The notes under the pieces are model-generated. The model had not been told where the DNA came from. It was given only the letters and a program-made list of their open reading frames with translations, and made no database searches. Of a stretch of DNA of 64,000 bases, positions 1 through 64,000 are shown piece by piece. Numbering within the stretch: the first letter of the stretch is position 1; each line of letters opens with the position of its first letter. This stretch comes from an uncultured Ignavibacteriales bacterium (GTDB lineage Bacteria; Zixibacteria; MSB-5A5; GN15; FEB-12), in assembly GCA_964544635.1 (NCBI GenBank), contig CAZJCK010000001.1, positions 31,384 to 95,383 of the forward strand, in the 5' to 3' direction. Made by a program: the position numbers and the translations under genes.

Positions 1-964
1 TTTCGGCCAGCGAGACTTTTTCGTAATGCAGGAAAATAGCCCCCATAACGGCGATTGGCAACAAATCGATCAAGTGCAGCGCCACAGCATACAGCACGGC
101 ATCTCCTCGCGGAATGGAAAATGCCGCCAGGGCGGTACTGACGGCCACTTCGAAGGTGCCGGCGTTACCCGGGGTAATCGGTACCATCAGGGCAATCGTA
201 TTGACAATCATCACCGCCACCGCCGCCACGAACGGCAGATCAAAACCGAACGACAATAACAGGAAGTACACCGACAAGGCATGAAACGTCCAGTTCAACA
301 AAGAATACGCCATCGTCTGCGCAAGATGCTGCGACGATTTCAGCATCTCGATCCCCTTGGTAAACGACCGGATAAATTTCTTGATACCGATATAAATGCC
401 CGGGCGATGTTCCCGAAACAGCTTGTGCCCCAACCGCTCCAGTTTTTCACGGTATTGAAGTATGAGGTATAGAAGGATGACGACAACCGTGATTATCGAC
501 GCCAGGATGATGCCGAGGCTGCGATACCGTTCCGGGAAAGCGAAACCGACCGAGATAATGAGCAACACCCCCATGAAACTGATGGCGTCAAAGAGTACTT
601 CCATTACAATGGTTGAAAAGACAAACGTTTTCCGCATGCCGGTATTGCGGGAAAACAGAAAGACCCTCCCCAACTGCCCGGTCAGCGCCGGCATGACGAT
701 ATTGAGAATCTGCCCCGCCGAGTACAGGGTGCAGGTATGCCACGCCTTGAACTTGACTTGCTGCATGACGATAAGCCGCCAGCGCAGCGCCTTGGTAATG
801 ATGAACCCGGCCGATGTCAGGATTGACAGGACCAGGTAGCCGACGTGGAGACGATGGGAGAGTTCGACGACGTGAACCCAGCGAACATCTTTCACGCAGT
901 AGGCTAAAAGAAGGACCGCCACGATGCCCAGCCAGAATTGCTTTTTCTTCCAGAACGTCGTCAT
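1..964 (-). CDS. Flippase-like / lysylphosphatidylglycerol-synthase-TM (UPF0104-type) integral membrane protein; C-terminus lies beyond base 1
   Basis: Not in the ORF track because there is no stop inside the window. Hand translation of the minus strand from ATG at 964 gives MTTFWKKKQFWLGIVAVLLLAYCVKDV... and stays open to base 1. It has repeated hydrophobic spans and the family-like segment LMVPITPGNAGTFEVAVSTALAAF (about bases 120-190). Family assigned from memory of the motif, not from a search. Confidence 0.55.
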   Translation of the reverse strand, partial: MTTFWKKKQFWLGIVAVLLLAYCVKDVRWVHVVELSHRLHVGYLVLSILTSAGFIITKALRWRLIVMQQVKFKAWHTCTLYSAGQILNIVMPALTGQLGRVFLFSRNTGMRKTFVFSTIVMEVLFDAISFMGVLLIISVGFAFPERYRSLGIILASIITVVVILLYLILQYREKLERLGHKLFREHRPGIYIGIKKFIRSFTKGIEMLKSSQHLAQTMAYSLLNWTFHALSVYFLLLSFGFDLPFVAAVAVMIVNTIALMVPITPGNAGTFEVAVSTALAAFSIPRGDAVLYAVALHLIDLLPIAVMGAIFLHYEKVSLAE

Positions 965-1095
965 AACGCCTTTCATGACAAGAGGATATTCGAGCCAAGA
1001 TAGAATCGGCTTACAATCGAGTCAAACAACAAATGGTTGATTGATGATGACGTGATAGTCAGTTGTCGGGCAACAAAATAGCCTGGGACGACAGC

Positions 1096-1857
1096 CTATA
1101 CGGTGGCCACCAGGTCTTTCTTGATCCAGCCCCGCCGATTGTTCTCGAAAATGACATCGTAATAGCCGCTGTCCTCCCCCAGTATCTCGACCACCAGGCC
1201 GGGCGCACCCTCCAGCTCGATGTCGGCACGTTCCGACGGTCCGGTGTGAACCGGCGCCTGTTCGGCCACGATCACGGCGCGACGGATGGCGTAGTCACGG
1301 TAGTATTTCCAGGTTGTCAGCGACGCCGAGGCAACCAGCAGCACCAGACTGACAATCGTGACAGTCCGTACCATGGTGGTCCGGTAGCCCAGGCCGTAAC
1401 GTCCGATCAACGCCACGACGAAGAGTACGAAAAGGGCCGACGCTATCCATCCGAGGGTAGCCAGGCGATAACTCCCCACCATCTGGTCGAGTAGCCCGGA
1501 GACTGGATTGAGCGGCACCCCGGCCATCTGCACTTGCGAGAACTGCCGGGCGAATTCGAGATTGTGACGGATATCAGGGTCCGACGGATCGAGGCGCTGT
1601 GCTTTCAGGTAGTTTAGTACAGCCCGGCCCAGATCGCCCTCTTTGAAGTAGGCGTTGGCCAGGTTAAAGTACAGCGGCGCCGATTCAATGCCACGCTCAA
1701 GAATCGATTCGTATAAGCGGACGGCGCTGGCATAGTCGCGCTCCTCATAGAACGTGTTAGCGGCCTGAAACTCTTCGTCAATATCCGCCGGCTGCGCCAC
1801 CACGGTGACGGCCGAAAACAGCAGGAGTCCAAGGACCAGCAACGCCAATTTACTCAA
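1096..1857 (-). CDS. batE: BatE-like protein (TPR repeats, TM segments, SH3-like C-terminus)
   Basis: TPR-like repeats (ANTFYEERDYASAVRLYE, YFNLANAYFKEGDLGRAVLNYLKAQRLDP), internal TM spans, and tail GYYDVIFENNRRGWIKKDLV. The track ORF starts at 1953, inside batD. I prefer TTG at 1857: GGAGG lies 6 nt upstream, the N-terminus becomes (M)SKLALLVLGLLLFSAVTVVAQP, and it overlaps the batD stop as TTGAGTAA. Confidence 0.7.
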   Translation of the reverse strand: MSKLALLVLGLLLFSAVTVVAQPADIDEEFQAANTFYEERDYASAVRLYESILERGIESAPLYFNLANAYFKEGDLGRAVLNYLKAQRLDPSDPDIRHNLEFARQFSQVQMAGVPLNPVSGLLDQMVGSYRLATLGWIASALFVLFVVALIGRYGLGYRTTMVRTVTIVSLVLLVASASLTTWKYYRDYAIRRAVIVAEQAPVHTGPSERADIELEGAPGLVVEILGEDSGYYDVIFENNRRGWIKKDLVATV

Positions 1858-3652
1858 ACCGTACCTCCTCGAGCTGCGCCATAATGTCTTCAGCCTCTGC
1901 CAGCGACTGGTTGATATCGGCATCGCCGACTGCCGACGGGGCGAAGCGGGCAAAGTCGGCCTTTTGCACCAGCGCCCTGATACGGTCCACCAGATCGGGA
2001 TGGGCGCCCTGGGCTTTCAGTAACTCGCCCACTCTGTCCGATGTCAGGCCGTGTGGCGAGATGTTCAGCTTATCGGCCACGAACGAATACATGGCACTGG
2101 ATACCTCGGCATAGAACGCCTGCGCCTGGGCCGGTGTCGCCAGCGATCGTGCTCTGGCCAGACGTTTCTTCGCCACCCGCATGGCAGCCCGCGAGCGGGC
2201 CAGGCCGCGGTCGGCGGCGAACTGCTCGCGTCGCTTCCGCACCACCACCAGGCCGGCCAGGATCGCCAGCGGCAGGCCGTTGACAATCAAGTACCTCGGC
2301 GACAACAGCAGAATATCTCCCCGCGACTGGGTGTCACCCAGTTCCGACTTGATATACCGGATCTCGCGGGCACTCGCGCCAATCGTCAGGTCCGGTGCCG
2401 CATACGGTACATCGCCCGACTCGACATACCCTTCCGGCTTGATCACGCGCAGCGAAATCGGACGCGTCTGAATCGTCTTGTACTCCTGCGACGCCGGATC
2501 GAAATAGTTGTATGTAATCGCCGGTATCGTTTGTTCGCCCGGACGTTTCGGTATGAAGACCTGCTCGAACACTTTCGAGCCGCCGATGATATCGTTCGCC
2601 TTGTTCAGACTCTCGTTGGTCGAGGCTCGGTAGACTCTGAAGTTCTCGTTTTCCGGAATGATCGGGTCGCCAAGTGACTTGATATTGCCCATCCCCTGCA
2701 ACCGGATCATCACCGACACCGGCTGGCTCAGCTCCACCTCCGACTTGTTCGCCGTCGCCGTAATCGAGTACTGGCCGACGCTGCCCGTAAAATCCTTCGG
2801 CTTGCCGGCAGTCGGCAGCGGCTTGACATCGATCGTCACGGGCCGGGTACTCGCCGATACATCCACTCCGCGCCCGAAGAAGTTGCCGAAGGCGTCAAAC
2901 GGATCGCGCGACTGCCGCTGGCGTGTCGCGATGGTCGCATTGATCGTCGCCCTGCCGATGGTCAGCTCACCGGTTTGCGTGGGGAACAAGGCATACTTGC
3001 GCTCGATGACTTTGTACGTTCGGTTGTTGATCTTCTGGAAGTATGGCGCCTTATTGCCCAGCAGTTCGGTCCAGAACCCGGTCGTGCTTGGCTCGGCCAG
3101 TTCCGGCGAACCGTAGTACTGCACGGCAATGAGAAACTTGAGCGTGAGTGTCACCTGCTCGCCGACATACGGCCGCTGCTTGTCTATCTCCGCCTCGAAA
3201 AAGTAATCGCGGTTGTTCCCATCCGAATCCTGCGCCTGCGACTCAAGGCGGTCATCCGCCGTCTGACCCCGGTTCAGCACCGTCAGGTCGACCCGGTTCC
3301 CCTTGTAACGCTGGTTGTTGTAGACCACCGAGATCTGGTCGATTGGAAAGGTGCCGGCCTTCTTCGGAAACAGCAGGTAGCGATAGTTCACCGAGGCACT
3401 CACCTGGCCATTGATGATCTGGATGTTGCTCGAACGCCCCTGCGAATAGACTTCGAACGACGGCAGCGTGGGGAGGTCCGGCCGCGGCAGATTCTGGTCC
3501 GGCCCACTCACTTCCACCTGCAGCGTCGCCTGCTCGTTCAGGCCGATCGTATCCCGGTCCAGCGACACATTGACTCCCACCCGGCCGGTCTGCTGGGCCG
3601 ACACACCGGCTGCGGTCATCAGGAGCATGAGTATGATCACAAGCCGTCGCAT
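1850..3652 (-). CDS. batD: BatD-like oxygen-tolerance protein (secreted ectodomain + TM + cytoplasmic tail)
   Basis: Signal peptide MRRLVIILMLLMTAAGVSAQQ, a long beta-rich ectodomain, TM LIVNGLPLAILAGLVVV followed by RKRR, and a helical tail with KADFARFAP. Size and position after batA-batB-batC match BatD. Confidence 0.75.
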   Translation of the reverse strand: MRRLVIILMLLMTAAGVSAQQTGRVGVNVSLDRDTIGLNEQATLQVEVSGPDQNLPRPDLPTLPSFEVYSQGRSSNIQIINGQVSASVNYRYLLFPKKAGTFPIDQISVVYNNQRYKGNRVDLTVLNRGQTADDRLESQAQDSDGNNRDYFFEAEIDKQRPYVGEQVTLTLKFLIAVQYYGSPELAEPSTTGFWTELLGNKAPYFQKINNRTYKVIERKYALFPTQTGELTIGRATINATIATRQRQSRDPFDAFGNFFGRGVDVSASTRPVTIDVKPLPTAGKPKDFTGSVGQYSITATANKSEVELSQPVSVMIRLQGMGNIKSLGDPIIPENENFRVYRASTNESLNKANDIIGGSKVFEQVFIPKRPGEQTIPAITYNYFDPASQEYKTIQTRPISLRVIKPEGYVESGDVPYAAPDLTIGASAREIRYIKSELGDTQSRGDILLLSPRYLIVNGLPLAILAGLVVVRKRREQFAADRGLARSRAAMRVAKKRLARARSLATPAQAQAFYAEVSSAMYSFVADKLNISPHGLTSDRVGELLKAQGAHPDLVDRIRALVQKADFARFAPSAVGDADINQSLAEAEDIMAQLEEVRFE

Positions 3653-3655
3653 CCC

Positions 3656-4459
3656 TTACCAGTCCTTGCCGGTGTAGCCGCCACCACGGACATCGCGGCG
3701 GATCTGTTTCTGGATTTCACGCTCGTCATCCTTGAGGGCGTTGAGGATACGTTCGGCGTCTTCCTGTGACATCTTCTGCGGCTCCTGCATCTGCTGCTGC
3801 TGTTCTTGTTGCTGCTGCTGGTCCTTGTCTTCTTCCTGCTCGCCGCCCTGTTGCTGTTGTTCCTGCTGCTGTTGTTCTTCCTGCTGTTGCTGCTCTTGTT
3901 GCTGCTGCTGCTGTTCTTCCTTCTTCTGTTCTTCCTCTTCCTTCTTCTGCTGTTCCGGCTGCTGCTGTTGTTGCTGTTGCTCCGGCTTCATCTGGTCTTT
4001 CAGCAGCTTGCGCGCCAGTTCGAGATTGTACTTGGCGTCCATGTCGCCGGGATTGAGTTTGAGCACTTCCTCGTACTGAGTGATGGCGCTCTGGTATTCC
4101 TTCATCGCCGAATAGGTGTTGCCCAGGTTGTAATGGGCCTTTGCCTGCAAGTCGGCATCGGGGGCATTCAGTGCTTTCTGGTAGAGATCCATCGCCTGCT
4201 CATATTCCCCCCGCTGGAAGTACGCCCCCGCCATGTTGTACTGCAACTGCGGCGACTCCGGGATATCCGTCTCGGCATCATGGTATGCCTCCAGCGCCCC
4301 GTCATAGTCGTTTTGCTGAAACGCCTGGTTGCCTTCACGCACCTTATCGACATAGTTCTGCGCCGTCACACTCGAACCAATAACGAAGGTGAGCAGCAAC
4401 AGGAGAAGCGTCGGCGCCAGGTCAGGCCACCGCTTTGTCAGATGTTGTCGGGACATCAC
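3656..4459 (-). CDS. batC: BatC-like TPR protein with Gln/Glu-rich low-complexity tail
   Basis: N-terminal anchor LAPTLLLLLLTFVIGSSV and TPR repeats (YNMAGAYFQRGEYEQAMDLYQKAL, HYNLGNTYSAMKEYQSAITQYEEVLKLNP), then about 70 aa of Q/E/K. The track start is GTG 4459; ATG at 4456 is equally possible. Overlaps the batB 3' end. Confidence 0.7.
   Translation of the reverse strand: MMSRQHLTKRWPDLAPTLLLLLLTFVIGSSVTAQNYVDKVREGNQAFQQNDYDGALEAYHDAETDIPESPQLQYNMAGAYFQRGEYEQAMDLYQKALNAPDADLQAKAHYNLGNTYSAMKEYQSAITQYEEVLKLNPGDMDAKYNLELARKLLKDQMKPEQQQQQQQPEQQKKEEEEQKKEEQQQQQQEQQQQEEQQQQEQQQQGGEQEEDKDQQQQQEQQQQMQEPQKMSQEDAERILNALKDDEREIQKQIRRDVRGGGYTGKDW
3773..3988. repeat. Low-complexity CAG/CAA/GAA-type coding tract (poly-Q/E region of batC)
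   Basis: The DNA is runs of ctgctgctgttg / cttcttcc units. Translation is KPEQQQQQQQPEQQKKEEEEQKKEEQQQQQQEQQQQEEQQQQEQQQQGGEQEEDKDQQQQQEQQQQMQEPQK. The opposite strand gives the Cys/Leu-run shadow ORFs seen in the track. Confidence 0.85.
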
Positions 4460-5465
4460 GAACCTTTACCTTCCGTCGTTCCGAGATGAAAAACTCAAGC
4501 ACAATCAACAGCAGCGCGAACAGCAGCGGCCACTGGTACCGATCGTCATATCGCGTCACCAGCGTGCCTTCCAGCTCCTTGCGCTCCAGCTGCGAAATCT
4601 CTTCAAAAATCCGGTCCAGTTCCATTTCCCCGGCGGTGGCGTTGTAAAACTTTCCGCCGGTGGTCAGCGATACCTTTTGCAGTGTCTCGGCATCGAGCCG
4701 CGACACAATAACCTCACCATTCGAGTCCTTCTTAAACCCGACCTGATTACCATTACGATCAAATACCGGGATCGGTTCACCCGAAATGGAGCCGATTCCA
4801 ACGGTGTAAATTTTCACCCCCTGCCGCCGTGCCTCTTCGGCCGTCTCGATCGCCTGGCCGCCGTGATCCTCGCCATCGGTGAGCAGCAGCAGGACCTTGT
4901 GTTTACGCTCCTGCTGGTCGTACATTCGTACCGCCGTCTCAATGGCCGTGCGCAGCGACGTCCCCTGCACCGACACCGAGTTCTGGTCCATCGCCGTCAG
5001 CATGAACCGGGCCGCCGAATAGTCGAGGCTCAGCGGCATCTGGGTAAAGGCCTCGCCGGCAAACGCCACCAGACCGATGCGGTCACCCTGCAGTCGGTCG
5101 ACGATGCCGCGCAGTTCCTGCTTGGCTTTCTCGAGGCGGTTCGGCTTCATGTCGCGGGCCAACATCGAGGTCGATACATCCAGTGCCACCACGATATCCA
5201 GTCCCTCACGCTTGAGCACTTCCTGGTGGGTGCCGAATTGAATCCGCGCCAGCGCCAGGGTGACAAAGCCCATCGCGACCAGGATCAGTATCGCCTTGCC
5301 GGCCTGCCGGGCGAATGAAATGTATGGCGCGTTCTTCATGATCAGTGGCACATCGCCGAACCGCGCCAATAAGCGCTTCTTGCGGGCGATCGCCACCCAG
5401 ACGAATACCGCCAGCACCACCACCAGCACAAAGATCAGAAAATTTGTCGGTTCCGCAAAACGCAT
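4422..5465 (-). CDS. batB: BatB-like von Willebrand factor A domain membrane protein
   Basis: N-terminal TM helices, VWA MIDAS motif DIVVALDVSTSM, LLLLTDGEDHGG, and C-terminal TM WPLLFALLLIVLEFFI. Located directly after batA. Confidence 0.8.
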   Translation of the reverse strand: MRFAEPTNFLIFVLVVVLAVFVWVAIARKKRLLARFGDVPLIMKNAPYISFARQAGKAILILVAMGFVTLALARIQFGTHQEVLKREGLDIVVALDVSTSMLARDMKPNRLEKAKQELRGIVDRLQGDRIGLVAFAGEAFTQMPLSLDYSAARFMLTAMDQNSVSVQGTSLRTAIETAVRMYDQQERKHKVLLLLTDGEDHGGQAIETAEEARRQGVKIYTVGIGSISGEPIPVFDRNGNQVGFKKDSNGEVIVSRLDAETLQKVSLTTGGKFYNATAGEMELDRIFEEISQLERKELEGTLVTRYDDRYQWPLLFALLLIVLEFFISERRKVKVRDVPTTSDKAVA

Positions 5466-5475
5466 CGCTTAGTCC

Positions 5476-6519
5476 TTACGGCAGCTTCTGAAAGTAGGTG
5501 TTGGCCAGCAGCAACTCGAGCACCAGGAACGCCAGGCCGAGCCAGGTGAAATAATGAAACAGCTCTTTGTAGCGAACGTGCGACGCAATCTCGATTTCGG
5601 TCTTCTCCAGTTGATCGATCAGCGCATAAATCTCCTCCAGCTCTTCCCCGGATCGCGCCCGGAAATACTCGCCTTCGGTTCGGCCGGCGATTTCCTTCAA
5701 CGTTTCTTCATCGATCTTGGTCGGCTGATAAACATACCGCTTGCCGAAGATCGGATCCTGCACCGGGAACATGGCATTCCCCGGCTTGCCCACGCCGATC
5801 GTGTACACCTTGATATCAAACGCCGCCGCCAGATTGGCCGCTGTCACCGGGTCGATCTCGCCGGCATTGTTGTCACCGTCGGTAAGCAGGACGATCACTT
5901 TCGATTCGCTCTCGCTGTCGCGCAGGCGGTTGACGGCGTTGGCCAGCGCCATACCGATCGCCGTACCGTCCTCGACCATCCCAAAGCTGACCTGGTCGAC
6001 GAATCCGAGCAACACGTCGTAGTCGGTGGTGAGCGGACACTGCGTAAAGGCATACCGCGCGAACACCACCAGGCCGATGCGGTCGTTCACGCGTCGCTCA
6101 ATGAATTTCTTAATCTCTTCCTTGGCGACATACAGGCGGTTGTGGGGCTTGAAGTCCTCCGCCTGCATTGACGACGAAATATCGAGCGCCAGCATGATGT
6201 CGATACCTTCCGACGTCACCTCCTCATACTCCGTTCCCGATCGCGGTCGGGCAAACGCCACCACCAGCAGCATGATAGCCAGTACCCGGAACAACAGCAG
6301 GAGGAAACGGAAGCGCTGGCGACTTGTCCGGGCGGCACGGCGCACGATGCGTATATCCGAATACTTGATCGAGGCCGAGCGGAAACGACGGTATCGCAGG
6401 TAGTACCACAGCAGCACGAAGATGATCATGCCGCCGAGCATGAAGATCGCCCACGCCGGAATGGTCGCTTCTATAGCGCCAAGGTTGATATTGAAGCCGG
6501 CAAACTCGATGTTTCTCAT
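5476..6519 (-). CDS. batA: BatA-like von Willebrand factor A domain membrane protein
   Basis: Two N-terminal TM helices, MIDAS DIMLALDISSSM, VIVLLTDGDNNAG, and C-terminal TM FTWLGLAFLVLELLL. Has a 4-nt overlap with the upstream gene. Confidence 0.8.
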   Translation of the reverse strand: MRNIEFAGFNINLGAIEATIPAWAIFMLGGMIIFVLLWYYLRYRRFRSASIKYSDIRIVRRAARTSRQRFRFLLLLFRVLAIMLLVVAFARPRSGTEYEEVTSEGIDIMLALDISSSMQAEDFKPHNRLYVAKEEIKKFIERRVNDRIGLVVFARYAFTQCPLTTDYDVLLGFVDQVSFGMVEDGTAIGMALANAVNRLRDSESESKVIVLLTDGDNNAGEIDPVTAANLAAAFDIKVYTIGVGKPGNAMFPVQDPIFGKRYVYQPTKIDEETLKEIAGRTEGEYFRARSGEELEEIYALIDQLEKTEIEIASHVRYKELFHYFTWLGLAFLVLELLLANTYFQKLP

Positions 6520-7535
6520 CGCGCCGCCTCCACCTTTTCGCTGCGTTTCTGTTGCTGACGCCGCTTTTCTTCTTCCTGACGCCTGACATATTCGGCGCGC
6601 ACGGTTTCAATGATGGCGTGGGCCTCTTCGAGGTCGGCCGACGGCCGCCCTTCTTTTGGCTCCAGCCGCGCAAACTTGACCAGGTCGGCATGATTGAACA
6701 ACGTCATCGCTCGATCAAACACGCCCTCCGGCATTGGCATCTCATCAAACCGCTCACGGAACTCTGTGGTCGTCATGTCGAGTACATTGACGCCGTACAT
6801 CCGCCCCAGGAAGTCGCGCGTGATCTCGGTCAGTTCGAAGTAGTACTGGCGATATTCCTTGTCGGCGACATACGACTTCTGCTGCAGGTGGGCCAGCTTC
6901 TCGAAGGCGATCTCCCACGGCGGCCGCAGGTCGATTTCATCGCCATGATCGCGACGCTTCCTGATCTGCCACCAGATCAAGCCGGCCGACAACAACAGCA
7001 GCGCCAGGCCGATCCCGCCCCAGACGTAGTAGCGTGTGATGTCGCGCTCGAACTCATATTGCGCTTTGAGTGGACGGAACGCCGAGGAATCCGCGCCCTC
7101 CGCCAGCAGCGACTCGATCTTGATCGGCACCGCCTCCGACATCAACACCTTCCGCTCGCCATCCGGCAATTGAAATTGTATCGGTAGCGGCGGTATCATG
7201 TACTGCCCGGTGGTGAAGGTCGAGAGCTTGAACGTATTCTCGCTCTTGAGTCGTCCACCGTCAATCCTGCTGATACGATCGGTCTCGTAATCTTTGACGT
7301 CAAACGCCCCCAGGTTCGCGCCCAGCGGCGGCGGTACCAGTTCGTAGGTCGAATCGTACGCAATCGTCAGCGTGTACGTAATCAAATCGCCCACATACGC
7401 CTCGGCCCGATCGACCGCCGTCGTGATCTCGATTCCCGGCAGGCTTGATACCGTATCGATCCCCTCCCGGGCCGCGACCGCCGGCGCACACCACAGGACG
7501 ATTGCGAGTACAACTATGTACCTGCGTGCATTCAC
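6516..7535 (-). CDS. Short BatD-like protein (Ig-like ectodomain + TM + DUF4381-like cytoplasmic domain)
   Basis: Signal peptide, ectodomain VGDLITYTLTIAYDSTYELVPPPLG...QYMIPPLPIQFQLPDGE, TM YYVWGGIGLALLLLSAGLIWWQI + RKRR, and a tail with ADLVKFARLEP that resembles the BatD tail KADFARFAP. Confidence 0.5.
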   Translation of the reverse strand: MNARRYIVVLAIVLWCAPAVAAREGIDTVSSLPGIEITTAVDRAEAYVGDLITYTLTIAYDSTYELVPPPLGANLGAFDVKDYETDRISRIDGGRLKSENTFKLSTFTTGQYMIPPLPIQFQLPDGERKVLMSEAVPIKIESLLAEGADSSAFRPLKAQYEFERDITRYYVWGGIGLALLLLSAGLIWWQIRKRRDHGDEIDLRPPWEIAFEKLAHLQQKSYVADKEYRQYYFELTEITRDFLGRMYGVNVLDMTTTEFRERFDEMPMPEGVFDRAMTLFNHADLVKFARLEPKEGRPSADLEEAHAIIETVRAEYVRRQEEEKRRQQQKRSEKVEAAR

Positions 7536-7540
7536 TCAAG

Positions 7541-8428
7541 CTACTCCATATTAGTCTCGAACAGTTCGACCTGTTCGACTTCGGCCAATTCCGCGATGTA
7601 GTCGCTGTACGCCCGCTCCGCTTTTTGCGACTGATAATCAAGAAACACCTGCGCCTGCACCGAGTCGTACGGCATGCCGTGGTAGCGCGCATCCCGGTTG
7701 GCGGCATAAAAGTTGTACACATCACTGCTGTCGAACTGCACTTGGGGCATGATATGTTCACGGACATACTGTTCGACGACCAGTTGCTTGCGGGCACGCT
7801 CCATCTGGCGGGTGATCTCCGGCGACTGGTCGATCTGCTCGCGTTGGGCGGCGCGATAGATCAGTTCCACCGCCACATAGTTCTGCAGGAACTTCTTGCG
7901 TGCTTCCGGATCACTGAACTGCTTTTGGGCCTGGGGCGGGAGCGTCTGAATCTCGCGCTCCACGTCCTGACGCCAGATCGTTTCATCACCAATCCTCGCC
8001 ACCGGCACCTCACCCTGGGCGGCGGTGTCGGCCTCGATGTTGGTTGCACGGTCGAGTTGACGCCGCGCGTCGAGACTCCGCCCCATCCGCTCGAGACAGG
8101 TAATCAGGTTGCGCGAGAGCTCGGTCGAAAAGCCGGCATCGGGATCGAGCGCTCGCGCCCGCACATAGTGCGCCGCAGCATCCTCATACGCCTGCACATC
8201 CTCGAAGTAGATTCGGCCGATCAGGTAGTTGATGTTGGCCCGCTCCTGGTCGGTCAACTGCGGCGACTCGAGCACTTTCTCATACTCTTCCACCGCAGCG
8301 CCGTACAGGCGGTTGTCGCGCAACTCACCGGCCAGCTTCTTGTGCCGCTCGACATTCACGCCTGGCTGCGACTGACAGCCCGTAAACAGCGCCAGGACGA
8401 GTACGAAAGCTGCAAACCGTACCATCAC
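7541..8428 (-). CDS. Lipoprotein with TPR-like N-half and SurA-N/PpiD-like chaperone C-half
   Basis: Lipobox LALFTGC. TPR-like YGAAVEEYEKVLES...YLIGRIYFEDVQAYEDAAAHYVRARALDP. The C-half VARIGDETIWRQDVEREIQTLPPQAQKQF...FLQNYVAVELIYRAAQ resembles SurA N-terminal chaperone domains. ATGA overlap with the DUF58 gene. Confidence 0.45.
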   Translation of the reverse strand: MMVRFAAFVLVLALFTGCQSQPGVNVERHKKLAGELRDNRLYGAAVEEYEKVLESPQLTDQERANINYLIGRIYFEDVQAYEDAAAHYVRARALDPDAGFSTELSRNLITCLERMGRSLDARRQLDRATNIEADTAAQGEVPVARIGDETIWRQDVEREIQTLPPQAQKQFSDPEARKKFLQNYVAVELIYRAAQREQIDQSPEITRQMERARKQLVVEQYVREHIMPQVQFDSSDVYNFYAANRDARYHGMPYDSVQAQVFLDYQSQKAERAYSDYIAELAEVEQVELFETNME

Positions 8429-9300
8429 AACCGTCTTTCCCGTACCTTGAAAAAGTTCACCAGCGGCGTGATATATGATTCATCGGTCCTGATACTGACA
8501 AAATCCAGGTCGATCAACTGGAAACCGCGCTTCAGTTGCGTGGCATCCTCTTCGGCCCGTGCCGCGAACTCGCGACGGAAGGCTTTCGACGAGGTGTCGA
8601 TCACGAACACTTCACCCGTCTCGGCGTCCTCCAGCTCGATCAGGCCGACATTCTCGAAAGTCGCCTCTCGCGGATCGGTGATTTTTACCGCGATGACATC
8701 ATGCTTGCGGTTTGCTATCTGCAACGGCTTGTAAAAATCTTCACTCAGGAAATCGGAAATGAGAAACACCACCGACTTGCGCTTGATGACCCGGTTGAAG
8801 TACTCCATGGCGCCGCCGATGTCGGTTCGCTGCCCCGCCGGCTTGAAATACAGGATTTCGCGGATAATCCGCAGCACATGGCCGCGTCCCTTCTGCGGCG
8901 GCACGAATTTCTCGACCTGGTCAGTGAAGATAATCAGCCCGACCTTGTCGTTATTCTTGATCGCAGAAAAGGCCAGGACCGCCGCCAGTTCAGCGGCCGT
9001 CTCGCTCTTGAAACGCTCCTTCGTACCGAAGCGCCCTGACGACGATGCATCGACCATCAGCACCACTGACAGTTCACGTTCCTCGCGAAACTTTTTTATG
9101 AACGGAAACCCCTGTCGAGCGGTTACATTCCAGTCGATCAGGCGGATGTCGTCCCCCGGCGTATACTCACGCACCTCCTCGAACTCCATCCCCTGGCCCT
9201 TGAAGGTCGAGTGGTATTCGCCGCTGAACAGGTCATTGACCAGCCGCTTGGTACGAATTTCAATCCGTCGTATCTGCTTGAATATCTCGCGCGGTATCAT
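8425..9300 (-). CDS. DUF58 family protein (MoxR partner)
   Basis: Signature GMEFEEVREYTPGDDIRLIDWNVTAR and a VWA-like VVLMVDASSSGRFG. Immediately downstream of moxR. Confidence 0.85.
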   Translation of the reverse strand: MIPREIFKQIRRIEIRTKRLVNDLFSGEYHSTFKGQGMEFEEVREYTPGDDIRLIDWNVTARQGFPFIKKFREERELSVVLMVDASSSGRFGTKERFKSETAAELAAVLAFSAIKNNDKVGLIIFTDQVEKFVPPQKGRGHVLRIIREILYFKPAGQRTDIGGAMEYFNRVIKRKSVVFLISDFLSEDFYKPLQIANRKHDVIAVKITDPREATFENVGLIELEDAETGEVFVIDTSSKAFRREFAARAEEDATQLKRGFQLIDLDFVSIRTDESYITPLVNFFKVRERRL

Positions 9301-9308
9301 ACTGTCGC

Positions 9309-10298
9309 TTACGGAACCTCGATGGTGTCGAACACTTTCGTCACGATATCGTCGGAGGTCACTTCTTCGGCCTCGGCTTCATATGTCAGCAACACCCGAT
9401 GGCGCAGCACGTCATGGCCGATCGCCTTGATGTCTTCCGGCGTCACATAGCCGCGACCGCGCAGGAAGGCATGGGCCTTGGCTGCGAGATTCAGGTAGAT
9501 CGTTGCGCGCGGCGACGCCCCGAACGAAATCAGGTCGGCCATGTCGCCAAGACCGTACCTGGACGGTTCGCGCGTCGCAAAGATGATGTTGACGATGTAC
9601 TCTTTTACCTTGTCGTCGATATACACCGAGCGCACGACATCGCGCGCCCGCACGATATCCTCCGGCGCGATCACTTCCTTCACCGTGATCCGTACGTTGC
9701 CGGTGTTGCGCTCCATGATCTCGCGCTCTTCAGCCGGTGTCGGATAGCCGATCTTCAGCATCAGCATGAACCGATCGACCTGCGCCTCAGGCAACGGATA
9801 GGTTCCTTCCTGCTCGATCGGGTTCTGGGTAGCCAGGACGAGGAACGGTTCATCCAGCGGATAGGTCGTATCCGAGATCGTCACCTGGCGCTCCTGCATG
9901 GCTTCGAGCAGCGCCGACTGCACCTTGGCCGGGGCGCGGTTGATTTCGTCGGCCAGAATGATGTTGGCGAAGATCGGGCCTTTCCTGACCGTAAACTGCG
10001 ACGTCTGCGGGTTGTACACCATCGTCCCGATCAAGTCGGCCGGCAACAGGTCGGGGGTGAACTGCAAGCGCTGAAACTTGGCCCGTATTGCATCGGACAA
10101 CGTCTTCACCGACAATGTCTTGGCCAGCCCCGGCACGCCTTCGATCAGGACATGGCCGTTGGCCAGGATGCCGATCAGCAACCGCTCGATCAGGTATTTC
10201 TGGCCGACAATGACCGACGATACCTGCTCGGTCAGCTTGGAAACAAACGAGGCTTCCTCCTCGACCAGTGATTGGATTTTCTGGATGTCGACTTCCAT
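9309..10298 (-). CDS. moxR: MoxR-family AAA+ ATPase
   Basis: Walker A GVPGLAKT, Walker B IILADEINRAPAKVQSALLEAMQE, VLATQNPIEQEGTYPLPEAQVDRF, 329 aa. Confidence 0.9.
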   Translation of the reverse strand: MEVDIQKIQSLVEEEASFVSKLTEQVSSVIVGQKYLIERLLIGILANGHVLIEGVPGLAKTLSVKTLSDAIRAKFQRLQFTPDLLPADLIGTMVYNPQTSQFTVRKGPIFANIILADEINRAPAKVQSALLEAMQERQVTISDTTYPLDEPFLVLATQNPIEQEGTYPLPEAQVDRFMLMLKIGYPTPAEEREIMERNTGNVRITVKEVIAPEDIVRARDVVRSVYIDDKVKEYIVNIIFATREPSRYGLGDMADLISFGASPRATIYLNLAAKAHAFLRGRGYVTPEDIKAIGHDVLRHRVLLTYEAEAEEVTSDDIVTKVFDTIEVP

Positions 10299-10309
10299 CG
10301 CTCCTCCAT

Positions 10310-11206
10310 CTATCTTCCGATGTCGTGTTCTGCTATAAACTTTCGAATCTCTACTTCTAAACGCAAAGTCTCGCCAGGTTCGCCCGTTAACGGGCTGAAT
10401 TTGTCACGCCTGGCCTTAATGACCCAGGTGCCGAGCGCCGCTCGTTCCCCGGCCGATAACTCCGTAACCGTCTCCAGCGCTGCCATCACCTCATCCTCGT
10501 TGGCCCCCGACAGATCGATCGCAAACCGCTCCGATGCATACTCCACCAAAAGTGGGTGCAGCCCGGTCTGGAATTTCTTCAAGTCGCTGCCGGCATCACG
10601 TTTGAGCTGCTCCAGCCTCGCCAGCGCCTGGTCGGCGGGCGAACGCTCGGGAGGTGTCGCCAACTGGCGTTTCCGGCGCAGCAGGAAAAACGCTATCAAG
10701 CCGCCCGCCATGACGATTATGGCGCCGATCAGGATTGCCGCTGTCCAGCTGTCCTCCGACGGCGGCGGTTGCGGCACCGGTTGCGCAATAGTGATCGTCA
10801 TCGGCTCGGTCGTGAGCGTCCCTTCAGCATCATCCGCGGTCGCAATGTAGTCAATAGTCACGGCGTTGATCTGGCCGGCGCCGGACGATTCCGGCACCAG
10901 CGTGTATTGATACAGCTTGCGGGTGATTGCACTGTCGCCGCTGCCGGTGGTGGATATCGAAGACGAAAAGCCGCGCACGCGCAGCCGGTCGAAAGTCGGC
11001 AACAACGGCCTGGGGAAGGCATAGGCTGACTGCGGTCCCGGCCACTCGACGGTGATCTCGAAGCGCACCGAATCCTCGAACGCAATGCGGGTCTCACTGA
11101 CCGTCTGCGATACCTCGATGGCTGCCGCCGGCAACGCCAGCGCAGCCACCAGCAGCACCAATACCGCCGTCACCTGTACCAGTCGCAGATTCACCTGACT
11201 CCTCAT
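10310..11206 (-). CDS. Short BatD-like protein (Ig-like ectodomain + TM + cytoplasmic helical domain), first gene of the Bat-type operon
   Basis: Signal/anchor VTAVLVLLVAALALPAAA, ectodomain VRFEITVEWPGPQSAYAFPRPLLPTF...YQYTLVPESSGAGQINAVTIDY, TM AAILIGAIIVMAGGLIAFFLL + RRKR, helical tail. Same architecture as 6516..7535. Confidence 0.5.
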   Translation of the reverse strand: MRSQVNLRLVQVTAVLVLLVAALALPAAAIEVSQTVSETRIAFEDSVRFEITVEWPGPQSAYAFPRPLLPTFDRLRVRGFSSSISTTGSGDSAITRKLYQYTLVPESSGAGQINAVTIDYIATADDAEGTLTTEPMTITIAQPVPQPPPSEDSWTAAILIGAIIVMAGGLIAFFLLRRKRQLATPPERSPADQALARLEQLKRDAGSDLKKFQTGLHPLLVEYASERFAIDLSGANEDEVMAALETVTELSAGERAALGTWVIKARRDKFSPLTGEPGETLRLEVEIRKFIAEHDIGR

Positions 11207-11404
11207 TTTTGCTGTCGTGCGGTTGGTTGAAGACGGTTGAGGTTATGACGCAACCCGGCCATCGTCAACCTAAAATCCCTCCCCGCCTATGCACGCGGCT
11301 GGCCGGAGTACCTCATTCCGGACAAGCGCCGCGGCGTCGCCGAACAGCATCTAAGTTGTTTTATACTCAATTTTTACGCGAACGTTTCAGGCAATTGCCC
11401 GACC

Positions 11405-12253
11405 TCACTGCCCCACCAGCAGCGCTACCGCTCCCAGCGCCATCGCCACTTTCAGGCCGGTCGAGGCAACCCGCAACATCGTTTTGCTCGGATTCCCCCA
11501 GACGAAAATCAGCAGCGCCAAAAGCGGCAATCCCACGATGTACACCGCCAGAATCTTGTAGTAATCGTTGAACCAGCCATACAGCACCGGAATATACGTG
11601 AGCAGTACCAGGATCAGCGTCAGCACAAGTACCACGGCTACCGACGTCTGCACCCCGATCATCTGCGGCAACGTGCGTACGCCGGCGGCCATGTCCCCGT
11701 CAATGTCCTCGGCATCTTTAATGATCTCCCGGCAGAAATGCAGAAGCAGCGCGAACACGGCCGGTATAAGCGGACCGGGCAGCACCCACGTCAGGTCGGC
11801 ATCGATCGCCAGGCCGCCCGTCAGAAATGTCAGCGCTCCGAGCGCTGCAATCACCAGATTACCAGTGACCGGCAGCCGCTTGAGCTTCAGGTTGTAGGCG
11901 TGAACCAGCAGACTTGCCACCGCCACCACTCCCAGCACGATCAGGTTGACCACCGCCCCCAGCACCAGTGCGGCGATCTGCAGGGCAACCGCCAGCTTGA
12001 GCGCCGACAGGGTATCGATTTCGCCGGTTACCAGCACTCGATCAGGACGGTTGTGCCGGTCGATCTCGATATCGCGCATGTCATTTACAATGTTGCCGGC
12101 GGCGCAGACGAACAGGGTGGCGACGGCTGCCAGGGCGGTGTCGAGAAGGACCGGCTCGAACCAGGTCATCCAGGCACCGATTACCACTCCCACCGCCGCC
12201 AGCAGGCAGTTGGGCGCACGAGTCAGCTTCAGCCATGAGACGGGTTGGGCCAT
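11405..12253 (-). CDS. UbiA-family prenyltransferase (DGGGP-synthase-like size and motifs)
   Basis: First Asp-rich motif NIVNDMRDIEIDRHNRPDR, second KDAEDIDGDMAAGVRTLP, about 8-9 hydrophobic helices, 282 aa. Confidence 0.75.
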   Translation of the reverse strand: MAQPVSWLKLTRAPNCLLAAVGVVIGAWMTWFEPVLLDTALAAVATLFVCAAGNIVNDMRDIEIDRHNRPDRVLVTGEIDTLSALKLAVALQIAALVLGAVVNLIVLGVVAVASLLVHAYNLKLKRLPVTGNLVIAALGALTFLTGGLAIDADLTWVLPGPLIPAVFALLLHFCREIIKDAEDIDGDMAAGVRTLPQMIGVQTSVAVVLVLTLILVLLTYIPVLYGWFNDYYKILAVYIVGLPLLALLIFVWGNPSKTMLRVASTGLKVAMALGAVALLVGQ

Positions 12254-12289
12254 GGTCTACCATAGAGACCGGCATAGACCGCAGTCAAC

Positions 12290-13933
12290 TTATAACCCGG
12301 CTTCCAGTTCGACCGACAACCGCGGCTGATCAAAGTCGGCCTCCGCCGACCAGCCGAGCGACAGCGTGATCGACCGTCCCCCGTTTCGCCCCTGCCCGGT
12401 CAACGACAATCCAAGCCCATACGACTGGAGGTACTGCTCGACCGTTTCCACGCCGCCGCCGGTCGCGGTCCGGCGCTCCGACGTATAGCCGGCATCATAG
12501 AACGCAAACAGGTAGCCGGCATCAAAACGCAGGCGCGGCTCGATGGTCCCGACCGCTGCCCGCAAGACGGCAAACTGCTCATTGCGGTAGCCCCGAATAC
12601 TCCCCGGCCCGCCAACCAGAATCAGTTCCGACAGCGGGGGCAACTGTTCCGATGTCTCCAGACCGTTGTAGCGCACGCCCAACCGTCCGACCAGCGACGA
12701 CACAACCGGCAGATACCAGTCGACCCGAACATCGGTCCTGGTATCGTTGAGGCTGCGGCGCGGTGGCGCCGCCACCAGGGTATCGTCGCGATATACCCGA
12801 TTGGCATACGATATCTGCCAGCGCAGGTCGATGCCGGAACGTGGATTCAGCCGATCATCCAGGCTTTGCCGCGCCACCGTAAAGCCGGCCAGGAACCGTC
12901 GGTATCCCGCCACCGGCCCGCTCGGCTCCACCGTCTTCCAGCCGACGTTCACCCCGACCGAGAAAGACTCGAACAACTGTGACTCGGCAAGCAGATCGAC
13001 CCCAAACTCATAGAAACTGTCACGATAGTCGCGGGTCGCTACCGACAACCCGGCGGTGCCGGTACCGAGCAAAAAGATCGGCTGGCTGTACCCGACCTCG
13101 AACAGGTTGCGTCCCCGCTCACGCCGTTCCGATCGCAGGTCCGCCCGACGGCCGCCACCGAACAGGTTCAGCAGCGCCGCATCGAGAGTCCACACCAGTC
13201 CGGCCGGGTCATCAGGCAGATACCCGGCTGCCCCCTCGATTCGCGCGCTTTGTTTCTCGACAAACCGAAACGCCAGGTCGGCGCCGGTAAATCCCGGCCG
13301 AGGCCTGATATCCAGCGGCGGTACCAAATCAATAAAGGCAAGCTCCGCCGCCTCACGCCGCCAGCGCTCGATGTTCGCCCGGGTCACCACGTCGCCGCTG
13401 TCAATCGAGAGATACCGAGCGATCAGGCTTTCGTCCGTGCGCTCCAGCCCCACAAACGAAACCGACGTCACCCGGAGAACCGGTCCGGGTGTAATTGCCA
13501 CCACCAGACTGATCTGATGGCTGTCGGCGCGAACTGTCCGAACCGACGTTGTTGCATAGTAGTAGCCACTGTCCCGATACGGTTCGAGCACCAGTTCGGT
13601 TGCTTGCTGCACCGTTTCGGGCGTGAACGCCTTGTCGACATCATCAATGAGTACGCGACCGGTCGCATCGACCAGCGAGGTCAGCATTGAGCGCGTCCCG
13701 GCTTCGATCCGCACGCTGTCGCCGGTCACCGCAACATCCGATTCAAGGTAGCCCTCACCTTCAAGCAACAGCACGAGCGAATCGGCAAGGGCATCGTCGC
13801 CCATAACTGCCTCAGCGACTGACCGCAGCGGTCCGGCATTTACCGGCGTCTCACCGACGAACTCAACCGTCCGGGCGCTGCCCACGCCGGACAGCATCAG
13901 GACACTCAGTAGTATGACAACAAGCGGCATCAA
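12290..13933 (-). CDS. Omp85/BamA-TamA family outer-membrane protein (POTRA-like N-half + D15-type barrel)
   Basis: Signal peptide MMPLVVILLSVLMLSGVGSA, POTRA-like V-x-F-x-G segments (RTVEFVGE, VTSVSFVGLERT), and a C-terminal half with alternating beta-strand patterns (GGPGSIRGYRNEQF, LFAFYDAGY). ATGA overlap with the upstream 1079-aa gene. Confidence 0.7.
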   Translation of the reverse strand: MMPLVVILLSVLMLSGVGSARTVEFVGETPVNAGPLRSVAEAVMGDDALADSLVLLLEGEGYLESDVAVTGDSVRIEAGTRSMLTSLVDATGRVLIDDVDKAFTPETVQQATELVLEPYRDSGYYYATTSVRTVRADSHQISLVVAITPGPVLRVTSVSFVGLERTDESLIARYLSIDSGDVVTRANIERWRREAAELAFIDLVPPLDIRPRPGFTGADLAFRFVEKQSARIEGAAGYLPDDPAGLVWTLDAALLNLFGGGRRADLRSERRERGRNLFEVGYSQPIFLLGTGTAGLSVATRDYRDSFYEFGVDLLAESQLFESFSVGVNVGWKTVEPSGPVAGYRRFLAGFTVARQSLDDRLNPRSGIDLRWQISYANRVYRDDTLVAAPPRRSLNDTRTDVRVDWYLPVVSSLVGRLGVRYNGLETSEQLPPLSELILVGGPGSIRGYRNEQFAVLRAAVGTIEPRLRFDAGYLFAFYDAGYTSERRTATGGGVETVEQYLQSYGLGLSLTGQGRNGGRSITLSLGWSAEADFDQPRLSVELEAGL

Positions 13934-16900
13934 AACTGCGCCACCACCTCCCCCCGCGCGGTAATACGCGCCGTGCGATCGTCGGCGTGACGGCCGCTGA
14001 TCCGTAAGCGCGCCCGCAGGTAGTCCCGCAAGTCGCGACGGAAGTCCAGCGACCAGATAGCGCCGCGGCGGCCACTCCGGTTTTCCGTCAGCAGGTACGG
14101 CACGAAGCCGCCCGGGCCGGTAAGATCCTGTGCATACAACTCCAGCGACGAACGCAGCTCTCCCCGCCCGAACAGGCGCAGTCGGCCGGCCAGTTCCCCC
14201 GAAATGATATCCGAACGCAAGCCGGTGGCGGCGTCGGCCCGACGCACATTCCCGCGCAGGCTCACCTCGCCCTGCGCTATTCGCCGACCGGCACGCACAT
14301 TCAGCACAACACCATCGACAATACCGCCACCATTGAAATAGGCGTCCCGATCCGATTCAAACCGCTCGACCCCTTCCTCGAAAAAGAATGCGCCTGCCGC
14401 CTGCTTCAACTGCACGGTGTAGCGTACGTCGTCCTTCAATCGCGGCGTACCGGCCACCTCGCGCAATTCCCGGTCCGACCCGTACGACAGGTTGATCGCC
14501 CAGAAGCGGCCGGTGCGCAGGAGTCGCAACTCGGCGTCGTACCGCCGGACCTGGAACTGGTACGGTTGGTCATCCGACGAATAGAACGGCAGCAGCCATA
14601 ACAGGTCGCGCTCCCCCTCCGGCTTCAACTCTTCCTCGATCGTCGAGTTGAATCGAACCGCCGCCATGCTCCCATACCTGGAGAAGCTGAATCCTTTCTC
14701 TCCCCGTCGGACCAGCGACTCATCAGAGAGAATCTCTTCGACCTGGATGAAATTGCCGTCCGGATCAGGAATGAACCGTCCATCCTCCTCGATAAACTGC
14801 CCCTGGCCCGGATCGACCTCGATATATGCGATCCCCCGCGCATTGCGCGACTCCTCCGACAGCACATACGAGGCGCTGGCATTCAATCGCCGCGCCAGGT
14901 CGTCATACTGAAGATTAAGGCGCGACAGGAAGCTCGACTCATCGGCATTCTCGCGCGTCAGCCATTGGTATGTCAGGATCGTCTGGATGTTCAGGTTACC
15001 GAACCGTCGATCGCCCGACGCGGCAAATCGGTTGCGATCAAGCTCTTCTGACCACGCCGCCGTCAGGGTGTCCTGTACGAATCGCTCGAAGGTGAGTCGA
15101 TTGCCGAAAACGTCAACCCCACTTGTCCATTGCAGGAACCGCGCTCCCGTCTTTGAGCCGGTATAGTGATTGGTACGGTGATCATACGCCGCCCCCGCCA
15201 GCAGCGTGAGCGGTCGCGCAATTCGATAGGCAACGTTGGACGACGCCGTCGCACTGCGGCCACCGGCGCTCTCGCTCGTCAGCTCAGCCTCGGTTGCATC
15301 GACATCGATGGAGACATCAAGCCCCTCATACCCGGCCGTCCTCAGCCCGCCGCCAAATCGAAGTGCACGGAAGCGTCCCGGGTACTGCACGAACCCGAAG
15401 CGGGGCCGGGCCGCCAGCGATGCGACCGGCAGTTGCGCTTCGGCCTGGTGCCACTGCTCGTCGGCATCGAGGCGACTGGTATCCGGCAGCAGGAAGTCAC
15501 GGCGAAAGTCGGCCCGGTTGAACCGCTGCGGTTCATTGAAGCGCCGATCCAGCAGGTGGAAGTTGTAACTCACATGTCCCGGCCGCCCGTTTGACAACCA
15601 GTCGCGCCGATAATCGGCGCGAACGAAATTGCCGCTGTTGTCGTCGTCGTCCATCGCCGACCACAAATTGCGATCGAACCGGCTGTGCCGCCACTCCGCC
15701 GTCAGGCGGCCCAGGGCGTCGTGCCGGTAGGCCGCCCGCGTGGTGACAAACTCGCTCCGCTCCGGTAACGGCACGAAGACGATCGGGGCATAGTCGCCGG
15801 CGCCGACGCCCGCAAACGTATAATTGTTGTCGCCGCGAAAGCGGTAACTCCCTTGCCCCGCGCCCACAAAACTGAACTGCACCGAGTACGCCCCGTTGCC
15901 GCGACCGACAAACACAAAGACCGAATCCGGCAGGCTGTCGCTCACCAAGTCGTAGCTGCCCAAGCTGTCGATACCGATCCCCGACCGCACCGCCGCCATT
16001 GGATCATCTCCCGCCGCTCCCAGCAGCCCCCGATCGACGTCCGACAACTCCCCTGCGACCAGTTCGCTGCGGTCGTCCCCTTCCCGGAGCCATTCGACCT
16101 GCACGATCAGCGACGAATCGCCTGACGCCACCCCGGCGCCGCCGGCAAACAGCTCTTCGCGATACTCATCGGCCGCCGTTTCATAGTCGATCTCGATGCG
16201 ACTGCGACGGTCAATCGGGTGATTGACATTAAATGTTATGCGGCCGGTCGGATAGTCCATGATGTAGTCCTTGTCGCCGCCTCGCTGCAACTGCCGACCG
16301 TCCAGCCAAACCTCTTCCGATCCCGGCACGATTGCGGTCACCTGTGTCCCCTGTGCGACCCGGTACGGCCCCTGCACGCCGTCGCGGCCGACGAACTGGA
16401 CGCGCGCGAATCGACCCTTCGGACGCGCCGCCAGGCCATTCACCGACCATTGCCGCTGTCGAACGTGCACCGTCGCGCCCGACACCCGTCGCTCGTGCCG
16501 CCCCGCCTGTGACAGCGGCGAGGCAATACTGATATCGCCGATTTGCGCGATCACCGACGGTGACCGCAGCTGCAGGTTCACCCGCTCCAGTTCCGACAAG
16601 CGTGAGTTGCTCGTGCCATACGTTGGATCATACCCTCGATCGGTCACCGCCCCGCTGATCTCGACACTTTCCGTCAAGTGGCCGGAAATCCGCAGATCGA
16701 GGGCCTGGTTAAAGTCTGAACCGCCGCCTGTCGTGCTGTTGAACCGAAACGCCTTCGATCCCGTCAAGCTGATATCCGAGAATGCCCCCGGCTGCACCTG
16801 GCCTGTACGGTCTCGGTCTTGCGACGCTTCATCCGGCCGACGTCGCGTGGTCGATTCGACCGATGGAATGTCGACCCCATAACTCCGCTGCAGCCATCGT

Positions 16901-17169
16901 GGCATCGGACGATACACTACGACGACGGTATCTTCCCCCGCCACCGTCAAGCGACCCAGCTCGAAGGCGCCGATCGTATTGTTGAAGGAGTACGCGGTGC
17001 GATCGATCACGGTACCGTTGATCCACACCGAATCGGAATGTTCGATGATGAAATTACTGCCGATGAACAGACGATCGGGCAGGCTTGCGCCCGAGAATTC
17101 GTGCCGCCGCGCCTCAGCCGACCCCGCCCCCAATAACCAGACTGCGATGATGAGTAGACAGGTGCGCAT
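13930..17169 (-). CDS. Large (1079 aa) predicted outer-membrane beta-barrel protein, family not recognised
   Basis: Signal peptide MRTCLLIIAVWLLGAGSAEA. Sequence is rich in alternating R/D/Y/F/G/S strand-like patterns throughout. The C-terminus RGEVVAQF ends in an aromatic residue, like an OMP beta-signal. Confidence 0.45.
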   Translation of the reverse strand: MRTCLLIIAVWLLGAGSAEARRHEFSGASLPDRLFIGSNFIIEHSDSVWINGTVIDRTAYSFNNTIGAFELGRLTVAGEDTVVVVYRPMPRWLQRSYGVDIPSVESTTRRRPDEASQDRDRTGQVQPGAFSDISLTGSKAFRFNSTTGGGSDFNQALDLRISGHLTESVEISGAVTDRGYDPTYGTSNSRLSELERVNLQLRSPSVIAQIGDISIASPLSQAGRHERRVSGATVHVRQRQWSVNGLAARPKGRFARVQFVGRDGVQGPYRVAQGTQVTAIVPGSEEVWLDGRQLQRGGDKDYIMDYPTGRITFNVNHPIDRRSRIEIDYETAADEYREELFAGGAGVASGDSSLIVQVEWLREGDDRSELVAGELSDVDRGLLGAAGDDPMAAVRSGIGIDSLGSYDLVSDSLPDSVFVFVGRGNGAYSVQFSFVGAGQGSYRFRGDNNYTFAGVGAGDYAPIVFVPLPERSEFVTTRAAYRHDALGRLTAEWRHSRFDRNLWSAMDDDDNSGNFVRADYRRDWLSNGRPGHVSYNFHLLDRRFNEPQRFNRADFRRDFLLPDTSRLDADEQWHQAEAQLPVASLAARPRFGFVQYPGRFRALRFGGGLRTAGYEGLDVSIDVDATEAELTSESAGGRSATASSNVAYRIARPLTLLAGAAYDHRTNHYTGSKTGARFLQWTSGVDVFGNRLTFERFVQDTLTAAWSEELDRNRFAASGDRRFGNLNIQTILTYQWLTRENADESSFLSRLNLQYDDLARRLNASASYVLSEESRNARGIAYIEVDPGQGQFIEEDGRFIPDPDGNFIQVEEILSDESLVRRGEKGFSFSRYGSMAAVRFNSTIEEELKPEGERDLLWLLPFYSSDDQPYQFQVRRYDAELRLLRTGRFWAINLSYGSDRELREVAGTPRLKDDVRYTVQLKQAAGAFFFEEGVERFESDRDAYFNGGGIVDGVVLNVRAGRRIAQGEVSLRGNVRRADAATGLRSDIISGELAGRLRLFGRGELRSSLELYAQDLTGPGGFVPYLLTENRSGRRGAIWSLDFRRDLRDYLRARLRISGRHADDRTARITARGEVVAQF

Positions 17170-17190
17170 CGACCGGCTCCATCGACCGGG

Positions 17191-18192
17191 CTATTCGTAC
17201 ACGATGCGACAAAGCAACACCCGGTTGTTGCCGGTATCGACAATCACCAGTCGATCGGTGCCGATTGCGGCCAGGTCCGACGGCTGCTTGAGCGGTTTGT
17301 CCGACCCGGTCAGCATCTTGGGCAGGACCGCCACGATCTCGCCGTAATCGTCGAGCAGGATCAATTCCGCCGTCTCCTGATCGATCAACCAGTAGCCGTC
17401 GCGATTCGCCGTCACCCCGACCGGATAGCCCAATCGGCGATCGCCCAGTTCATCGATGAAATTGCCGTCGAGGTCATACCGCACCAGTCGCCCGTTGTCG
17501 GAGTCGCAGACAACGAAGCGCCGCTGACGGTCGAGGATGATCTTGGTCGGCGACTCCACCTGCCCGCCGGAGTATCCGAAATCCCCGATCAACCGTTGAA
17601 ACTGCCCGGCCTGGTCGAACACGATGATCTCGTTACGCTCCGGGTCGGTCACCCAGGTCTCGCCAAACGACGTCACCGCCGCCGACATCGGATTACCGAA
17701 GCGCAGCGGATCTTCCGGATCGACCAGGCTGATCTGGTCGACATACTCGAGGTGAGAATTGTAACGGGCGACGCGGCGGTTGCCGTAGTCGGCCACCAGA
17801 ATGTTCAGGGCGAAATCAACCGCCAGGTACATCGGACGGTTGAATAGTCCCGTCTGGGCACCGAAGCCGCCGGCATCGTCGAGCACGGCAAACGTCGTAT
17901 CGACCTTCAGCACGCGATGGTTGCGGGTATCGGAAATGTAGAGGCCATCGGCGCCGTCGTACGCCACCCCGGTCGGGCCGCGCAGCGGCGTTTCGATCAG
18001 CCGCCCGACCAGTTCACGCTCCAGAACCAGGGCGGCCGGTATGTTGGCCGGCTGGAGCCTCGTCCCACGTTCCTGCCCGGCCGGCTTTCCGCCACCGGCG
18101 CCGCCGCCACAGGACGCGGCCACAAGTAAGACGGTGAGAATGGCAGGCGCCGCCTTAGAAACGCGCAAACACCGAAACCTGAAGATTTTCAT
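17191..18192 (-). CDS. NHL-repeat (six-bladed beta-propeller) lipoprotein
   Basis: Six NHL-like blades (YISDTRNHRVLKVD, LVADYGNRRVARYN, WVTDPERNEIIVFD, VVCDSDNGRLVRYD, WLIDQETAELILLD, VIVDTGNNRVLLCR). The track start 18291 lies inside the upstream gene. ATG at 18192 gives MKIFRF...ILTVLLVAASCGGG with a lipobox. Confidence 0.75.
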   Translation of the reverse strand: MKIFRFRCLRVSKAAPAILTVLLVAASCGGGAGGGKPAGQERGTRLQPANIPAALVLERELVGRLIETPLRGPTGVAYDGADGLYISDTRNHRVLKVDTTFAVLDDAGGFGAQTGLFNRPMYLAVDFALNILVADYGNRRVARYNSHLEYVDQISLVDPEDPLRFGNPMSAAVTSFGETWVTDPERNEIIVFDQAGQFQRLIGDFGYSGGQVESPTKIILDRQRRFVVCDSDNGRLVRYDLDGNFIDELGDRRLGYPVGVTANRDGYWLIDQETAELILLDDYGEIVAVLPKMLTGSDKPLKQPSDLAAIGTDRLVIVDTGNNRVLLCRIVYE

Positions 18193-18961
18193 ATCCGAGA
18201 AATGGATCAGACGATACCTCGTATCCCCAATACGTCGACTCACCGACGTCGTTGAAGCGGCTGTTGGCACGGCGCACATCCAGCGCCGCATCGATCATTG
18301 AGACCACCCGGTTGACGACCATGCCGAGAATCATGAAGTTGGAGCGACGTTTCAGTTCGTCGCTGTCGTTGCGCAGTTCGCGATAGGCGAGACGCTGCGA
18401 TTCCGACTGCCACTGCCAGCTGAACTGACCGTTGGGATCGTAATACGGGCGATCCCGGTCGGACACGCGCCCGGCGGCATTGTAATCGTGCGTCGAGGTG
18501 TAGAACCCGACCATCTTGCGCGTGAACTCATCCATACCGTCAAGGGCGATGCCGGCATGCTCACCGGCGTAGCGGATGTAGTCATCCTCCTTGTCGTCGG
18601 CCGCCACCCGGAAACCGACGAAACCGGCCCAGAACACTGCTTCCGCCGCCCAGAAGTAGCGCGCCTTCTTCGTATTGCCGACATAATACTCACCCATCCC
18701 CGGCAGCAGGAACGAATAGAGCAACGCCTGGCGCAGGGACTTTCGCTGCGGGCCCGCCGCCGCCGGCTCTTGCACGCCGCCATCCTCGCCGCCGACATCA
18801 AACTCGTCATCATCACTGGCCAACATCCGGTTGGACGCCAGCACCGGGCTGGTCAGATTCATCCGAAACGACTCCTGCACCGGTTGCGACTCCAGGTCGA
18901 TCGCCATCGACGGCGCTGCCAGGAGCAGGATGGATATTGCGACTATCGCTGTATGCTTCAT
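18155..18961 (-). CDS. Secreted/envelope protein with PG(M/L)G(E/Q)xYxGN motif, paralogue of 18977..19903
   Basis: Signal peptide MKHTAIVAISILLLAAPSMA. Motif LLYSFLLPGMGEYYVGNTKKARYFWAAEAVFW. C-terminus LQVSVFARF. DUF5683-like motif by recollection only. Confidence 0.4.
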   Translation of the reverse strand: MKHTAIVAISILLLAAPSMAIDLESQPVQESFRMNLTSPVLASNRMLASDDDEFDVGGEDGGVQEPAAAGPQRKSLRQALLYSFLLPGMGEYYVGNTKKARYFWAAEAVFWAGFVGFRVAADDKEDDYIRYAGEHAGIALDGMDEFTRKMVGFYTSTHDYNAAGRVSDRDRPYYDPNGQFSWQWQSESQRLAYRELRNDSDELKRRSNFMILGMVVNRVVSMIDAALDVRRANSRFNDVGESTYWGYEVSSDPFLGYENLQVSVFARF

Positions 18962-18976
18962 GCTTTCCCGATGCTC

Positions 18977-19903
18977 CTAAAACTGGTATGAGAACCGCAC
19001 CATCGGCGTGTCCTTCCAACTGTGATAGCTGCGCAACTCCGGTGTCACCTTAATGCGGCTGAACTCCGACGGATCCTTGTCCAGGCCTTCATTGATGCTC
19101 CGGGTTGTCAGGTATGCCTCGAACGCCGACACCAGGTGGTTGGCAATGATCACGTAGAGCATCTTGGTCGAATTGTCGTACTTTTCATCGGCATTGAACC
19201 GCATCGTATTGTACATGTCGCGCATGGCCGACTGCGGCACCGTCGGCGGCTCCGCCGGTTTGATTCGCGGCGGCGGATCGGTCACGCTAAAGCTGTCAAG
19301 CGTTTCACCGCTTTGCAGCCGGGCGTCGGCCCATCCCCACGCAAACTGGTCATACTTGCCCGTCATTTCATAATACTGCTGAGTCTTGGTTTCAGGCAAG
19401 TGATGACTGATCTCAGGGCAGTTGCAGTCGGGTTCGGTATTCGCCGAATCGTCATCATTCCACCCGTACGCCCACTGGAGATATTCATCTTCATAGCGCT
19501 CCCGCGACCAGTTGGCGTCATTAAAAGCCTCGAACTCGTCGGTCAATTCGTCGCCATCCTTGTCGTACTGAACGTGCAGGTACCAGCTCAATGCTTCGGC
19601 GCCGGCAAACACAAACGGCTTCCAGCGGTTGCCGTAGTACCACTGGCCCAGCCCCGGCACCGCCAGCGACAGCACGAAGGCCTTGAACGGCGACTTACGC
19701 TTCGGGCCGTCATCTTCATTGAACAAGTCGGTGCCCATGTCGCCGGTCATCGGCGTATCATCCTGGCCGTAGCCGATCGAATAGCGCAGTTCCAGCTCCG
19801 CCTTATCAAACACCGACAGTTCGTTCGCCGGCGCTTCGCTGCCGGCCGTCGACGATACCAGCGCCAGGACTATCATCGATGCTGTGATGTATATCGTCTT
19901 CAT
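18977..19903 (-). CDS. Secreted/envelope protein with PG(M/L)G(E/Q)xYxGN motif, paralogue of 18155..18961
   Basis: Signal peptide MKTIYITASMIVLALVSSTAGSEA. Motif AFVLSLAVPGLGQWYYGNRWKPFVFAGAEALSW. C-terminus PMVRFSYQF. Confidence 0.4.
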   Translation of the reverse strand: MKTIYITASMIVLALVSSTAGSEAPANELSVFDKAELELRYSIGYGQDDTPMTGDMGTDLFNEDDGPKRKSPFKAFVLSLAVPGLGQWYYGNRWKPFVFAGAEALSWYLHVQYDKDGDELTDEFEAFNDANWSRERYEDEYLQWAYGWNDDDSANTEPDCNCPEISHHLPETKTQQYYEMTGKYDQFAWGWADARLQSGETLDSFSVTDPPPRIKPAEPPTVPQSAMRDMYNTMRFNADEKYDNSTKMLYVIIANHLVSAFEAYLTTRSINEGLDKDPSEFSRIKVTPELRSYHSWKDTPMVRFSYQF

Positions 19904-19921
19904 GCTGTCACCTCATCTGCT

Positions 19922-22900
19922 TCAGCGAATAATGGCAATGTCGGTAAAGGCATGGTCGCTGTCACCATCAAATTCCGCCTCCAGGATACATCGATACACC
20001 CCCGGCGTGACACTGCTGCAATCCCAGACCACCTCGTTGTCGATATTGGCTGTCGTGCCGCCGGCAAAGCGTACGATCTCCTGCCCGGTCAAATCATACA
20101 CGATCAAACTGACCGACCGCGCTTCCTTACCGAGCATGTACCGGATCGTCGTCGAGCCGTTCAACACCGGGTTGGGATAATTGTAAAATTTTTCATCGGC
20201 GATACTCACGCCCAGGTTTGGTTTGGCCGGCAGCATCGCTTCGTCGAAAACAAAGCTGCCCGAGGGATCGGCGCCACCCATCGGCCAGTAGGCCAGTTCG
20301 CTACGATCCGGAACGTGCCATAAATAGAACCAGCCGTCGGCGCCGAGATAGCCCAGCTTGCCACCGGTCGTATCTGCCAGCCAGACCGCCGACCCGGCCC
20401 CCTGCTCGCCGCCGGAAAGCGGAAAACCGTACGTTTCATCCGGGCCGAACGAATACATGTTGCCGAGCAGGGTCGGGAAAACGATATCCGGGCGATCATC
20501 CACATCGGTGGAGGCAATGATCGGCGCCGAGGTTACCGGATCGATCGGCGCAAACTGCGGGTCCTGGGTTATCTGCAGACCGGTGTTGAACTCGATCGGG
20601 AAATCGGTCAGCGTGGTCAATTCACGGTTAAAGGCGTGCACGCTGTTAATACCTGCCGCGACTACATCCGGATAGCCATCGGAATCGACATCGCCGATCA
20701 CCACGTTGGCCGAAAACTCGGCGTCGGTTTCGCGCTCGGCATAGACCGATAGTGGCAACGATGTTGCCGTCGTATCCACCGACAGGCACAAGACCTGCCC
20801 GAACTGCGAGGTGACCGCAACCTCCGGAACTCCGTCGAGATTGAGATCGGCAACCGCCGGGCCATAATTGTAGTAACCGTTCAAGCGCAGGGTATCGACG
20901 ATACCTTCATGATCGATATAGTAAAATACCGTCGTCACACCCGCATCGGAACCGTTGACCAGTGTATCCCCGGCAACCACGATCAGGTCGAGACCGATGC
21001 GGGCAATTCCATGATATGTTTCTTCGTCCAGTTGAGTTACAATATCCTGACTGCCCAGCGATTTGCCCACAGAATCAATGTATAAGACCCCTTCATTCGT
21101 TAAGCAATAGAGGCGCTCTCCAAACGATAGTGCGATGGGAAAACCATCGGTACCACCAGTGAGAAACTCTCGATCAGCGTTGCCGTCGTCGTCCGTATCC
21201 ACAGTACTATAGTAGAATATGCGTGAGGCTTCGCTGCCGACTGCGACCAGCTTGGTTGTACCGCCATCAAAACTTCCGGTTACAGGTCCGGCCGTAATTG
21301 TATCCGCAAGCAAGTTAAAGACGAACGCCGGCACCGGGTAGAGCGAGTCGTTCACGCTCGACAACGCCCGGTTGCGCACGGTCGGGCAGGTATCGCACAG
21401 GAAACGACTACCGTCGGTTCGAAAGGCCGCGATCACACCCTGCGACGCCACGATTATCTCATCAATGCCGTCACCGTCCAGATCATCGGCTATCGGCAGC
21501 AGGGCAAAGACCGGATTGCCGACACGCACCGGGAAACCATCGACCAAGCCATCAACCGACACGTCAAACCGTATCACCGAATCAGTCACCTGGGGAATGC
21601 CACCGGCGACGAGCGTATCGCGACGGATGTCGGTTATCGAGATGCGACTGTTGTTGCCGGTATTGTCGTATGTATTGGGGTTGCTGTTGGGCGTGATCCG
21701 ATCGTTCCGATCCTCGCGGAACATATCGTCCTCGCTGCCGAACCCGGCCCGATAGTTCGGTCCGAAGTTGGCGAAGCCGTCGGCCTCAACCAGTCGAATA
21801 AACCGCTGCTTGCCGTTCCATTGCAGATGGTTGTCGTCGAAATTGTTCCGGCCGTTGCCGTTGAAATCCTGGCCGATCACCGCTTCGTCGACATGGTAGA
21901 TCAGCACTCCCGACCCCGGCATGAGCTCATCGAACTCACCGGTCAGGTTGCGATCCAGATCCGATGGTCCTTTGATTACCGACGTTGTCGAGTCGGCCAA
22001 CAGCGCTGTCTCCTTGCCGTCGATGTCGGGAATCCGGTTCTCGATCAGGTAGTACTCGTTTTCCGAGATCGGCACGCGCGCGATCTGTATCCCTTCGGAT
22101 ACCACGTTGGCAGCGACCAGGCGGATATCGTCCCCCTTCCGGAAGTCGACGACCTCCTCGAAACCGAGGAATGCCCGCGACCAGGCGCACGGATAGACCG
22201 GAATGGCGCCGAATGTCCGGCCGGCATCGCCGCCAATGAACTCGATGCCGGTACCGAAGCCGTTGTTGTCCATAAGAGCGAAGTCACCGAGGCGACTGAG
22301 AAAACTGCGCGTGCTGTACAGGTCAACCAGGCCCAGCTGGTGCCCGAACTCGTGTGCCAGCACGGCATTGAGGGCGACTGAACGATTGTCCTGCCACGCC
22401 CGTTCCGGCATCAGCAACGCCGTTCGAACATAGTGCGTGTCAATCGTGATACCGTTGTCATGAATCGTCTCGAGCGAATCACCAAACGAGATCCAGCCGG
22501 TGAACAGATCAGAACAGGTATTGAGCAACACGTTGTTCTGCTGATCCGACCCGGCATGAAACAGGAAGATGGCATCGTAGTTCGCAAAGTTGAGGCCGGC
22601 TTCCGCCGTATCGGCAAGCTGGATACAGTCGATGAAATAGTTCTCCAGTCCCACCACTACCGAATCAAACGCCGTCGCGCCCGGCAGCGCCGTCAGGCAG
22701 GCGCCATAGAATGCCATCTCCCGCGGCAACTGGTAGACCGAATCGCTCACCTCGGGATAGATATCCCATTCAAGCGTGATCTTTCCGTGCGACACCGTCT
22801 CCCAGTAATGAGAGAGCGACGCCATGTGGGCGCTGAAGTAGTCCGCGTTGTGCGGCGCTGGATCGATGAAATGACCCACCTCGGCAAGATACGCCGCGGT

Positions 22901-23251
22901 ATCGACCACCGGATCGACCAGCATCAGGCCGTTGCCGGTGGTGTTCGGATCATCCGGGATTTCTTCCTGGAAGTTGAATCGCAGGACCAGGCAGTTGATG
23001 GTGGTATTAAAGTCGGCGGCCAGCGCCTTGCGAGGCAGCGACCACGGCTTCTCCCGCTCCAGCGGCAGTTTGAACACGTCATCCGGACGCGGCGTCAGGC
23101 AGCGGTGATGCACGTGGCCGTCCGACGTATCCGAGGCCGTACGATCACGATTGATCGGGAGTATCCGGTCCGACGCGGCGGTGGCGGATACCACCACCGC
23201 CAGGGCCATCGCCAGCGTTCCTATGTTGACAAACAGTCCTCTCAAATGCAC
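19922..23251 (-). CDS. M6 (immune-inhibitor-A-like) zinc metalloprotease with FG-GAP/VCBS-like repeats and a T9SS-type C-terminal sorting domain
   Basis: HExxH in AVLAHEFGHQLGLVDLY. Calcium-type repeat loops DLDGDGIDEIIV, DLNLDGVPEVAV, GDVDSDGYPDVV. C-terminal domain FYNYPNPVLNGSTTIRYMLGKEARSVSLIVYDLTGQEIV...GVYRCILEAEF. N-terminal signal peptide. Confidence 0.75.
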   Translation of the reverse strand: MHLRGLFVNIGTLAMALAVVVSATAASDRILPINRDRTASDTSDGHVHHRCLTPRPDDVFKLPLEREKPWSLPRKALAADFNTTINCLVLRFNFQEEIPDDPNTTGNGLMLVDPVVDTAAYLAEVGHFIDPAPHNADYFSAHMASLSHYWETVSHGKITLEWDIYPEVSDSVYQLPREMAFYGACLTALPGATAFDSVVVGLENYFIDCIQLADTAEAGLNFANYDAIFLFHAGSDQQNNVLLNTCSDLFTGWISFGDSLETIHDNGITIDTHYVRTALLMPERAWQDNRSVALNAVLAHEFGHQLGLVDLYSTRSFLSRLGDFALMDNNGFGTGIEFIGGDAGRTFGAIPVYPCAWSRAFLGFEEVVDFRKGDDIRLVAANVVSEGIQIARVPISENEYYLIENRIPDIDGKETALLADSTTSVIKGPSDLDRNLTGEFDELMPGSGVLIYHVDEAVIGQDFNGNGRNNFDDNHLQWNGKQRFIRLVEADGFANFGPNYRAGFGSEDDMFREDRNDRITPNSNPNTYDNTGNNSRISITDIRRDTLVAGGIPQVTDSVIRFDVSVDGLVDGFPVRVGNPVFALLPIADDLDGDGIDEIIVASQGVIAAFRTDGSRFLCDTCPTVRNRALSSVNDSLYPVPAFVFNLLADTITAGPVTGSFDGGTTKLVAVGSEASRIFYYSTVDTDDDGNADREFLTGGTDGFPIALSFGERLYCLTNEGVLYIDSVGKSLGSQDIVTQLDEETYHGIARIGLDLIVVAGDTLVNGSDAGVTTVFYYIDHEGIVDTLRLNGYYNYGPAVADLNLDGVPEVAVTSQFGQVLCLSVDTTATSLPLSVYAERETDAEFSANVVIGDVDSDGYPDVVAAGINSVHAFNRELTTLTDFPIEFNTGLQITQDPQFAPIDPVTSAPIIASTDVDDRPDIVFPTLLGNMYSFGPDETYGFPLSGGEQGAGSAVWLADTTGGKLGYLGADGWFYLWHVPDRSELAYWPMGGADPSGSFVFDEAMLPAKPNLGVSIADEKFYNYPNPVLNGSTTIRYMLGKEARSVSLIVYDLTGQEIVRFAGGTTANIDNEVVWDCSSVTPGVYRCILEAEFDGDSDHAFTDIAIIR

Positions 23252-23271
23252 TTACTTCCCTCCAGGGGCGG

Positions 23272-25992
23272 TTACGGCTGCAGCGACAGCGACACGCGTA
23301 GCGTGTTGGCCAGGGCGCTGGCAGTATTGCTCGGAATATACGAGAAGTCAAATCGCAACAGGTCGGCCGGACGCAACCCGGCGCCCAGTGTCAGGTTCTT
23401 CACCTGACCCTCCTGGTCGTAAATGTAACCGGCTCGGACGGCGAAGATGTCGGCGTAGCTGAACTCACCGCCGCCGTTGAAAATAGTCTGCTCCACCTCG
23501 GTGGAGATGCCGTCATCCAGCCCCACCAACAGCTTGTTGGCTTCACCGGTGACGAGGAAGTGGTAGTAATCCGACTCGAACAGCTTGTAGGCAAAACCAA
23601 CCGACAGGTTGCGCGGCAGGTCATCTGCCTGCTCGGCGTTGATGTACGCCATCTTGGGACCGAGATTGGTCACGGCCGCACCGATGTGCAGCTTCGGGTT
23701 GACCTCATAGAGAATACCGAGGTCGACCGCAAAACCGGTCGAGGTACCGGTACCCTGCTCCTGGCCGGCGCCCTGGTCGGACAGTTTGGAGTAAATCACC
23801 TTTGCCGAGATACCGCCCTTGAGCGAGTTGGTCAGCGAGGTGCCGAATGACCCGGTAAAGGCGATGTCGAACGACTCAAACGTCCCCAGTTCCGTGCCGG
23901 CTTCACCGGTACGCTGAATCGTACCGTAGGAGATGAACGTCACACTACCACCCAGCGTACCGACGCCGGACACCGGCGACGTACCCGAGAAGAACAGGTA
24001 GTACAGGTCGTCGGCCAGTTCGGGCAGCCATTTGACGTACATGGTGGAGATCGACGGCCGGCCGGAGGCACGCAGCACCACTTTGCGATCGGTGTTGAAC
24101 CATGGCTCGCTGGCGACAACGCTGACGCCCTTCATCGACGAGCGACCAAGGCCTTTCAAATTGTTGCGGCTGAACTCACCGTCGGACAACTGAAACAGTC
24201 CGACCTCGCTGGCGAAATAGGTGACGGTATTGTGGGTGACAATCTCGTGAATCGGCGTGGCCGCCGGGTTGGCATACACCAGCACCTCGTCGCCCGCCTC
24301 CAGTTCGCCTTCGTCAAGCCCGTTCACCACCAGGAACGCCTCGCGGTAACTGTTGGCATCACTGCCGGCGCTGTACACCTGGCGCTCCGAGAGGACCGAA
24401 TCAATGGTCTGCCCCTCGGAAACTGTTTGCGTCTTCCAGCCCGGCAAGCTCCAGGTATTATTGTCGAATCGCAGCAGGCCATACTCGGTGCCGATGAACA
24501 GCTCATTGCCGCGCTCGTGAATCGAGTACACCTCGCCCTTGATCTGGTGCAGGTACGGCACCCGGATATCTTCACCCGGGTTCAGGTTTTGCATATCAAG
24601 CGTTTCACCCGATACATCCGGCGCCGCCGGCTGCGCGGCAGCTGCGGTATCGGCCTGAGTTGTGTCGCTCCGGGTTGTGTCGGCCTCGGTAGTATCAGTT
24701 TCAGCCGTGGCAGCATTCTGCGCCATCATGTCGGACAGGCGCAGCGCCACCGGCTGCTTCATCTCTTTCATTTTTTCCATATAGCCGTCGATCTCAGCCT
24801 GGGTACCATACACCGCAAACCGACGCGCGATCGACTCCGGCGTATCATCGAGGGCTACTGTGTAGCTGGTGCCGTTGCGCCATTCGGTCCCGTCAAGGTG
24901 CCACAGATCACCATCGATAACCGCCCAGAGCGAATTGGCCGACGTGCCACCGATGGCCTGCACGGTGCCGGCCGGCGCCTGTCCCGGCATCGTGCCGATG
25001 CCGACACCGGTGAAACGGGCGATACCGGAATCAGTACCGATAAACGCCTCGGTCGTGGTACCGTAAAGCGCCGTGATGTTGGTCGACGGCAGTCCTTCGG
25101 TGACACCGATGGTGCGCCAGCGACGGCCGTTGAAGGTCACCAGGCCGCGATCCGATGCTACCAGCAAAGTCTTGTCAACGCCGACAATCCCGCGGATTGC
25201 ACCGCCGACATTCATGGCGTACGGAATAGTGATCTCTTCCGGGATGTACCGGTTGCGCGATTTCTCGACGGCAAAGAAGATCCGCTCGGTTTCTTCGCGA
25301 TCAAGCTCACCATCTTTCATACCGTCGCGGTACAGCTCCTCGGCCCGCTTGAAGCGATCCCAGTCGATCAAGGCCAGGTCGTAGGCTGACACCAGCGAAT
25401 CGAGAAAACGCGTCAGTTCCTCAGCCTGATCATAGCTGTCCGGAACATGCGCCAGTACGGAGTCACGGAAGTCACTGACGGCATCCTTGGGGCGCGGGCT
25501 GTTTTCTGCCGCCACCAGGGCGCTCATCGCCGCCGCCAGGGAGTCATTGTCGATACCCAGATAGGTCCGCGCCAGCTGATCGAGGGTCTGATCGGTTCGA
25601 GTATTGAAGGCATCGCCGGTATGCCAGCGCTTCTGGTCAAAACGCGCCAGCCCCTGTGAGGTGACCGCCCAGACGTCGTACGACTTGAAGGTCGAGCCGC
25701 CGCCGGTACGCACCGCCGCCAGGTCGACGATTGGGCGCAGCCGCGCCGGAATATCGGTTTCCGCCCAGGTATCGGCCAGCGGGTAGGCGCCCAGTCCGGC
25801 CGGGTTCCAGTGGGTGGCGGTGGCATCGTCGGCGATCGCCACGAATGCCTCACCCATACCGGCCGCTCGGGCCCCCGGAGCGATGCGCAAGAAGAGCACG
25901 GCCGATGACGAAATATCGGCCCGGGTGGCCGGTACTAACGAAAGCGCCAGGGCGACCACAATGAGGGGAATGAGCAACGTGCGCAGGTTCAT
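23272..25992 (-). CDS. PorV/PorQ-family-like outer-membrane barrel with a ~570-aa internal insertion (propeller-like and LysM-like segments)
   Basis: N-terminus after the signal peptide: AVLFLRIAPGARAAGMGEAFVAIADDATATHWNPAGLG. The last ~260 aa are barrel-like (FAVDLGILYEV, GAAVTNLGPKMAYI...LPRNLSVGFAYKL, AVRAGYIYD, LTLGAGL). Between them lie Reg_prop-like repeats (DRGLVTFNGRRWRTIGVTEGLPSTNITALY) and LysM-like stretches (YTVALDDTPESIARRF). Immediately downstream of the PorU-like gene. Confidence 0.6.
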   Translation of the reverse strand: MNLRTLLIPLIVVALALSLVPATRADISSSAVLFLRIAPGARAAGMGEAFVAIADDATATHWNPAGLGAYPLADTWAETDIPARLRPIVDLAAVRTGGGSTFKSYDVWAVTSQGLARFDQKRWHTGDAFNTRTDQTLDQLARTYLGIDNDSLAAAMSALVAAENSPRPKDAVSDFRDSVLAHVPDSYDQAEELTRFLDSLVSAYDLALIDWDRFKRAEELYRDGMKDGELDREETERIFFAVEKSRNRYIPEEITIPYAMNVGGAIRGIVGVDKTLLVASDRGLVTFNGRRWRTIGVTEGLPSTNITALYGTTTEAFIGTDSGIARFTGVGIGTMPGQAPAGTVQAIGGTSANSLWAVIDGDLWHLDGTEWRNGTSYTVALDDTPESIARRFAVYGTQAEIDGYMEKMKEMKQPVALRLSDMMAQNAATAETDTTEADTTRSDTTQADTAAAAQPAAPDVSGETLDMQNLNPGEDIRVPYLHQIKGEVYSIHERGNELFIGTEYGLLRFDNNTWSLPGWKTQTVSEGQTIDSVLSERQVYSAGSDANSYREAFLVVNGLDEGELEAGDEVLVYANPAATPIHEIVTHNTVTYFASEVGLFQLSDGEFSRNNLKGLGRSSMKGVSVVASEPWFNTDRKVVLRASGRPSISTMYVKWLPELADDLYYLFFSGTSPVSGVGTLGGSVTFISYGTIQRTGEAGTELGTFESFDIAFTGSFGTSLTNSLKGGISAKVIYSKLSDQGAGQEQGTGTSTGFAVDLGILYEVNPKLHIGAAVTNLGPKMAYINAEQADDLPRNLSVGFAYKLFESDYYHFLVTGEANKLLVGLDDGISTEVEQTIFNGGGEFSYADIFAVRAGYIYDQEGQVKNLTLGAGLRPADLLRFDFSYIPSNTASALANTLRVSLSLQP

Positions 25993-26008
25993 GTCTGTTC
26001 TCCTGTAT

Positions 26009-29000
26009 TCAGTTTACTACTACTACTTTACCAAAGGATTCTATTGCTTTGCCGTCGGACGTCCGCGCCGAGGCCTTGTAGATATAGACACCGGTCGCCA
26101 CGCGCCGGCCGCTGTAATCCTGTCCATACCATACTATATCGTCATAATACTGCGGCTGTAGACCGCTTCGCGAAAAGCTTTGTATCTTGCGACCGGCAAC
26201 TGTGAAAATATCGAGCGATAGATGACTGACATTATCTGTCAACTCGAAGCTAAACCGCGTCGAGTCCGCCATCGGGTTGGGATAATTCAGCAGGTTGACG
26301 ATCGCCGCCGGTCCCGTCGGCCCGACATCGGCCGTAAATGTCGCAATCGACGCGTTATTGGCGTTGTCCCACGCCTTGATCTTGAAGGTATGCTCACCCG
26401 GCGCCAGCTCGGCCAGGGCGTAGTGTAACCGGCCGACCGTGTAAGTGTTCGGGTCATATTCGAATAAGCTGGTCAAATTCTGCACAGCCTCGACATCACC
26501 GTCGATCTCCAGCGTAATCCCCTGCCCCAGCCCGCCGGCCAGGTTGATGCCCGACTGGTCGGTCAACTCGATCTCGAGCATATCGCCCGAAGAAATTCGC
26601 CCGCCCGGCTCAAAAGTCGGGTTGCCGGCAAAGTTGTAGGCGATCGACGGCCCCGCTGAGTCGGTCGGCACCACCACCGAGTCCGACACCGCCAGTGAAT
26701 CGACCGACCCGGCCGCATCGACAGAGCCGAGGTTGCCGTACACCACAACCCGTGCACCCTCACCACCGTAGCCGAGATCCAGCGGCGGAATGAAATCAAA
26801 CGAAAACTCGCCGTTGCTGATCGTTGCCGTACCCCGGAATATCTGCGCGCCGGTCATCTGGTACTTGATATCGCGCGTCGGGTTGGTAGCGTTGGCCGGG
26901 CGATGCGTCATCTGGCGATCGGTATCATACACCACGATCGACAGCGTACCGTCCTGCACCAACGTCGTACTGTCGGTATTCAAAACCCGCCCGGCCACCG
27001 TTGTCGGTTCCAGCGCCCGGAGGCTGTCGGGGAAGGTCGTGAATTCGACAACATGTTCCGGCAGGCCCAGGCGCAACAGCGGATCACCAAAGAAGTGATA
27101 CTGCTGGTCATTCGCTTCCGGACGCGGCGTATTGGTGCCGTTGTACTGCCGCGCCACCTTGGCGGCGTAAATCGCCTCGCACATCGACAGCGAGTCGTTG
27201 TACAACAGGACATCGAACACCGCCTTGTTGAAATCTGCATTCTCCTGTGCGTAGACCAGCCGCGATGCCGACAGCACGCCGATAGCGCCGCCATTCGGCA
27301 GTATCATCAAATCTTCCCCCATCCCCTCGCGTTCCGGGTCATCGAAGAAACCGATTGCGCACGATGCCGCAAAGAACAGCGGCAGCTTACTGTTGTTCGT
27401 CAAGCGGGGCAGGTCGCTGCTCCGCAGGAAGACCGCCTCGTGCGCCCACTGTTCCGGGTTTCCGTGACCGACATAGTTGATCAGCAAGGTACCGTCGTTC
27501 AGGGCCCGCACGATGGCGTCATTTACCGCCGGCTTCTTCTCGTTCACATTGGGATAGTCCCACAGGTAAATCTTCTCGCGCGTCAACAGGCTGGGAATGT
27601 AGTTCGAGTCGAGGCGCTGCGTTTCAATCACGTGGAACGTCTCGTAGTTCACGACGGTACCGTTGCGCCGCGCGAACTCGTCGTCCGCCACCAGCGTGAT
27701 GTCGGTCCGCCAGGTACCGAATGTCGCGGGCGACGCATACGCTTTCGCGCGCGCTACGATCGTCGCCACCTCGGCGCTGCTGCGCACCGGCCAGCGAGCG
27801 ATCATCATGTCCAGGCCGCCATCGCCATTCACCAGGCTGGTGTCGCTGTCGAGTATGCCGTAATCGCCGAAATATACAAAGTTGTCGTCCGCCACCGGCA
27901 CCACGGCGCCACGGTTGAGTATGAACGGGGGCACATAGTTGCGCGTACCGGTACCGAGGTAATCGAGATAATCGTACGATCCATCCCCAACCAGCAGCAC
28001 AGCGTAGGGCGACGGTTCCGGGAGGTTCTCCCAGGCAAAACGCAAAAAGTCGCGGATGGCGGTCGGGTCATAGAGGCCAAACCCGAACTCGGTCATGATA
28101 TCCGCTACCGTCACCACCGTGATGCTGTACCCCTCCGACTGGCGCCACGAAGTGTACTCATCCAGCGCGTCCGTGAACCGCTCGTCGGTCACGATGATCA
28201 GGTCAGACTGCGGCAGGCCGGTGCGCAGCCCGGCCAGTTGCGGCTGCTCGATCGATACCGGGCCGAAAGCAGTCGATACCGGCGCGATGTAGAACTGGTT
28301 CGAGGTATCAGGTTCAATCTGGCTGGAAAACCGCAGCAATCCGGCAGACCGCGTCGCGTTTGAAATCCTCATCGGTCGCATCGGATCGGATATGTCGAGT
28401 ACAAGCGGGTTGCTTGAGAAGTTGTCGACGACATCGATATTCGCCAGGCCATCCTGCTGCGGTACGTACAGGTCCAGCACGTTGTTGACCGGCAGCAGTT
28501 CACTCGGATAGGCAATCTCTACGAAGTTCAAGAACGGCAGGTTACCAGAGTTTGAAGGATGCACCTTTATGTCAAGCACATTCAAACCGTCGGTCAGCGA
28601 TGCCGTCGTAAATTTACAGTTCAGTCGATTGCACGTTCCCTTGTCTGCCGAAATACCGTTCACGTTCAGGGTGACGTACGGCGAATAGGTCGCGGCATTG
28701 ACGAACACCGTCGCGCTTTCTCCCAGCATGATCCCCGGGGTCGCCGTCGACAATGTCACCAGGCTGTCGCTCGTCCAGTGCCAGTCGAGGTAGTTGTCAA
28801 TATGACCATCCGTTTCCCGCTTCAGCAGGTTCTCCTGCTCGAGACGGACGATCCGCTCGAAGTTCGTAATGTTGAGCGTCGCGCTTCCCGACGGTGCTCC
28901 GTTGATCGACGGCATCCGTACCGGTGGTGTTGTACCGGTATAGCTGGTTGTCAGCCAGTAAGCATTCAAAGATTCATAGGGATTGTTCACATAACTGAGG

Positions 29001-29857
29001 GCAAAACTGCCGAGCCAGGCATAGCGGTCGAGCGCTTCAGCATAGAAGATAATCGCATCGTTGGCATTGAACTGGTTGTCCCCGCCATCCTCTATGATGA
29101 TGGCCACCTCGCGCATATCCGGCAGCTCCGGCTGGTTGTCGATCGGCAGTTGACGTCCGCCGCCATTGAACATCCGGATGTCGCTGCTGTTCAGACCGAC
29201 CAGCGACAGACCGGCCGCCTCCAACTGCGATCCCGTCACACGACAGAGGCCGGAACGGTCGGTCCGCAGTACCAGCCAGTCGGAACCGTTCTCCAGTTCC
29301 GATTGCACGGCCGACGTCGACGACGCGAACGGTTTCATGCCGCCCCACAGCCGCGCTGCATCCCAGTTGGCTGCTGAAGCCGAGAGAATGCGATCGAAAT
29401 GGGGATCATTGACCGGCCGCCCGATTGAACGAGCCGCCCCGATAAACCGTACTGTGAAGTCGACTGTCGGAAATACCCGATCCCCGGCCACCGGGCTGAT
29501 GCGCACCGTTACCATGCGCCGGCCGCGTGTTGCAACCATGCTACCAATTGTCGCCAGTGGGACGGCGGCCGTAGCCTCGGTGGCACGGTAATCCCGTCGC
29601 AGCGACGGCAGGTCACTGCCGGCAGCCGAAACCAGCTCGGGCGTCGCACCGGGTGGCACAATGAGCGTAATGTCGCGATAGTACCAGATCGATGAATCGG
29701 CCGTCTTCACCGTGCTGAGATTGGACAGATCCGTCGCAACCGTCAACCGCCCGGCGAACGATTCATTTGATGACTGGATAATCTCAAGATCTGCGGCCGC
29801 CACGGAGGCGCCGAGACAGAAAACGAGGCATACTATTCGATACAAGAAGTTTTCCAT
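26009..29857 (-). CDS. PorU-like peptidase C25 (gingipain-fold) protein with T9SS-type C-terminal domain
   Basis: C25 hallmarks LIIVTDERFTDALDEYTSWRQSEGYSITVV, AVLLVGDGSYDY, catalytic-type His in NYVGHGNPEQW and Cys in LFFAASCAIGFFD. CTD LLNYPNPMADSTRFSFEL...VATGVYIYKASA. 1282 aa, signal peptide, adjacent to the PorV-like gene. Confidence 0.75.
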   Translation of the reverse strand: MENFLYRIVCLVFCLGASVAAADLEIIQSSNESFAGRLTVATDLSNLSTVKTADSSIWYYRDITLIVPPGATPELVSAAGSDLPSLRRDYRATEATAAVPLATIGSMVATRGRRMVTVRISPVAGDRVFPTVDFTVRFIGAARSIGRPVNDPHFDRILSASAANWDAARLWGGMKPFASSTSAVQSELENGSDWLVLRTDRSGLCRVTGSQLEAAGLSLVGLNSSDIRMFNGGGRQLPIDNQPELPDMREVAIIIEDGGDNQFNANDAIIFYAEALDRYAWLGSFALSYVNNPYESLNAYWLTTSYTGTTPPVRMPSINGAPSGSATLNITNFERIVRLEQENLLKRETDGHIDNYLDWHWTSDSLVTLSTATPGIMLGESATVFVNAATYSPYVTLNVNGISADKGTCNRLNCKFTTASLTDGLNVLDIKVHPSNSGNLPFLNFVEIAYPSELLPVNNVLDLYVPQQDGLANIDVVDNFSSNPLVLDISDPMRPMRISNATRSAGLLRFSSQIEPDTSNQFYIAPVSTAFGPVSIEQPQLAGLRTGLPQSDLIIVTDERFTDALDEYTSWRQSEGYSITVVTVADIMTEFGFGLYDPTAIRDFLRFAWENLPEPSPYAVLLVGDGSYDYLDYLGTGTRNYVPPFILNRGAVVPVADDNFVYFGDYGILDSDTSLVNGDGGLDMMIARWPVRSSAEVATIVARAKAYASPATFGTWRTDITLVADDEFARRNGTVVNYETFHVIETQRLDSNYIPSLLTREKIYLWDYPNVNEKKPAVNDAIVRALNDGTLLINYVGHGNPEQWAHEAVFLRSSDLPRLTNNSKLPLFFAASCAIGFFDDPEREGMGEDLMILPNGGAIGVLSASRLVYAQENADFNKAVFDVLLYNDSLSMCEAIYAAKVARQYNGTNTPRPEANDQQYHFFGDPLLRLGLPEHVVEFTTFPDSLRALEPTTVAGRVLNTDSTTLVQDGTLSIVVYDTDRQMTHRPANATNPTRDIKYQMTGAQIFRGTATISNGEFSFDFIPPLDLGYGGEGARVVVYGNLGSVDAAGSVDSLAVSDSVVVPTDSAGPSIAYNFAGNPTFEPGGRISSGDMLEIELTDQSGINLAGGLGQGITLEIDGDVEAVQNLTSLFEYDPNTYTVGRLHYALAELAPGEHTFKIKAWDNANNASIATFTADVGPTGPAAIVNLLNYPNPMADSTRFSFELTDNVSHLSLDIFTVAGRKIQSFSRSGLQPQYYDDIVWYGQDYSGRRVATGVYIYKASARTSDGKAIESFGKVVVVN

Positions 29858-30280
29858 TTTACCGGGTCAACTGTCACCCGGCCCTGGAACCGATTCACAC
29901 TATAGCTACGGTTATAGGGCCAGCATGTCCACATTGAAGTGTCCTGCTGCTGTCGTTCAATTCTTCAATCGATAACCGTCAGACTATACGCGATCCTCCT
30001 ACTCCTTGTATTTCAAGAGGATAATACAGATTCAGGGACCAATTTGTCAAGTGTTCGAAGGGTCCCGAAAGCCTCTACCTGCAAAATACCGGCCAAACCG
30101 ACAGCGCCGGGCCGATAACCCGGCAACAACCGTCTCTCTACCCTCTTGACGGATACAAGCAGCGGCCCGTTCAGTTCCCGCCCTCACCTATTTATAACCA
30201 GGCTTGCCCCACCCTGTGCAACCCGGTGCATAAAATGGACAACTTGCATCATCAATCTACCATGTCGGTCCGCAAAGCAG

Positions 30281-30865
30281 CTACCGATACCGTTCCAAAT
30301 CCCGGTGGACCTCTTCGCTCAGTTCGTATAGCACAGTCCGCTCCCGAATCAAGGCATCGTTGTAGTCATCAACTGTCCCGTTCGGGAAGAACACCGCACT
30401 GTAAATGGCGTCGTATTGACGCACCATATCGCGCAGCTTGTCGAGAATTGGACGGTCGAAGTAGCTGGTCGCCTCAACCTCCCGCATCCCCTGGTTGATG
30501 TTGTCCTCATGGGCGTCGATGATTGGTCGCTGGGTCCCGATCCAGGCATCGACCACCTCGCGCATTTCGGAGGCCGGAACCTCGACACCCCGCCCCCGAT
30601 TGGCCTTCAGCCACTCGTCGATAACCTGCTGACCGAAGCCCAAAAACAGCGCCGCCGTGGAGTCGATCCGCGTGGCTACCATGTTCGCTTTCATCAACGG
30701 CGAGGCGGTGGCCAACTGCGATGCCCACTCCCGGCGCATGATATCAGCCCGGCGGTCTGAACTTTCGACGGCCTCGTCCGGTGTCTGGCCGGTCTGTACC
30801 TTGACACCGCAACCGCCCGCGACCAGCATCGCGATGAGTGAGAAACCAGTTACAAATGTGCGCAT
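30281..30865 (-). CDS. Lipoprotein of unknown function
   Basis: The track ORF starts at 30991, inside the upstream lyase gene. ATG at 30865, 7 nt after the lyase stop, gives MRTFVTGFSLIAMLVAGGCG (lipobox). Confidence 0.5.
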   Translation of the reverse strand: MRTFVTGFSLIAMLVAGGCGVKVQTGQTPDEAVESSDRRADIMRREWASQLATASPLMKANMVATRIDSTAALFLGFGQQVIDEWLKANRGRGVEVPASEMREVVDAWIGTQRPIIDAHEDNINQGMREVEATSYFDRPILDKLRDMVRQYDAIYSAVFFPNGTVDDYNDALIRERTVLYELSEEVHRDLERYR

Positions 30866-30872
30866 GACCCTT

Positions 30873-32279
30873 TTACGACTGACCGACCAGTTTGGACGAT
30901 CCCAGCGGCGCCAGATCACACGTAAAGTGCCGCAAAATCGGCGACTCCCGCGTGATGCTGTAACCGTGCAACGTTTCCTTTCGATCGACAATCTTCTGCC
31001 CTACCTCTATGATATAGTCCAACTGTGAATTCGTGTAGACCCGTCGTGGAATCGCCATCCGCACCAGCTCGCGGGGCGCTGTCAATTCTTCGCCGGTATT
31101 CGGATCGGTCCCGCCGAACATAAGCGAGCCGATCTCAACAGTCCGTATCCCTCCCTCGGCATAAAAAGCGCAGGCCAAGGACTGGGCCGGAAACTCGGTA
31201 GCGGGAATATGCGTCAACAATTGTCCGGCGTCAATAAAGACGGCATGCCCGCCGATCGGCTGTACGATCGGCATCCCGATATCCTTGAGCGCATTACCAA
31301 GATAGGCCACCTGCTCGACGCGGAAATCGAGGTAATCGAAATCCATCACCTCTTTTAACCCGACCGCCAGCACCTCGAGATCACGCCCCGCCAGCCCGCC
31401 ATACGTCGGATACCCCTCAACAATGATCATCAGTTCGGTCAGGCGACGGTACAGCTCTTCATCGTTAAGTGCGATAAACCCGCCGATATTGGCCAGGCCA
31501 TCCTTCTTGGCCGACATCATCGCACCGTCGACATACGAGAACATCTCGTTGACGATCTCTTCAATCGGACGGTTGTGAAAGCCCGGCTCGTCGCGCTTGA
31601 TAAAGTAGGCGTTCTCGGCGAAACGGGCGCAGTCGAAGAACAACGGTAAGCCATGCGCCCGGCACAACTCCGACACCTCACGGATGTTCTTCATCGACAC
31701 CGGCTGCCCGCCAACCGAATTGTTGGTGATCGTCAGGATCACCATGCAGATCTTGTCGGTCCCTTTCTCGTGAATAAACTCATCGAGTTTGGCGACATCC
31801 ATATTCCCCTTGAAGGGCGCCAGCTCGTCGCTGGTCGATTCGGCACACGGCAGATCGACCGGGATCCCCTTTTTGTGCTGTGTATTACCGCGCGTGGTGT
31901 CAAAGTGCGTGTTGTTCACCACGTACTGCCCCGGCTGAAGAACCGTGGAAAACATCAAGTTTTCCGCCGAGCGGCCCTGGTGACACGGTATCACGAACTC
32001 CTTGCCGGTAATCTCGCGCACTGTCCGCTCAAAGTTGCGAAACGACGTTGCCCCGGCATATGTCTCATCCCCGAGCATCAACGCCGCCCACTGGCGCGTC
32101 GACATGGCGCTGGTCCCCGAATCGGTCAGTAAATCGATGTATATATCCGGTGCATCCAATCGGAACAGATTGTACCTGGTGCGCTCCAGGCGCTTCAGGC
32201 GTTCGGCATGGTTCAGCAGCGCGATCGGTTCAACGGATTTGATTCGATATGGTTCGGCAGGTTGACGGCGACGTTTCAC
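30873..32279 (-). CDS. Beta-eliminating lyase: tryptophanase / tyrosine phenol-lyase family (PLP-dependent)
   Basis: EPYRIKSVEPI...YNLFRLDAPDIYIDLLTDSGTSAMS...CHQGRSAENLMF, and PLP-lysine context SAKKDGLANIGGF. 468 aa. GTG start preceded by AAGGAGG. Cannot separate TnaA from Tpl by eye. Confidence 0.85.
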   Translation of the reverse strand: MKRRRQPAEPYRIKSVEPIALLNHAERLKRLERTRYNLFRLDAPDIYIDLLTDSGTSAMSTRQWAALMLGDETYAGATSFRNFERTVREITGKEFVIPCHQGRSAENLMFSTVLQPGQYVVNNTHFDTTRGNTQHKKGIPVDLPCAESTSDELAPFKGNMDVAKLDEFIHEKGTDKICMVILTITNNSVGGQPVSMKNIREVSELCRAHGLPLFFDCARFAENAYFIKRDEPGFHNRPIEEIVNEMFSYVDGAMMSAKKDGLANIGGFIALNDEELYRRLTELMIIVEGYPTYGGLAGRDLEVLAVGLKEVMDFDYLDFRVEQVAYLGNALKDIGMPIVQPIGGHAVFIDAGQLLTHIPATEFPAQSLACAFYAEGGIRTVEIGSLMFGGTDPNTGEELTAPRELVRMAIPRRVYTNSQLDYIIEVGQKIVDRKETLHGYSITRESPILRHFTCDLAPLGSSKLVGQS

Positions 32280-32344
32280 GGCCGACCTCCTTTCTCACTA
32301 CCTTCGTTATACGATTGCGTTAACAGACGGTATGAATGGAGGGT

Positions 32345-32422
32345 TTACGGCACTTGCTTGACCCGGCGACGGCGGTACTCCAGACCCAAATGCTCAATTG
32401 CTCTGTACCATTTGCCGGTCAT
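32345..32422 (-). CDS. Candidate 25-codon leader/mini-ORF between the asparaginase and the lyase genes (speculative)
   Basis: Hand translation: ATG ACC GGC AAA TGG TAC ... GTG CCG TAA = MTGKWYRAIEHLGLEYRRRRVKQVP*. Its ATG overlaps the asparaginase stop as ATGA. It ends 65 nt before the lyase GTG. Confidence 0.2.
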   Translation of the reverse strand: MTGKWYRAIEHLGLEYRRRRVKQVP

Positions 32423-33435
32423 GACGTTACCTTCTCAAGTTCGAAATCACTCACGATTGTTCCGGTCTCGATATTGCGAGCATTCCGGACGATCGGTTGT
32501 CTGTGTGCTGCAAGATGCGGGAAGTTCTCGATATTGTCAATGACCCCCAGCAACTCCAGTATCCGTACGCAGATCGGGCCGAGCGGCCGAAAGGAACCGT
32601 CGTGCACCTTCACGCCGATGCCGATCGGCGGGTCGGTCAAGCCGATCACCTCGGTCCCCTCAGCACCAACCTTGCAGATCAGGCGACCGGGGAACGACCT
32701 CGCCAGGTCGTAATCGAGCCGCCCCTCCCCCGACACCATCACCGGGTGCGCCATCATGGCGTCACGGATACGCTTCACCGACTCGGCCCGGACCGATTTC
32801 GACGGTACCCCCGACACCAGCTTCTGGTAGCCACGCGCCAGGTTTGCAAGCGGCATCGAGACATTCGGCGCCGAGCAGCCGTCAATGCCAACAGTCATTT
32901 GTTCCTCCGGATACTCGCAGTACTCGGCTACGATTTGCCTGACCATTGCCTGCGCCCGCGACCCTGGATTTAGGTACTCGTGCGGTGGATCGTTGAGCTG
33001 CTTGGCCAGCGCCAGGAAACCGGAATGCTTCCCCGAGCAGTTGTGCCGCAACTGATCAAGCTCCTCGCCATGAGATGGAAACTCGCCGCGCCCTTCCATG
33101 AACATCGGCCGATGACTGCCGCACTGCAAGTGTTCCGGGGTATGGCCACTGGCACGCAGGTTGTGCTCGACTACCTCGCGGTGCGCCGAGGTGCCGTTGT
33201 GCGAACCACACATGATCGCCAGTTGTTTCGGGCTGAACTGAAACCGATCCACGCCCCCGGTTACAAATAACGGCATGAGCTGAAACGGTTTGATCGACGA
33301 CCGTGTCATTATGATCAGGTCGGGATTCCCCAGGCGATATGTAAGTGCCCCTGTCTCGTCGATCACGACAATTGTAGCGTAATGTACCGCCTCAACGGTC
33401 TTCCCTCGATATACGCGCGCTGCGATTTCAGCCAT
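32419..33435 (-). CDS. Asparaginase-II family protein (Rhizobium-type L-asparaginase, PF06089-like)
   Basis: MTRSSIKPFQLMP, MCGSHNGTSAHREVV, LQCGSHRP, HNCSGKHSGFLALAK, ICKVGAEG. 338 aa. Confidence 0.8.
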   Translation of the reverse strand: MAEIAARVYRGKTVEAVHYATIVVIDETGALTYRLGNPDLIIMTRSSIKPFQLMPLFVTGGVDRFQFSPKQLAIMCGSHNGTSAHREVVEHNLRASGHTPEHLQCGSHRPMFMEGRGEFPSHGEELDQLRHNCSGKHSGFLALAKQLNDPPHEYLNPGSRAQAMVRQIVAEYCEYPEEQMTVGIDGCSAPNVSMPLANLARGYQKLVSGVPSKSVRAESVKRIRDAMMAHPVMVSGEGRLDYDLARSFPGRLICKVGAEGTEVIGLTDPPIGIGVKVHDGSFRPLGPICVRILELLGVIDNIENFPHLAAHRQPIVRNARNIETGTIVSDFELEKVTS

Positions 33436-33440
33436 ATTCG

Positions 33441-34043
33441 TTAGTTATCGCGCTCCGACGGAATCCGCCGTGGCGCCAGATCGACAATGTTCGACGGTTG
33501 GTACGATACCACCACTGTGGTCGGCTTGTCATCTCCCAGCAGACGGTACTGAACGGCGATCGCTTTCAACTGCGACCGCCGGTGCTCCCCGCGCTCCACC
33601 GCACCCCAGAATTTGATGTCCACTTCCTCTTTCGGCTGCAACTTGAGCGCCGGGAAAACCTGCGATTTGTCGTGATAGCCGCCCGGGCCGGAATAGTGAA
33701 TGGGGTACCAGCGCCCTTCGTCGTCGACGATCGCCACTTCGTACGTCCCGATTACCAGTTCCTGATAACCGTCATTGTACACCTGGAAATATTCGGTGAA
33801 CTGCGGATAGCCCGCCCCAACCTCTAGCTCCAGCGGCATCTTGAAGACCAACTGGCTGTCGGGTGACTGGCATAAATGGTCGGCAATGACGTTGCAGTAC
33901 TTGAATCGGCTCTCTGTCGCCTGGCGCACCGTCGCTTCTTCATCTACGACATAGGTTCCGTTGGACGGTGGCACCGTGCCGGCACATCCGAAGAGCACCG
34001 GCAAGGCCGCGAAGCCGGCGATATGTAGAAAGAGTCGTTTCAG
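33441..34043 (-). CDS. Lipoprotein of unknown function, probable non-canonical (CTG or ATT) start
   Basis: The track ORF begins at TTG 34004 (MPVLFGCAGT), which cuts off a signal peptide. The frame is open upstream to a TAA and reads ...IQLKRLFLHIAGFAALPVLFGC. GGAG lies 10 nt before CTG at 34043. There is no ATG/GTG/TTG in that stretch. Confidence 0.5.
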   Translation of the reverse strand: MKRLFLHIAGFAALPVLFGCAGTVPPSNGTYVVDEEATVRQATESRFKYCNVIADHLCQSPDSQLVFKMPLELEVGAGYPQFTEYFQVYNDGYQELVIGTYEVAIVDDEGRWYPIHYSGPGGYHDKSQVFPALKLQPKEEVDIKFWGAVERGEHRRSQLKAIAVQYRLLGDDKPTTVVVSYQPSNIVDLAPRRIPSERDN

Positions 34044-34064
34044 TTGAATCGGTCTCCGGTTTTA

Positions 34065-34658
34065 TCAGCCGCGCTGTTGCAGCAACGAACGCAGCGCCAA
34101 ATCGATGATACCGCGCAACTGTGTCGGCATCTCCATCTTCCAGCCGGTCGGCGTCTCGACCATCGACACCACGTTCATCTCGGTGAACGGCTGGCCCTGC
34201 GATGTCATCGATGTCCGCGACACCAAAAAGGCAGTATCGGCCTGCAACACGCCGCCGACAAATTCGTTTTCTATCGACGCAAACGTCGTCTGTATTTCCG
34301 GGGCGACCTCGAAAATCGACGACAGCACTTGTACAAAGATAGACTCCGGCGGCTGCTGCATGAACGCTTCACTGTTGCGCCAGGTGCCGAAAATGTTCAT
34401 CGAATCGACCGGGTTGCCCAGCGAATCGGTCGGCGCCATGGCATTGAGCACCGGCTGTACCCGTTGCTCGAAATCGGACACCGACGACGCGTGGAGGTAA
34501 CCGACGAAGGCATCGAAATTGCCGGCCGTCAGCGAGCCATACGCATCATTGGCCGCCTGGATCGGGACCGACATATCGGCGCCACCGCCGCCACAACCGG
34601 CGACCGCCAGTCCCACGACTGCCACGACTATGATTGTCATTGCAATGCGATTCCGCAT
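34065..34658 (-). CDS. Lipoprotein of unknown function (197 aa), paralogue-like to 36105..36698
   Basis: MRNRIAMTIIVVAVVGLAVAGCGG lipobox, AAGGAG Shine-Dalgarno upstream. Same length and similar segment order as 36105..36698. Confidence 0.5.
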   Translation of the reverse strand: MRNRIAMTIIVVAVVGLAVAGCGGGGADMSVPIQAANDAYGSLTAGNFDAFVGYLHASSVSDFEQRVQPVLNAMAPTDSLGNPVDSMNIFGTWRNSEAFMQQPPESIFVQVLSSIFEVAPEIQTTFASIENEFVGGVLQADTAFLVSRTSMTSQGQPFTEMNVVSMVETPTGWKMEMPTQLRGIIDLALRSLLQQRG

Positions 34659-34891
34659 GTGATTGCTAACTCCTTGTTTTTAGCGTTGATACGGCCCCAT
34701 CCTATAGCCCGGCCGGACATAAGTCCAGCAAAAAACCGATAGTCCGGCGAAACCGTCCTGCTGCCGTTCGCCCCAGTATACCGCCACTCACGGAATACCG
34801 TGAAACTCCACCAGTCCTATCTCGTACAAGTCCGGCATCGGACGGAAACAATCTCACTCTAACACGTTGGTGCCCGTAACATCGCGTGTGG

Positions 34892-34919
34892 GCCGGCGTC
34901 GTCTTCGGGCGGCGCCGGT
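34892..34919. terminator. GC-rich hairpin just downstream of the PNPOx-like gene stop; strand of action ambiguous
   Basis: GCCGGCGTCGTC-TTCG-GGCGGCGCCGGT gives a stem of about 12 bp including G-U pairs. On the plus strand it has a UUCG tetraloop and is followed by TTATTTGATT. On the minus strand it starts 8 nt after the stop at 34927 but lacks a U-tract. Confidence 0.35.
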
Positions 34920-34926
34920 TATTTGA

Positions 34927-35571
34927 TTACGGTTGGGGCTTCTTCTTGTCGTCGCCGATCGGCGGCTCTTCAAGTGTCAGCGCGATTTCATCCGCCGTCA
35001 TCAGGTCGAGCGGCATACCCCGCTCGCGCAGCTTCGCGATCAGGTCGCGACGTACCCGCGCCGGCTTGTTCTGCGCGAACTTCGACTTCGCCGTTACCCG
35101 CTCGGCATCGATCCGAAATACATGGGTCTCGCGCAGCGCCGCCTTGTACATCTTCAGGTCGGCGTCGATCGGCTTGTAGCCCCCCTCCGGCTGCATCTTC
35201 TCCATGAACAAGTTCAGCGCCGCCGCCTTTTCATGCGCATCCTCGAGTATCCGGATCGTCCCGTTGATCTGCACACTCTTGAAGAACGTCGTGGCCGGAC
35301 AGGCATAGTCGATCGCCAGCCAATACGACGGTATCAGCGCGTACGGCCGGTCGACCGTAAACGTCACTCTCGTCCTTGCAACCATCGCATCGTACTTCTC
35401 GCCGTCACCCGCACCATGAAAAAAGACGGTCGTACCAGCCGCCACGAAATTCACCGGTACCACGCGCGGATAACCGTCGGGCGTCAGGATACCCAGATAG
35501 CCGTACTTCTCGGTGCCGAGCAGATCCTCGACGATGCGCTCGGTATCGCCGGCATATTCGCTCCGCCTCAT
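34927..35571 (-). CDS. Pyridoxamine 5'-phosphate oxidase-like FMN-binding split-barrel protein
   Basis: YGYLGILTPDGYPRVVPVNFVAAGTTVFFHGAGDGEKYD...VTFTVD pattern typical of the PNPOx-like/general stress protein 26 fold. 214 aa. Abuts the def stop. Confidence 0.65.
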   Translation of the reverse strand: MRRSEYAGDTERIVEDLLGTEKYGYLGILTPDGYPRVVPVNFVAAGTTVFFHGAGDGEKYDAMVARTRVTFTVDRPYALIPSYWLAIDYACPATTFFKSVQINGTIRILEDAHEKAAALNLFMEKMQPEGGYKPIDADLKMYKAALRETHVFRIDAERVTAKSKFAQNKPARVRRDLIAKLRERGMPLDLMTADEIALTLEEPPIGDDKKKPQP

Positions 35572-36096
35572 TCAATCCTGCTTCTTTGAGAAGCGACGTT
35601 CCCATTCGGCACGAGTGCACCATGATGTCGTCGAAATCGCCCGCTGCGTGGCAAGGATGCCGTCGAGATGGTCAATCTCGTGCTGCAGCAATTCCGATAA
35701 ATCGCCGCTCGCTTCCATAATCTGTGTTACGCCCGACTGATCCTCATACGCTACCGTGACCTCTTTGGACCGCTCCACCTTGACCACCAGGTTGGGAAAA
35801 CTGAGACAGTCATCCCATAGCTCAAACGTCTCCTCGCTGCGCTCGGTGATGCGCGGGTTGATCATCGGACCGTCGAACGAACCATCCGGCATGCGAATGT
35901 AAATAATGCGCTGCATTCGGTCGATCTGCGGCGCCGCGATCCCCCGCCCGAAACCGTTGCGGTCGCGCACGTCGATCAGGGTATCGCGCAGGTCGGTGAT
36001 GGTGCCTTCCACCTCCGGGCTGTCGAGGTCGCGCACCACCTCCGCCGTCTCCCACAGTGTCGGGTGCCCCATCTGCAGTATGTCACGAACCGGCAT
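35572..36096 (-). CDS. def: Peptide deformylase (variant motif 2)
   Basis: Motif 1 GRGIAAPQI, motif 2 DDCLSFP (canonical EGCLS), motif 3 QHEIDHLDG. ATG at 36096 is preceded by GGAG, and the track start 36195 overlaps the upstream gene. Confidence 0.85.
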   Translation of the reverse strand: MPVRDILQMGHPTLWETAEVVRDLDSPEVEGTITDLRDTLIDVRDRNGFGRGIAAPQIDRMQRIIYIRMPDGSFDGPMINPRITERSEETFELWDDCLSFPNLVVKVERSKEVTVAYEDQSGVTQIMEASGDLSELLQHEIDHLDGILATQRAISTTSWCTRAEWERRFSKKQD

Positions 36097-36104
36097 GATG
36101 GCTC

Positions 36105-36698
36105 CTACATCCCCATCCCCTGCTTCAAACCCTCCGCCAGCCCCTTGAATTCCGCGGACAAGAGAATTTTGTAGCCGCCATCGTACACTTTGCACGTAAT
36201 CACGTCCATCTGATCCTCGATCGTCATCGGCCCGGCCTGCAACTTCGAGCGCGTGACGACATGCACCAGGCTGTCATTCTCCGGCAAACCACCGATGACA
36301 TCGGAGTCGAGCGAGGCAAACATCTCCTCCGACCCCGGCACCAGCGAGAAGATCAGGTTCATACTGGCGCCAAAAAACTGATCCGGAGGCGCCCCCTGCG
36401 CCCGCTTGAGCAGGTCGTCGATCCCCGGATACATCGCCTGCAGCGACGCCAGCTCGGTGGTATCCGCCTCGAGCAATCCGACCATGGCATCGACCACCGG
36501 CGCCATCGACTCACGGAATTCAATAAGCGCGTCGGGATGGACATACGTCGCATATGTCTCCCAGTCCATCGCCTGCGTTATCGCTTCGAGTTCCTCGACC
36601 AGCGCCACCGCCGCCTCGACGTCGGCCGCGACTGATGCCGGAGCGACAAACAGCACCGCCATCAGTAGGGCAACAACCAACAGAATCACATTTCGCAT
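36105..36698 (-). CDS. Secreted protein of unknown function (197 aa), paralogue-like to 34065..34658
   Basis: Signal peptide MRNVILLVVALLMAVLFVAPASVAA. Shared pattern with 34065..34658: Y(V/L)H(P/A)...(E/D)F(R/E)...PV(V/L)(D/N)AM ... V(I/V)GG(L/V). Confidence 0.5.
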   Translation of the reverse strand: MRNVILLVVALLMAVLFVAPASVAADVEAAVALVEELEAITQAMDWETYATYVHPDALIEFRESMAPVVDAMVGLLEADTTELASLQAMYPGIDDLLKRAQGAPPDQFFGASMNLIFSLVPGSEEMFASLDSDVIGGLPENDSLVHVVTRSKLQAGPMTIEDQMDVITCKVYDGGYKILLSAEFKGLAEGLKQGMGM

Positions 36699-36897
36699 TC
36701 ATATCTCCATGAAGTACAGATTGGATCTCAGAACCTCCGCAACATACACCACGACCGGGTTGGTGTCACCCCGAAAATGACTCGGTGTTCATCAGTCGGT
36801 CCGCTCCGGAGTCCGGCACCGCCGGACGGAACAACCCGGCATCTGCTCCGCAGACGGCAGATCATATTGTCCGCCCCGCCTCTCACCCCTGGCTATG

Positions 36898-37239
36898 TCA
36901 CGCCCCGTACGGCTGCTGTGCCGGCGAGGCCGGTGACACCGGGGTATCAAACTCCAGCTTCAGTCCCTTGTGCAGGCCGAAGGTCACATTGTAAATAACA
37001 GCGCAAATCACCCCGCCGATGAAGCCGAGCACGCCATAGAGTATCGGCGCAAAGATGATCGCCCCGGCGCCAAACACCAGACCGAACAGACCGGCACCGC
37101 CCATCCCCATGTCACCGCCGATCGCCGAGCCGAGCAGACCAAACAGCGACATAAACAGCCCGACGATCAAACCGATGATGGCATAAATGACCGCGCTCAC
37201 CGCTCCCAGTGAGATCGGGTCGATACGACGTAATGTCAT
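36898..37239 (-). CDS. Small glycine-rich integral membrane protein
   Basis: 113 aa. ISLGAVSAVIYAIIGLIVGLFMSLFGLLGSAIGG and GLFGLVFGAGAIIFAPILYGVLGFIGGVICAVIY hydrophobic glycine-zipper-like helices. GGAGGGAG upstream of the ATG. Confidence 0.5.
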   Translation of the reverse strand: MTLRRIDPISLGAVSAVIYAIIGLIVGLFMSLFGLLGSAIGGDMGMGGAGLFGLVFGAGAIIFAPILYGVLGFIGGVICAVIYNVTFGLHKGLKLEFDTPVSPASPAQQPYGA

Positions 37240-37441
37240 GATTCTCCCTCCGTGTGAAAGACTGTACAGATCTGTACCCGTTACTCATAGGGAGGCACGA
37301 TTATTCACCCGAAGCAACAAAAAGAATGGGACGATGTTGTTACGCAGGTCGGGTTCCGATAGTCCGACAACTGTCGAACAGAGCGAAAACGATGCCGCTT
37401 GAAAAACCGGCAGGTTAGTCGTCACGCAGCCGCGTTCCTGT

Positions 37442-37473
37442 GGGCGGGGCAGACCTCTCGGTCTGCCCCGCCC
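37442..37473 (-). terminator. Perfect 14-bp GC-rich hairpin 9 nt downstream of the sucD stop (terminator candidate, no U-tract)
   Basis: GGGCGGGGCAGACC-tctc-GGTCTGCCCCGCCC, read directly from the sequence. Confidence 0.55.
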
Positions 37474-37482
37474 GCATCTACC

Positions 37483-38349
37483 TCACACTCCCAGCTTCTT
37501 CAGTATCTCCGGGATGTCGTTAAACGTCTTACAGGCATGGGCGCCATGGTCGGCCAGCATCTCGAGCTTGTCCTTGGCCGTCCCCATGTTCCCCTCGACG
37601 ATCGCACCGGCGTGGCCCATACGTTTGCCCGGCGGCGCATAGATGCCGCCAATCATCGCCAGCACCGGTGTTTTCATCTGCTGGATCGTCTCGGCCGCGC
37701 GCTCCTCGTACACGCCGCCGATCTCACCGCACATGACCACCGCCCTGGTGTCAGGATCTTCTTCGAACTTCATCAGGATCTCTCCGAAGGTCGACCCCAG
37801 CACCGGATCACCCCCGAGACCGACACAGGTCGACTCACCAAAACCGCTGCGGGTAAGCGTATCGGCAACATAGTACGTAATCGATCCGGAGCGCGACACG
37901 GTGCCGACCCGTCCGGCCTCGAACGCTATATCCGGCATGATACCGAGGTTGGCCTGGCCGGGACTGATGATACCGGCGGTGTTGCCGCCGATCACGGTCG
38001 CATCGTGCGCCACCGCCTCGCGACGGACATGCAGCATGTCGTGAATCGGAATATGCTCCGGTATGACCACGAGGAACTTGATCCCGGCGCGAATCGCTTC
38101 GATCGCCGCCTCCTTGACGAACTTCGCCGGCAGGAAGATCACCGACGTATCGGCGCCGGTCGCTTCGCGACATTCGGCTACAGTATCAAACACCGGCTTG
38201 CCGTCGACATCCTGGCCGCCTTTACCCGGCGACGTTCCCCCGACGATATTGGTGCCGTACTTGATCATGCGCTGGGTGTGGAACTTGCCTGCCCCGCCGG
38301 TGATGCCCTGTACCATCACCTTCGACTGCTTGTTTACGAGGATAGCCAT
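37483..38349 (-). CDS. sucD: Succinyl-CoA synthetase alpha subunit
   Basis: MAILVNKQSKVMVQGITGGAGKFHTQRMIKYGTNIVGG...SRSGSITYY...MGHAGAIV (phosphohistidine loop). TGATG overlap with sucC. Confidence 0.9.
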   Translation of the reverse strand: MAILVNKQSKVMVQGITGGAGKFHTQRMIKYGTNIVGGTSPGKGGQDVDGKPVFDTVAECREATGADTSVIFLPAKFVKEAAIEAIRAGIKFLVVIPEHIPIHDMLHVRREAVAHDATVIGGNTAGIISPGQANLGIMPDIAFEAGRVGTVSRSGSITYYVADTLTRSGFGESTCVGLGGDPVLGSTFGEILMKFEEDPDTRAVVMCGEIGGVYEERAAETIQQMKTPVLAMIGGIYAPPGKRMGHAGAIVEGNMGTAKDKLEMLADHGAHACKTFNDIPEILKKLGV

Positions 38350-39545
38350 CAGTTCCCCCCTTCCTGTTCGGCCAGTTCAACCGCCCGTTTGGAGATCTCT
38401 TCGATGGGTGTCTCGATACCGTGGAACTCGATCTTCTCGAACAGTTTCGGGTTGGCCTCTTTCGCTTCGTTGAAGATACGCACCCCTTCCTGCCACATGT
38501 TGCCGGTCATACGCATCACCAGCGGCTTGCTCAAACCATGCTCGTTGAGGAATTGCAGGACGCCCTTGGCGAAGTCGTCGCAACGGCTGATCCCGCCGAA
38601 TCGCGCTCCAAAGATAGCCTTCACATCGGGGTTCTCGTCCAGCAGCACGAGCATCTTGGCGATACGTTCGGGCGACGGTCCCCCGCCTGAATCCATGAAG
38701 TTGGCCGGCTTGCCGCCGTAGTAGTGGATAAAATCGTTGCCCATGATACCGAAGCCGGCGCCCCCGGGAAACATGCCGATGTTACCGTCCAGGTCGAGGT
38801 ACGGTATCCCCCACTCCTGGGCCTGCTGTTCGCGCGGGGTCATCTCCCCCTCTTCGTGACGCTTCTCGATGCCCATTTCGTTGAGGTCGGCATGACGGAA
38901 CACGGCGTCGTCGTCGAGCGACACCCGGCTGTCGGCGGCAATAAGCTGACCGTCGGCGGTCAGCACCAGCGGGTTGATCTCGACCAGCTTGGCGTCGTAC
39001 GATTTGAACATCTTGTACAGCGCCCGGATAATTGCCGAACCCTGGCGCATCAGATCCTGCGGAATACCGATCTTCTTTGAAATCGCGATACCGTCGAAGT
39101 CGTACAGCTCGTCGGCGATATCGAGGGCGTGGCGGACGATCTTCTCCGGCGTCTTGTGGGCGGTCTCTTCGATATCGACCCCGCCCTCACCCGAGGCAAT
39201 GATTACCAGTTTGTAATTGGCCCGGTCGATCGTCACGCCAACATAATACTCCTGCTTGATATCGAGCGCCGGCTCGACCAGCAGCTGCTCGACCGGATAG
39301 CCTTTGATTTTCATTTGCAGGAGTTCGACAGCGGCTGCTTTGGCCTCCTCCGGGCTTTCCGCCAGCTTGATACCGCCCGCCTTGCCGCGGCCGCCGGTAA
39401 GCACCTGCGATTTCACTATCACCCTGCCGCCCAAATTCTTAGCAGCGGTGAAGACATCGTCAGGGGTCTTCGCCACACTCCCTTCCGGTACCGGTATTCG
39501 AAACTTCCGGAAGAGCTGCTTGCCTTCATATTCGTACAGACGCAT
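38349..39545 (-). CDS. sucC: Succinyl-CoA synthetase beta subunit (ATP-grasp)
   Basis: MRLYEYEGKQLF..., GGRGKAGGIKLA, and C-terminal ligase-CoA domain. ATG at 39545, with GAAGGAAAGGA upstream, preferred over the track start 39581. Confidence 0.9.
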   Translation of the reverse strand: MRLYEYEGKQLFRKFRIPVPEGSVAKTPDDVFTAAKNLGGRVIVKSQVLTGGRGKAGGIKLAESPEEAKAAAVELLQMKIKGYPVEQLLVEPALDIKQEYYVGVTIDRANYKLVIIASGEGGVDIEETAHKTPEKIVRHALDIADELYDFDGIAISKKIGIPQDLMRQGSAIIRALYKMFKSYDAKLVEINPLVLTADGQLIAADSRVSLDDDAVFRHADLNEMGIEKRHEEGEMTPREQQAQEWGIPYLDLDGNIGMFPGGAGFGIMGNDFIHYYGGKPANFMDSGGGPSPERIAKMLVLLDENPDVKAIFGARFGGISRCDDFAKGVLQFLNEHGLSKPLVMRMTGNMWQEGVRIFNEAKEANPKLFEKIEFHGIETPIEEISKRAVELAEQEGGN

Positions 39546-39709
39546 ACTGTGTCCTTTCCTTCGGCTTGTGCCGTTATTCACAAAGTTGGCAAAATCTAAC
39601 AGTTAAGTCGGCAAAGTCAATTGTTTTAGCATGGATTAGTGCTTGCCCGATCGTTGAGCAGAAGGTATATTTTGACTGAATTTACGGGAGTCTGATAATT
39701 GGGGGATCG

Positions 39710-41188
39710 ATGCGAATCGTCTTAGCTATTCTGGCAGTCCTTATCCTGTCCACCTCTGTCTCGGCCTGGGATTTGAATTTGGTGGAGTCGCGGATTCTGA
39801 CCGACACAACAGTGCCGGCTCACTTGGGTGTGATCTTGTCGGGCCACGGAGATGTGGCCGGGTACAGTTATTCCCACAAGGCTGGCGCCATCTGGCGCGA
39901 CGATAGCCGTTTCGTCGTAGACCTGATTGGCGATACCCCGATTGAACTGCGAGTATCGGGATGGTTGAGGGGTAGTGTCAGTATCGCACAACCTGACGGT
40001 CAATACTACTTCTACTTATTGACAGAAGTTAACATGCCCAAAGCGCAGATATTCAAGGCCGCGATGAAGCCGCACCTGGCCCTCATAGATTCCGCCATAG
40101 TAGTCAACGACGAATTCTATCGCGGTGGAGCCCCCATGGATGAATATCGTTATGAGTTGAGCCTCGTCGACAGCATGGTGATATTCGAGGAGGATCGACG
40201 GGAGCGCATTTGGGATGGGACCATTGGCTTCGAAGAGAACCGTCGCGTTCAGAGTACGGCACTGAACTTCGATCTGACCGAAATCATCCAGTGGCCCGGA
40301 CGAAGCTTGCGACCGTTCTTCAACAATGCCACGCAGTCCCACTGGTGGGGCTATGTGCACTTGAGACACGACTATTACAATACTGACTACGGCAGCGGAT
40401 CCTCCAGCTATGGGTACGAGGGCATTGTCGACACCGACAAGAACGTGGTGCTGTCGCAAAGCCTTGGCCAAAACGAGTCCCTGGTTGAATCAGGCGATTT
40501 GCTTACAGCCTGTCCGGGTGAGGAGATTGTTTACAATTCACCCACTCCTGGAATTCTTTTCATGAATCCCGACGGCTGGAGCCTGTCGTACTACTATGTC
40601 GATGGAGACAGTATCAAGCAAGCCTGGTATACGCCATCGCATCGCTATGAAAAACTGTTTCATTACCAGGCCCGAAACCTGCTTGTTGGACTGTCACCTT
40701 CGCATCAGTTCCACCTCTTCGACGCCGCCACCGGCACCCTGCTCGAAACGATACCTGTCAATCCCGACATCATCTTCTACGACTTCCACGTCACCGCCCC
40801 ACCCACCGAACGTCTCCTGATTGTCGGACGTGAAGCCAACGAACTGCTTCTCTATGAATTCGCCGAATTCACCGACATCGATGATACCGAGAGCGACATC
40901 ACACTCCCAGCCAACCTGCGCATCACCGCCGCCTGGCCCAATCCGTTCAATGCCAATGTGAATATCATGCTCAACGTCCCGTCGCGAAGCCGGGTAACCG
41001 TCGAGATCGTCAATCTCCTCGGACAGGTGGTTGCATCGATACACAACGGCGCACTATCGGCGGGAGAGCATTAGTTGTACTGGAACGGCTACACCTCCGA
41101 CGGTTCCCCGGCCGCGTCAGGCATCTACTTCGCCCGCGCCCAAAGCGACGGCTCAACGGCAACCGTCAAGATTCAATTGCTAAAGTGA
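39710..41188 (+). pseudogene. Secreted protein with T9SS-type C-terminal sorting domain interrupted by an in-frame TAG (41072-41074); frame continues to TGA 41186-41188
   Basis: Signal peptide MRIVLAILAVLILSTSVSA. The CTD begins AAWPNPFNANVNIMLNVPSRSRVTVEIVNLLGQVVASIHNGALSAGEH, then TAG. The same frame then reads LYWNGYTSDGSPAASGIYFARAQSDGSTATVKIQLLK*, which is the expected remainder of this domain. Confidence 0.6.
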
Positions 41189-41255
41189 TGTAATCCGGAG
41201 GGCAGGTTCGGAGTGAACCGAAGGCTCATGACCGACCTGCCAGGCAAGAGAAACT

Positions 41256-42011
41256 TTACTTCGCCCCCGTCGTATCGACCGGTGCCTCCACGACAATACC
41301 TCCCGAACGAAACTCGATGGCGCCGATGATACGAGGCGTCGTACGGCACTGCCGGGGCGCACCGGTAAAATTGGGGAAGGCATTGCTCGACAGCTCCGGC
41401 CCCGGCCGGATGTAGTTGCTCACCCGCTCTGATACGTACAGTGAATTCCCGGTCGTGTCCGACAACGTATTGTCGCCACAATCAGTCCAGACAAAGAAGA
41501 TCGGCACCGGTCCCGGCTGCGCAATCGTCCCCGGACGGCTCTTTACCACCAGTCGCATCAGCGACATCGGCTTCTCGGTCCCGCGACAAATCGGCCCCAC
41601 CGAATCCGGCATCACTCGTGACAGGCCGATCACTTTCCAGCCGCGCAGCATGCGGCCATCCGATGCTTCTATCAGATCATCGCGCGCGTTAAAGAACTCC
41701 CAGTCGCACCTTTCGATGAAATCCCCGGGCAACACCAGGCTGATCTCGTAGTCGCGACTGCCGATTGCCAGAGTCAGATCAAAACCGCCAAACGCCGCCT
41801 CCCCGGTCTCGATCAGGACGTCGACCGTATCTTCCTCAAGCGGCCAGTCAACTGTTCGGTGCGCAACCGTCAGCGAGTATGGCACCCCGATCTGGGTGGA
41901 CGGTTGTGGCAGGGCAAAGCTGTCGATGAGGGCGACCGAGTCGCCGTCGGACGGCTGCGCTGCCACCGTGCCGCAACTGAATATGAGAATGAGAAACGAG
42001 ATCAGGCGCAT
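41256..42011 (-). CDS. Secreted hypothetical protein
   Basis: Signal peptide MRLISFLILIFSCGTVAAQ. 251 aa, beta-rich. No motif I can assign confidently. Confidence 0.45.
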   Translation of the reverse strand: MRLISFLILIFSCGTVAAQPSDGDSVALIDSFALPQPSTQIGVPYSLTVAHRTVDWPLEEDTVDVLIETGEAAFGGFDLTLAIGSRDYEISLVLPGDFIERCDWEFFNARDDLIEASDGRMLRGWKVIGLSRVMPDSVGPICRGTEKPMSLMRLVVKSRPGTIAQPGPVPIFFVWTDCGDNTLSDTTGNSLYVSERVSNYIRPGPELSSNAFPNFTGAPRQCRTTPRIIGAIEFRSGGIVVEAPVDTTGAK

Positions 42012-42061
42012 ACAAGAAAACGCCCGCCGATACTCGACGGGCGCTCCACAGGAATCAGCGT

Positions 42062-42655
42062 TTATTCCACTACCGTAATCTTGTACGGTCCATACCAGTC
42101 AGGATAGACCGGTACACCACCGGCGCGGGCCGGGGTAGCGAACACCCACGGATTTTGCGGCGGGTAGAACGATGAATCGATCACGATCGTACCGGCTGAC
42201 GGTGCGACGATGTCGAATGAAATCTGCTTGGTCCAGTCCTGCTTCGGCAGTCCCTGGCGAATGGCCACGCCGCCGAAACCGAGCAGTTCCGGAAGGTTAC
42301 CGTCCCAGTCAATCTCCATCACTTTCAAGCCGGTCATGTCCCACACCGACTTGTCCTGGAAACCGTTGTAGGCTTTTACATGCGCGCTGTCGACCATCGA
42401 ACCGTCGGCATTCTTCACATGCGTGATCGACTTGATGTCGGGTGAGGTTATGGCCAACCCGGCCGTGAACACGCTGCGCGTGGTGTCGTTTTGAAAATGT
42501 ACCTCGACCGTCACCGGCTGCCCGGCCTTGATTGTCGAGTCGTTGACCACGCCCTCACCGGACAGGGCCAGTTTGATGCCGTTGCCGGCGAATACAGAGA
42601 CGGCCAGGGCAAATATTGCCAGCGTACAGACCATCACCAGTTTTACCTTCATCAT
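42062..42655 (-). CDS. Secreted hypothetical protein
   Basis: ATG at 42655 (GGGAGAG upstream) gives MMKVKLVMVCTLAIFALAVSVFAG. The track start 42865 adds 70 non-signal residues. Confidence 0.45.
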   Translation of the reverse strand: MMKVKLVMVCTLAIFALAVSVFAGNGIKLALSGEGVVNDSTIKAGQPVTVEVHFQNDTTRSVFTAGLAITSPDIKSITHVKNADGSMVDSAHVKAYNGFQDKSVWDMTGLKVMEIDWDGNLPELLGFGGVAIRQGLPKQDWTKQISFDIVAPSAGTIVIDSSFYPPQNPWVFATPARAGGVPVYPDWYGPYKITVVE

Positions 42656-42916
42656 CAGTGCTCTCCCAATACTAAGTGGATATTTGGAATATTGCCTTTT
42701 ACACCAGAACCCGCCTGCGGGTCGCAAATTTGAGTTGGCAGTATACGGTTCCCTCGTCAGTAAGTCAATTGTCGATCCGCCACTCACCGCCCGGTCCCTG
42801 AAAATCATAGATACTTGCCCCCAAACGGTTTCGGCCTCTCTTCCGTAATGCCTTGTAGACAGCAAATTTAACCCTCGGCACGGAACAGCTCGATTGTGAA
42901 AAGGCTAACTTTTTGT

Positions 42917-42945
42917 TTGACCGGACACGGCAGGTCACCTATGTT
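42917..42945 (+). promoter_or_regulatory. Sigma70-like promoter candidate for sdhCAB
   Basis: TTGACC - 17 nt - TATGTT, about 37 nt upstream of the sdhC ATG. Confidence 0.4.
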
Positions 42946-42981
42946 CCTCAGAGCATTTTTTGAATGAATAAGGGATAGGGT

Positions 42982-43695
42982 ATGAGTAACAACGTTTCGA
43001 CTGCACCGGGGGAATACTCCTCGTCAGTGTTAACAGCCTCGCTCGGCAAGAAAACCCTCATGGCCGTCTCAGGCGTCGTCTGGGTCGTCTATGTCATCGG
43101 TCACATGGCGGGCAACCTTCAATTCTTCCTCGGGCCCGACGCCATCAATGCCTACGCCATGGCCCTGCGCGACATGGGACCGCTGTTGTGGCTTGCCCGC
43201 ATCGTTTTTGCCGGCGCCCTGATTGTCCATGTCTGGAGCGGCATCCTCGTCTGGGCTGAGAACAAGAAGGCACGACCGGTTCCGTACGCCAAAACAGAGT
43301 ACAAGGAAACGACCCTCAGTTCGCGCTGGATGATCTACACCGGCATCTTCCTCTTCCTCTTCATCATCTACCACGTCCTGCATTACACGCTGCACATCAC
43401 CAATCCCGAATATGCCACCCTGACCGACTCGAAGGGGCAGTTCGACGTTTACACCATGATGGTGATGGGGTTCAGCAACCCGGTCATCGCCATAATCTAT
43501 ATTCTGGGTATGATCTTCCTTGCCCTGCACCTCAAGCACGCAATCAAGAGCATGTTCCAGACGATCGGCTGGAACAACCCGGACTGGCGGCCGCGCCTGC
43601 GTATCATCGCTGCCACCGTAGCAATCGTCGTCGCGGCCGGATTCATCTCCCTGCCGCTGTCGGTCTGGCTCGGCCTGGCAGGAGGAGGTAACTGA
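42982..43695 (+). CDS. sdhC: Succinate dehydrogenase/fumarate reductase cytochrome b subunit (b558-type, 5 TM)
   Basis: 237 aa, five hydrophobic helices with conserved His ([33 protein letters not shown]). Directly upstream of the flavoprotein. Confidence 0.8.
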
Positions 43696-43697
43696 CC

Positions 43698-45622
<1,925 letters not shown>

Positions 45623-45623
<1 letters not shown>

Positions 45624-46369
45624 TGAACCTGACTCTCTACGTGTGGCGTCAGAAGAACGCGCAAGACAAAGGCAGCCTCGAACGCTACGAGGCCGCGGAT
45701 GTGAGCGAACACATGTCGTTCCTGGAAATGCTCGACGTTGTCAACGAACGCTTGCAGCAGGAGGGGATTGAGCCGATCGCTTTCGACCACGACTGTCGTG
45801 AAGGCATCTGCGGCACCTGTTCGTTGATGATTAACGGCCAGGCGCACGGTTCCCAGCGGGCCACCACCGCCTGCCAGTTGCATATGCGGCATTTCAGGGA
45901 CGGTGACACGATTTATATCGAACCCTGGCGTGCCCGTGCCTTTCCGGTCGTGCGCGACCTGATTGTCGACCGCTCGGCGTTTGATCGCATCATCCAGGCC
46001 GGCGGCTATGTCAACGTCAATACCGGCGGCGCTCCCGACGCCAACGCCATTCCGATCCCGAAGAAGGATGCCGATGAAGCGTTCGATGCCGCTGCCTGTA
46101 TCGGCTGCGGCGCCTGCGTGGCGGCATGCCCGAACTCGTCGGCGATGCTCTTTGTGGCCGCCAAGGTCTCGCACCTCGCCTACCTGCCGCAGGGACAGGT
46201 CGAACGTGCCGATCGCGCGCGCAAGATGGTGGCGCAGATGGACTACGAGGGCTTCGGCAACTGCTCCAATCACTACGAGTGTGAGGCTGCCTGCCCGAAG
46301 GAAATCAGCGTGAAATACATCGCAAAAATGAATCGCGAGTACCTTACCGCCAAACTCGCCCGCAAGTAA
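45623..46369 (+). CDS. sdhB: Succinate dehydrogenase/fumarate reductase iron-sulfur subunit
   Basis: 2Fe-2[17 protein letters not shown], 4Fe-4[13 protein letters not shown], 3Fe-4[19 protein letters not shown] overlap with sdhA. Confidence 0.9.
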
Positions 46370-46391
46370 GACAATTCACGATCAGTCGTAG

Positions 46392-46429
46392 GGCAGCTTC
46401 CGCCTTGGGAGGCTGCCTTTCTGTTTTCT
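46392..46429 (+). terminator. Rho-independent terminator of sdhCAB
   Basis: GGCAGCTTCC-gccttg-GGAGGCTGCC gives a 10-bp stem with one G-U pair, followed by TTTCTGTTTTCT. Starts 23 nt after the sdhB stop. Confidence 0.65.
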
Positions 46430-46555
46430 GCGATAAGCGCCCCCAAAAGCATCGCCCCGGACAAGCCCGGCACCAGCCGGGCGCAGAGCCGGGGCCCAGT
46501 CTGTCAATACTTACTACGCACCCACGCTCTTCAATACAAAATACACATTGCCGTG

Positions 46556-46747
46556 TTACACCTCAACCCGAAGCCCTGTTCGGCCGTTGCCCCGCAACAT
46601 GCGTCCACTGCCGCAGGCGGGCTCCAGCAGCCGTGTCACCGAACCGTCGGCATGACTGTTAAACAACAGGCGCAGCAACCGCACCTCATGCGACGAATCC
46701 CCGGAAAAGGCAATGTCATAGTACCGGGCAAGATCGTACAGCTTCAC
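46556..46747 (-). pseudogene. N-terminal remnant of a class I SAM-dependent methyltransferase (63 codons)
   Basis: (M)KLYDLARYYDIAFSGDSSHEVRLLRLLF...VTRLLEPACGSGRML matches the start and motif I (LEPACGSG) of SAM MTases. It then hits a stop, and all three frames downstream close within a few codons. Confidence 0.3.
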
Positions 46748-46771
46748 ATTGCCCTCACAGCCAAACCGCTG

Positions 46772-48229
46772 CTACGGTTCGATCGGGATAAACTGTCGAT
46801 AATGGTCCCAGCGGTCGAGGATATTCCGTACATATGCATACGGTTCCTCGCCGCGACAGTATCCGTAATAGACCACGTCGTCGTTGTAATACTCCGGATC
46901 GGACTTCTTCAATATGAACTCTTCAACATGCCCGGTCCAGATATCCGGATCGTCACCATACTTTTCCGCCAGGCGCCGGGCGTCGGCAACATGGTTCTCT
47001 CCCACATTGTACGACGCTAATATAAACTTCAGGCGTTCTTCCTCATCCGCAATCATTTGCCAGTGTTCCTGCAGGTACCGGATATAGCGGGTCCCCGCCT
47101 TCATACTCTGTTCCGGCGTTCGGAGATTCTCGACGCCGAACTTGTGCGCAATCGCCGGCATCATCTGCATCAGGCCCTTGGCGCCTGCCCAGGAGGTCAC
47201 CCGCGGCTTGAACTGCGACTCCTGGTATATCATCGAGGCCAAAAGACGCCAGTCCCAGTCCACCGAATCGGCGTACACCTGGATCAGACTATCGAACTGT
47301 GAGATGCGATGGCCGGTCAACGAGAAGAACTCGCTCTTCACCCGACGATTGAACGCCTTCTTGTTGCGGAAATACTTGTGGAACATCACATAGTAGCGGT
47401 CCTTCTTCTGTGCCCGGGCCAGCCAGTCGTTGATCGCAGTCAGCAATTGCGGTGAGGTATGCCGCACCGCCCAGGCAATCTCCTGCTCGTAACTGATATT
47501 GGTGGCGACATCGAGGTTCGCGTAGTAGGTCTGGTTGATCTCGGCCAGGTGCTTGTCGGCGACCGTGTAATCGATGTCTCCTTCCGCCACCATCTTGATC
47601 AGCTCCTCGGTTTCGCTCTCGCCGGAGGCAAGCACGATGTCGATGTCGCCGCCCGTCTCCTCTTCAATATTCAAAAGTCGCCGATAATACGATGAGTTCT
47701 CCCGCACATGCACCGTCTTCCCCAGCAGATCCAGCGGATCGCGAATCAGTTCCGCTTCGATCTCGTGACGTTTCATCTGGCGCCAGTTTGGCGGCATCCG
47801 CTGCACCAGCGCCTGGGTGGTACGCGTATGCGGCTCGGTAAAGGCGATGCGTTCGCGACGGTCGGCTGTAATCGTCATGCCGTGCGCGATGATATCCCCG
47901 ACCCCCTCATGCAGCATCGTTTCCATGCTGTCGAGATTCTCGGCGATGATGATCTCCACTTCGAGATCCAAGTCATTCGCCAGCCACTGCAGCAGCTCAT
48001 ACTCATACCCCATCGTTTGACCGCGATAGATGAAGTAGCTGGTCGAACTGTAGGTTGTTATCGCCCTGAGCGTATCGACCTTGCGAATCTCCGGCAGGTC
48101 TCTTCGGACCTTGTCCAGTTTTGCCCCCAACTCACTGTACCCTTCCGGCTTCTCGCCACCGTCGCCACAGCCCGCAGCCAGGGCAGCAAGCGCCGCCAGG
48201 AGTATACATGATCTCAGGTGTCGTTTCAT
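46772..48229 (-). CDS. mltF: Membrane-bound lytic murein transglycosylase F-like (SBP_bac_3 domain + SLT domain)
   Basis: Lipoprotein-type N-terminus LAALAALAAGCG, periplasmic-binding-like half, and SLT catalytic region MIYQESQFKPRVTSWAGAKGLMQMMP. Confidence 0.8.
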   Translation of the reverse strand: MKRHLRSCILLAALAALAAGCGDGGEKPEGYSELGAKLDKVRRDLPEIRKVDTLRAITTYSSTSYFIYRGQTMGYEYELLQWLANDLDLEVEIIIAENLDSMETMLHEGVGDIIAHGMTITADRRERIAFTEPHTRTTQALVQRMPPNWRQMKRHEIEAELIRDPLDLLGKTVHVRENSSYYRRLLNIEEETGGDIDIVLASGESETEELIKMVAEGDIDYTVADKHLAEINQTYYANLDVATNISYEQEIAWAVRHTSPQLLTAINDWLARAQKKDRYYVMFHKYFRNKKAFNRRVKSEFFSLTGHRISQFDSLIQVYADSVDWDWRLLASMIYQESQFKPRVTSWAGAKGLMQMMPAIAHKFGVENLRTPEQSMKAGTRYIRYLQEHWQMIADEEERLKFILASYNVGENHVADARRLAEKYGDDPDIWTGHVEEFILKKSDPEYYNDDVVYYGYCRGEEPYAYVRNILDRWDHYRQFIPIEP

Positions 48230-48230
48230 A

Positions 48231-49001
48231 TTACCACGTTACCGTCATGCCGTCATCGGCTGTTTCCAGGTTCATCATCCCCGCCTTGCAGGCCGCCCGT
48301 ACCAGCGACGCTACTTCGTTCTCATCACCCAGGTGGGTGATGATATACCGCCCCACCTCCAGCGTCGGCGCTACCTCAAAAAACAGTTGCTTATCAACAT
48401 GCGTTAGCTCAGTAACCACAATGTCGCAGCCGTCGAGATGGGGACGGATATCCTCGAAATCCCCGATGTCGGCGGAATACAGCAGGCGGGTACCGCCGCA
48501 TGCGATCTTAAACAAGAAACATTGCAGACGGTTCGGTACTTCCAGCTTCTCCACCAGGTCCGACAGCTTGTCGAGGTGCGACGTCCGTACCGCCTCAAGT
48601 GTGAACTCGCCGTCGTACACCGTCCCCTCGTCGTAACCGTGGACCTGTAACGGAAACGACAACCGCTCGTCAAACAGATACACCGCCGCCAGCCAGTTGC
48701 GAAACGGCTCGACCAGTTCATCAGGCAGGTAAATATCGAGCGGCGCTTCGCGACCGGAGAGATAAATGAGCTGTATAAACAAACTGAGTTCGCACACATG
48801 ATCACTGTGGGCGTGAGAAATAAAAATCCGATCGACCGACAAAGGATCACAACCATGACGAATAAACGAACTGGTGACGCCGCCGCCACAATCGATCAGG
48901 GTCGACGACCGGCCGGTGGTCAACAGATACCCCGAACAGGCCCGATGCGGCTGTGGCCAGCCGGAGGACGATCCGAGAACGACAAATGTTGTACTGCTCA
49001 T
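48231..49001 (-). CDS. MBL-fold metallo-hydrolase (RNase Z-like)
   Basis: MSSTTFVVLGSSSGWPQPHRACSGYLL...LIDCGGG...FISHAHSDHVCEL (HxHxDH). ATG at 49001 chosen because the track extension to 49235 is Arg-rich and non-homologous-looking. No clear SD, so the start is uncertain. Confidence 0.65.
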   Translation of the reverse strand: MSSTTFVVLGSSSGWPQPHRACSGYLLTTGRSSTLIDCGGGVTSSFIRHGCDPLSVDRIFISHAHSDHVCELSLFIQLIYLSGREAPLDIYLPDELVEPFRNWLAAVYLFDERLSFPLQVHGYDEGTVYDGEFTLEAVRTSHLDKLSDLVEKLEVPNRLQCFLFKIACGGTRLLYSADIGDFEDIRPHLDGCDIVVTELTHVDKQLFFEVAPTLEVGRYIITHLGDENEVASLVRAACKAGMMNLETADDGMTVTW

Positions 49002-49261
49002 ACGTTGTGAAAGGTTCGGGCCCACTGGTCCGGGTTGACTGTTGCTGTATACATAGTACGGCCATGATACCGACGCTGTCAACAGGCTTCGACGGCAACC
49101 TCGACGTAACCGCTTGAACCGCAACACATGGAACATAATGGGTCGACAAGTAATCGACAATTTAAGATGTCTGCCGACTATTCTTTCGCGCCCGGCTCCG
49201 GAAAAACCGGGACGGACGGGAGATTTTTCAGACAACGGAATTCAAAAATGAGGGAATCGGC

Positions 49262-49687
49262 ATGAGCTCATCTGACGGCCCGGCCATTGGTGTCCCCGGC
49301 GCCCACCGTAAAATCAGCAAACAACATTGCCGCCTGACCGCCCTTTTGCAACGAATCGAACGGCTTATCCGTCAACAACGCTCCCACACCGCAATTGTCC
49401 GCCTCCTTGATCGACTGATTGTGGCCGCCGAGGCCCATTTCGACTATGAAGCATACGTCCAGAATGCCTTGGGGCTGGGCGGGGTCGAATACCACGAAGG
49501 TTCGCAAATCCGTCCCCATGCCCTGATAAAGCTCAAGGATCGCTATGTCGCCGACCGCCCGCCATGCATAACTGAAGCCATCGATACCCTCAATCAATGG
49601 CTGCATCATCATCAGCGGGAATCAATTGTCCAGGAGATAGCCCTTCGACCCGAAATGCTGATGGTTCAGGAATCTGCCGGCGGCTAA
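49262..49687 (+). CDS. Possible hemerythrin-like metal-binding protein (weak call)
   Basis: His/Glu spacing reminiscent of hemerythrin-like domains: ISKQHCRL, AEAHFDYEAYVQN, EYHEGSQIRPH, LNQWLHHHQRE. Third-position GC bias favours this frame over the antisense 49268..49612 ORF. Confidence 0.35.
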   Translation: MSSSDGPAIGVPGAHRKISKQHCRLTALLQRIERLIRQQRSHTAIVRLLDRLIVAAEAHFDYEAYVQNALGLGGVEYHEGSQIRPHALIKLKDRYVADRPPCITEAIDTLNQWLHHHQRESIVQEIALRPEMLMVQESAGG

Positions 49688-50712
49688 TCGATCACCGATT
49701 CGATCCGCGAAACCGCCTCGTCGATATCGGACGACGAGACATCAAGGTGGGTCACGAATCGCAGACGTGTCGGACCGAACGGGACTGCCCAGACGCCGAC
49801 CGTCTTGAGCTTCTCCAGTACGGCGGCAGCGGTTGCTCCCGATACAATATCGACAATTACGATATTCGTCTCGACACGGTCACGCCGCACTGAGAACGAC
49901 TGCCGTTTCTCGAGTGCCCCGGCAAGACGCCGGGCATTGTCATGGTCTTCGGCAAGCCGCTCCATATTGTGCTTCAGTGCGTACAGTCCGCCGGCGGCAA
50001 TGATTCCCACCTGACGCATCCCGCCGCCAAACAGCTTGCGCTCCCGCAGACAGACTTCGATAAACTCGGCACTACCCAGAATGACCGACCCAATCGGCGC
50101 CCCCAGCCCCTTGGACAAACAGACCGACACCGAATCAAACGGCCGGGTCAGCTCGGCCAGCGACAGCCCGGTAGCCACATGGGCATTCCAGATCCGGGCA
50201 CCATCCAGATGAAAGGCCAGATCGAACTGGTCACACACCTGGCGCACCTTGAGGATTTCATCCTGCGGCAGGATCGTGCCGCCGTGGCGATTGTGCGTGT
50301 TCTCCAGCGCCACCACCTTGGTCAGCGGCGAGTGAAGGCTCTTGGGACGGACATTCGCCCGCACCATGTCGGCCGTGATCATCCCTTTGTCTGTCGTCAG
50401 CAGGTTGACCAGCAGCCCGGCATGCACCACCGGCCCGGCCACTTCATAGTTAACCACGTGGCACTCCCGGTCGCACAACAACTCCCAGCCGGGCGAACCG
50501 TGTACTTTCAGGCAGATCTGGTTGCCCATTGTTCCGGACGGCACAAACAGCGCCGCCTCGCGTTCAAACAGATCGGCTATATATCGCTGGAGCTCATTGA
50601 CTGTAGGGTCATCGCCATGGACATCATCCCCCACTTCGGCTGTCGCCATCGCCCGGCGCATAGCCTCGGATGGCCGCGTGACGGTGTCGGATCGCAAGTC
50701 GATTGTCTTCAT
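49684..50712 (-). CDS. ltaE: Low-specificity L-threonine aldolase
   Basis: MKTIDLRSDTVTRPSEAMRRAMATAEVGDDVHGDDPTVNELQ, and PLP-lysine context VCLSKGLGAPIGS. ATG at 50712; the track uses TTG at 50721. Confidence 0.85.
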   Translation of the reverse strand: MKTIDLRSDTVTRPSEAMRRAMATAEVGDDVHGDDPTVNELQRYIADLFEREAALFVPSGTMGNQICLKVHGSPGWELLCDRECHVVNYEVAGPVVHAGLLVNLLTTDKGMITADMVRANVRPKSLHSPLTKVVALENTHNRHGGTILPQDEILKVRQVCDQFDLAFHLDGARIWNAHVATGLSLAELTRPFDSVSVCLSKGLGAPIGSVILGSAEFIEVCLRERKLFGGGMRQVGIIAAGGLYALKHNMERLAEDHDNARRLAGALEKRQSFSVRRDRVETNIVIVDIVSGATAAAVLEKLKTVGVWAVPFGPTRLRFVTHLDVSSSDIDEAVSRIESVID

Positions 50713-50770
50713 GCGGCCCAATATACTGACTGTTTATGGACAGGCAAGGAGTCTATTGTCTCTGCACACG

Positions 50771-50806
50771 CAAAAAGAAACGGCCATCCCATTCCGTGGA
50801 TGGCCG
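50771..50806 (-). terminator. Rho-independent terminator of the cold-shock gene
   Basis: Minus strand: CGGCCATCC-acggaatg-GGATGGCCG, a perfect 9-bp stem, followed by TTTCTTTTTG. Lies 28 nt after the csp stop. Confidence 0.8.
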
Positions 50807-50834
50807 TTCCAAACCTTGCGTAAGCTGGCTGCTT

Positions 50835-51038
50835 TCAGGCTAACGTGACGTTATTTGCCCGCAGACCATTGTCTGAATTCACCAGCTCATATGAAACCTC
50901 TTGACCCTCTTTGAGAGTCCTGAAACCGTCCATGTTAATGGCGGTGTAGTGCACATAGATGTCCTGACTGGAATCGTCACTGGCAATGACACCCCAGCCC
51001 TTTAAGTCATTGAAGTACTTAACCTTACCTTTGGACAT
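50835..51038 (-). CDS. cspA: Cold-shock protein (CspA family)
   Basis: MSKGKVKYFNDLKGWGVIASDD...IYVHYTAINMDGFRTLKEGQEVSYE. RNP1/RNP2-like motifs, 67 aa. Confidence 0.9.
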   Translation of the reverse strand: MSKGKVKYFNDLKGWGVIASDDSSQDIYVHYTAINMDGFRTLKEGQEVSYELVNSDNGLRANNVTLA

Positions 51039-51085
51039 CCGGAACCTCCATAATAGGGGTTTAGAAACACCGAGTGGCTACACTT

Positions 51086-51114
51086 TATTATACGCCCGGG
51101 GCCAAAAATGTTCA
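51086..51114 (-). promoter_or_regulatory. Sigma70-type promoter of the cold-shock gene
   Basis: Minus strand TTGAAC - 17 nt - TATAAT. About 45 nt upstream of the ATG, with GGAGG as Shine-Dalgarno. Confidence 0.55.
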
Positions 51115-51132
51115 AGAGAAATGTGGTCGCCG

Positions 51133-51789
51133 TTAGAAATTTGTGAGGATCTTCATGACCAGGGTCATGATTAATCCCGACAAAATCGGCACCGTGATGT
51201 TGTCATCAATCCCGAACGGCATCGCTTCGATGGCCGCCGCCGCTATCGCCCCGATCACCGCTACTGGTACCGCCAACCCCGGTGCCAGCGCCGCTACCAG
51301 TAAGGTTCCCACCAGGCAGGCCAGACTTCCCTCCCAGGTCTTGGAGCCGAACGGCCGGCCGAGCCGATGACGCCCGAACTTACGGCCAACCACTGCTGCA
51401 AAGGAATCCCCAACGATGATGAACGAGAGAGCTGCAATTGCCACCGGCTTATCGAAGAGCGCCACCGTAAAGCAGGTCGAAAGCAAAATATAGCTGGCGC
51501 CAGTAAAGTCACCCGCCTCTTCGTGTTGACGGATCAGTCGACCAATGATCTTCCGGGCAAAACCGGTCCAGAATGCCCACCGGCGCAACCGGGCAATATC
51601 GACTATGATCATCACCAGTGTCACCGGGATCATGATATAGAGCATTTCTACCCTGGTAAGCCCCAGCAGATAATACCCGACCGGCATAACCATGGCACCC
51701 AGGTGGGTCCCCTTGCGTGCCAACTCACTGGCGAAACTGATTTGCCCGTGCTTGCCGGTCTGGGTCGACAACACCTGGTCAGCCTTCAA
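51133..51789 (-). CDS. Polyprenol/dolichol/phytol kinase-like membrane protein (CTP_transf_1 superfamily)
   Basis: ELARKGTHLGAMV..., IVGDSFAAVVGRKFGRHRL...GSKTWEGSLACLVG. About 6 TM helices, 218 aa. Confidence 0.6.
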   Translation of the reverse strand: MKADQVLSTQTGKHGQISFASELARKGTHLGAMVMPVGYYLLGLTRVEMLYIMIPVTLVMIIVDIARLRRWAFWTGFARKIIGRLIRQHEEAGDFTGASYILLSTCFTVALFDKPVAIAALSFIIVGDSFAAVVGRKFGRHRLGRPFGSKTWEGSLACLVGTLLVAALAPGLAVPVAVIGAIAAAAIEAMPFGIDDNITVPILSGLIMTLVMKILTNF

Positions 51790-53539
51790 TGCGCAGCTCG
51801 CGGGGTCTGATATGGACCGATTTCAACTCCGATGGAAACCGCACCTCGTACCTCTCATACAACCGGTCGCGGAATTGCCGGTAGATTGCCCGGCCGTGCT
51901 CCTGCCTGAGTTGCTTGCGAATATCGATTGCGGCCTCCTCAAGGGTCTTCGACTTCTTCACGTCCAGCACCCGGATCAACTGGTACCCCAGGTCGGTCTT
52001 GATCGGGAGGCTGATCTCGCCGACCGGCGTCAACATCGCCGCGGCCCAGAATTCTTCCGACACCTCGTCCCGGCTGACCGCCCCGAGATCGGCCAGTTCC
52101 CGTCGCATGCTCGGCTCGCCCGGATAATACTGCTCGGCCAGATCGATGAAATCGACGCCTGACAGTGCCTGATCCCGAACGAACTCGCCCATGAGCGAAT
52201 CCTCGACAATGATCTGTTGCACCACCAGCGGCTTGTCGACCTGAAACTGATCGGCGTTAGCCTCGTAGTATGCTGCTATCATACTGTCAGTCGGCTGCCA
52301 GTCGGGGTCACGCATATCGAGGGCAAGAATCTCGCGCGCCTGCTCCTGGAAAATCTCGGTACGCGCTTCTTGTATCTTCGGATCATCCATAAGACCAACA
52401 TCCCGGGCCGCCTGAACGACCAGGAAACGGTCGGCCAGCTGGACCAGTCCCTCTTTTTTCATCTCGGCAGTGGTAGTCGGCACATTGTACTGAGTTCGGA
52501 GTCCTTCCTCGAATGTGCGCACGTCGTCGAAATACAATGTATCCTCGCTGTTGACCACTGCCGCCCAGGTACTCCCCGGCACCAGGTACACGTTGGTATC
52601 CAGGAGCGCTTCGTTGTACATCATCTCCAGCGTGCCGCGCAGCGAGTCGATCATGTGCGCCGCCAGCCGATTCGCCTGGGACGTGCGATACGTGTTGATC
52701 GCCATCGGCCAGGTGGTGGAGTCGAGCGGCGGCAAGCCGGCCTCAAGACGCTCCGTAACGTGAATGATATGCCAGCCATAGGCATCAAGGTACGGGTCCG
52801 ACACGCCCCCCGGCTCGAGAGCAAAGGCTACCGAATCAAACGGATCGATAAATTCCCCGCGGGTTACCCAGCCAATCAGCCCGCGATCGACATTGACTTT
52901 ATTGTCCGACGAATACCTGAGCGCTACCTCAGAGAAATTTTCTGCGGTATCGGCGATGTCGGCAATCTCGAAGGCGTAGTCCTGTACCGCCTGTTCCAGA
53001 TCGGGACCGTATACGCCGGCAAAGCGCGACGAGTCCGGACCGGCCCGCGCACCCATGATCGTCACGAGAATGTGGTAAGCGTAAATTTGCTCCTCGCGCT
53101 CGAACATTTCGCGATTTTCGTGGTAATACTCCTGCACGACAACGGAGTCAATCGGGATCTTGTCGTATATCTGGGCATTGAAGAATGCCCGAATCAGGAT
53201 ATCATGGAACCGCGCCCGGGCCAGTCGATTGTATCGGTAATGCGGCGCCACGTCGACGTTCAGCGCTTCCAGCCACATGAGCGTATCGACGAGGATTGAA
53301 TCGAGTATCATCCGCTGCGTCGCGGTATCGACCATCCCGCCCCGGGGCACCACGTACGATCGCAACTCCAGTGAATCATAGAATGCCGGCAGTGTCAGAC
53401 GGTAGTCCTCGCCAAACGCCGCGATCACGCGGTCCTGGTATTCACTGATACTGGAATGTGAAATCAGCGCCTGCTTACCACAGCCAAGGCAGAGCAAAAA
53501 AACGAAACATGGAATACAAATTAAAGCGGCTCGCCGCAT
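51779..53539 (-). CDS. SurA/PrsA-like lipoprotein with two parvulin (PpiC-type) PPIase domains
   Basis: Lipobox FLLCLGC. Parvulin 1 YAYHILV...FSEVALRYSSD...GLIGWVTRGEFIDPFDSVAF...YGWHIIHV. Parvulin 2 VVQQIIV...FIDLAEQY...LGYQLIRV. Confidence 0.75.
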   Translation of the reverse strand: MRRAALICIPCFVFLLCLGCGKQALISHSSISEYQDRVIAAFGEDYRLTLPAFYDSLELRSYVVPRGGMVDTATQRMILDSILVDTLMWLEALNVDVAPHYRYNRLARARFHDILIRAFFNAQIYDKIPIDSVVVQEYYHENREMFEREEQIYAYHILVTIMGARAGPDSSRFAGVYGPDLEQAVQDYAFEIADIADTAENFSEVALRYSSDNKVNVDRGLIGWVTRGEFIDPFDSVAFALEPGGVSDPYLDAYGWHIIHVTERLEAGLPPLDSTTWPMAINTYRTSQANRLAAHMIDSLRGTLEMMYNEALLDTNVYLVPGSTWAAVVNSEDTLYFDDVRTFEEGLRTQYNVPTTTAEMKKEGLVQLADRFLVVQAARDVGLMDDPKIQEARTEIFQEQAREILALDMRDPDWQPTDSMIAAYYEANADQFQVDKPLVVQQIIVEDSLMGEFVRDQALSGVDFIDLAEQYYPGEPSMRRELADLGAVSRDEVSEEFWAAAMLTPVGEISLPIKTDLGYQLIRVLDVKKSKTLEEAAIDIRKQLRQEHGRAIYRQFRDRLYERYEVRFPSELKSVHIRPRELRIEG

Positions 53540-53581
53540 ACGTCTCCCTCATCGCCATCATCATTACGTAAAGGTCGATAT

Positions 53582-53587
53582 ATTATA
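53582..53587 (-). promoter_or_regulatory. Possible -10 box (perfect TATAAT) for the PPIase gene; no convincing -35
   Basis: Minus strand ...gcagagtgTATAATatatcg, 43 nt upstream of the ATG at 53539, inside an 82-nt intergenic gap. Confidence 0.3.
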
Positions 53588-53621
53588 CACTCTGCGTCTT
53601 CACGCAAGGCAAAAAAGGGAG

Positions 53622-55325
53622 TCAGGCCAGCGTTGCCGAGCCTTCAGCCAGGGCGATCCTGGCTGTACCTTCGGGCGGAACCCTCGGGAACGTAATGGTA
53701 AAGGTGGTGCCCTTGCCGACTGTCGACTCGGCAGTCAGCAGAAGATCGAGCATCGAGCAGATGCGGTGCACAATCGACAACCCCAGCCCGGTGCCGTTGC
53801 GCTTGGTGGAGAAGAACGGCTCATACATCCGGCTGAGCTGATCCTCGGTCATACCCGGACCGTTGTCCATCAGCTCGAGATTGACATAAGCGTCATCCTC
53901 GGTACCGCGAAGGCGAATCGTCACCGTCCCGACACCGCCACCGAACGCTTCCACCGCATTCAGCATCAGGTTCAGAAGCACCTGCTTGATTAAGCCCTCT
54001 TCTCCGGCCACATAAACAATCGATTCGTCAGTATCGAAATCAAAGCCTACCCATTCCTGATAGACTTCGTCGTGACGCACCAGTTCGAGAACATCGGACA
54101 CCAGGTGACACAACTCGACTTTCTGGAAGGTGGTTCGGTCAAGACGGGCATAGTTCAGGAAATCATGGAGGATCCGGTTCAGGCGGTTCGACTCTTTCAT
54201 GATCAGTTCCATCAGCCGCGCGTTCTCCCCCTCGAGCTTTAACTCGGCGTTCAGCACCTCGACCGAACCCGACAGCGCCGCCAGCGGGTTGCGGATCTCA
54301 TGGGCAATCGATGCCGACATCTCGCCCACCGCCGCCAGGCGATCGGCGACGCGCACTTTCTCTTCGAGCTTCTTCGCCTCGGTCAGGTCGGAGAAGATGG
54401 CGATGACGCCACGGAAATCACCGGAATGATCGGTCAACAGCGATGTCGATACGCCCAACGGCACCCGTTTGTGCTCGACCCCCTTGATGTCCATTTCACG
54501 GCGCGGGTGGGCCACCCCCTCCAGCACGCCGTCCATGAGGCAGGCGGCCAGTTCCGGCATGCGCTCGGCAAAGACCTCCTCGCACGACAACCCGCTGATC
54601 GCCGTCTCACTGAAACCGAGGATGCGTTCTGCCGCCCGGTTGAAATAGAGAATGTGCCCCTTGTGATCGACCGTCAGGAGCCCGGAGTTCAGGTGGCGCA
54701 GAATATCATCGGTGTCCAGTCGCGCCAGCTGCAACGCCCGCGAGGCATCGTGCAACCGACGGTCCTTTTGCTCGAGGTGTTCCGCCAGGTAACCCGAGGT
54801 GAACGCTATCAGGTAGAAAATCAACAGGTGCAAAAAGACCGCGTAGAAGACATGATCGGGCGTTTGGGTGATGACACGCCACATATCGCCGGCCATCGGC
54901 GGCTCGGCGGCAAGAGCCAGCCCGAACCAGACGGTGACGACATACGATGCCGACACTATCGTCGCCACCAGCAGCGTACCGACCAACCGGTACGCCATAG
55001 CCGCCGACACAATGGTGAGCAGGAAGAGCGCCGAATAGGTGGAGTTCGAGCCGCCCGAGTTTATCACCAGCAGCGACTCGATGCCGATCTCCGAGACGAA
55101 CTGCAGGGCGATTATCGACTTGGTCAAAAGCGGCAGGGAACCGCGTTTGTCCAGCGCATACAGCAGCGCGAAACCGAGCGTCAGCAGCGAATAGATTATC
55201 AGCGGCGCTTCCAGGCTGCGGGGCAGGCGAAACGACACCAGCACCACCGCCAGAAGGATGACGTATGATGTCATGCGCAGGGCAAGAAACCAGCCGCGCC
55301 GCTCTACAAAGTTCAGTGTCGCCAT
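53622..55325 (-). CDS. Sensor histidine kinase, PilS-like architecture (multi-TM N-domain, PAS, HisKA, HATPase_c)
   Basis: About 6 N-terminal TM helices, PAS-like LNSGLLTVDHKGHILYFNRAAERILG, H-box MSASIAHEIRNPLAAL, N-box LLNLMLNAVEAF, G-boxes DNGPGM and GTGLGLSIV. No response regulator gene nearby. Confidence 0.85.
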   Translation of the reverse strand: MATLNFVERRGWFLALRMTSYVILLAVVLVSFRLPRSLEAPLIIYSLLTLGFALLYALDKRGSLPLLTKSIIALQFVSEIGIESLLVINSGGSNSTYSALFLLTIVSAAMAYRLVGTLLVATIVSASYVVTVWFGLALAAEPPMAGDMWRVITQTPDHVFYAVFLHLLIFYLIAFTSGYLAEHLEQKDRRLHDASRALQLARLDTDDILRHLNSGLLTVDHKGHILYFNRAAERILGFSETAISGLSCEEVFAERMPELAACLMDGVLEGVAHPRREMDIKGVEHKRVPLGVSTSLLTDHSGDFRGVIAIFSDLTEAKKLEEKVRVADRLAAVGEMSASIAHEIRNPLAALSGSVEVLNAELKLEGENARLMELIMKESNRLNRILHDFLNYARLDRTTFQKVELCHLVSDVLELVRHDEVYQEWVGFDFDTDESIVYVAGEEGLIKQVLLNLMLNAVEAFGGGVGTVTIRLRGTEDDAYVNLELMDNGPGMTEDQLSRMYEPFFSTKRNGTGLGLSIVHRICSMLDLLLTAESTVGKGTTFTITFPRVPPEGTARIALAEGSATLA

Positions 55326-55334
55326 AGACGAAAG

Positions 55335-55361
55335 AGGGCGGCGCCGCTGGTCGACGCCGCC
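55335..55361 (-). terminator. GC hairpin between pilC and the kinase gene (attenuator/terminator candidate)
   Basis: Minus strand GGGCGGCG-tcgaccagcgg-CGCCGCCC followed by TCTTTCGTCT, then the kinase ATG. Confidence 0.35.
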
Positions 55362-55396
55362 CTGGTGTATCGAGTCTGTAAGCTCTTTGCGTTTGG

Positions 55397-56593
55397 TCAG
55401 ATCTTACCGATGATGTCGAACATCGGCAGGTACATCGCAATCAGGATGCCGCCAATGACCACACCCATAAACACGATGATGATCGGTTCAATCACCGATG
55501 TCAACGCGGTCACGGCTTCATCCACCTCTTCATCGTAGAAGTCCGAGATCTTGTTCAGCATCTCGTCAAGACCACCGGTCTTTTCACCGACCGAAATCAT
55601 CTGTGTCACCATCGGTGGAAAGACGCCGGTTTCCTTCAGCGGTCCGGTGATCGTATCACCCTCGGCAATCGACAGCACCGACTTGTTGATGGCGTTGGCA
55701 ATAACCTGGTTGCCCGCTGTCTTGGCCGTAATTTCCAGGGCGTCGAGAATCGACACACCCGACGCCAAAAGCGTACCGAGAGTACGGGTGAACCGCGCAA
55801 CCGACGACTTTCGCGTCAGGTTGCCCAGCACCGGCAACCGCAGGAGCATCCGGTCGGTCGCCAGGGCGCCCTGCGGTGTCTTCTTCCACCACATGAAAAC
55901 GCCGATCACGCCCATCAGCCCAAAGAACAGGTAGACCATGTTGGCCTGCAGGAAGTTGGAGATCCCGAGCACAATCTGGGTCGGCGCCGGCAGTTCGGCA
56001 TTGAGACCGCCGAACATGTTGGCGAACACCGGCACGATGTATGCGAGCATACCGATCGTGACCGCCGTCGCGACCACCACGATCACCGCCGGATAGACCA
56101 TCGCACCCTTGACCTTGCGCACCAGGGCATCGGCCTTTTCACGGTAGACCGCCAGTCGCACCAGGATGGCATCGAGGGCGCCGCCGATTTCACCGGCCTC
56201 CACCATGTTGGTATACAGGCCGTCGAAAACCTTCGGGTGACGCGCCAGCGCCTCGGACAGCGTGGCACCACCCTGTACGTGATCGCGAACCTGGCCGATG
56301 AGCTTGGCCAGTTCCTTGTTCTCAGTCTGGGCGGCCATAATATCGAGACACTGCACCATCGGCAAACCGGCGCCGATCATGGTTGCAAACTGCCGGGTAA
56401 AACGGGAAACCTCAACCTTCTTGATTCCGGTGCCGATCTTGATGTTGATTTCCGGCGCCTTCTTGCTGATTGACTTGACCAGGATGCGGTTCTGGCGCAG
56501 GATGCGCTCCAGATCCGCCCGGCTCTTGGCCTTCAGTTCCCCCTGGACCGCGGTTCCGGCAAGTGTCTTTCCTTTGTATTCAAAGACTGGCAT
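55397..56593 (-). CDS. pilC: Type IV pilus platform protein PilC (GspF family)
   Basis: MPVFEYKGKTLAGTAVQGELKA..., two T2SSF repeats (FTRQFATMIGAGLPMVQCL and FTRTLGTLLASGVSILDAL), 3 TM, 398 aa. Confidence 0.85.
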   Translation of the reverse strand: MPVFEYKGKTLAGTAVQGELKAKSRADLERILRQNRILVKSISKKAPEINIKIGTGIKKVEVSRFTRQFATMIGAGLPMVQCLDIMAAQTENKELAKLIGQVRDHVQGGATLSEALARHPKVFDGLYTNMVEAGEIGGALDAILVRLAVYREKADALVRKVKGAMVYPAVIVVVATAVTIGMLAYIVPVFANMFGGLNAELPAPTQIVLGISNFLQANMVYLFFGLMGVIGVFMWWKKTPQGALATDRMLLRLPVLGNLTRKSSVARFTRTLGTLLASGVSILDALEITAKTAGNQVIANAINKSVLSIAEGDTITGPLKETGVFPPMVTQMISVGEKTGGLDEMLNKISDFYDEEVDEAVTALTSVIEPIIIVFMGVVIGGILIAMYLPMFDIIGKI

Positions 56594-56618
56594 CGAACAA
56601 TCCCTTTCTTAAACCGGC

Positions 56619-57695
56619 TTAACTGAAAGCCGGTGTCTTGTTACGCGACAACATCTCGCTCAGCTCCTGGGGGTTGGAACTGTAGTTCATCGCGTCGTTG
56701 AGGGCAATTTTTCCGGTCTGGTACAGCTCAGCCAGCGACTGGTTCATGGTCTTCATACCATACTTTTGTCCCGACTGAATCATCGAATAGACCTGGTGAA
56801 TTTTATCGTCACGGACCAGCGCCCGGATCGCCGGCGTTACAATCAGCATCTCCATCGCCAGCGCCCGTCCGCCGCCGATCTTCGGTATCAACGTCTGCGA
56901 CACAATTGCCTGCAGGCAGAACGACAGAGCCGTGCGAATCTGCTCCTGCTGGTTCGACGGAAAGGCGTCGATGATACGGTTGATCGATTCCGCCGCCGAG
57001 TTGGTGTGCAACGTTCCGAAGGCGAGGTGACCGGTTTCGGAAATCGACAGCGCCGACTCCATCGTCTCGAGGTCGCGCATCTCACCGATCAGGACCACGT
57101 CCGGATCCTCACGCAGCGCATACTTCAGCGCCGCCCCAAACGATTCGGTATCGGAATACACTTCACGCTGGTTGACCAGCGCCATTTGGTGACGGTGCAG
57201 GTACTCGATCGGATCTTCAACCGTCAGGATGTGAACCGGGCGCTCCTTGTTGATCTTGTCGATCAGCGCCGCCAGTGTTGTCGACTTGCCCGATCCGGTC
57301 GGACCGGTCACCAAAACCAGCCCGCGCGGCAACTTGGCGAGTTCCGAGACTACTTTCGGCAGCCCCAGCTCCTCAAACGTCTGCACCTTGTACGGAATCT
57401 GGCGGAGCGCAACGGCGACATTTCCCCGCTGCATGAACATGTTGCAGCGGAAGCGACTCATCGATTCGATACCGAACGAAAAGTCGAGTTCCGAGGCCTG
57501 CTCGAATTTGAGCTTCTGCTTTTCACTCAGCATGGAGTAAGCCAGCTTCTTGGTCGTCTCGGCGGTCAGCATATCATGCTCCAGCCGCTGGAGCTTGCCG
57601 TCGACCCGGACGACCGGCGGCGAACCAGTCGTGAGGTGTAAGTCAGATGCGCCCATCTTGACCATCTGCTCAAGCAGTTCGCGTAATGTCACCAT
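56619..57695 (-). CDS. pilT: Twitching-motility retraction ATPase PilT
   Basis: GASDLHLTTGSPPVVRVDGKL, Walker A GPTGSGKST, Asp box, Walker B VVLIGEMRD, His box GHLAFGTLHT. 358 aa. Confidence 0.9.
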   Translation of the reverse strand: MVTLRELLEQMVKMGASDLHLTTGSPPVVRVDGKLQRLEHDMLTAETTKKLAYSMLSEKQKLKFEQASELDFSFGIESMSRFRCNMFMQRGNVAVALRQIPYKVQTFEELGLPKVVSELAKLPRGLVLVTGPTGSGKSTTLAALIDKINKERPVHILTVEDPIEYLHRHQMALVNQREVYSDTESFGAALKYALREDPDVVLIGEMRDLETMESALSISETGHLAFGTLHTNSAAESINRIIDAFPSNQQEQIRTALSFCLQAIVSQTLIPKIGGGRALAMEMLIVTPAIRALVRDDKIHQVYSMIQSGQKYGMKTMNQSLAELYQTGKIALNDAMNYSSNPQELSEMLSRNKTPAFS

Positions 57696-57791
57696 ATATC
57701 TCTCCTGGCTCTCCTGAAATGGGGCTGTGGTGTACGGACTCGTGTCTTTCTCTTAATATCGGCGTTTATTGCCGAATCTTGAACCGGGAGA

Positions 57792-57839
57792 GTTGGAAAA
57801 TGCCCTGTAAGTTACTGAAAGAACGGCGGTTGGAAAATG
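57792..57839. repeat. Two copies of an 11-nt direct repeat (GTTGGAAAATG; minus strand CATTTTCCAAC) in the pilB-pilT spacer
   Basis: Copies at 57792-57802 and 57829-57839, 37 nt start to start. The second abuts the pilB stop codon. Confidence 0.5.
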
Positions 57840-59543
57840 TTAGCCGCCGCCGCCCGAAGTCACCGCATATACCTCGTCGATCGACACCATCCCCTGCTTC
57901 ATCTTGTCCACCGCGCACATCCGCAGGCTGAACATCCCCTCCTCCAACGCTGTCTTGCGGATCTCGCTGTCGGAGGACTGGGCCAGGATATGGTTCTCGA
58001 TCGCCGTGGTTATCGGCATGACCTCGTAAATACCGGTTCGCCCCGCCAGGCCGGTATTGTTACAGTCGTTGCAGCCGCGCCCGCGAAAAGCACGGATATT
58101 CCGCAGGATGTCCTGCGGCACATTCAGGCCGTCGACCTGCTCCGGAGAAAGATTAATCTCTTCCTTACAGCTCTGGCAGATCTTGCGCATCATACGCTGC
58201 GCCATGATCAGCTTGGTCGCCGAAGCCACCAGGTAGAACGGCACGCCCATGTCGATCAGACGGTTGATCGACGACGGGGCGTCGTTGGTATGCAGGGTGC
58301 TGAATACCAGATGACCGGTCAGGGCGGCACGAATCGCGATCTCCGCCGTATCACCGTCACGAATCTCACCGACCATGACGATGTCCGGATCCTGACGCAG
58401 GAACGAGCGCAGCGCCGCCGAAAAGGTGAGGCCGATGTCCGAACGAACCGCCACCTGGTTGATGCCGTCAAAGTTGAACTCGACCGGGTCCTCGGCAGTC
58501 ATGATGTTCACGTCCACCGTATTGATCTGCTTCAGCGCCGAATACAGCGTCGTCGTCTTACCCGAACCGGTCGGCCCGGTCACGAGGATGATGCCGTACG
58601 GCAAGTGAATATGCTTGGTGAACTTGTTGAGGTCCTCCTGGCGGAAGCCCAGCTTGGTCATGTCGACCATCAGGGCCATCGGATCGAGAATTCGCATCAC
58701 GACCTTTTCGCCGAAAATGGTCGGCAGTACCGACACACGGAGGTCGACGGTACGCCCCGAGATCTTGATCTTGATACGACCGTCCTGCGGCAAACGCCGC
58801 TCGGAGATGTCGAGGTCGGCCATGATCTTCACGCGCGACACGATCGCCGCCCGGTACTTGAAAGGCAGCGGCGCCATCTCGCGGAGGTCGCCGTCGACAC
58901 GGTAGCGCACGCGTATGCGCTTTTCGTACTGCTCGAGGTGAATATCGGAGGCGCCGATGCGGATGGCGTCGGCGATAATCGAGTCGACCAGCTTGACCAG
59001 CGGCTTGTCCTGGATGGCCGACAGCAGATCCGACTCGGTCGGACCCTCCTCCTGCGATACCACTTCGAGATCACCGTCGGCCTCCAGCCCCTTCACGATT
59101 TCCGAGAGCGCACCGGAATCCTGGTAGTAGGCCTCGATCGCCTTTTCAATCGCCTTCTCCGGCGAAATGACCGGCTGCACCGTACAACCGGTAATGAACT
59201 TGATGGCGTCGAGCACATAGATGTTGTTGGGGTCGCTGATGGCAACCAGCAGGTTCTTGTTGAGACGCGAGATCGCGATGACCTTGAACTTCCGCGCGAT
59301 GTCGAGCGGGATCAGTTTGACCACCTCGGGATTCAACTCGATATCACCGAGGCGCAGGGCGCCGATCTTCAGGTGCTTGCCGATGAATTGCGCCAGCTCG
59401 TCGTCGCTCTCCACCGCACCGATCTTGATCAGCGCCGATTCAAACTTTTCTTTATGTTCCTTGGCGAACGCCTGGGCTTGCTGAGCCTGCTCCTCAGTGA
59501 TCTTCCCCGCTTTTACCAGTATGGAACTCAGTTCTGTGGACAT
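57840..59543 (-). CDS. pilB: Type IV pilus assembly (extension) ATPase PilB (GspE family)
   Basis: N-terminal T2SSE_N domain (LVKAGKITEEQAQQAQAF), Walker A GPTGSGKTT, Walker B IVMVGEIRD, GHLVFSTLHTND, and tetracysteine CQSC...CNDC. Confidence 0.9.
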   Translation of the reverse strand: MSTELSSILVKAGKITEEQAQQAQAFAKEHKEKFESALIKIGAVESDDELAQFIGKHLKIGALRLGDIELNPEVVKLIPLDIARKFKVIAISRLNKNLLVAISDPNNIYVLDAIKFITGCTVQPVISPEKAIEKAIEAYYQDSGALSEIVKGLEADGDLEVVSQEEGPTESDLLSAIQDKPLVKLVDSIIADAIRIGASDIHLEQYEKRIRVRYRVDGDLREMAPLPFKYRAAIVSRVKIMADLDISERRLPQDGRIKIKISGRTVDLRVSVLPTIFGEKVVMRILDPMALMVDMTKLGFRQEDLNKFTKHIHLPYGIILVTGPTGSGKTTTLYSALKQINTVDVNIMTAEDPVEFNFDGINQVAVRSDIGLTFSAALRSFLRQDPDIVMVGEIRDGDTAEIAIRAALTGHLVFSTLHTNDAPSSINRLIDMGVPFYLVASATKLIMAQRMMRKICQSCKEEINLSPEQVDGLNVPQDILRNIRAFRGRGCNDCNNTGLAGRTGIYEVMPITTAIENHILAQSSDSEIRKTALEEGMFSLRMCAVDKMKQGMVSIDEVYAVTSGGGG

Positions 59544-59611
59544 GGTCTCTCGCGTTGCTTACTTTTTATTCGGGAGGTCGCGACGCTGCCCGCGCGCCGC
59601 AACCGCCAGAC

Positions 59612-60115
59612 TCAGTCCTGGAAGATATCGTCGAGCGCATCCGACGCGCCGCTGGCGAATTCTTCACTTACCTTGCTCTTCGATTCCTCGCGATCGGCTG
59701 TCTTGATATTCTCGAATATCTTGCCCAGCTCATCGGCCGTTTCCTTGGCGTACAGCCGCACCATACCGATGGTGGTCCGGTCGTCGAAGATGACAACCAG
59801 GATCGACCGCTCGCCGACCAGCGACATGTGAATGTGATCCTTCTTGCCCTGGTGGAACAACACCGAGAATTCCGGTTCGCCGACCAGTCGGGCGATTTCC
59901 TTGGTCGAGGCAAAGGACCCCGCCAGCAAGGCCGCCAGCGCGGTGGTATCGAGTGAAGCGGTGAATCCCTGACGGGTAATCAGGTGACCGTCCTTATCGA
60001 CCAACAACGCGCACTTGGCTTCTGCTCCCTTGAGCATCTTGGAGATAAGGGCCTCGATCTGGCCGATCTCCTCCTCGTAAATAATCAGATTGTCGTCTGC
60101 CATGTATGCCTCCAA
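59612..60115 (-). CDS. mglB: MglB (Roadblock/LC7 GTPase-activating partner of MglA)
   Basis: Colinear by eye with M. xanthus MglB: LIIYEEEIGQIEALISKM...AKCALLVDKDGHLITRQG...DTTALAALLAG...FHQGKKDHIHMSLVGERSILVVIFDDRTTIGMVRLYAKETADELGKIF...DALDDIFQD. Confidence 0.85.
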   Translation of the reverse strand: MEAYMADDNLIIYEEEIGQIEALISKMLKGAEAKCALLVDKDGHLITRQGFTASLDTTALAALLAGSFASTKEIARLVGEPEFSVLFHQGKKDHIHMSLVGERSILVVIFDDRTTIGMVRLYAKETADELGKIFENIKTADREESKSKVSEEFASGASDALDDIFQD

Positions 60116-60120
60116 GATCG

Positions 60121-61218
60121 CTACTTAATTCCAAACAACCGTTTAAAGAATCCCCGCTTCTTACCGGCGTTGCGCTTGCGCAAGGACGGCGCCATGCTGG
60201 GGCCTGACTGCGGCGCCGATCCGACCGAATCGCCGGTATCGTCCACCATCTTCTTCTCTATCGCACTATCGTCATCCGCCTGCGCCTCCGGGGCAAAGCT
60301 GGTCGACGACAATTTCTTCTGCTGCGGGAGGCCGCCGGTGCCGCTGCTGCCGGGATACGGCCGGTAGCCGATATCGGGCTGCTCCTCGGCCGCCTCCTGG
60401 GACTCCGGCTCCGGCTCATTCGACGGCGCCGGTTGCGGCGTCGCCTCGGTCGCCGGCGGCGACATCGTCGCGGTCGTCGCCACTTCGCCCGACGCTGATG
60501 CCGCTGCTCCCGGCGATGACTGCGGCAGCGGCTGCGACTGGTTCTGGTTCGGCACCACGACCCGGCCGGAACCGCCGACCAGGGTTTCGCCGGTCGACGA
60601 TGCCGTGGCTGTGGCCGTCGCCTTCCGCGTTTCACCGGTCGACTTGGCCTTCTCCAGCACCAGCTTGATGATCATCTTCAACGTATCAAACACTCCCTGG
60701 CCCTGCGGCGCCACCGCCGTAAAGTACGGCCGACCGGTCGGATTGAGCGCCTGCTGCAACTCCTCGATCGACAGGATGTTGGGCAGGTCAACCTTGTTGT
60801 ACTGGATTACCAGCGGAATGTCGTCAATGTCGTAGCCATACTCGCGAAGGTTCTCTTCGAGGTTGGACAACGATTCGATATTTTCGTCGAGCTTGTCGGC
60901 CTGTGAATCAGCAACAAACACCAGGCCGTCGACGCCACGCAACACCAGCTTGCGCGTGGCGTTGTAATAGACCTGCCCGGGCACCGTGTACAGCTGGAAC
61001 TTCGCCTGGAAGCCGTTGATGGTGCCGATGTTGATCGGCAGGAAGTCGAAGTACAGCGTGCGGTCCGCTTCAGTCGCAAGCGAAATCAAATCACCCCGCG
61101 TGCTCCCCGGTACCTTGGCGTGCACATACTGCAGGTTTGTCGTCTTCCCCGACAAGCCGGGACCGTAGTAGACGATCTTGCAGCTCACTTCCCGTGATGA
61201 ATAGTTAATTGATACCAT
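60121..61218 (-). CDS. mglA: MglA-type Ras-like GTPase with ~170-aa low-complexity C-terminal extension and MinD-like terminal amphipathic motif
   Basis: KIVYYGPGLSGKTTNLQY (P-loop), DRTLYFDFLP (switch I), LYTVPGQVYYNATRK (switch II), VIQYNKVDLP. After ~195 aa there is S/T/P/A/Q/E-rich sequence ending RKRNAGKKRGFFKRLFGIK*. Confidence 0.85.
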   Translation of the reverse strand: MVSINYSSREVSCKIVYYGPGLSGKTTNLQYVHAKVPGSTRGDLISLATEADRTLYFDFLPINIGTINGFQAKFQLYTVPGQVYYNATRKLVLRGVDGLVFVADSQADKLDENIESLSNLEENLREYGYDIDDIPLVIQYNKVDLPNILSIEELQQALNPTGRPYFTAVAPQGQGVFDTLKMIIKLVLEKAKSTGETRKATATATASSTGETLVGGSGRVVVPNQNQSQPLPQSSPGAAASASGEVATTATMSPPATEATPQPAPSNEPEPESQEAAEEQPDIGYRPYPGSSGTGGLPQQKKLSSTSFAPEAQADDDSAIEKKMVDDTGDSVGSAPQSGPSMAPSLRKRNAGKKRGFFKRLFGIK

Positions 61219-61246
61219 ATTAGCCGTCCTGACGTTGCACGTTCAC

Positions 61247-61588
61247 TTAGCTGCCAGTGCGTATCCGGGTACACGCGTTCTTCATTTCCAGTCGGATCAA
61301 CCCGATGTTGACATCCTTCTCGGTCGCCACCACCAGCAGGCCGAGACCGGCATCGGCGAAAAACAGCTTCGCATCATCAGCCTCGATCGTCACCTGCTTC
61401 AGGGGACTGGTCTCCAGACGGTCCAGCGACTTCTGGATATTGGCGCTGATCGAAGCCGCCAGGGCGCCGACGGTTTCACTCTCAAACGCTTCCTTCATAT
61501 CTGCGGCGATCACGATACCGTCGTTGCCGACGACCATCGACCCGGAGATACCGGATGTCTTGTTCAGTTCACTCAGCACTTCATACAT
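61247..61588 (-). CDS. Stand-alone Roadblock/LC7 domain protein
   Basis: 113 aa. LNKTSGISGSMVVGNDGIVIAAD...ETVGALAASISANIQ...LKQVTIEADDAKLFFADAGLGLLVVATEKDVNIGLIRLEM. Confidence 0.75.
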   Translation of the reverse strand: MYEVLSELNKTSGISGSMVVGNDGIVIAADMKEAFESETVGALAASISANIQKSLDRLETSPLKQVTIEADDAKLFFADAGLGLLVVATEKDVNIGLIRLEMKNACTRIRTGS

Positions 61589-62618
61589 ATTTCGTCTCCG
61601 CGTTCACGGTGGTCAAATGACCATACCGTTCTGCCATATATTTCCTGATCATATCATTCGCCTGGTTGATACGAATATTGAGTACGTCGCCCTGGTGGCG
61701 CTCGGCGAAAATGACCAGCACCAGGTGCTCGTCACCGACCACGCTCACGCGAGCGTCAGCGAAATGCAGATCGAGCCGCTCGGGCGCGCCCCACTCGGCC
61801 CGTTCCCCCAGTGTCCGGTGCATGTCCAGCATCGACAGCGCATACGGCGCCCAGTCTTCCGGCACCCAGTTGCGCCTGGCAAACTGACCGAGGATCAAAC
61901 CTTCGTGATCGATCACGGCGGCAAAGTGCACCGAACCATCTTCCCCGACATACCGTGCCGCCCGGTCGAAACCGTTGGCCTCGCCGCCGGCGGCGTGCTG
62001 CTCACGCTGCGGCTCGCGACCCGGCTTGGATACATTCTGCCAGACCGGCTGGCGTTCCTCCGGCGCCGGCGACAGTTCGCGCCGGGCTTCCGCACGACGC
62101 ACCGGCGCCGACGGCTGCTCGGAGTACTCCTGCGCGACAATAGTCTCACGCTTCACGGTTGCACGCTCCTGCTGATTGTCGACATTCGACGCTTCGGCTT
62201 CAGGCTCAGGCTGCAGTCGTTTCATTGATCGCTCCACCCGACCGAGAATCGTGTTCAACGCAAAGGGCGCCAGACCGGCCTGGATCATCAGACCCGGCAG
62301 GTAGGCGAACAGCCCGAGGTCGAGTGAGATCTGCAGGTTCATGCCGTACATGAGTGACACCGTCAGCCCGAACAACGCGCCCAGCGCCAGCCGAAAGACC
62401 AGGCAGACCGCCGCCCATTGCACCAGCTGCATCAGCGACGCCCGCCGGTTGAACAGGTAAATGACGAAGCCGAACCAGGCCAGCTGCAGGGCAATGCCCA
62501 CCCACGTAGCACGGGCCAGCTCCAGCCCCCACATGGCAGGGAACACGATCAGCGGGACTACAAGTGCCGCTGCCGATATCCCCGCAAACATCATTGTTGT
62601 GCGCCGGGTAAATTCCAT
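61581..62618 (-). CDS. Membrane-anchored protein with C-terminal Roadblock/LC7-like domain
   Basis: About 4-5 N-terminal TM helices (FAGISAAALVVPLIVFPAMW, VGIALQLAWFGFVIYLF, ...), a charged linker, then VHFAAVIDHEGLILGQFA...APYALSMLDM...LDLHFADARVSVVGDEHLVLVIFAERHQGDVLNIRINQ. 8-nt overlap with the next gene. Confidence 0.6.
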   Translation of the reverse strand: MEFTRRTTMMFAGISAAALVVPLIVFPAMWGLELARATWVGIALQLAWFGFVIYLFNRRASLMQLVQWAAVCLVFRLALGALFGLTVSLMYGMNLQISLDLGLFAYLPGLMIQAGLAPFALNTILGRVERSMKRLQPEPEAEASNVDNQQERATVKRETIVAQEYSEQPSAPVRRAEARRELSPAPEERQPVWQNVSKPGREPQREQHAAGGEANGFDRAARYVGEDGSVHFAAVIDHEGLILGQFARRNWVPEDWAPYALSMLDMHRTLGERAEWGAPERLDLHFADARVSVVGDEHLVLVIFAERHQGDVLNIRINQANDMIRKYMAERYGHLTTVNAETKYV

Positions 62619-62628
62619 GTATGCACTC

Positions 62629-63534
62629 TCAATCTTCCGGCCGGTACTTGTCCAGCAGGTTGTCGATTTTCATCCTCAGTCCGCCGAGATTCACTCCCGG
62701 TTCACAGACAAACACAAACGCACCGTCATCGACGCGCACCAGGTAAAAGGTCGGTTCGTCGGTCTCGATCAAAATCGAGCCGATATGCCCGAACGATGCT
62801 TCGACCATATCACGGTTGAGTTCGCTGCCGATCTCACCTATGGTGGCACCGCAGGCCATCGGATCCATCCGCAAAGTCCATTCCTTGTCGACGACCAGGC
62901 CCTCATTGTTAATGAACAGTGCGCCGCCAATGCCCGGATAGGCGATACTGCGCTTCAGGATCTCCGATCCGGTCATGGTCGTCGCCGCTTTCGGTCTTTC
63001 GACGACGGTTTCGCTGCCGGTCAATACCCGGTGGACCACACTCGGTTTACCGCCCGATACCGGACTGTACTGGGGCACAGCCGCGACCGTTTCGCCCATC
63101 TCGCGCGCCTGCTCTTCCGGTATCTTCTGGGCGATGTCCAGCAAACGCGAAATCTGTTCGTCGTTCGGGTCGTTCCGGTGCAGTCGCTTCAACAGCTTGA
63201 CGGCCCGTTCAAAATCTCCCCGAAAGATGAATATTTCAGCCAGCAGCAGGTCGGTAGCCCGCGACGGACCATCCAGATCCTGTGCCTTCTTAACTTCTAT
63301 CTCAGCCCAGTCGTACAGCCCGCGATCCAGGTTGATTTTCGACATCACCAGGTGAGCCGAACCGTAACTCGGATGAATCCGCAAACCGTTCTGGCAGACC
63401 TGAAACGCCTTGTCCAGGTCCCCCCGTTTACGATAGGCCTCAGCCAACGCCGCAAAGATCTGCGAGTTGGGATCAACCTCGAGGATCTTCTGACACTTGG
63501 CTATACGATCGTCTATTTGGGCAGTATCGATCAT
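62629..63534 (-). CDS. TPR-repeat protein with C-terminal Roadblock/LC7-like domain
   Basis: TPR-like FAALAEAYRKRGDLDKAFQVCQNGLRIHP, LLLAEIFIFRGDFERAVKLLKRLHRNDP. The C-terminus IGGALFINNEGLVVDKEW...ACGATIGEIGSEL...ILIETDEPTFYLVRVDDGAFVFVCEPGVNLGGLRMKI is Roadblock-like. Confidence 0.65.
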   Translation of the reverse strand: MIDTAQIDDRIAKCQKILEVDPNSQIFAALAEAYRKRGDLDKAFQVCQNGLRIHPSYGSAHLVMSKINLDRGLYDWAEIEVKKAQDLDGPSRATDLLLAEIFIFRGDFERAVKLLKRLHRNDPNDEQISRLLDIAQKIPEEQAREMGETVAAVPQYSPVSGGKPSVVHRVLTGSETVVERPKAATTMTGSEILKRSIAYPGIGGALFINNEGLVVDKEWTLRMDPMACGATIGEIGSELNRDMVEASFGHIGSILIETDEPTFYLVRVDDGAFVFVCEPGVNLGGLRMKIDNLLDKYRPED

Positions 63535-63598
63535 TGAGTGCTCGTAACCTGCTTATGCATAATCGGTTAACCGGCTCAGCAACTTGCAACAGCGCGTA

Positions 63599-63627
63599 AA
63601 TATAAATAAGCTAAGCAGTTATGTCAA
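63599..63627 (-). promoter_or_regulatory. Strong sigma70-type promoter candidate for the Roadblock/mglAB operon
   Basis: Minus strand TTGACA - 17 nt - TATATT. Lies 12 nt after the upstream gene stop and about 65 nt before the ATG at 63534. Confidence 0.5.
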
Positions 63628-63639
63628 TGTAATTGCGCC

Positions 63640-63999
63640 TCAGCCGAGGACTCGCTTGGTTTCAAATATACCGTACACAAATAGTCCCACGCTGACAACT
63701 AATAATGCCGGCACCGCAAACGTTGGCAACGAAAACAATTCGACCTGGTGGCCCAGCTGAGCCATCTGCGTGATGATCAATACACCCAGCGCCAGGACAA
63801 ATACCTGCCAGGTACGGGCCAGGGTGCCACCCTTCACCAGCGACAGGACCCGCACGCCACCAACCACGCCGACCACCGCCGCGATCAGCACGGCCAGGTT
63901 TAGAAGGTTCGGCGCACTGGTAATGACTGCGAAATTGGCGGCGTGGGCCGACTGGGTAAGTACCGCCGAGGCGGCACCGGCTGCAATGAGTTTCTTCAA
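63640..63999 (-). CDS. Small membrane protein (signal peptide + ~3 TM); start at TTG one base from the window edge, may extend further
   Basis: (M)KKLIAAGAASAVLTQSAHAANF..., hydrophobic helices LLNLAVLIAAVVGVVGGV, WQVFVLALGVLIITQMA, FAVPALLVVSVGLFVYGIF. Confidence 0.4.
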   Translation of the reverse strand: MKKLIAAGAASAVLTQSAHAANFAVITSAPNLLNLAVLIAAVVGVVGGVRVLSLVKGGTLARTWQVFVLALGVLIITQMAQLGHQVELFSLPTFAVPALLVVSVGLFVYGIFETKRVLG

Positions 64000-64000
64000 C

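Follow-up and report, generated by a model that had tools for sequence, protein, structure and literature searches.

[quoted passage not shown] Canonical PorV proteins have about 390–402 residues, whereas the porV-type gene in the window, the 64,000-nucleotide stretch of DNA analysed here, encodes 906 (23272..25992, on the minus strand as are all features below; stop codon 23272–23274; taken from the list of open reading frames). What do the additional residues form, on which side of the outer membrane do they lie, and what might they do?

The 906-aa protein is the T9SS PorV of a Zixibacteria-type genome. It scores 234.2 bits with NCBIfam PorV_fam (NF033709; cutoff 90), in a match split into two stretches, and 63.7 bits with Pfam PorV (PF19572; cutoff 27). 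Among the equivalog models, PorV (NF033710) scores best, at 175.5 bits under a cutoff of 250, ahead of PorQ (78.5; cutoff 220) and PorV2 (45.7; cutoff 325). The upstream partner gene, porU (26009..29857), encodes a C25-type T9SS sortase of 1,282 aa (NF033707, 632 bits; Peptidase_C25, E = 2e-81), and the view in the earlier note of a PorV/PorQ-type protein adjoining PorU is borne out by the reading frames and by the scores of both proteins. Downstream lies the gene for an M6-like HEFGH metalloprotease (19922..23251), which combines FG-GAP repeats with a type-A T9SS C-terminal sorting domain and is likely a T9SS cargo. A signal peptide is read from the sequence at residues 1–25 (25918..25992), with a putative cleavage site between …LVPATRA and DISS; inspection finds no lipobox cysteine in it.

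The homology to PorV comes in two pieces, at about residues 5–65 and 645–904. A family profile aligned with Flavobacterium johnsoniae PorV (E = 8e-37) pairs residues 5–65 with 3–63, 645–823 with 71–258, and 822–904 with 308–393. About 577 residues stand where the Flavobacterium protein has about 7, between its positions 63 and 71 or thereabouts. The gap between the two pieces defines the inserted module (24055..25785; residues 70–646, 577 aa). The insert had first been placed at about residues 75–645 (24058..25770, which translates to exactly these residues), and this agrees with the two-piece alignment, as does the PorV length of about 390 aa given in the earlier note with the 402-aa chain of the solved PorV.

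An insert of this size raises the suspicion of an assembly chimera or a gene-fusion artefact, for which the unusual length is the only argument. Against it, GC content is even along the whole gene, the insert has a confident predicted fold in which the two ends are probably brought together, and more than 120 full-length homologues (43–51% identity) come from independent assemblies. Within the insert, identity across these more than 120 proteins is 33–41%, with about 18 invariant residues. The same architecture and a porU–porV–M6-protease operon are shared by at least 80 species-level genomes, nearly all of them Zixibacteria metagenome-assembled genomes and complete chromosomes among them. An artefact is, in our view, vanishingly unlikely, and misassembly is excluded by the conservation in at least 80 independent genomes.

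The genome scan used full-length alignment seeded on the hatch motif described below, and the best 80 of 281 relatives were kept. In these 80 loci, porU is immediately upstream of porV without exception (80/80), and the gene for the M6-like protease is downstream in 73, the other seven loci extending only about 0–2.5 kb past porV. A conserved 1,079-aa neighbour gave no result against PDB sequences and Pfam. In a library of 1.84 billion proteins, 58 clusters match the insert at E < 1e-30; most of those listed are proteins of 850–950 aa with a module start near residue 70, the others being variants of about 1,050 aa or shorter sequences that are mostly partial. The inserts of relatives range from 425 to 715 aa, all at the same site between hatch and strand 1, and all keep the Reg_prop propeller. 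The architecture is phylum-wide, and the host organisms of insert-bearing PorVs are uncultured.

The earlier note took the N-terminal motif for the first strand of a barrel that the insert splits. The interruption of the family homology region stands, but the split of the barrel itself does not. The segment that follows the signal peptide (25786..25917; residues 26–69) is a FadL/PorV-type hatch; it ends in an NPA motif (HWNPAGLG), aligns within PorV residues 3–63 and, with 88% mean identity, is better conserved than any other part of the protein. AlphaFold models residues 15–69 as non-strand and with low confidence (hatch pLDDT <50), and this segment contributes no strand to the barrel. All 14 strands lie in residues 647–904, with turns of 2–4 residues alternating with longer loops, and a complete 14-stranded FadL/PorV-type barrel (23275..24054; residues 647–906) is supported by AlphaFold, Foldseek and the alignment to PorV 71–393. 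The top Foldseek match of the barrel is PorV (8gl6_F; E = 2e-16, TM 0.60), followed by FadL and TodX, and the NPA hatch motif turns up in PDB entry names in the Foldseek listing. In the AlphaFold model, the barrel is not split: the insertion falls outside it, between the hatch and strand 1. The FadL hatch with its NPA motif plugs the barrel lumen (PMC8407342), and the homologous residues 26–69 may sit inside the lumen here.

Canonical PorV (F. johnsoniae, PDB 6H3I and 8GL6 chain F; Porphyromonas gingivalis PorV/LptO) shares with the 906-aa protein the NPA hatch motif, the 14-stranded FadL-type barrel, the conserved loop positions that contact cargo C-terminal domains (CTDs), and a gene that adjoins porU. 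In F. johnsoniae PorV, the residues N87 and F115, which lie in extracellular loops, touch the cargo CTD (PMC10994853). These residues align to D661 and Y689, the latter invariant among homologues, and strand 1 is for this reason predicted to run from the periplasm to the outside. It would therefore begin at the periplasmic face. The insert directly precedes it, so the module is expected in the periplasm, under the barrel. Judging from the conserved loop positions D661 and Y689 only, the protein may also bind type-A CTD cargo and PorU and dock on SprA/Sov.

The predicted topology bears directly on the idea that the module is exposed at the cell surface, where it would handle cargo or LPS, or that it is a PorZ-like propeller fused to PorV outside the cell. 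PorZ acts with PorU, PorV and PorQ at the surface, it appears at rank 9 (5m11) among the Foldseek matches of the insert, and relatives with shorter inserts show weak PorZ HMM matches. However, the insertion point lies at the predicted periplasmic start of strand 1 and not in an extracellular loop, the similarity to PorZ is no better than that to generic Reg_prop or WD40 propellers, and the 906-aa protein has no PorZ HMM match. A surface location is very unlikely on these grounds, and a PorZ-like surface role was ruled out on topology, as the insert precedes strand 1. The extra folded module had been proposed to bind either cargo or peptidoglycan. With a periplasmic insert, surface cargo binding becomes unlikely and is set aside, peptidoglycan binding stays plausible, and the reading shifts to a periplasmic anchor or scaffold.

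The insert modelled by AlphaFold on its own has a pLDDT of 90.3 and a pTM of 0.85. We read it as one predicted seven-bladed Reg_prop-type propeller into which a six-helix bundle and a pair of divergent LysM domains are set; secondary structure and topology are the basis for the number of blades, the 'velcro' closure and the placement of the module beneath the barrel. Secondary structure and repeat alignment place the first propeller strand at residues 74–79 and blade 1 at residues 89–129 (together 25603..25779). The first strand is probably the 'velcro' that completes the last blade, so that the ends of the module would meet. Blades 2–4, with Reg_prop-like repeats (24877..25239; residues 252–372), are assigned by profile, repeat alignment and Foldseek; blade 5 (24445..24552; residues 481–516) and blades 6–7 (24058..24267; residues 576–645) are assigned by AlphaFold secondary structure and repeat alignment. 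The seven propeller repeats align with each other. Between blades 1 and 2 lies the six-helix bundle (25255..25587; residues 136–246), which has no Pfam match and the helices of which (residues 137–245) are predicted at pLDDT >90. The top-conserved motif of the insert in the conservation profile, AVEKSRNR(Y/F)IPEE, follows the bundle; in the 906-aa protein, it reads AVEKSRNRFIPEE (residues 241–253), at the junction of bundle and propeller and outside the LysM domains.

Pfam finds nothing above threshold on the insert alone, and Reg_prop (PF07494) has no match there at E ≤ 10. The family profile matches the Reg_prop sensors of Bacteroides hybrid two-component systems (HTCS; 4a2l, 3v9f and 3ott; E = 1e-15 to 1e-10), the best Foldseek matches of the insert are the propellers of the same sensors, and all ten of the more distant relatives pass the Pfam Reg_prop gathering score (22.9–63.2 bits). 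The propeller repeats suspected at the outset are confirmed in this way, at the level of profile and fold only. The HTCS Reg_prop sensors (BT4663, BT4673 and BT3049) and PorZ have the same repeat type as the insert. The HTCS domains lie in the periplasm, as is predicted for the insert, whereas PorZ is found at the cell surface. Both HTCS sensors and PorZ combine two tandem propellers with an Ig-like/YYY domain or a CTD, in contrast to the single propeller of seven blades predicted here, which carries a bundle and two LysM domains; Pfam, AlphaFold and repeat alignment detect no second propeller and no YYY or CTD domain in the 906-aa PorV.

The kinship of the propeller raises the idea of a periplasmic glycan sensor or gate, in which the propeller, with the LysM domains, would bind a soluble or lipid-linked glycan, for example a muropeptide or the precursor of an LPS-type anchor, and pass the signal on to the hatch so as to modulate PorV. 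Its nearest folds are the glycan-sensing periplasmic domains of HTCS proteins, and only about five conserved residues (YPLAD.W) lie between the hatch and the first propeller strand. However, HTCS sensors have two tandem propellers and dimerise for ligand binding, whereas the propeller here is single; we know of no transport or gating role for the PorV lumen, and the idea is purely inferential. We consider it improbable, even with the ligand-induced conformational change that is known for the FadL NPA hatch (PMC8407342).

The two LysM-like domains are set between propeller blades. In the first (24553..24876; residues 373–480), a T/D/A-rich linker (24583..24759; residues 412–470) lies between helix 2 and strand 2. 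The profile of this domain without the linker matches solved LysM domains (best E = 0.007), with Ecp6, SafA, MltD and YaaH also among the matches. The profile of the second domain (24268..24444; residues 517–575) matches Thermus NlpC/P60 LysM domains (4uz2, E = 3.9e-7; 4xcm, E = 4.5e-5), LytE and AtlA. LysM domains make up nearly all top profile matches of the two segments, and most of those of the first, and the AlphaFold secondary structure is β-α-α-β in both. Pfam LysM (PF01476) reaches 13.4–15.3 bits on the 906-aa protein, under its threshold of 20.9, with a match only to the first 18 profile positions; a partial match falls at residues 377–394 in the first domain. A few homologues carry a precomputed PF01476 match. 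The two domains are kept throughout the family of about 900 aa; among ten more remote relatives, two or three have sub-threshold LysM-type matches (Pfam LysM, 18 bits versus 20.9; NCBIfam YneA). The linker is variable and disordered, with pLDDT <50 over most of its length (414–420 and 429–464), a length of 8–113 aa among relatives and 17% mean identity. Both LysM-like stretches and the T/D/A-rich linker had been picked out in the earlier note, and both hold up. From their family resemblance, the LysM domains may bind GlcNAc-containing glycans or peptidoglycan. The first carries DDTP instead of the usual GDTL loop, so it may bind glycans less strongly or not at all.

The divergence of the LysM domains lends some weight to a reading in which they are structural or vestigial and the module serves in the periplasm as a platform for docking or recruitment, by the entrance of the SprA/Sov translocon. 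Propeller and bundle would then bind either incoming cargo or partners such as PorK/N, PorW/SprE and Skp- or PPIase-like factors. Both fold types commonly act as scaffolds for protein interactions (PMC7192894), several periplasmic accessory proteins are found on the Flavobacterium translocon (PMC10994853), and it is the bundle–propeller junction, not a LysM domain, that holds the top-conserved motif AVEKSRNRFIPEE. However, the retention of two LysM domains across the family of about 900 aa, together with the weak LysM matches in two or three of ten distant relatives, points to selection on LysM. A docking platform is also compatible with anchoring and not exclusive of it. We regard this reading as possible, but rather doubtful.

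The reading that we favour, with some caution, is that the module is a built-in periplasmic peptidoglycan anchor and scaffold, acting in cis much as PorE may act as a separate protein. With its extracellular loops, the PorV barrel would bind cargo by the C-terminal sorting domains, and it would partner the PorU sortase. The module, inserted at the short hatch–strand 1 junction at the periplasmic mouth of the barrel, would hang directly beneath it. There, its LysM domains would grip the glycan strands of peptidoglycan while propeller and bundle offer a protein-interaction surface, and together they may tether the attachment module of PorU and PorV, along with the translocon to which it docks, to the cell wall and the periplasmic parts of the T9SS. 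The analysis itself shows the domain architecture, the site of the insertion, the predicted folds, and a conservation and gene order that span the phylum; the periplasmic location (from the topology of homologues), peptidoglycan binding and an anchoring role are what we infer.

Only in Porphyromonas, to our knowledge, is it known how the T9SS is fixed to the cell wall, namely by PorE; in Flavobacterium, the arrangement appears to be different. PorE (PG1058) of P. gingivalis is a periplasmic lipoprotein with TPR, propeller, CRD and peptidoglycan-binding OmpA_C domains (PMC7192894). It associates with the FadL-type 14-stranded barrel PorP (PMC9143113) and is a proposed cell-wall anchor of the T9SS (PMC7192894, PMC9143113). 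The PorV insert shares with it, as an analogy only, a helical domain (of helical-repeat type in PorE), a β-propeller and a peptidoglycan-binding-type domain within the T9SS. PorE differs in being a separate lipoprotein, in its five-bladed WD40-type propeller and CRD, and in its OmpA_C domain, which binds the peptide stem and is not a LysM. In the 906-aa PorV, there is no lipobox and no HMM match to TPR, CRD or OmpA_C, and no sequence homology to PorE was detected.

That PorV has a predicted periplasmic propeller/LysM module of its own throughout a phylum points to a second anchoring route for the T9SS. Canonical PorV is pictured as free to shuttle, whereas the 906-aa PorV is probably tethered. 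A wall-tethered PorV would be at odds with the lateral 'shuttle' model proposed for the PorV of Bacteroidota, and a protein that is probably immobilised offers a natural case bearing on whether shuttling is essential. That the hatch–strand 1 junction takes such a domain is useful for annotation, since insert-bearing PorVs such as the 906-aa protein score under the PorV equivalog cutoff, and perhaps for engineering. Searches of the literature for PorV with Zixibacteria and for Zixibacteria with T9SS returned nothing, a search for PorV with LysM returned nothing relevant, and we found no description in the searchable literature of a PorV with a periplasmic propeller–LysM insert.

A more far-reaching version would make the module not a passive anchor but a mechanical link, which pulls or repositions the NPA hatch as TonB does a plug and couples periplasmic, ultimately proton-motive, energy to the hand-over or release of cargo on the extracellular loops. 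Only about five conserved residues join the hatch to the module, for which peptidoglycan or the T9SS machinery in the periplasm would provide the hold. We consider this version a long shot; if true, the attachment step of the T9SS would have an energy-coupling route not seen before.

Other outer-membrane barrels carry related additions. Inverse autotransporters have a single canonical LysM domain, which is periplasmic and precedes the barrel. They (the intimin family, YeeJ) share with the 906-aa PorV an outer-membrane β-barrel that carries LysM, and differ in barrel family and secretion type, in having no propeller, and in a domain that is not inserted after a hatch. Escherichia coli YeeJ has a LysM domain and is reported to bind peptidoglycan (PMC5595812). 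The FadL-like proteins of Treponema pallidum share the FadL barrel, an NPA-type hatch and an added periplasmic helical or TPR domain (PMC8407342); there, the addition is a small C-terminal helical bundle and not an insert between hatch and strand 1, and the proteins are not T9SS-related. The insert-bearing PorVs show that the hatch–strand 1 junction of FadL-family barrels is able to take a domain of about 60 kDa.

Proteins with shorter inserts (754–823 aa) or longer ones (about 1,050 aa) were weighed as PorQ-like paralogues, a question decided for the 754-aa form only. This form has PorU immediately upstream and occupies the same porU–porV–M6 position, which rules it out as a PorQ-like paralogue.

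The porV-family ORF of the window (23272..25992, minus strand) encodes a 906-aa protein with a signal peptide but no lipobox; 24058..25770, where an earlier note placed an insertion splitting the barrel, corresponds exactly to residues 75–645. NF033709, the NCBIfam PorV/PorQ family model, matches the protein in two separate stretches (234 bits, cutoff 90) and Pfam PorV scores 63.7 bits (cutoff 27), whereas the NCBI PorV equivalog score lies under its cutoff (175 versus 250 bits). Directly upstream is a PorU sortase gene (26009..29857, minus strand; NF033707, 632 bits; Peptidase_C25, E = 2e-81). The downstream gene (19922..23251, minus strand) encodes an M6-like metalloprotease that has the HEFGH motif, contains FG-GAP repeats and ends in a type-A T9SS sorting tail. 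This protein partially matches the NCBIfam model 'T9SS-dependent M6-like inactivated metalloprotease' (256 bits, cutoff 600); its HEFGH zinc motif is intact, which is why it may be an active protease, and it is a candidate T9SS cargo.

A profile of 67 aligned full-length homologues, searched against the PDB sequences, aligns with Flavobacterium johnsoniae PorV (6h3i_F, 402 aa; E = 8e-37) in three pieces: query residues 5–65 with 3–63, 645–823 with 71–258 and 822–904 with 308–393. Thus, about 577 residues stand where canonical PorV has about 7, and the proposed large interruption of the PorV homology is confirmed. The barrel itself, however, is not split, and the N-terminal motif is not its first strand, as had been supposed. 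In a full-length AlphaFold2 model built from the 67-sequence alignment (mean pLDDT 79.6, pTM 0.74), all 14 β-strands fall within residues 647–904, with turns of 2–4 residues alternating with longer loops; as modelled, this pattern is that of a complete FadL/PorV barrel, the first strand starting at the periplasmic face. The best Foldseek match of the full-length model in the PDB is PorV (8gl6_F; E = 2e-16, target TM 0.60), followed by FadL, TodX and TbuX. Residues 15–69 are modelled with low confidence and not as strand, and the N-terminal motif terminates in HWNPAGLG; the NPA motif characterises the hatch with which FadL-family proteins plug the lumen of their barrel (PMC8407342) and is also named in FadL mutant entries among the Foldseek matches ('delta NPA', 'N33A', 'P34A'). 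Since this segment is non-strand and its motif is that of the hatch, the insertion lies between hatch and strand 1, not between strands 1 and 2. Mean identity is highest in the hatch motif (88%), compared with 62% in the barrel and 33–41% in the insert. The hatch (residues 26–69; 25786..25917, minus strand) is the most conserved segment and yet has a pLDDT below 50 in the full-length model; going by homology, it may still occupy the lumen with the 60-kDa module joined on just five residues further along.

Modelled alone with 86 aligned relatives, the insert folds confidently as a single unit (pLDDT 90.3, pTM 0.85), except for residues ~412–470. Its top Foldseek matches in the PDB are the periplasmic Reg_prop sensor domains of the Bacteroides hybrid two-component systems BT4673, BT4663 and BT3049, followed by designed 8-bladed and natural 7-bladed propellers, with PorZ (5m11) at rank 9. 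The family profile matches the same sensors by sequence (E = 1e-15 to 1e-10, residues ~251–371), and seven mutually alignable segments carry the Reg_prop-like pattern …xWxgTxxGLxxFdGxxW (residues 89–129, 263–296, 299–335, 338–372, 481–516, 575–610 and 612–645), so that the propeller suspected in the earlier note is substantiated. In the model, strand 74–79 lies where it could close the last blade, in which case the two ends of the module would meet at the mouth of the barrel. A six-helix bundle (residues 136–246), for which no family match was found, separates blades 1 and 2. The two LysM-like stretches also proved to be divergent LysM domains, LysM1 (residues 373–480) and LysM2 (517–575), both predicted as β-α-α-β. 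On the protein itself, Pfam LysM stays sub-threshold (13–15 bits versus 20.9). The LysM2 family profile matches solved LysM domains (4uz2, E = 3.9e-7; 4xcm, 4.5e-5; also LytE and AtlA), and the LysM1 profile, with the linker removed, reaches a best E of 0.007, most of the matches listed being LysM, including Ecp6, SafA, MltD and YaaH. The T/D/A-rich stretch noted previously (residues 412–470) is indeed a linker, disordered and located inside LysM1 between the second helix and the last strand; its length among relatives is 8 to 113 aa.

The orientation of the barrel can be read from cargo contacts. In F. johnsoniae PorV, the residues that contact the C-terminal sorting domain (CTD), N87 and F115, lie in extracellular loops protruding into SprA (Lauber et al., PMC10994853). 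By profile alignment, N87 corresponds to D661, which belongs to a short, conserved loop (LPELADD) following strand 1, and F115 to the invariant Y689, placed by the model near the outer end of strand 3. Strand 1 (residues 647–655) thus runs from the periplasm to the outside and, if this homology-based topology holds, the module directly preceding it must be periplasmic. A surface-exposed PorZ-like or cargo-binding module, for all the presence of PorZ among the structural matches, is very improbable, as this topology speaks against it.

The architecture is widespread. More than 120 proteins of 850–957 aa match over 97–100% of the length at 43–51% identity; where the source gives a name, it is 'PorV/PorQ family protein' from Zixibacteria MAGs. 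A search with the insert alone against 1.84 billion cluster representatives yields 58 clusters at E < 1e-30. The majority of the listed ones are proteins of ~850–950 aa with the insert starting near residue 70, the others being shorter, mostly partial entries or ~1050-aa variants with the insert start near residue 270; beyond these, the matches listed are just generic Reg_prop proteins. Scanning one genome for each GTDB species gave 281 relatives. In the best 80 of these loci, the match spans the whole protein or most of it (query 1–906 in nearly all); almost all are from Zixibacteria, and several are complete chromosomes. Using tblastn of the neighbouring proteins, PorU was found directly upstream of porV in all 80 and the M6-like protein downstream in 73, the other seven extending just ~0–2.5 kb past porV; two DUF5683 proteins, an NHL propeller, a 1079-aa protein and an Omp85 protein follow. 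This recurrence of architecture and synteny across independent genomes excludes misassembly or a chimera, and an artefact is therefore refuted. Some records carry submitter labels of Ignavibacteriales, GN15 or Calditrichaeota. Many of these MAGs (L001, L004, L010, L015 and others) are titled 'uncultured Ignavibacteriales/Ignavibacteriaceae bacterium', one Calditrichaeota and one Deferrimicrobium. Their operon and identity level are as in records labelled Zixibacteria; the labels were probably assigned automatically rather than reflecting true occurrence in further phyla.

Ten more distant proteins of 754–1052 aa also belong to the PorV family (distant relatives: L081/L082, 10001..12265; P0158, P0170, P0173, P0179, P0185, P0192, P0194 and P0198), with the hatch at ~30–68, the barrel C-terminal and, again between hatch and strand 1, inserts of about 425–715 aa. 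All ten pass the Pfam Reg_prop threshold; two have near-threshold LysM matches and a third an NCBIfam match to LysM-containing YneA. Weak PorZ-model or LysM matches occur in some of them. Because the 754-aa form occupies the same porU–porV–M6 position, it is an orthologue, rather than a paralogue, whose insert differs in length; with lengths differing at one junction, the insert has been remodelled between lineages.

Barrel, hatch, CTD-contact loops and PorU partnership are all PorV-type, and judging from these homologies the protein probably keeps the core task of PorV, to bind cargo with a type-A CTD and present it to PorU. Over canonical PorV it gains a predicted periplasmic module of ~60 kDa, which combines a helical bundle and a propeller with two glycan-binding domains of the peptidoglycan type. 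This combination closely parallels PorE of Porphyromonas gingivalis, a periplasmic lipoprotein with TPR, β-propeller, CRD and OmpA_C domains that is indispensable for secretion, binds a fragment of peptidoglycan and has been proposed to anchor the T9SS to the wall (PMC7192894). PorE associates with the FadL-type barrel PorP, and wall anchoring seems different between model organisms (PMC9143113). A further precedent is Escherichia coli YeeJ, an inverse autotransporter with a peptidoglycan-binding LysM domain (PMC5595812). By analogy, we somewhat favour the module being a cis-acting anchor and scaffold, by which the PorU–PorV complex would be held on peptidoglycan and perhaps on T9SS parts in the periplasm as well; the divergent LysM homology suggests the peptidoglycan binding. 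It is less likely that the module serves as a platform for docking or recruitment, with the LysM domains playing a secondary part; a role as glycan sensor or gate that works on the hatch is unlikely. Although the databases already carry such proteins as 'PorV/PorQ family protein', no paper was found on PorV or T9SS together with Zixibacteria, and nothing relevant on PorV together with LysM. Here an otherwise canonical component carries, throughout a phylum and at an atypical position, a large and conserved inserted domain predicted to be periplasmic. The case is relevant to the PorV shuttle model and to T9SS–wall anchoring, although the organisms are uncultured and the function is inferred.

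The gene run beyond porU–porV (12290..23251, minus strand) comprises the M6-like gene, two DUF5683 genes, the NHL-repeat propeller, the 1079-aa protein and a 547-aa Omp85/POTRA protein, in an order constant in essentially every one of the 80 loci long enough. The conserved 1079-aa protein (13930..17169, minus strand), adjoining the Omp85-type gene, has no Pfam family and no match among PDB sequences; its sole signal, at 21 bits over residues 278–332, is a weak local match with the model of the SprA/Sov translocon. It could be TamB-like or a novel outer-membrane component. The NHL-repeat ORF and the preceding DUF5683 gene (17191..18291 and 18155..18961, minus strand) overlap by ~135 nt; an internal Met (MKIFRF…LLVAASCGGG), with a lipobox-like LVAASC after it, points to a shorter lipoprotein as the true NHL-repeat product. 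A 454-aa protein (39710..41074, plus strand) is a further candidate T9SS cargo, with a near-threshold type-A sorting domain (20.4 bits versus 23; Pfam 23.5 versus 27). Other envelope-related genes encode BatD (1850..3652), an MltF-like lytic transglycosylase (46772..48229), a SurA-like double-PPIase protein (51779..53539) and T2SS/T4P platform protein F (55397..56593). The window also holds central-metabolism genes, namely sucC, sdhA/frdA, asparaginase II and a putative tryptophanase-like ORF.

Follow-up and report, generated by a model that had tools for sequence, protein, structure and literature searches.

MglA is the classic Ras-like polarity switch of bacteria, normally taken to be soluble and to be brought to the poles by other proteins. 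In M. xanthus it regulates T4aP formation (PMC11580455). The standard survey of MglA left out all sequences longer than 240 aa (Wuichet and Sogaard-Andersen 2014). Binding to membranes via an amphipathic helix of their own has been reported for other prokaryotic small GTPases, i.e. ArcoA/DipA of Haloferax volcanii, in a July 2026 preprint that sets the membrane-binding archaeal ArcoA against 'cytosolic' MglA, and, as a further example, the Asgard Arf proteins (PMC11914678). Likewise, the MinD membrane-targeting sequence (MTS), KGFLKRLFGG, has served in experiments as a transplantable membrane tether, and has been used as a tandem pair (PMC5471200). The 64-kb window analysed here, meaning the whole stretch of DNA, encodes an MglA, mglA-long, that differs from these systems in its layout. 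Whereas canonical MglA proteins span 192-209 aa in the compared loci, have no tail and are described as cytosolic, the mglA-long product carries a 170-aa tail and a putative membrane anchor.

The gene occupies positions 60121..61218 on the minus strand as a complete ORF of 365 aa (ATG at 61218, TAG at 60121-60123), and was assigned from matches to MglA structures and from 120 full-length homologues. The earlier note had singled out the span 60121-60633, which corresponds exactly to codons 196-365 plus the TAG stop, and every string that it quoted was found in the translation (GPGLSGKTT, DRTLYFDFLP, LYTVPGQVYYNATRK, QYNKVDLP and the terminus RKRNAGKKRGFFKRLFGIK, directly before the stop). Its central observation, an in-frame extension of MglA, is real, as the frame is kept in all of the 120 closest homologues (320-400 aa). 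These were collected from NCBI, JGI, ENA and Logan assemblies and share 52-79% identity with the mglA-long protein, with one exception at 100%. The host organism is known from metagenome assemblies only.

The first ~195 aa had been read as MglA, and residues 3-196 indeed align with M. xanthus MglA (5ymx/6h17) with E 4e-80, and the same domain aligns with T. thermophilus MglA (3t12) with E 2e-72. The aligned MglA structures end at 195-203 aa, in agreement with the earlier note, which has canonical MglA stop near this point. The G domain (residues 1-195; 60634..61218, minus strand) contains the P-loop G19-T27, the intrinsic Arg finger R53, T78 and Q82 of the TVPGQ motif, and N141-K-x-D144. R53, T78, Q82, N141 and D144 are invariant in an alignment of 51 homologues, and the first three are also aligned with the MglA structures. 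In G3 the Asp is replaced by Thr, in combination with the catalytic Gln (T78-V-P-G-Q82). The P-loop, R53, T78 and Q82 are shared with the group-1 proteins of M. xanthus and T. thermophilus. The mglA-long product thus has a bona fide group-1 MglA G domain in which no catalytic residue of MglA is missing, and the gene would encode a working group-1 MglA switch. Searches of Pfam, NCBIfam and the PDB returned Arf, Ras and MglA matches only, and none to the MinD/ParA ATPase fold; by its fold assignment the protein is thus not a MinD, the terminal motif alone being in common. An N-terminal amphipathic helix of the Arf/Sar/ArcoA type is also absent, as the MglA alignment begins at residue 3 and there is no N-terminal extension. 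At 365 aa the protein exceeds the cut-off of ≤240 aa used by Wuichet and Sogaard-Andersen (2014), a criterion of size and not of homology.

The genetic surroundings are those expected of a group-1 MglA in that an MglB Roadblock GAP gene is adjacent. This gene, mglB (59612..60103, minus strand), belongs to Robl_LC7 and has its likely start at ATG 60103 after a GGAGG sequence, 17 nt past the mglA stop. Its product matches M. xanthus MglB (6izw_B) with E 4e-38 and the NCBIfam MglB model with E 8e-27, but the latter score of 94 bits lies below the curated cut-off of 200 bits. Canonical mglA usually follows mglB, whereas the order here is Roadblock-mglA-mglB. The gene immediately upstream (61247..61588, minus strand) encodes a 113-aa single-domain Roadblock protein (Robl_LC7 E 1e-12; structures 7yh1, 7f8m), which is conserved in loci L001-L019, L021, L024, L025 and L031. 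It is preceded by a gene for a 345-aa protein (61581..62618, minus strand) that is conserved in synteny and has an N-terminal region of ~4 TM helices, as judged by eye, a linker and a C-terminal Roadblock-like domain. Pfam gave no match for this C-terminus, and the Roadblock relation required profile-profile comparison (hhalign against the 113-aa protein, 95% probability, E 4e-8). Similarly, a 301-aa protein (62629..63534, minus strand), assigned by TPR families and synteny, ends in a Roadblock-like domain, with a weak Robl_LC7 match (E 0.01) and an hhalign probability of 99.1% (E 1.7e-18). At the head of the cluster lies the gene for a small hydrophobic protein of 119 aa (63640..63999, minus strand), matched in 13 of the 19 loci L001-L019.

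Directly downstream of mglB, also on the minus strand, follow pilB (57840-59543), pilT (56619-57695) and pilC (55397-56593), recognised by T2SSE, MshEN and T2SSF and together covering 55397..59543. The conserved block is closed by a PilS-like PAS histidine kinase (53622..55325, minus strand), of which the homologue in locus L083 carries 6TM_PilS. The conserved operon order is TPR-Roadblock, 4-TM Roadblock protein, Roadblock, mglA, mglB, pilB, pilT, pilC and the pilS-like kinase. In the 19 related loci this operon, the 4-TM Roadblock gene and pilB, pilT and pilC included, is retained over as much of it as each locus covers, and the order mglB-pilB-pilT-pilC is found wherever a locus extends far enough. 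A link to type IV pili is hence common to M. xanthus MglA and the mglA-long locus. Among the loci compared, pilus genes adjoin mglA in those of the Zixibacteria type only; L081, the one locus examined from a different lineage with amphipathic ends, lacks them, and none were detected in the loci of Planctomycetota. Consequently, the output of the tailed MglA may be more general than pili.

The tail (residues 196-365, 170 aa) was described as a long, flexible, low-complexity linker. The composition is as claimed, A, S, P, G, T, E and Q accounting for 117 of the 170 residues, and a disordered spacer is present, but the last ~80 aa are fixed in length and carry conserved motifs, so the tail is more than a linker and its interpretation as a plain one was ruled out. 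The spacer (residues 196-284; 60367..60633, minus strand) is acidic, of low complexity and variable: the distance from the G domain to the RP[YF]PG motif is 45-125 aa in the 120 homologues (sd 14.4), and the median net charge of the tail among the homologues is -6 when the last 25 aa are left out. Conversely, the C-terminal module (residues 285-365; 60124..60366, minus strand) measures 76-86 aa in the 120 homologues (sd 1.6 aa), with the consensus YRPYPGS...KKISPxxFxP...PxMAPSLRRRxxxKKRGFFKRLFGIK. It opens with the short linear motif Y285-R-P-Y-P-G290 (60349..60366, minus strand), present in all 120 homologues with R286, P287, P289 and G290 invariant; similar [RKQE]P[YF]xG motifs occur in other groups of long-tailed MglA. 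A second island, MAPSLRKR (residues 342-349; 60172..60195, minus strand), is found in 119 of the 120 and starts 23-29 aa (median 24) ahead of the C-terminus. Most likely, these motifs would be docking sites for operon partners, e.g. the TPR or Roadblock proteins. An AF2 model built on the 51-sequence alignment had a mean pLDDT of 61, with the switch regions of the G domain poorly modelled and a featureless tail; residues 201-357 were coil with pLDDT of about 50, in line with the proposed flexibility, and a terminal helix of 4 residues (358-361) had pLDDT of about 55. The model was taken as weak support only, for disorder and a short terminal helix.

The module ends in a polybasic, amphipathic stretch, K353-K365 (KKRGFFKRLFGIK; 60124..60162, minus strand), which on the basis of its charge, hydrophobic moment (muH) and likeness to MinD is a putative membrane-targeting sequence. 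The earlier note had given the MinD terminus correctly, as E. coli K-12 MinD ends in EEEKKGFLKRLFGG in NC_000913.3. Up to the stop, KKRGFFKRLFGIK of mglA-long aligns with KKGFLKRLFGG of MinD, both proteins having KK-x-GF[LF]KRLFG at the extreme C-terminus and equal hydrophobic moments (best 9-mer muH 0.64 for mglA-long and 0.62 for E. coli MinD). The two differ in that the MinD motif sits directly on the ParA/MinD ATPase fold, whereas here it follows a 157-aa disordered tail of a Ras-like GTPase, and in the basic charge before the helix, +9 (net, in the last 25 aa) for mglA-long versus +1 in MinD. One copy of the E. coli MinD MTS is a weak membrane binder unless the protein dimerises; autonomous binding in the present case therefore leans on what mglA-long has in addition, namely more basic charge and a further Phe and Ile.

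The terminal motif recurs in orthologues, as a GFF..LF-type end is present in 119 of the 120 best homologues, with R-11, F-9, L-5 and G-3 invariant. A scan with the C-terminal pattern through 1.32 Mb of loci in six frames gave no matches except in long mglA ORFs and in E. coli minD; together with its retention in 119/120 homologues, this restriction argues against a chance origin of the terminus. Within the 64-kb window, no ORF other than mglA has a MinD-like end, and the last 32 aa of the product matched no entry of the PDB. As in the MinD-type class of motifs, basic residues flank an amphipathic (F/L)(F/L)xx(L)(F) pattern at this end, and on a 100-degree helical wheel F357, L361, F358, F362 and I364 fall within an arc of 160 degrees. 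Still, the muH of the last 11 aa, 0.49, was reached by 2374 of 10000 composition-preserving shuffles (24%), and support for the tether thus comes from conservation, position and comparison and not from amphipathicity statistics. Other types of anchor were looked for in the product. CAAX, CC and CXC motifs are absent, as is any cysteine in the 170-aa tail, the C-terminus reading LFGIK, and there is no TM helix in the ~30 aa next to the C-terminus, with 5 hydrophobic residues among the last 9 (F357, F358, L361, F362, I364). Likewise, a sequence classifier labelled the protein polybasic and amphipathic, not TM-tailed.

The comparison was extended to 150 cluster representatives nearest to the mglA-long G domain. 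Among the 149 long representatives, 43 have amphipathic and 22 TM ends, so that a recognisable membrane anchor terminates at least 65 of the 149 (about 44%) that exceed 230 aa; applied to internal tail windows, the same tests gave pass rates of 0.17% (amphipathic) and 0.07% (TM). In deeper relatives the terminal sequence has diverged (FSLFGWLKRLGRK, FFLFRWF, GFLWRWIQKF and GFLSKLFNK, the last from a long MglA of Fibrobacterota) but remains polybasic, aromatic and amphipathic, with net charges of +5 to +10 and muH of 0.44-0.99. In the Planctomycetota orthologues, a C-terminal TM helix is found in 109 of 113, within the same Roadblock-mglA-mglB context. The main argument for membrane tethering is this swap of anchor type, amphipathic versus TM, on one scaffold. 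Candidate cultivable carriers are Fibrobacter or Chitinivibrio for the GFLSKLFNK type and, for the TM type, the planctomycetes with proteins P0461 and P0463 on contigs of 7.9 and 9.2 Mb. From these alignments, mglA-long belongs to a large family of tailed, putatively membrane-anchored MglA proteins that is new to the searchable literature, in which no description of such a fusion was found, as the earlier note had supposed. As the reference survey dropped sequences over 240 aa, the class appears to have been overlooked there.

In combination, these observations make it probable that the mglA-long product is a functional MglA switch tethered by its own C-terminus to the cytoplasmic face of the inner membrane, membrane binding as such being what we infer from the sequence. 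The +9 polybasic stretch leads into a short amphipathic helix, GFFKRLFGIK; the basic residues would bind anionic phospholipids, and F357, F358, L361, F362 and I364 would insert into the bilayer interface. MglA anchored in this manner would diffuse in two dimensions, its G domain held on a leash estimated at roughly 10 nm. The co-transcribed MglB would, as the GAP, run the GTP/GDP cycle, and this cycle would select which membrane-proximal partners MglA engages. The three extra Roadblock proteins, one of them integral to the membrane, may provide a GEF or scaffold, a role that is conjectural.

The alternative that survives best, albeit as an unlikely one, is that anchoring is regulated: the helix would be too weak to hold any but clustered or GTP-bound MglA, through avidity as in the MinD dimer, or would be available only once the motifs leave the G domain, in the manner of the Arf or ArcoA helix. 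MglA and MglB would then form a cycle of membrane attachment and detachment, possibly a self-organising one. MinD, from which the motif is known, has to dimerise in order to bind, and the fixed-length module with its invariant motifs could dock back onto the G domain. The tandem arrangement of the tag in PMC5471200 also fits. However, the charge of +9 over the last 25 aa speaks for electrostatic binding by the terminus on its own, the Planctomycetota orthologues are anchored permanently by a TM helix, and no contact between tail and G domain was seen in the low-confidence AF2 model. Moreover, since the spacer is disordered and varies between 45 and 125 aa, allosteric coupling to the nucleotide pocket is unlikely.

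Less probable again, and in our view improbable, is that the terminus acts as a protein-docking peptide, like the FtsZ C-terminal peptide, and binds a Roadblock, TPR or pilus motor partner. The layout of globular domain, disordered linker and invariant terminal peptide would suit such a function, RGFFKRLFG is unusually strictly conserved within Zixibacteria, and TPR and Roadblock proteins are encoded beside mglA. Yet outside the core clade the sequence drifts and only its physicochemical character stays, a sister clade has a TM helix in its place, in MinD the same pattern is proven to act as membrane anchor, and docking suits the internal RP[YF]PG and MAPSLRRR motifs better. Finally, an artefact in which a frameshift or lost stop past codon ~195 joins MglA to non-coding sequence would be consistent with the low-complexity composition of the tail, and with nothing else, and is practically ruled out by 120 independent homologues with the same frame and internal motifs and, in 119, the same type of terminus, by an N-terminal G domain in 150/150 of the best cluster representatives (149 of them > 230 aa), and by relatives some of which sit on contigs of 1.0-9.2 Mb. 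Two overlapping ORFs, 60258-60635 (minus strand) and 59984-60367 (plus strand), were disregarded, as it is the mglA frame that is conserved.

With an MglA switch tethered at its C-terminus as the preferred reading, the layout can be compared with that of eukaryotic GTPases. Ras, Rho and Rab proteins, e.g. K-Ras4B, consist of a G domain followed by a hypervariable flexible C-terminus (HVR), a polybasic cluster and a terminal lipid anchor. The mglA-long product has the same order of small G domain, flexible region, polybasic cluster and hydrophobic anchor, but it has neither CAAX box nor cysteine and would hence not be prenylated, the anchor is instead a peptide helix (TM in Planctomycetota), and the linker has about eight times the length. 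The resemblance to the HVR, drawn by analogy, is one of presumed function and not of homology. ArcoA/DipA and Arf/Sar1 are, like mglA-long, small GTPases with their own amphipathic helix, membrane binding being putative in mglA-long. In the former the helix is N-terminal, adjoins the G domain and is nucleotide-coupled, whereas in mglA-long it is C-terminal and separated from that domain by a long linker. ArcoA, which demonstrates that such attachment can work in prokaryotes, has a SepF-like partner, and mglA-long has MglB and Roadblock proteins. Ragulator-Rag likewise combines several Roadblock proteins, one of them membrane-anchored, with a GTPase, but no sequence relation to the mglA-long operon was shown beyond the Roadblock fold, and a GEF or scaffold role for the three extra Roadblocks is purely conjectural.

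If the tether is true, eukaryotes did not invent the HVR-like tail as a means of membrane attachment in the Ras superfamily, and the model of how MglA is placed in the cell differs in several phyla. The locus would then hold a compact module of anchored GTPase, GAP and membrane Roadblock protein, physically linked to type IV pilus motors. A broader proposal, which is speculative and more doubtful than the tether itself, is that a large clade, Zixibacteria, Fibrobacterota and Planctomycetota included, arrived independently at the eukaryote-style order of G domain, hypervariable tail, polybasic stretch and anchor; together with the MglB GAP and a membrane Roadblock GEF or scaffold, this could form a self-organising membrane polarity system like Min, Arco or Cdc42 that positions type IV pili without a polar landmark of the RomR/RomX type. 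On a smaller scale, the terminal 13-25 aa of the mglA-long product are a candidate membrane tag beside the MinD MTS.

The MglA-type gene, here mglA-long, is a single 365-aa open reading frame in the ORF list (60121-61218, − strand), and the stretch 60121-60633 corresponds exactly to codons 196-365 and the stop. Every string quoted in the earlier note was found in its translation, and the N-terminal ~195 aa are an MglA as proposed there: residues 3-196 align along their whole length with structurally known MglA proteins (E 4e-80 for M. xanthus, 5ymx/6h17; E 2e-72 for T. thermophilus, 3t12), both of which stop at 195-203 aa, near the position given in that note for the end of canonical MglA. None of the MglA hallmarks is disrupted: P-loop, intrinsic arginine finger (R53), T78 and Q82 of TVPGQ, and NKxD are all in place and are invariant among 51 aligned homologues. 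Homology places the protein in MglA group 1, from which it departs solely in exceeding the group's operational size limit of 240 aa.

The best 120 database matches, drawn from assemblies in NCBI, JGI, ENA and Logan, range from 320 to 400 aa and share 52-79% identity with mglA-long, apart from one 100% match, with full coverage in 119 of the 120. The recurrence of tail and terminus in related genomes, raised as a check on the original observation, was found across this set: at least 119 of the 120 end in ...MAPS(L/I)(R/K)RR-x3-KKRGFFKRLFG(I/V/L/M)(K/R). Within the last 11 residues R-11, F-9, L-5 and G-3 are invariant, and the exact string RGFFKRLFGIK occurs in 67/120.

The description of the tail as long and disordered stands in part. 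It is of low complexity, A, S, P, G, T, E and Q making up 69% of the last 170 aa, and AlphaFold2 (51-sequence alignment) predicts coil for residues 201-357, the linker pLDDT called for earlier being about 50, and a 4-residue helix at 358-361, in a poor overall model with a mean pLDDT of 61. However, its make-up is not that of a uniform linker. The best homologues carry, in 120/120, an RP[YF]PG motif (Y285-G290 in mglA-long, 60349-60366), which is invariant in the tails of the Zixibacteria type, the closest homologues, in the alignment. In the same 120 proteins the motif lies 76-86 aa (sd 1.6) from the C-terminus and 45-125 aa (sd 14.4) from the G domain; thus, the tail consists of a variable spacer and a fixed-length module. 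Besides RP[YF]PG, the latter includes a semi-conserved KKISPxxFxP, P-x-MAPSLRRR and, at its end, the polybasic amphipathic segment. The median net charge is −6 from the G domain up to the last 25 aa, and +9 (minimum +7) over those 25. Related [RKQE]P[YF]x[GP] motifs were observed in 32/149 tails of other long MglA groups, as compared with 13.7 ± 3.3 in shuffled tails (P0139, P0152, P0164, P0171, P0183 and others), several of them as acidic ends of the form I/L-D-I/L-K/Q-P-F/Y-x-G-x-D.

The C-terminus of mglA-long, ...AGKKRGFFKRLFGIK before the stop, resembles that of E. coli K-12 MinD, ...EEEKKGFLKRLFGG before the stop as read from NC_000913.3, bearing out the likeness proposed in the earlier note. 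KGFLKRLFGG serves experimentally as a transplantable membrane tether (PMC5471200). On our own 100-degree helical wheel, F357, L361, F358, F362 and I364 span a 160-degree arc with K359, G363 and R360 on the opposite side, and the best 9-mer hydrophobic moment is 0.64 vs 0.62 in MinD. Still, the moment of the last 11 aa is reached by 24% of shuffles, and consequently amphipathicity statistics alone are no evidence. A regular expression for the terminus, run on all ORFs ≥100 aa in six frames of 1.32 Mb of fetched loci, matched long mglA genes and E. coli minD only. The protein belongs to none of MinD, Arf or prenylated Ras; what it has in common with them is a way, putative here, of reaching the membrane.

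All genes of the surrounding cluster lie on the − strand with intergenic gaps of −8 to 144 nt. They encode, in order, a small hydrophobic protein (119 aa), a TPR protein (301 aa) that ends in a Roadblock-like domain, a 345-aa protein whose hydrophobic N-terminal region was read as ~4 TM helices and which likewise ends in a Roadblock-like domain, a single-domain Roadblock protein of 113 aa, MglA, MglB, PilB, PilT, PilC and a PilS-type PAS histidine kinase. MglB matches M. xanthus MglB (E 4e-38). Its start is TTG 60115 in the ORF list; more likely is ATG 60103, 5 nt downstream of GGAGG (60109-60113), giving a 163-aa product (MADDNLII...) and 17 nt between the mglA stop and the mglB start (region 60101-60123). 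In profile-profile comparison the C-termini of the TPR and membrane proteins matched the 113-aa protein with 99.1% and 95% probability, respectively, so that the Roadblock proteins of the operon number four, including a membrane-embedded one; the three beyond mglB are encoded at 61247-63534 (−). A membrane-embedded Roadblock protein adjoining a small GTPase gene recalls Ragulator-Rag, and could be the missing GEF or scaffold. The order of the Roadblock genes-mglA-mglB-pil block is kept in 19 related loci (Zixibacteria MAGs and some bins labelled Ignavibacteria or Terriglobales), several ending early at contig ends. Judged by these relatives, the window itself is probably from a Zixibacteria MAG. 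In the bins labelled Ignavibacteriales, Ignavibacteria or Terriglobales with the same cluster (L001, L002, L007, L012, L015-L017, L019) the PilB product is 65-80% identical to that of the window where the locus extends so far; these labels may be unreliable, or the cluster common to FCB-group lineages. Among the loci compared, pil genes are not adjacent to mglA outside the Zixibacteria type. Gene order differs between the classes (L022-L035 vs L001-L031), being mglB-mglA for short canonical mglA and mglA before mglB in the long-tailed forms compared (Zixibacteria type, BRC1, Planctomycetota), most of which also carry an extra small Roadblock gene upstream. In two distant lineages, one Zixibacteria locus and one unrelated long-MglA locus (L083 6091-7293; L081 5304-6374), a PATAN (PatA_N) gene precedes the Roadblock-mglA-mglB core by a few genes, which fits the PATAN neighbours of mglA and mglB noted earlier (PMC4316618) and the contact of PATAN regulators with the pilus motor described in a preprint (10.1101/2021.06.11.447907). 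The equivalent position here falls past base 64000. Antisense ORFs of 323-664 aa opposite pilB and the Roadblock genes (57837-59831, 61257-62228 and 62461-63537, all +) are taken to be non-coding shadows.

Relatives were collected by scanning a genome collection and searching 1.84 billion cluster representatives. Canonical MglA (Myxococcota, Gemmatimonadota, Nitrospirota and others) measures 192-209 aa, and a neighbour-joining tree of G domains puts it on a branch apart from the long-tailed forms. The nearest 150 cluster representatives are all 225-764 aa with an N-terminal G domain, and the C-termini of the long ones fall into recurring classes. Deeper Zixibacteria-type relatives end in KKKKKGFFLFRLFGKK, KKKFSLFGWLKRLGRK, KKKKKRFFLFRWFSRDKD or GGFLWRWIQKFAGRR. 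In Fibrobacterota (Chitinivibrionales, Chitinispirillaceae and MAGs of Fibrobacter sp.) the proteins have the end ...YFTSVNTDRQRKKxKRPVNPK...GGFLSKLFNKDxP, and in 104/115 the terminus tested as polybasic and amphipathic. In Planctomycetota a polybasic stretch is followed by a true hydrophobic helix in 109/113, the protein continuing for a median of 10 residues beyond this helix; two such forms lie on contigs of 7.9 and 9.2 Mb. Among the 149 representatives longer than 230 aa, 43 have an amphipathic and 22 a TM terminus, as against 0.17% and 0.07% of internal tail windows passing the same tests.

In combination, mglA-long joins a complete MglA switch and its GAP to a conserved MinD-type tail end within a conserved Roadblock/pilus-motor operon, and it is probably tethered to the membrane by its own C-terminus. 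Membrane binding that, like that of MinD, Arf or ArcoA, depends on avidity or nucleotide state overlaps partly with such a tether and appears rather unlikely as the explanation. That the terminus is a protein-docking peptide is more doubtful still: across relatives its charge (+5 to +10) and hydrophobic periodicity are kept while the sequence drifts, and one clade, while keeping the Roadblock-mglA-mglB context, has a TM segment in place of the helix. A lipid-binding anchor would be expected to behave in this way, a specific docking peptide would not. This is the strongest argument for the membrane tether suggested in the earlier note. An assembly or frameshift artefact was ruled out by the length, coverage and terminus kept across the 120 homologues, and as a source of the long tail is improbable in the extreme. 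For the tethered protein, the +9 stretch and the Phe/Leu/Ile face would keep the C-terminus bound to the anionic inner membrane, and the G domain would sample a membrane-near shell of ~10 nm (rough polymer scaling for about 160 disordered residues). Its nucleotide state would be set by MglB, possibly also by the membrane Roadblock complex as GEF or scaffold, and would decide which membrane-proximal effectors become engaged; by analogy with the control of T4aP by MglA in M. xanthus (PMC11580455), these are most likely type IV pilus motors. Operon partners may dock at the internal tail motifs.

The long-tailed MglA with a MinD-type end is real, widespread and conceptually relevant, being a bacterial Ras-like GTPase whose hypervariable tail bears a putative membrane anchor. 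As the earlier note supposed of this fusion, no description of such an MglA was found in the full-text literature searched, Zixibacteria and Planctomycetes included and subscription journals mostly outside; a prior mention is possible. The accessible part of the MglA survey of Wuichet and Sogaard-Andersen (2014) does not mention a membrane anchor, and the MglA family is explicitly termed cytosolic in a preprint of July 2026 on ArcoA, an archaeal GTPase. Another long-tailed class of 400-620 aa (P0172, P0180, P0188, P0204, P0216, P0220, P0231, P0239) has the conserved end ...REIxVPVxLxPEDLxxGVVLKLxI...RRAA, which resembles a small module of beta-strands more than a membrane anchor. BRC1/Sumerlaeota homologues of 357-418 aa (L021 10001-11131, L063 5586-6842, L066 10001-11074) have no obvious anchor and carry in their tails a common W-x-G/R-x-K/R-I/L-G-S/R...-type segment, which may be a folded C-terminal domain.
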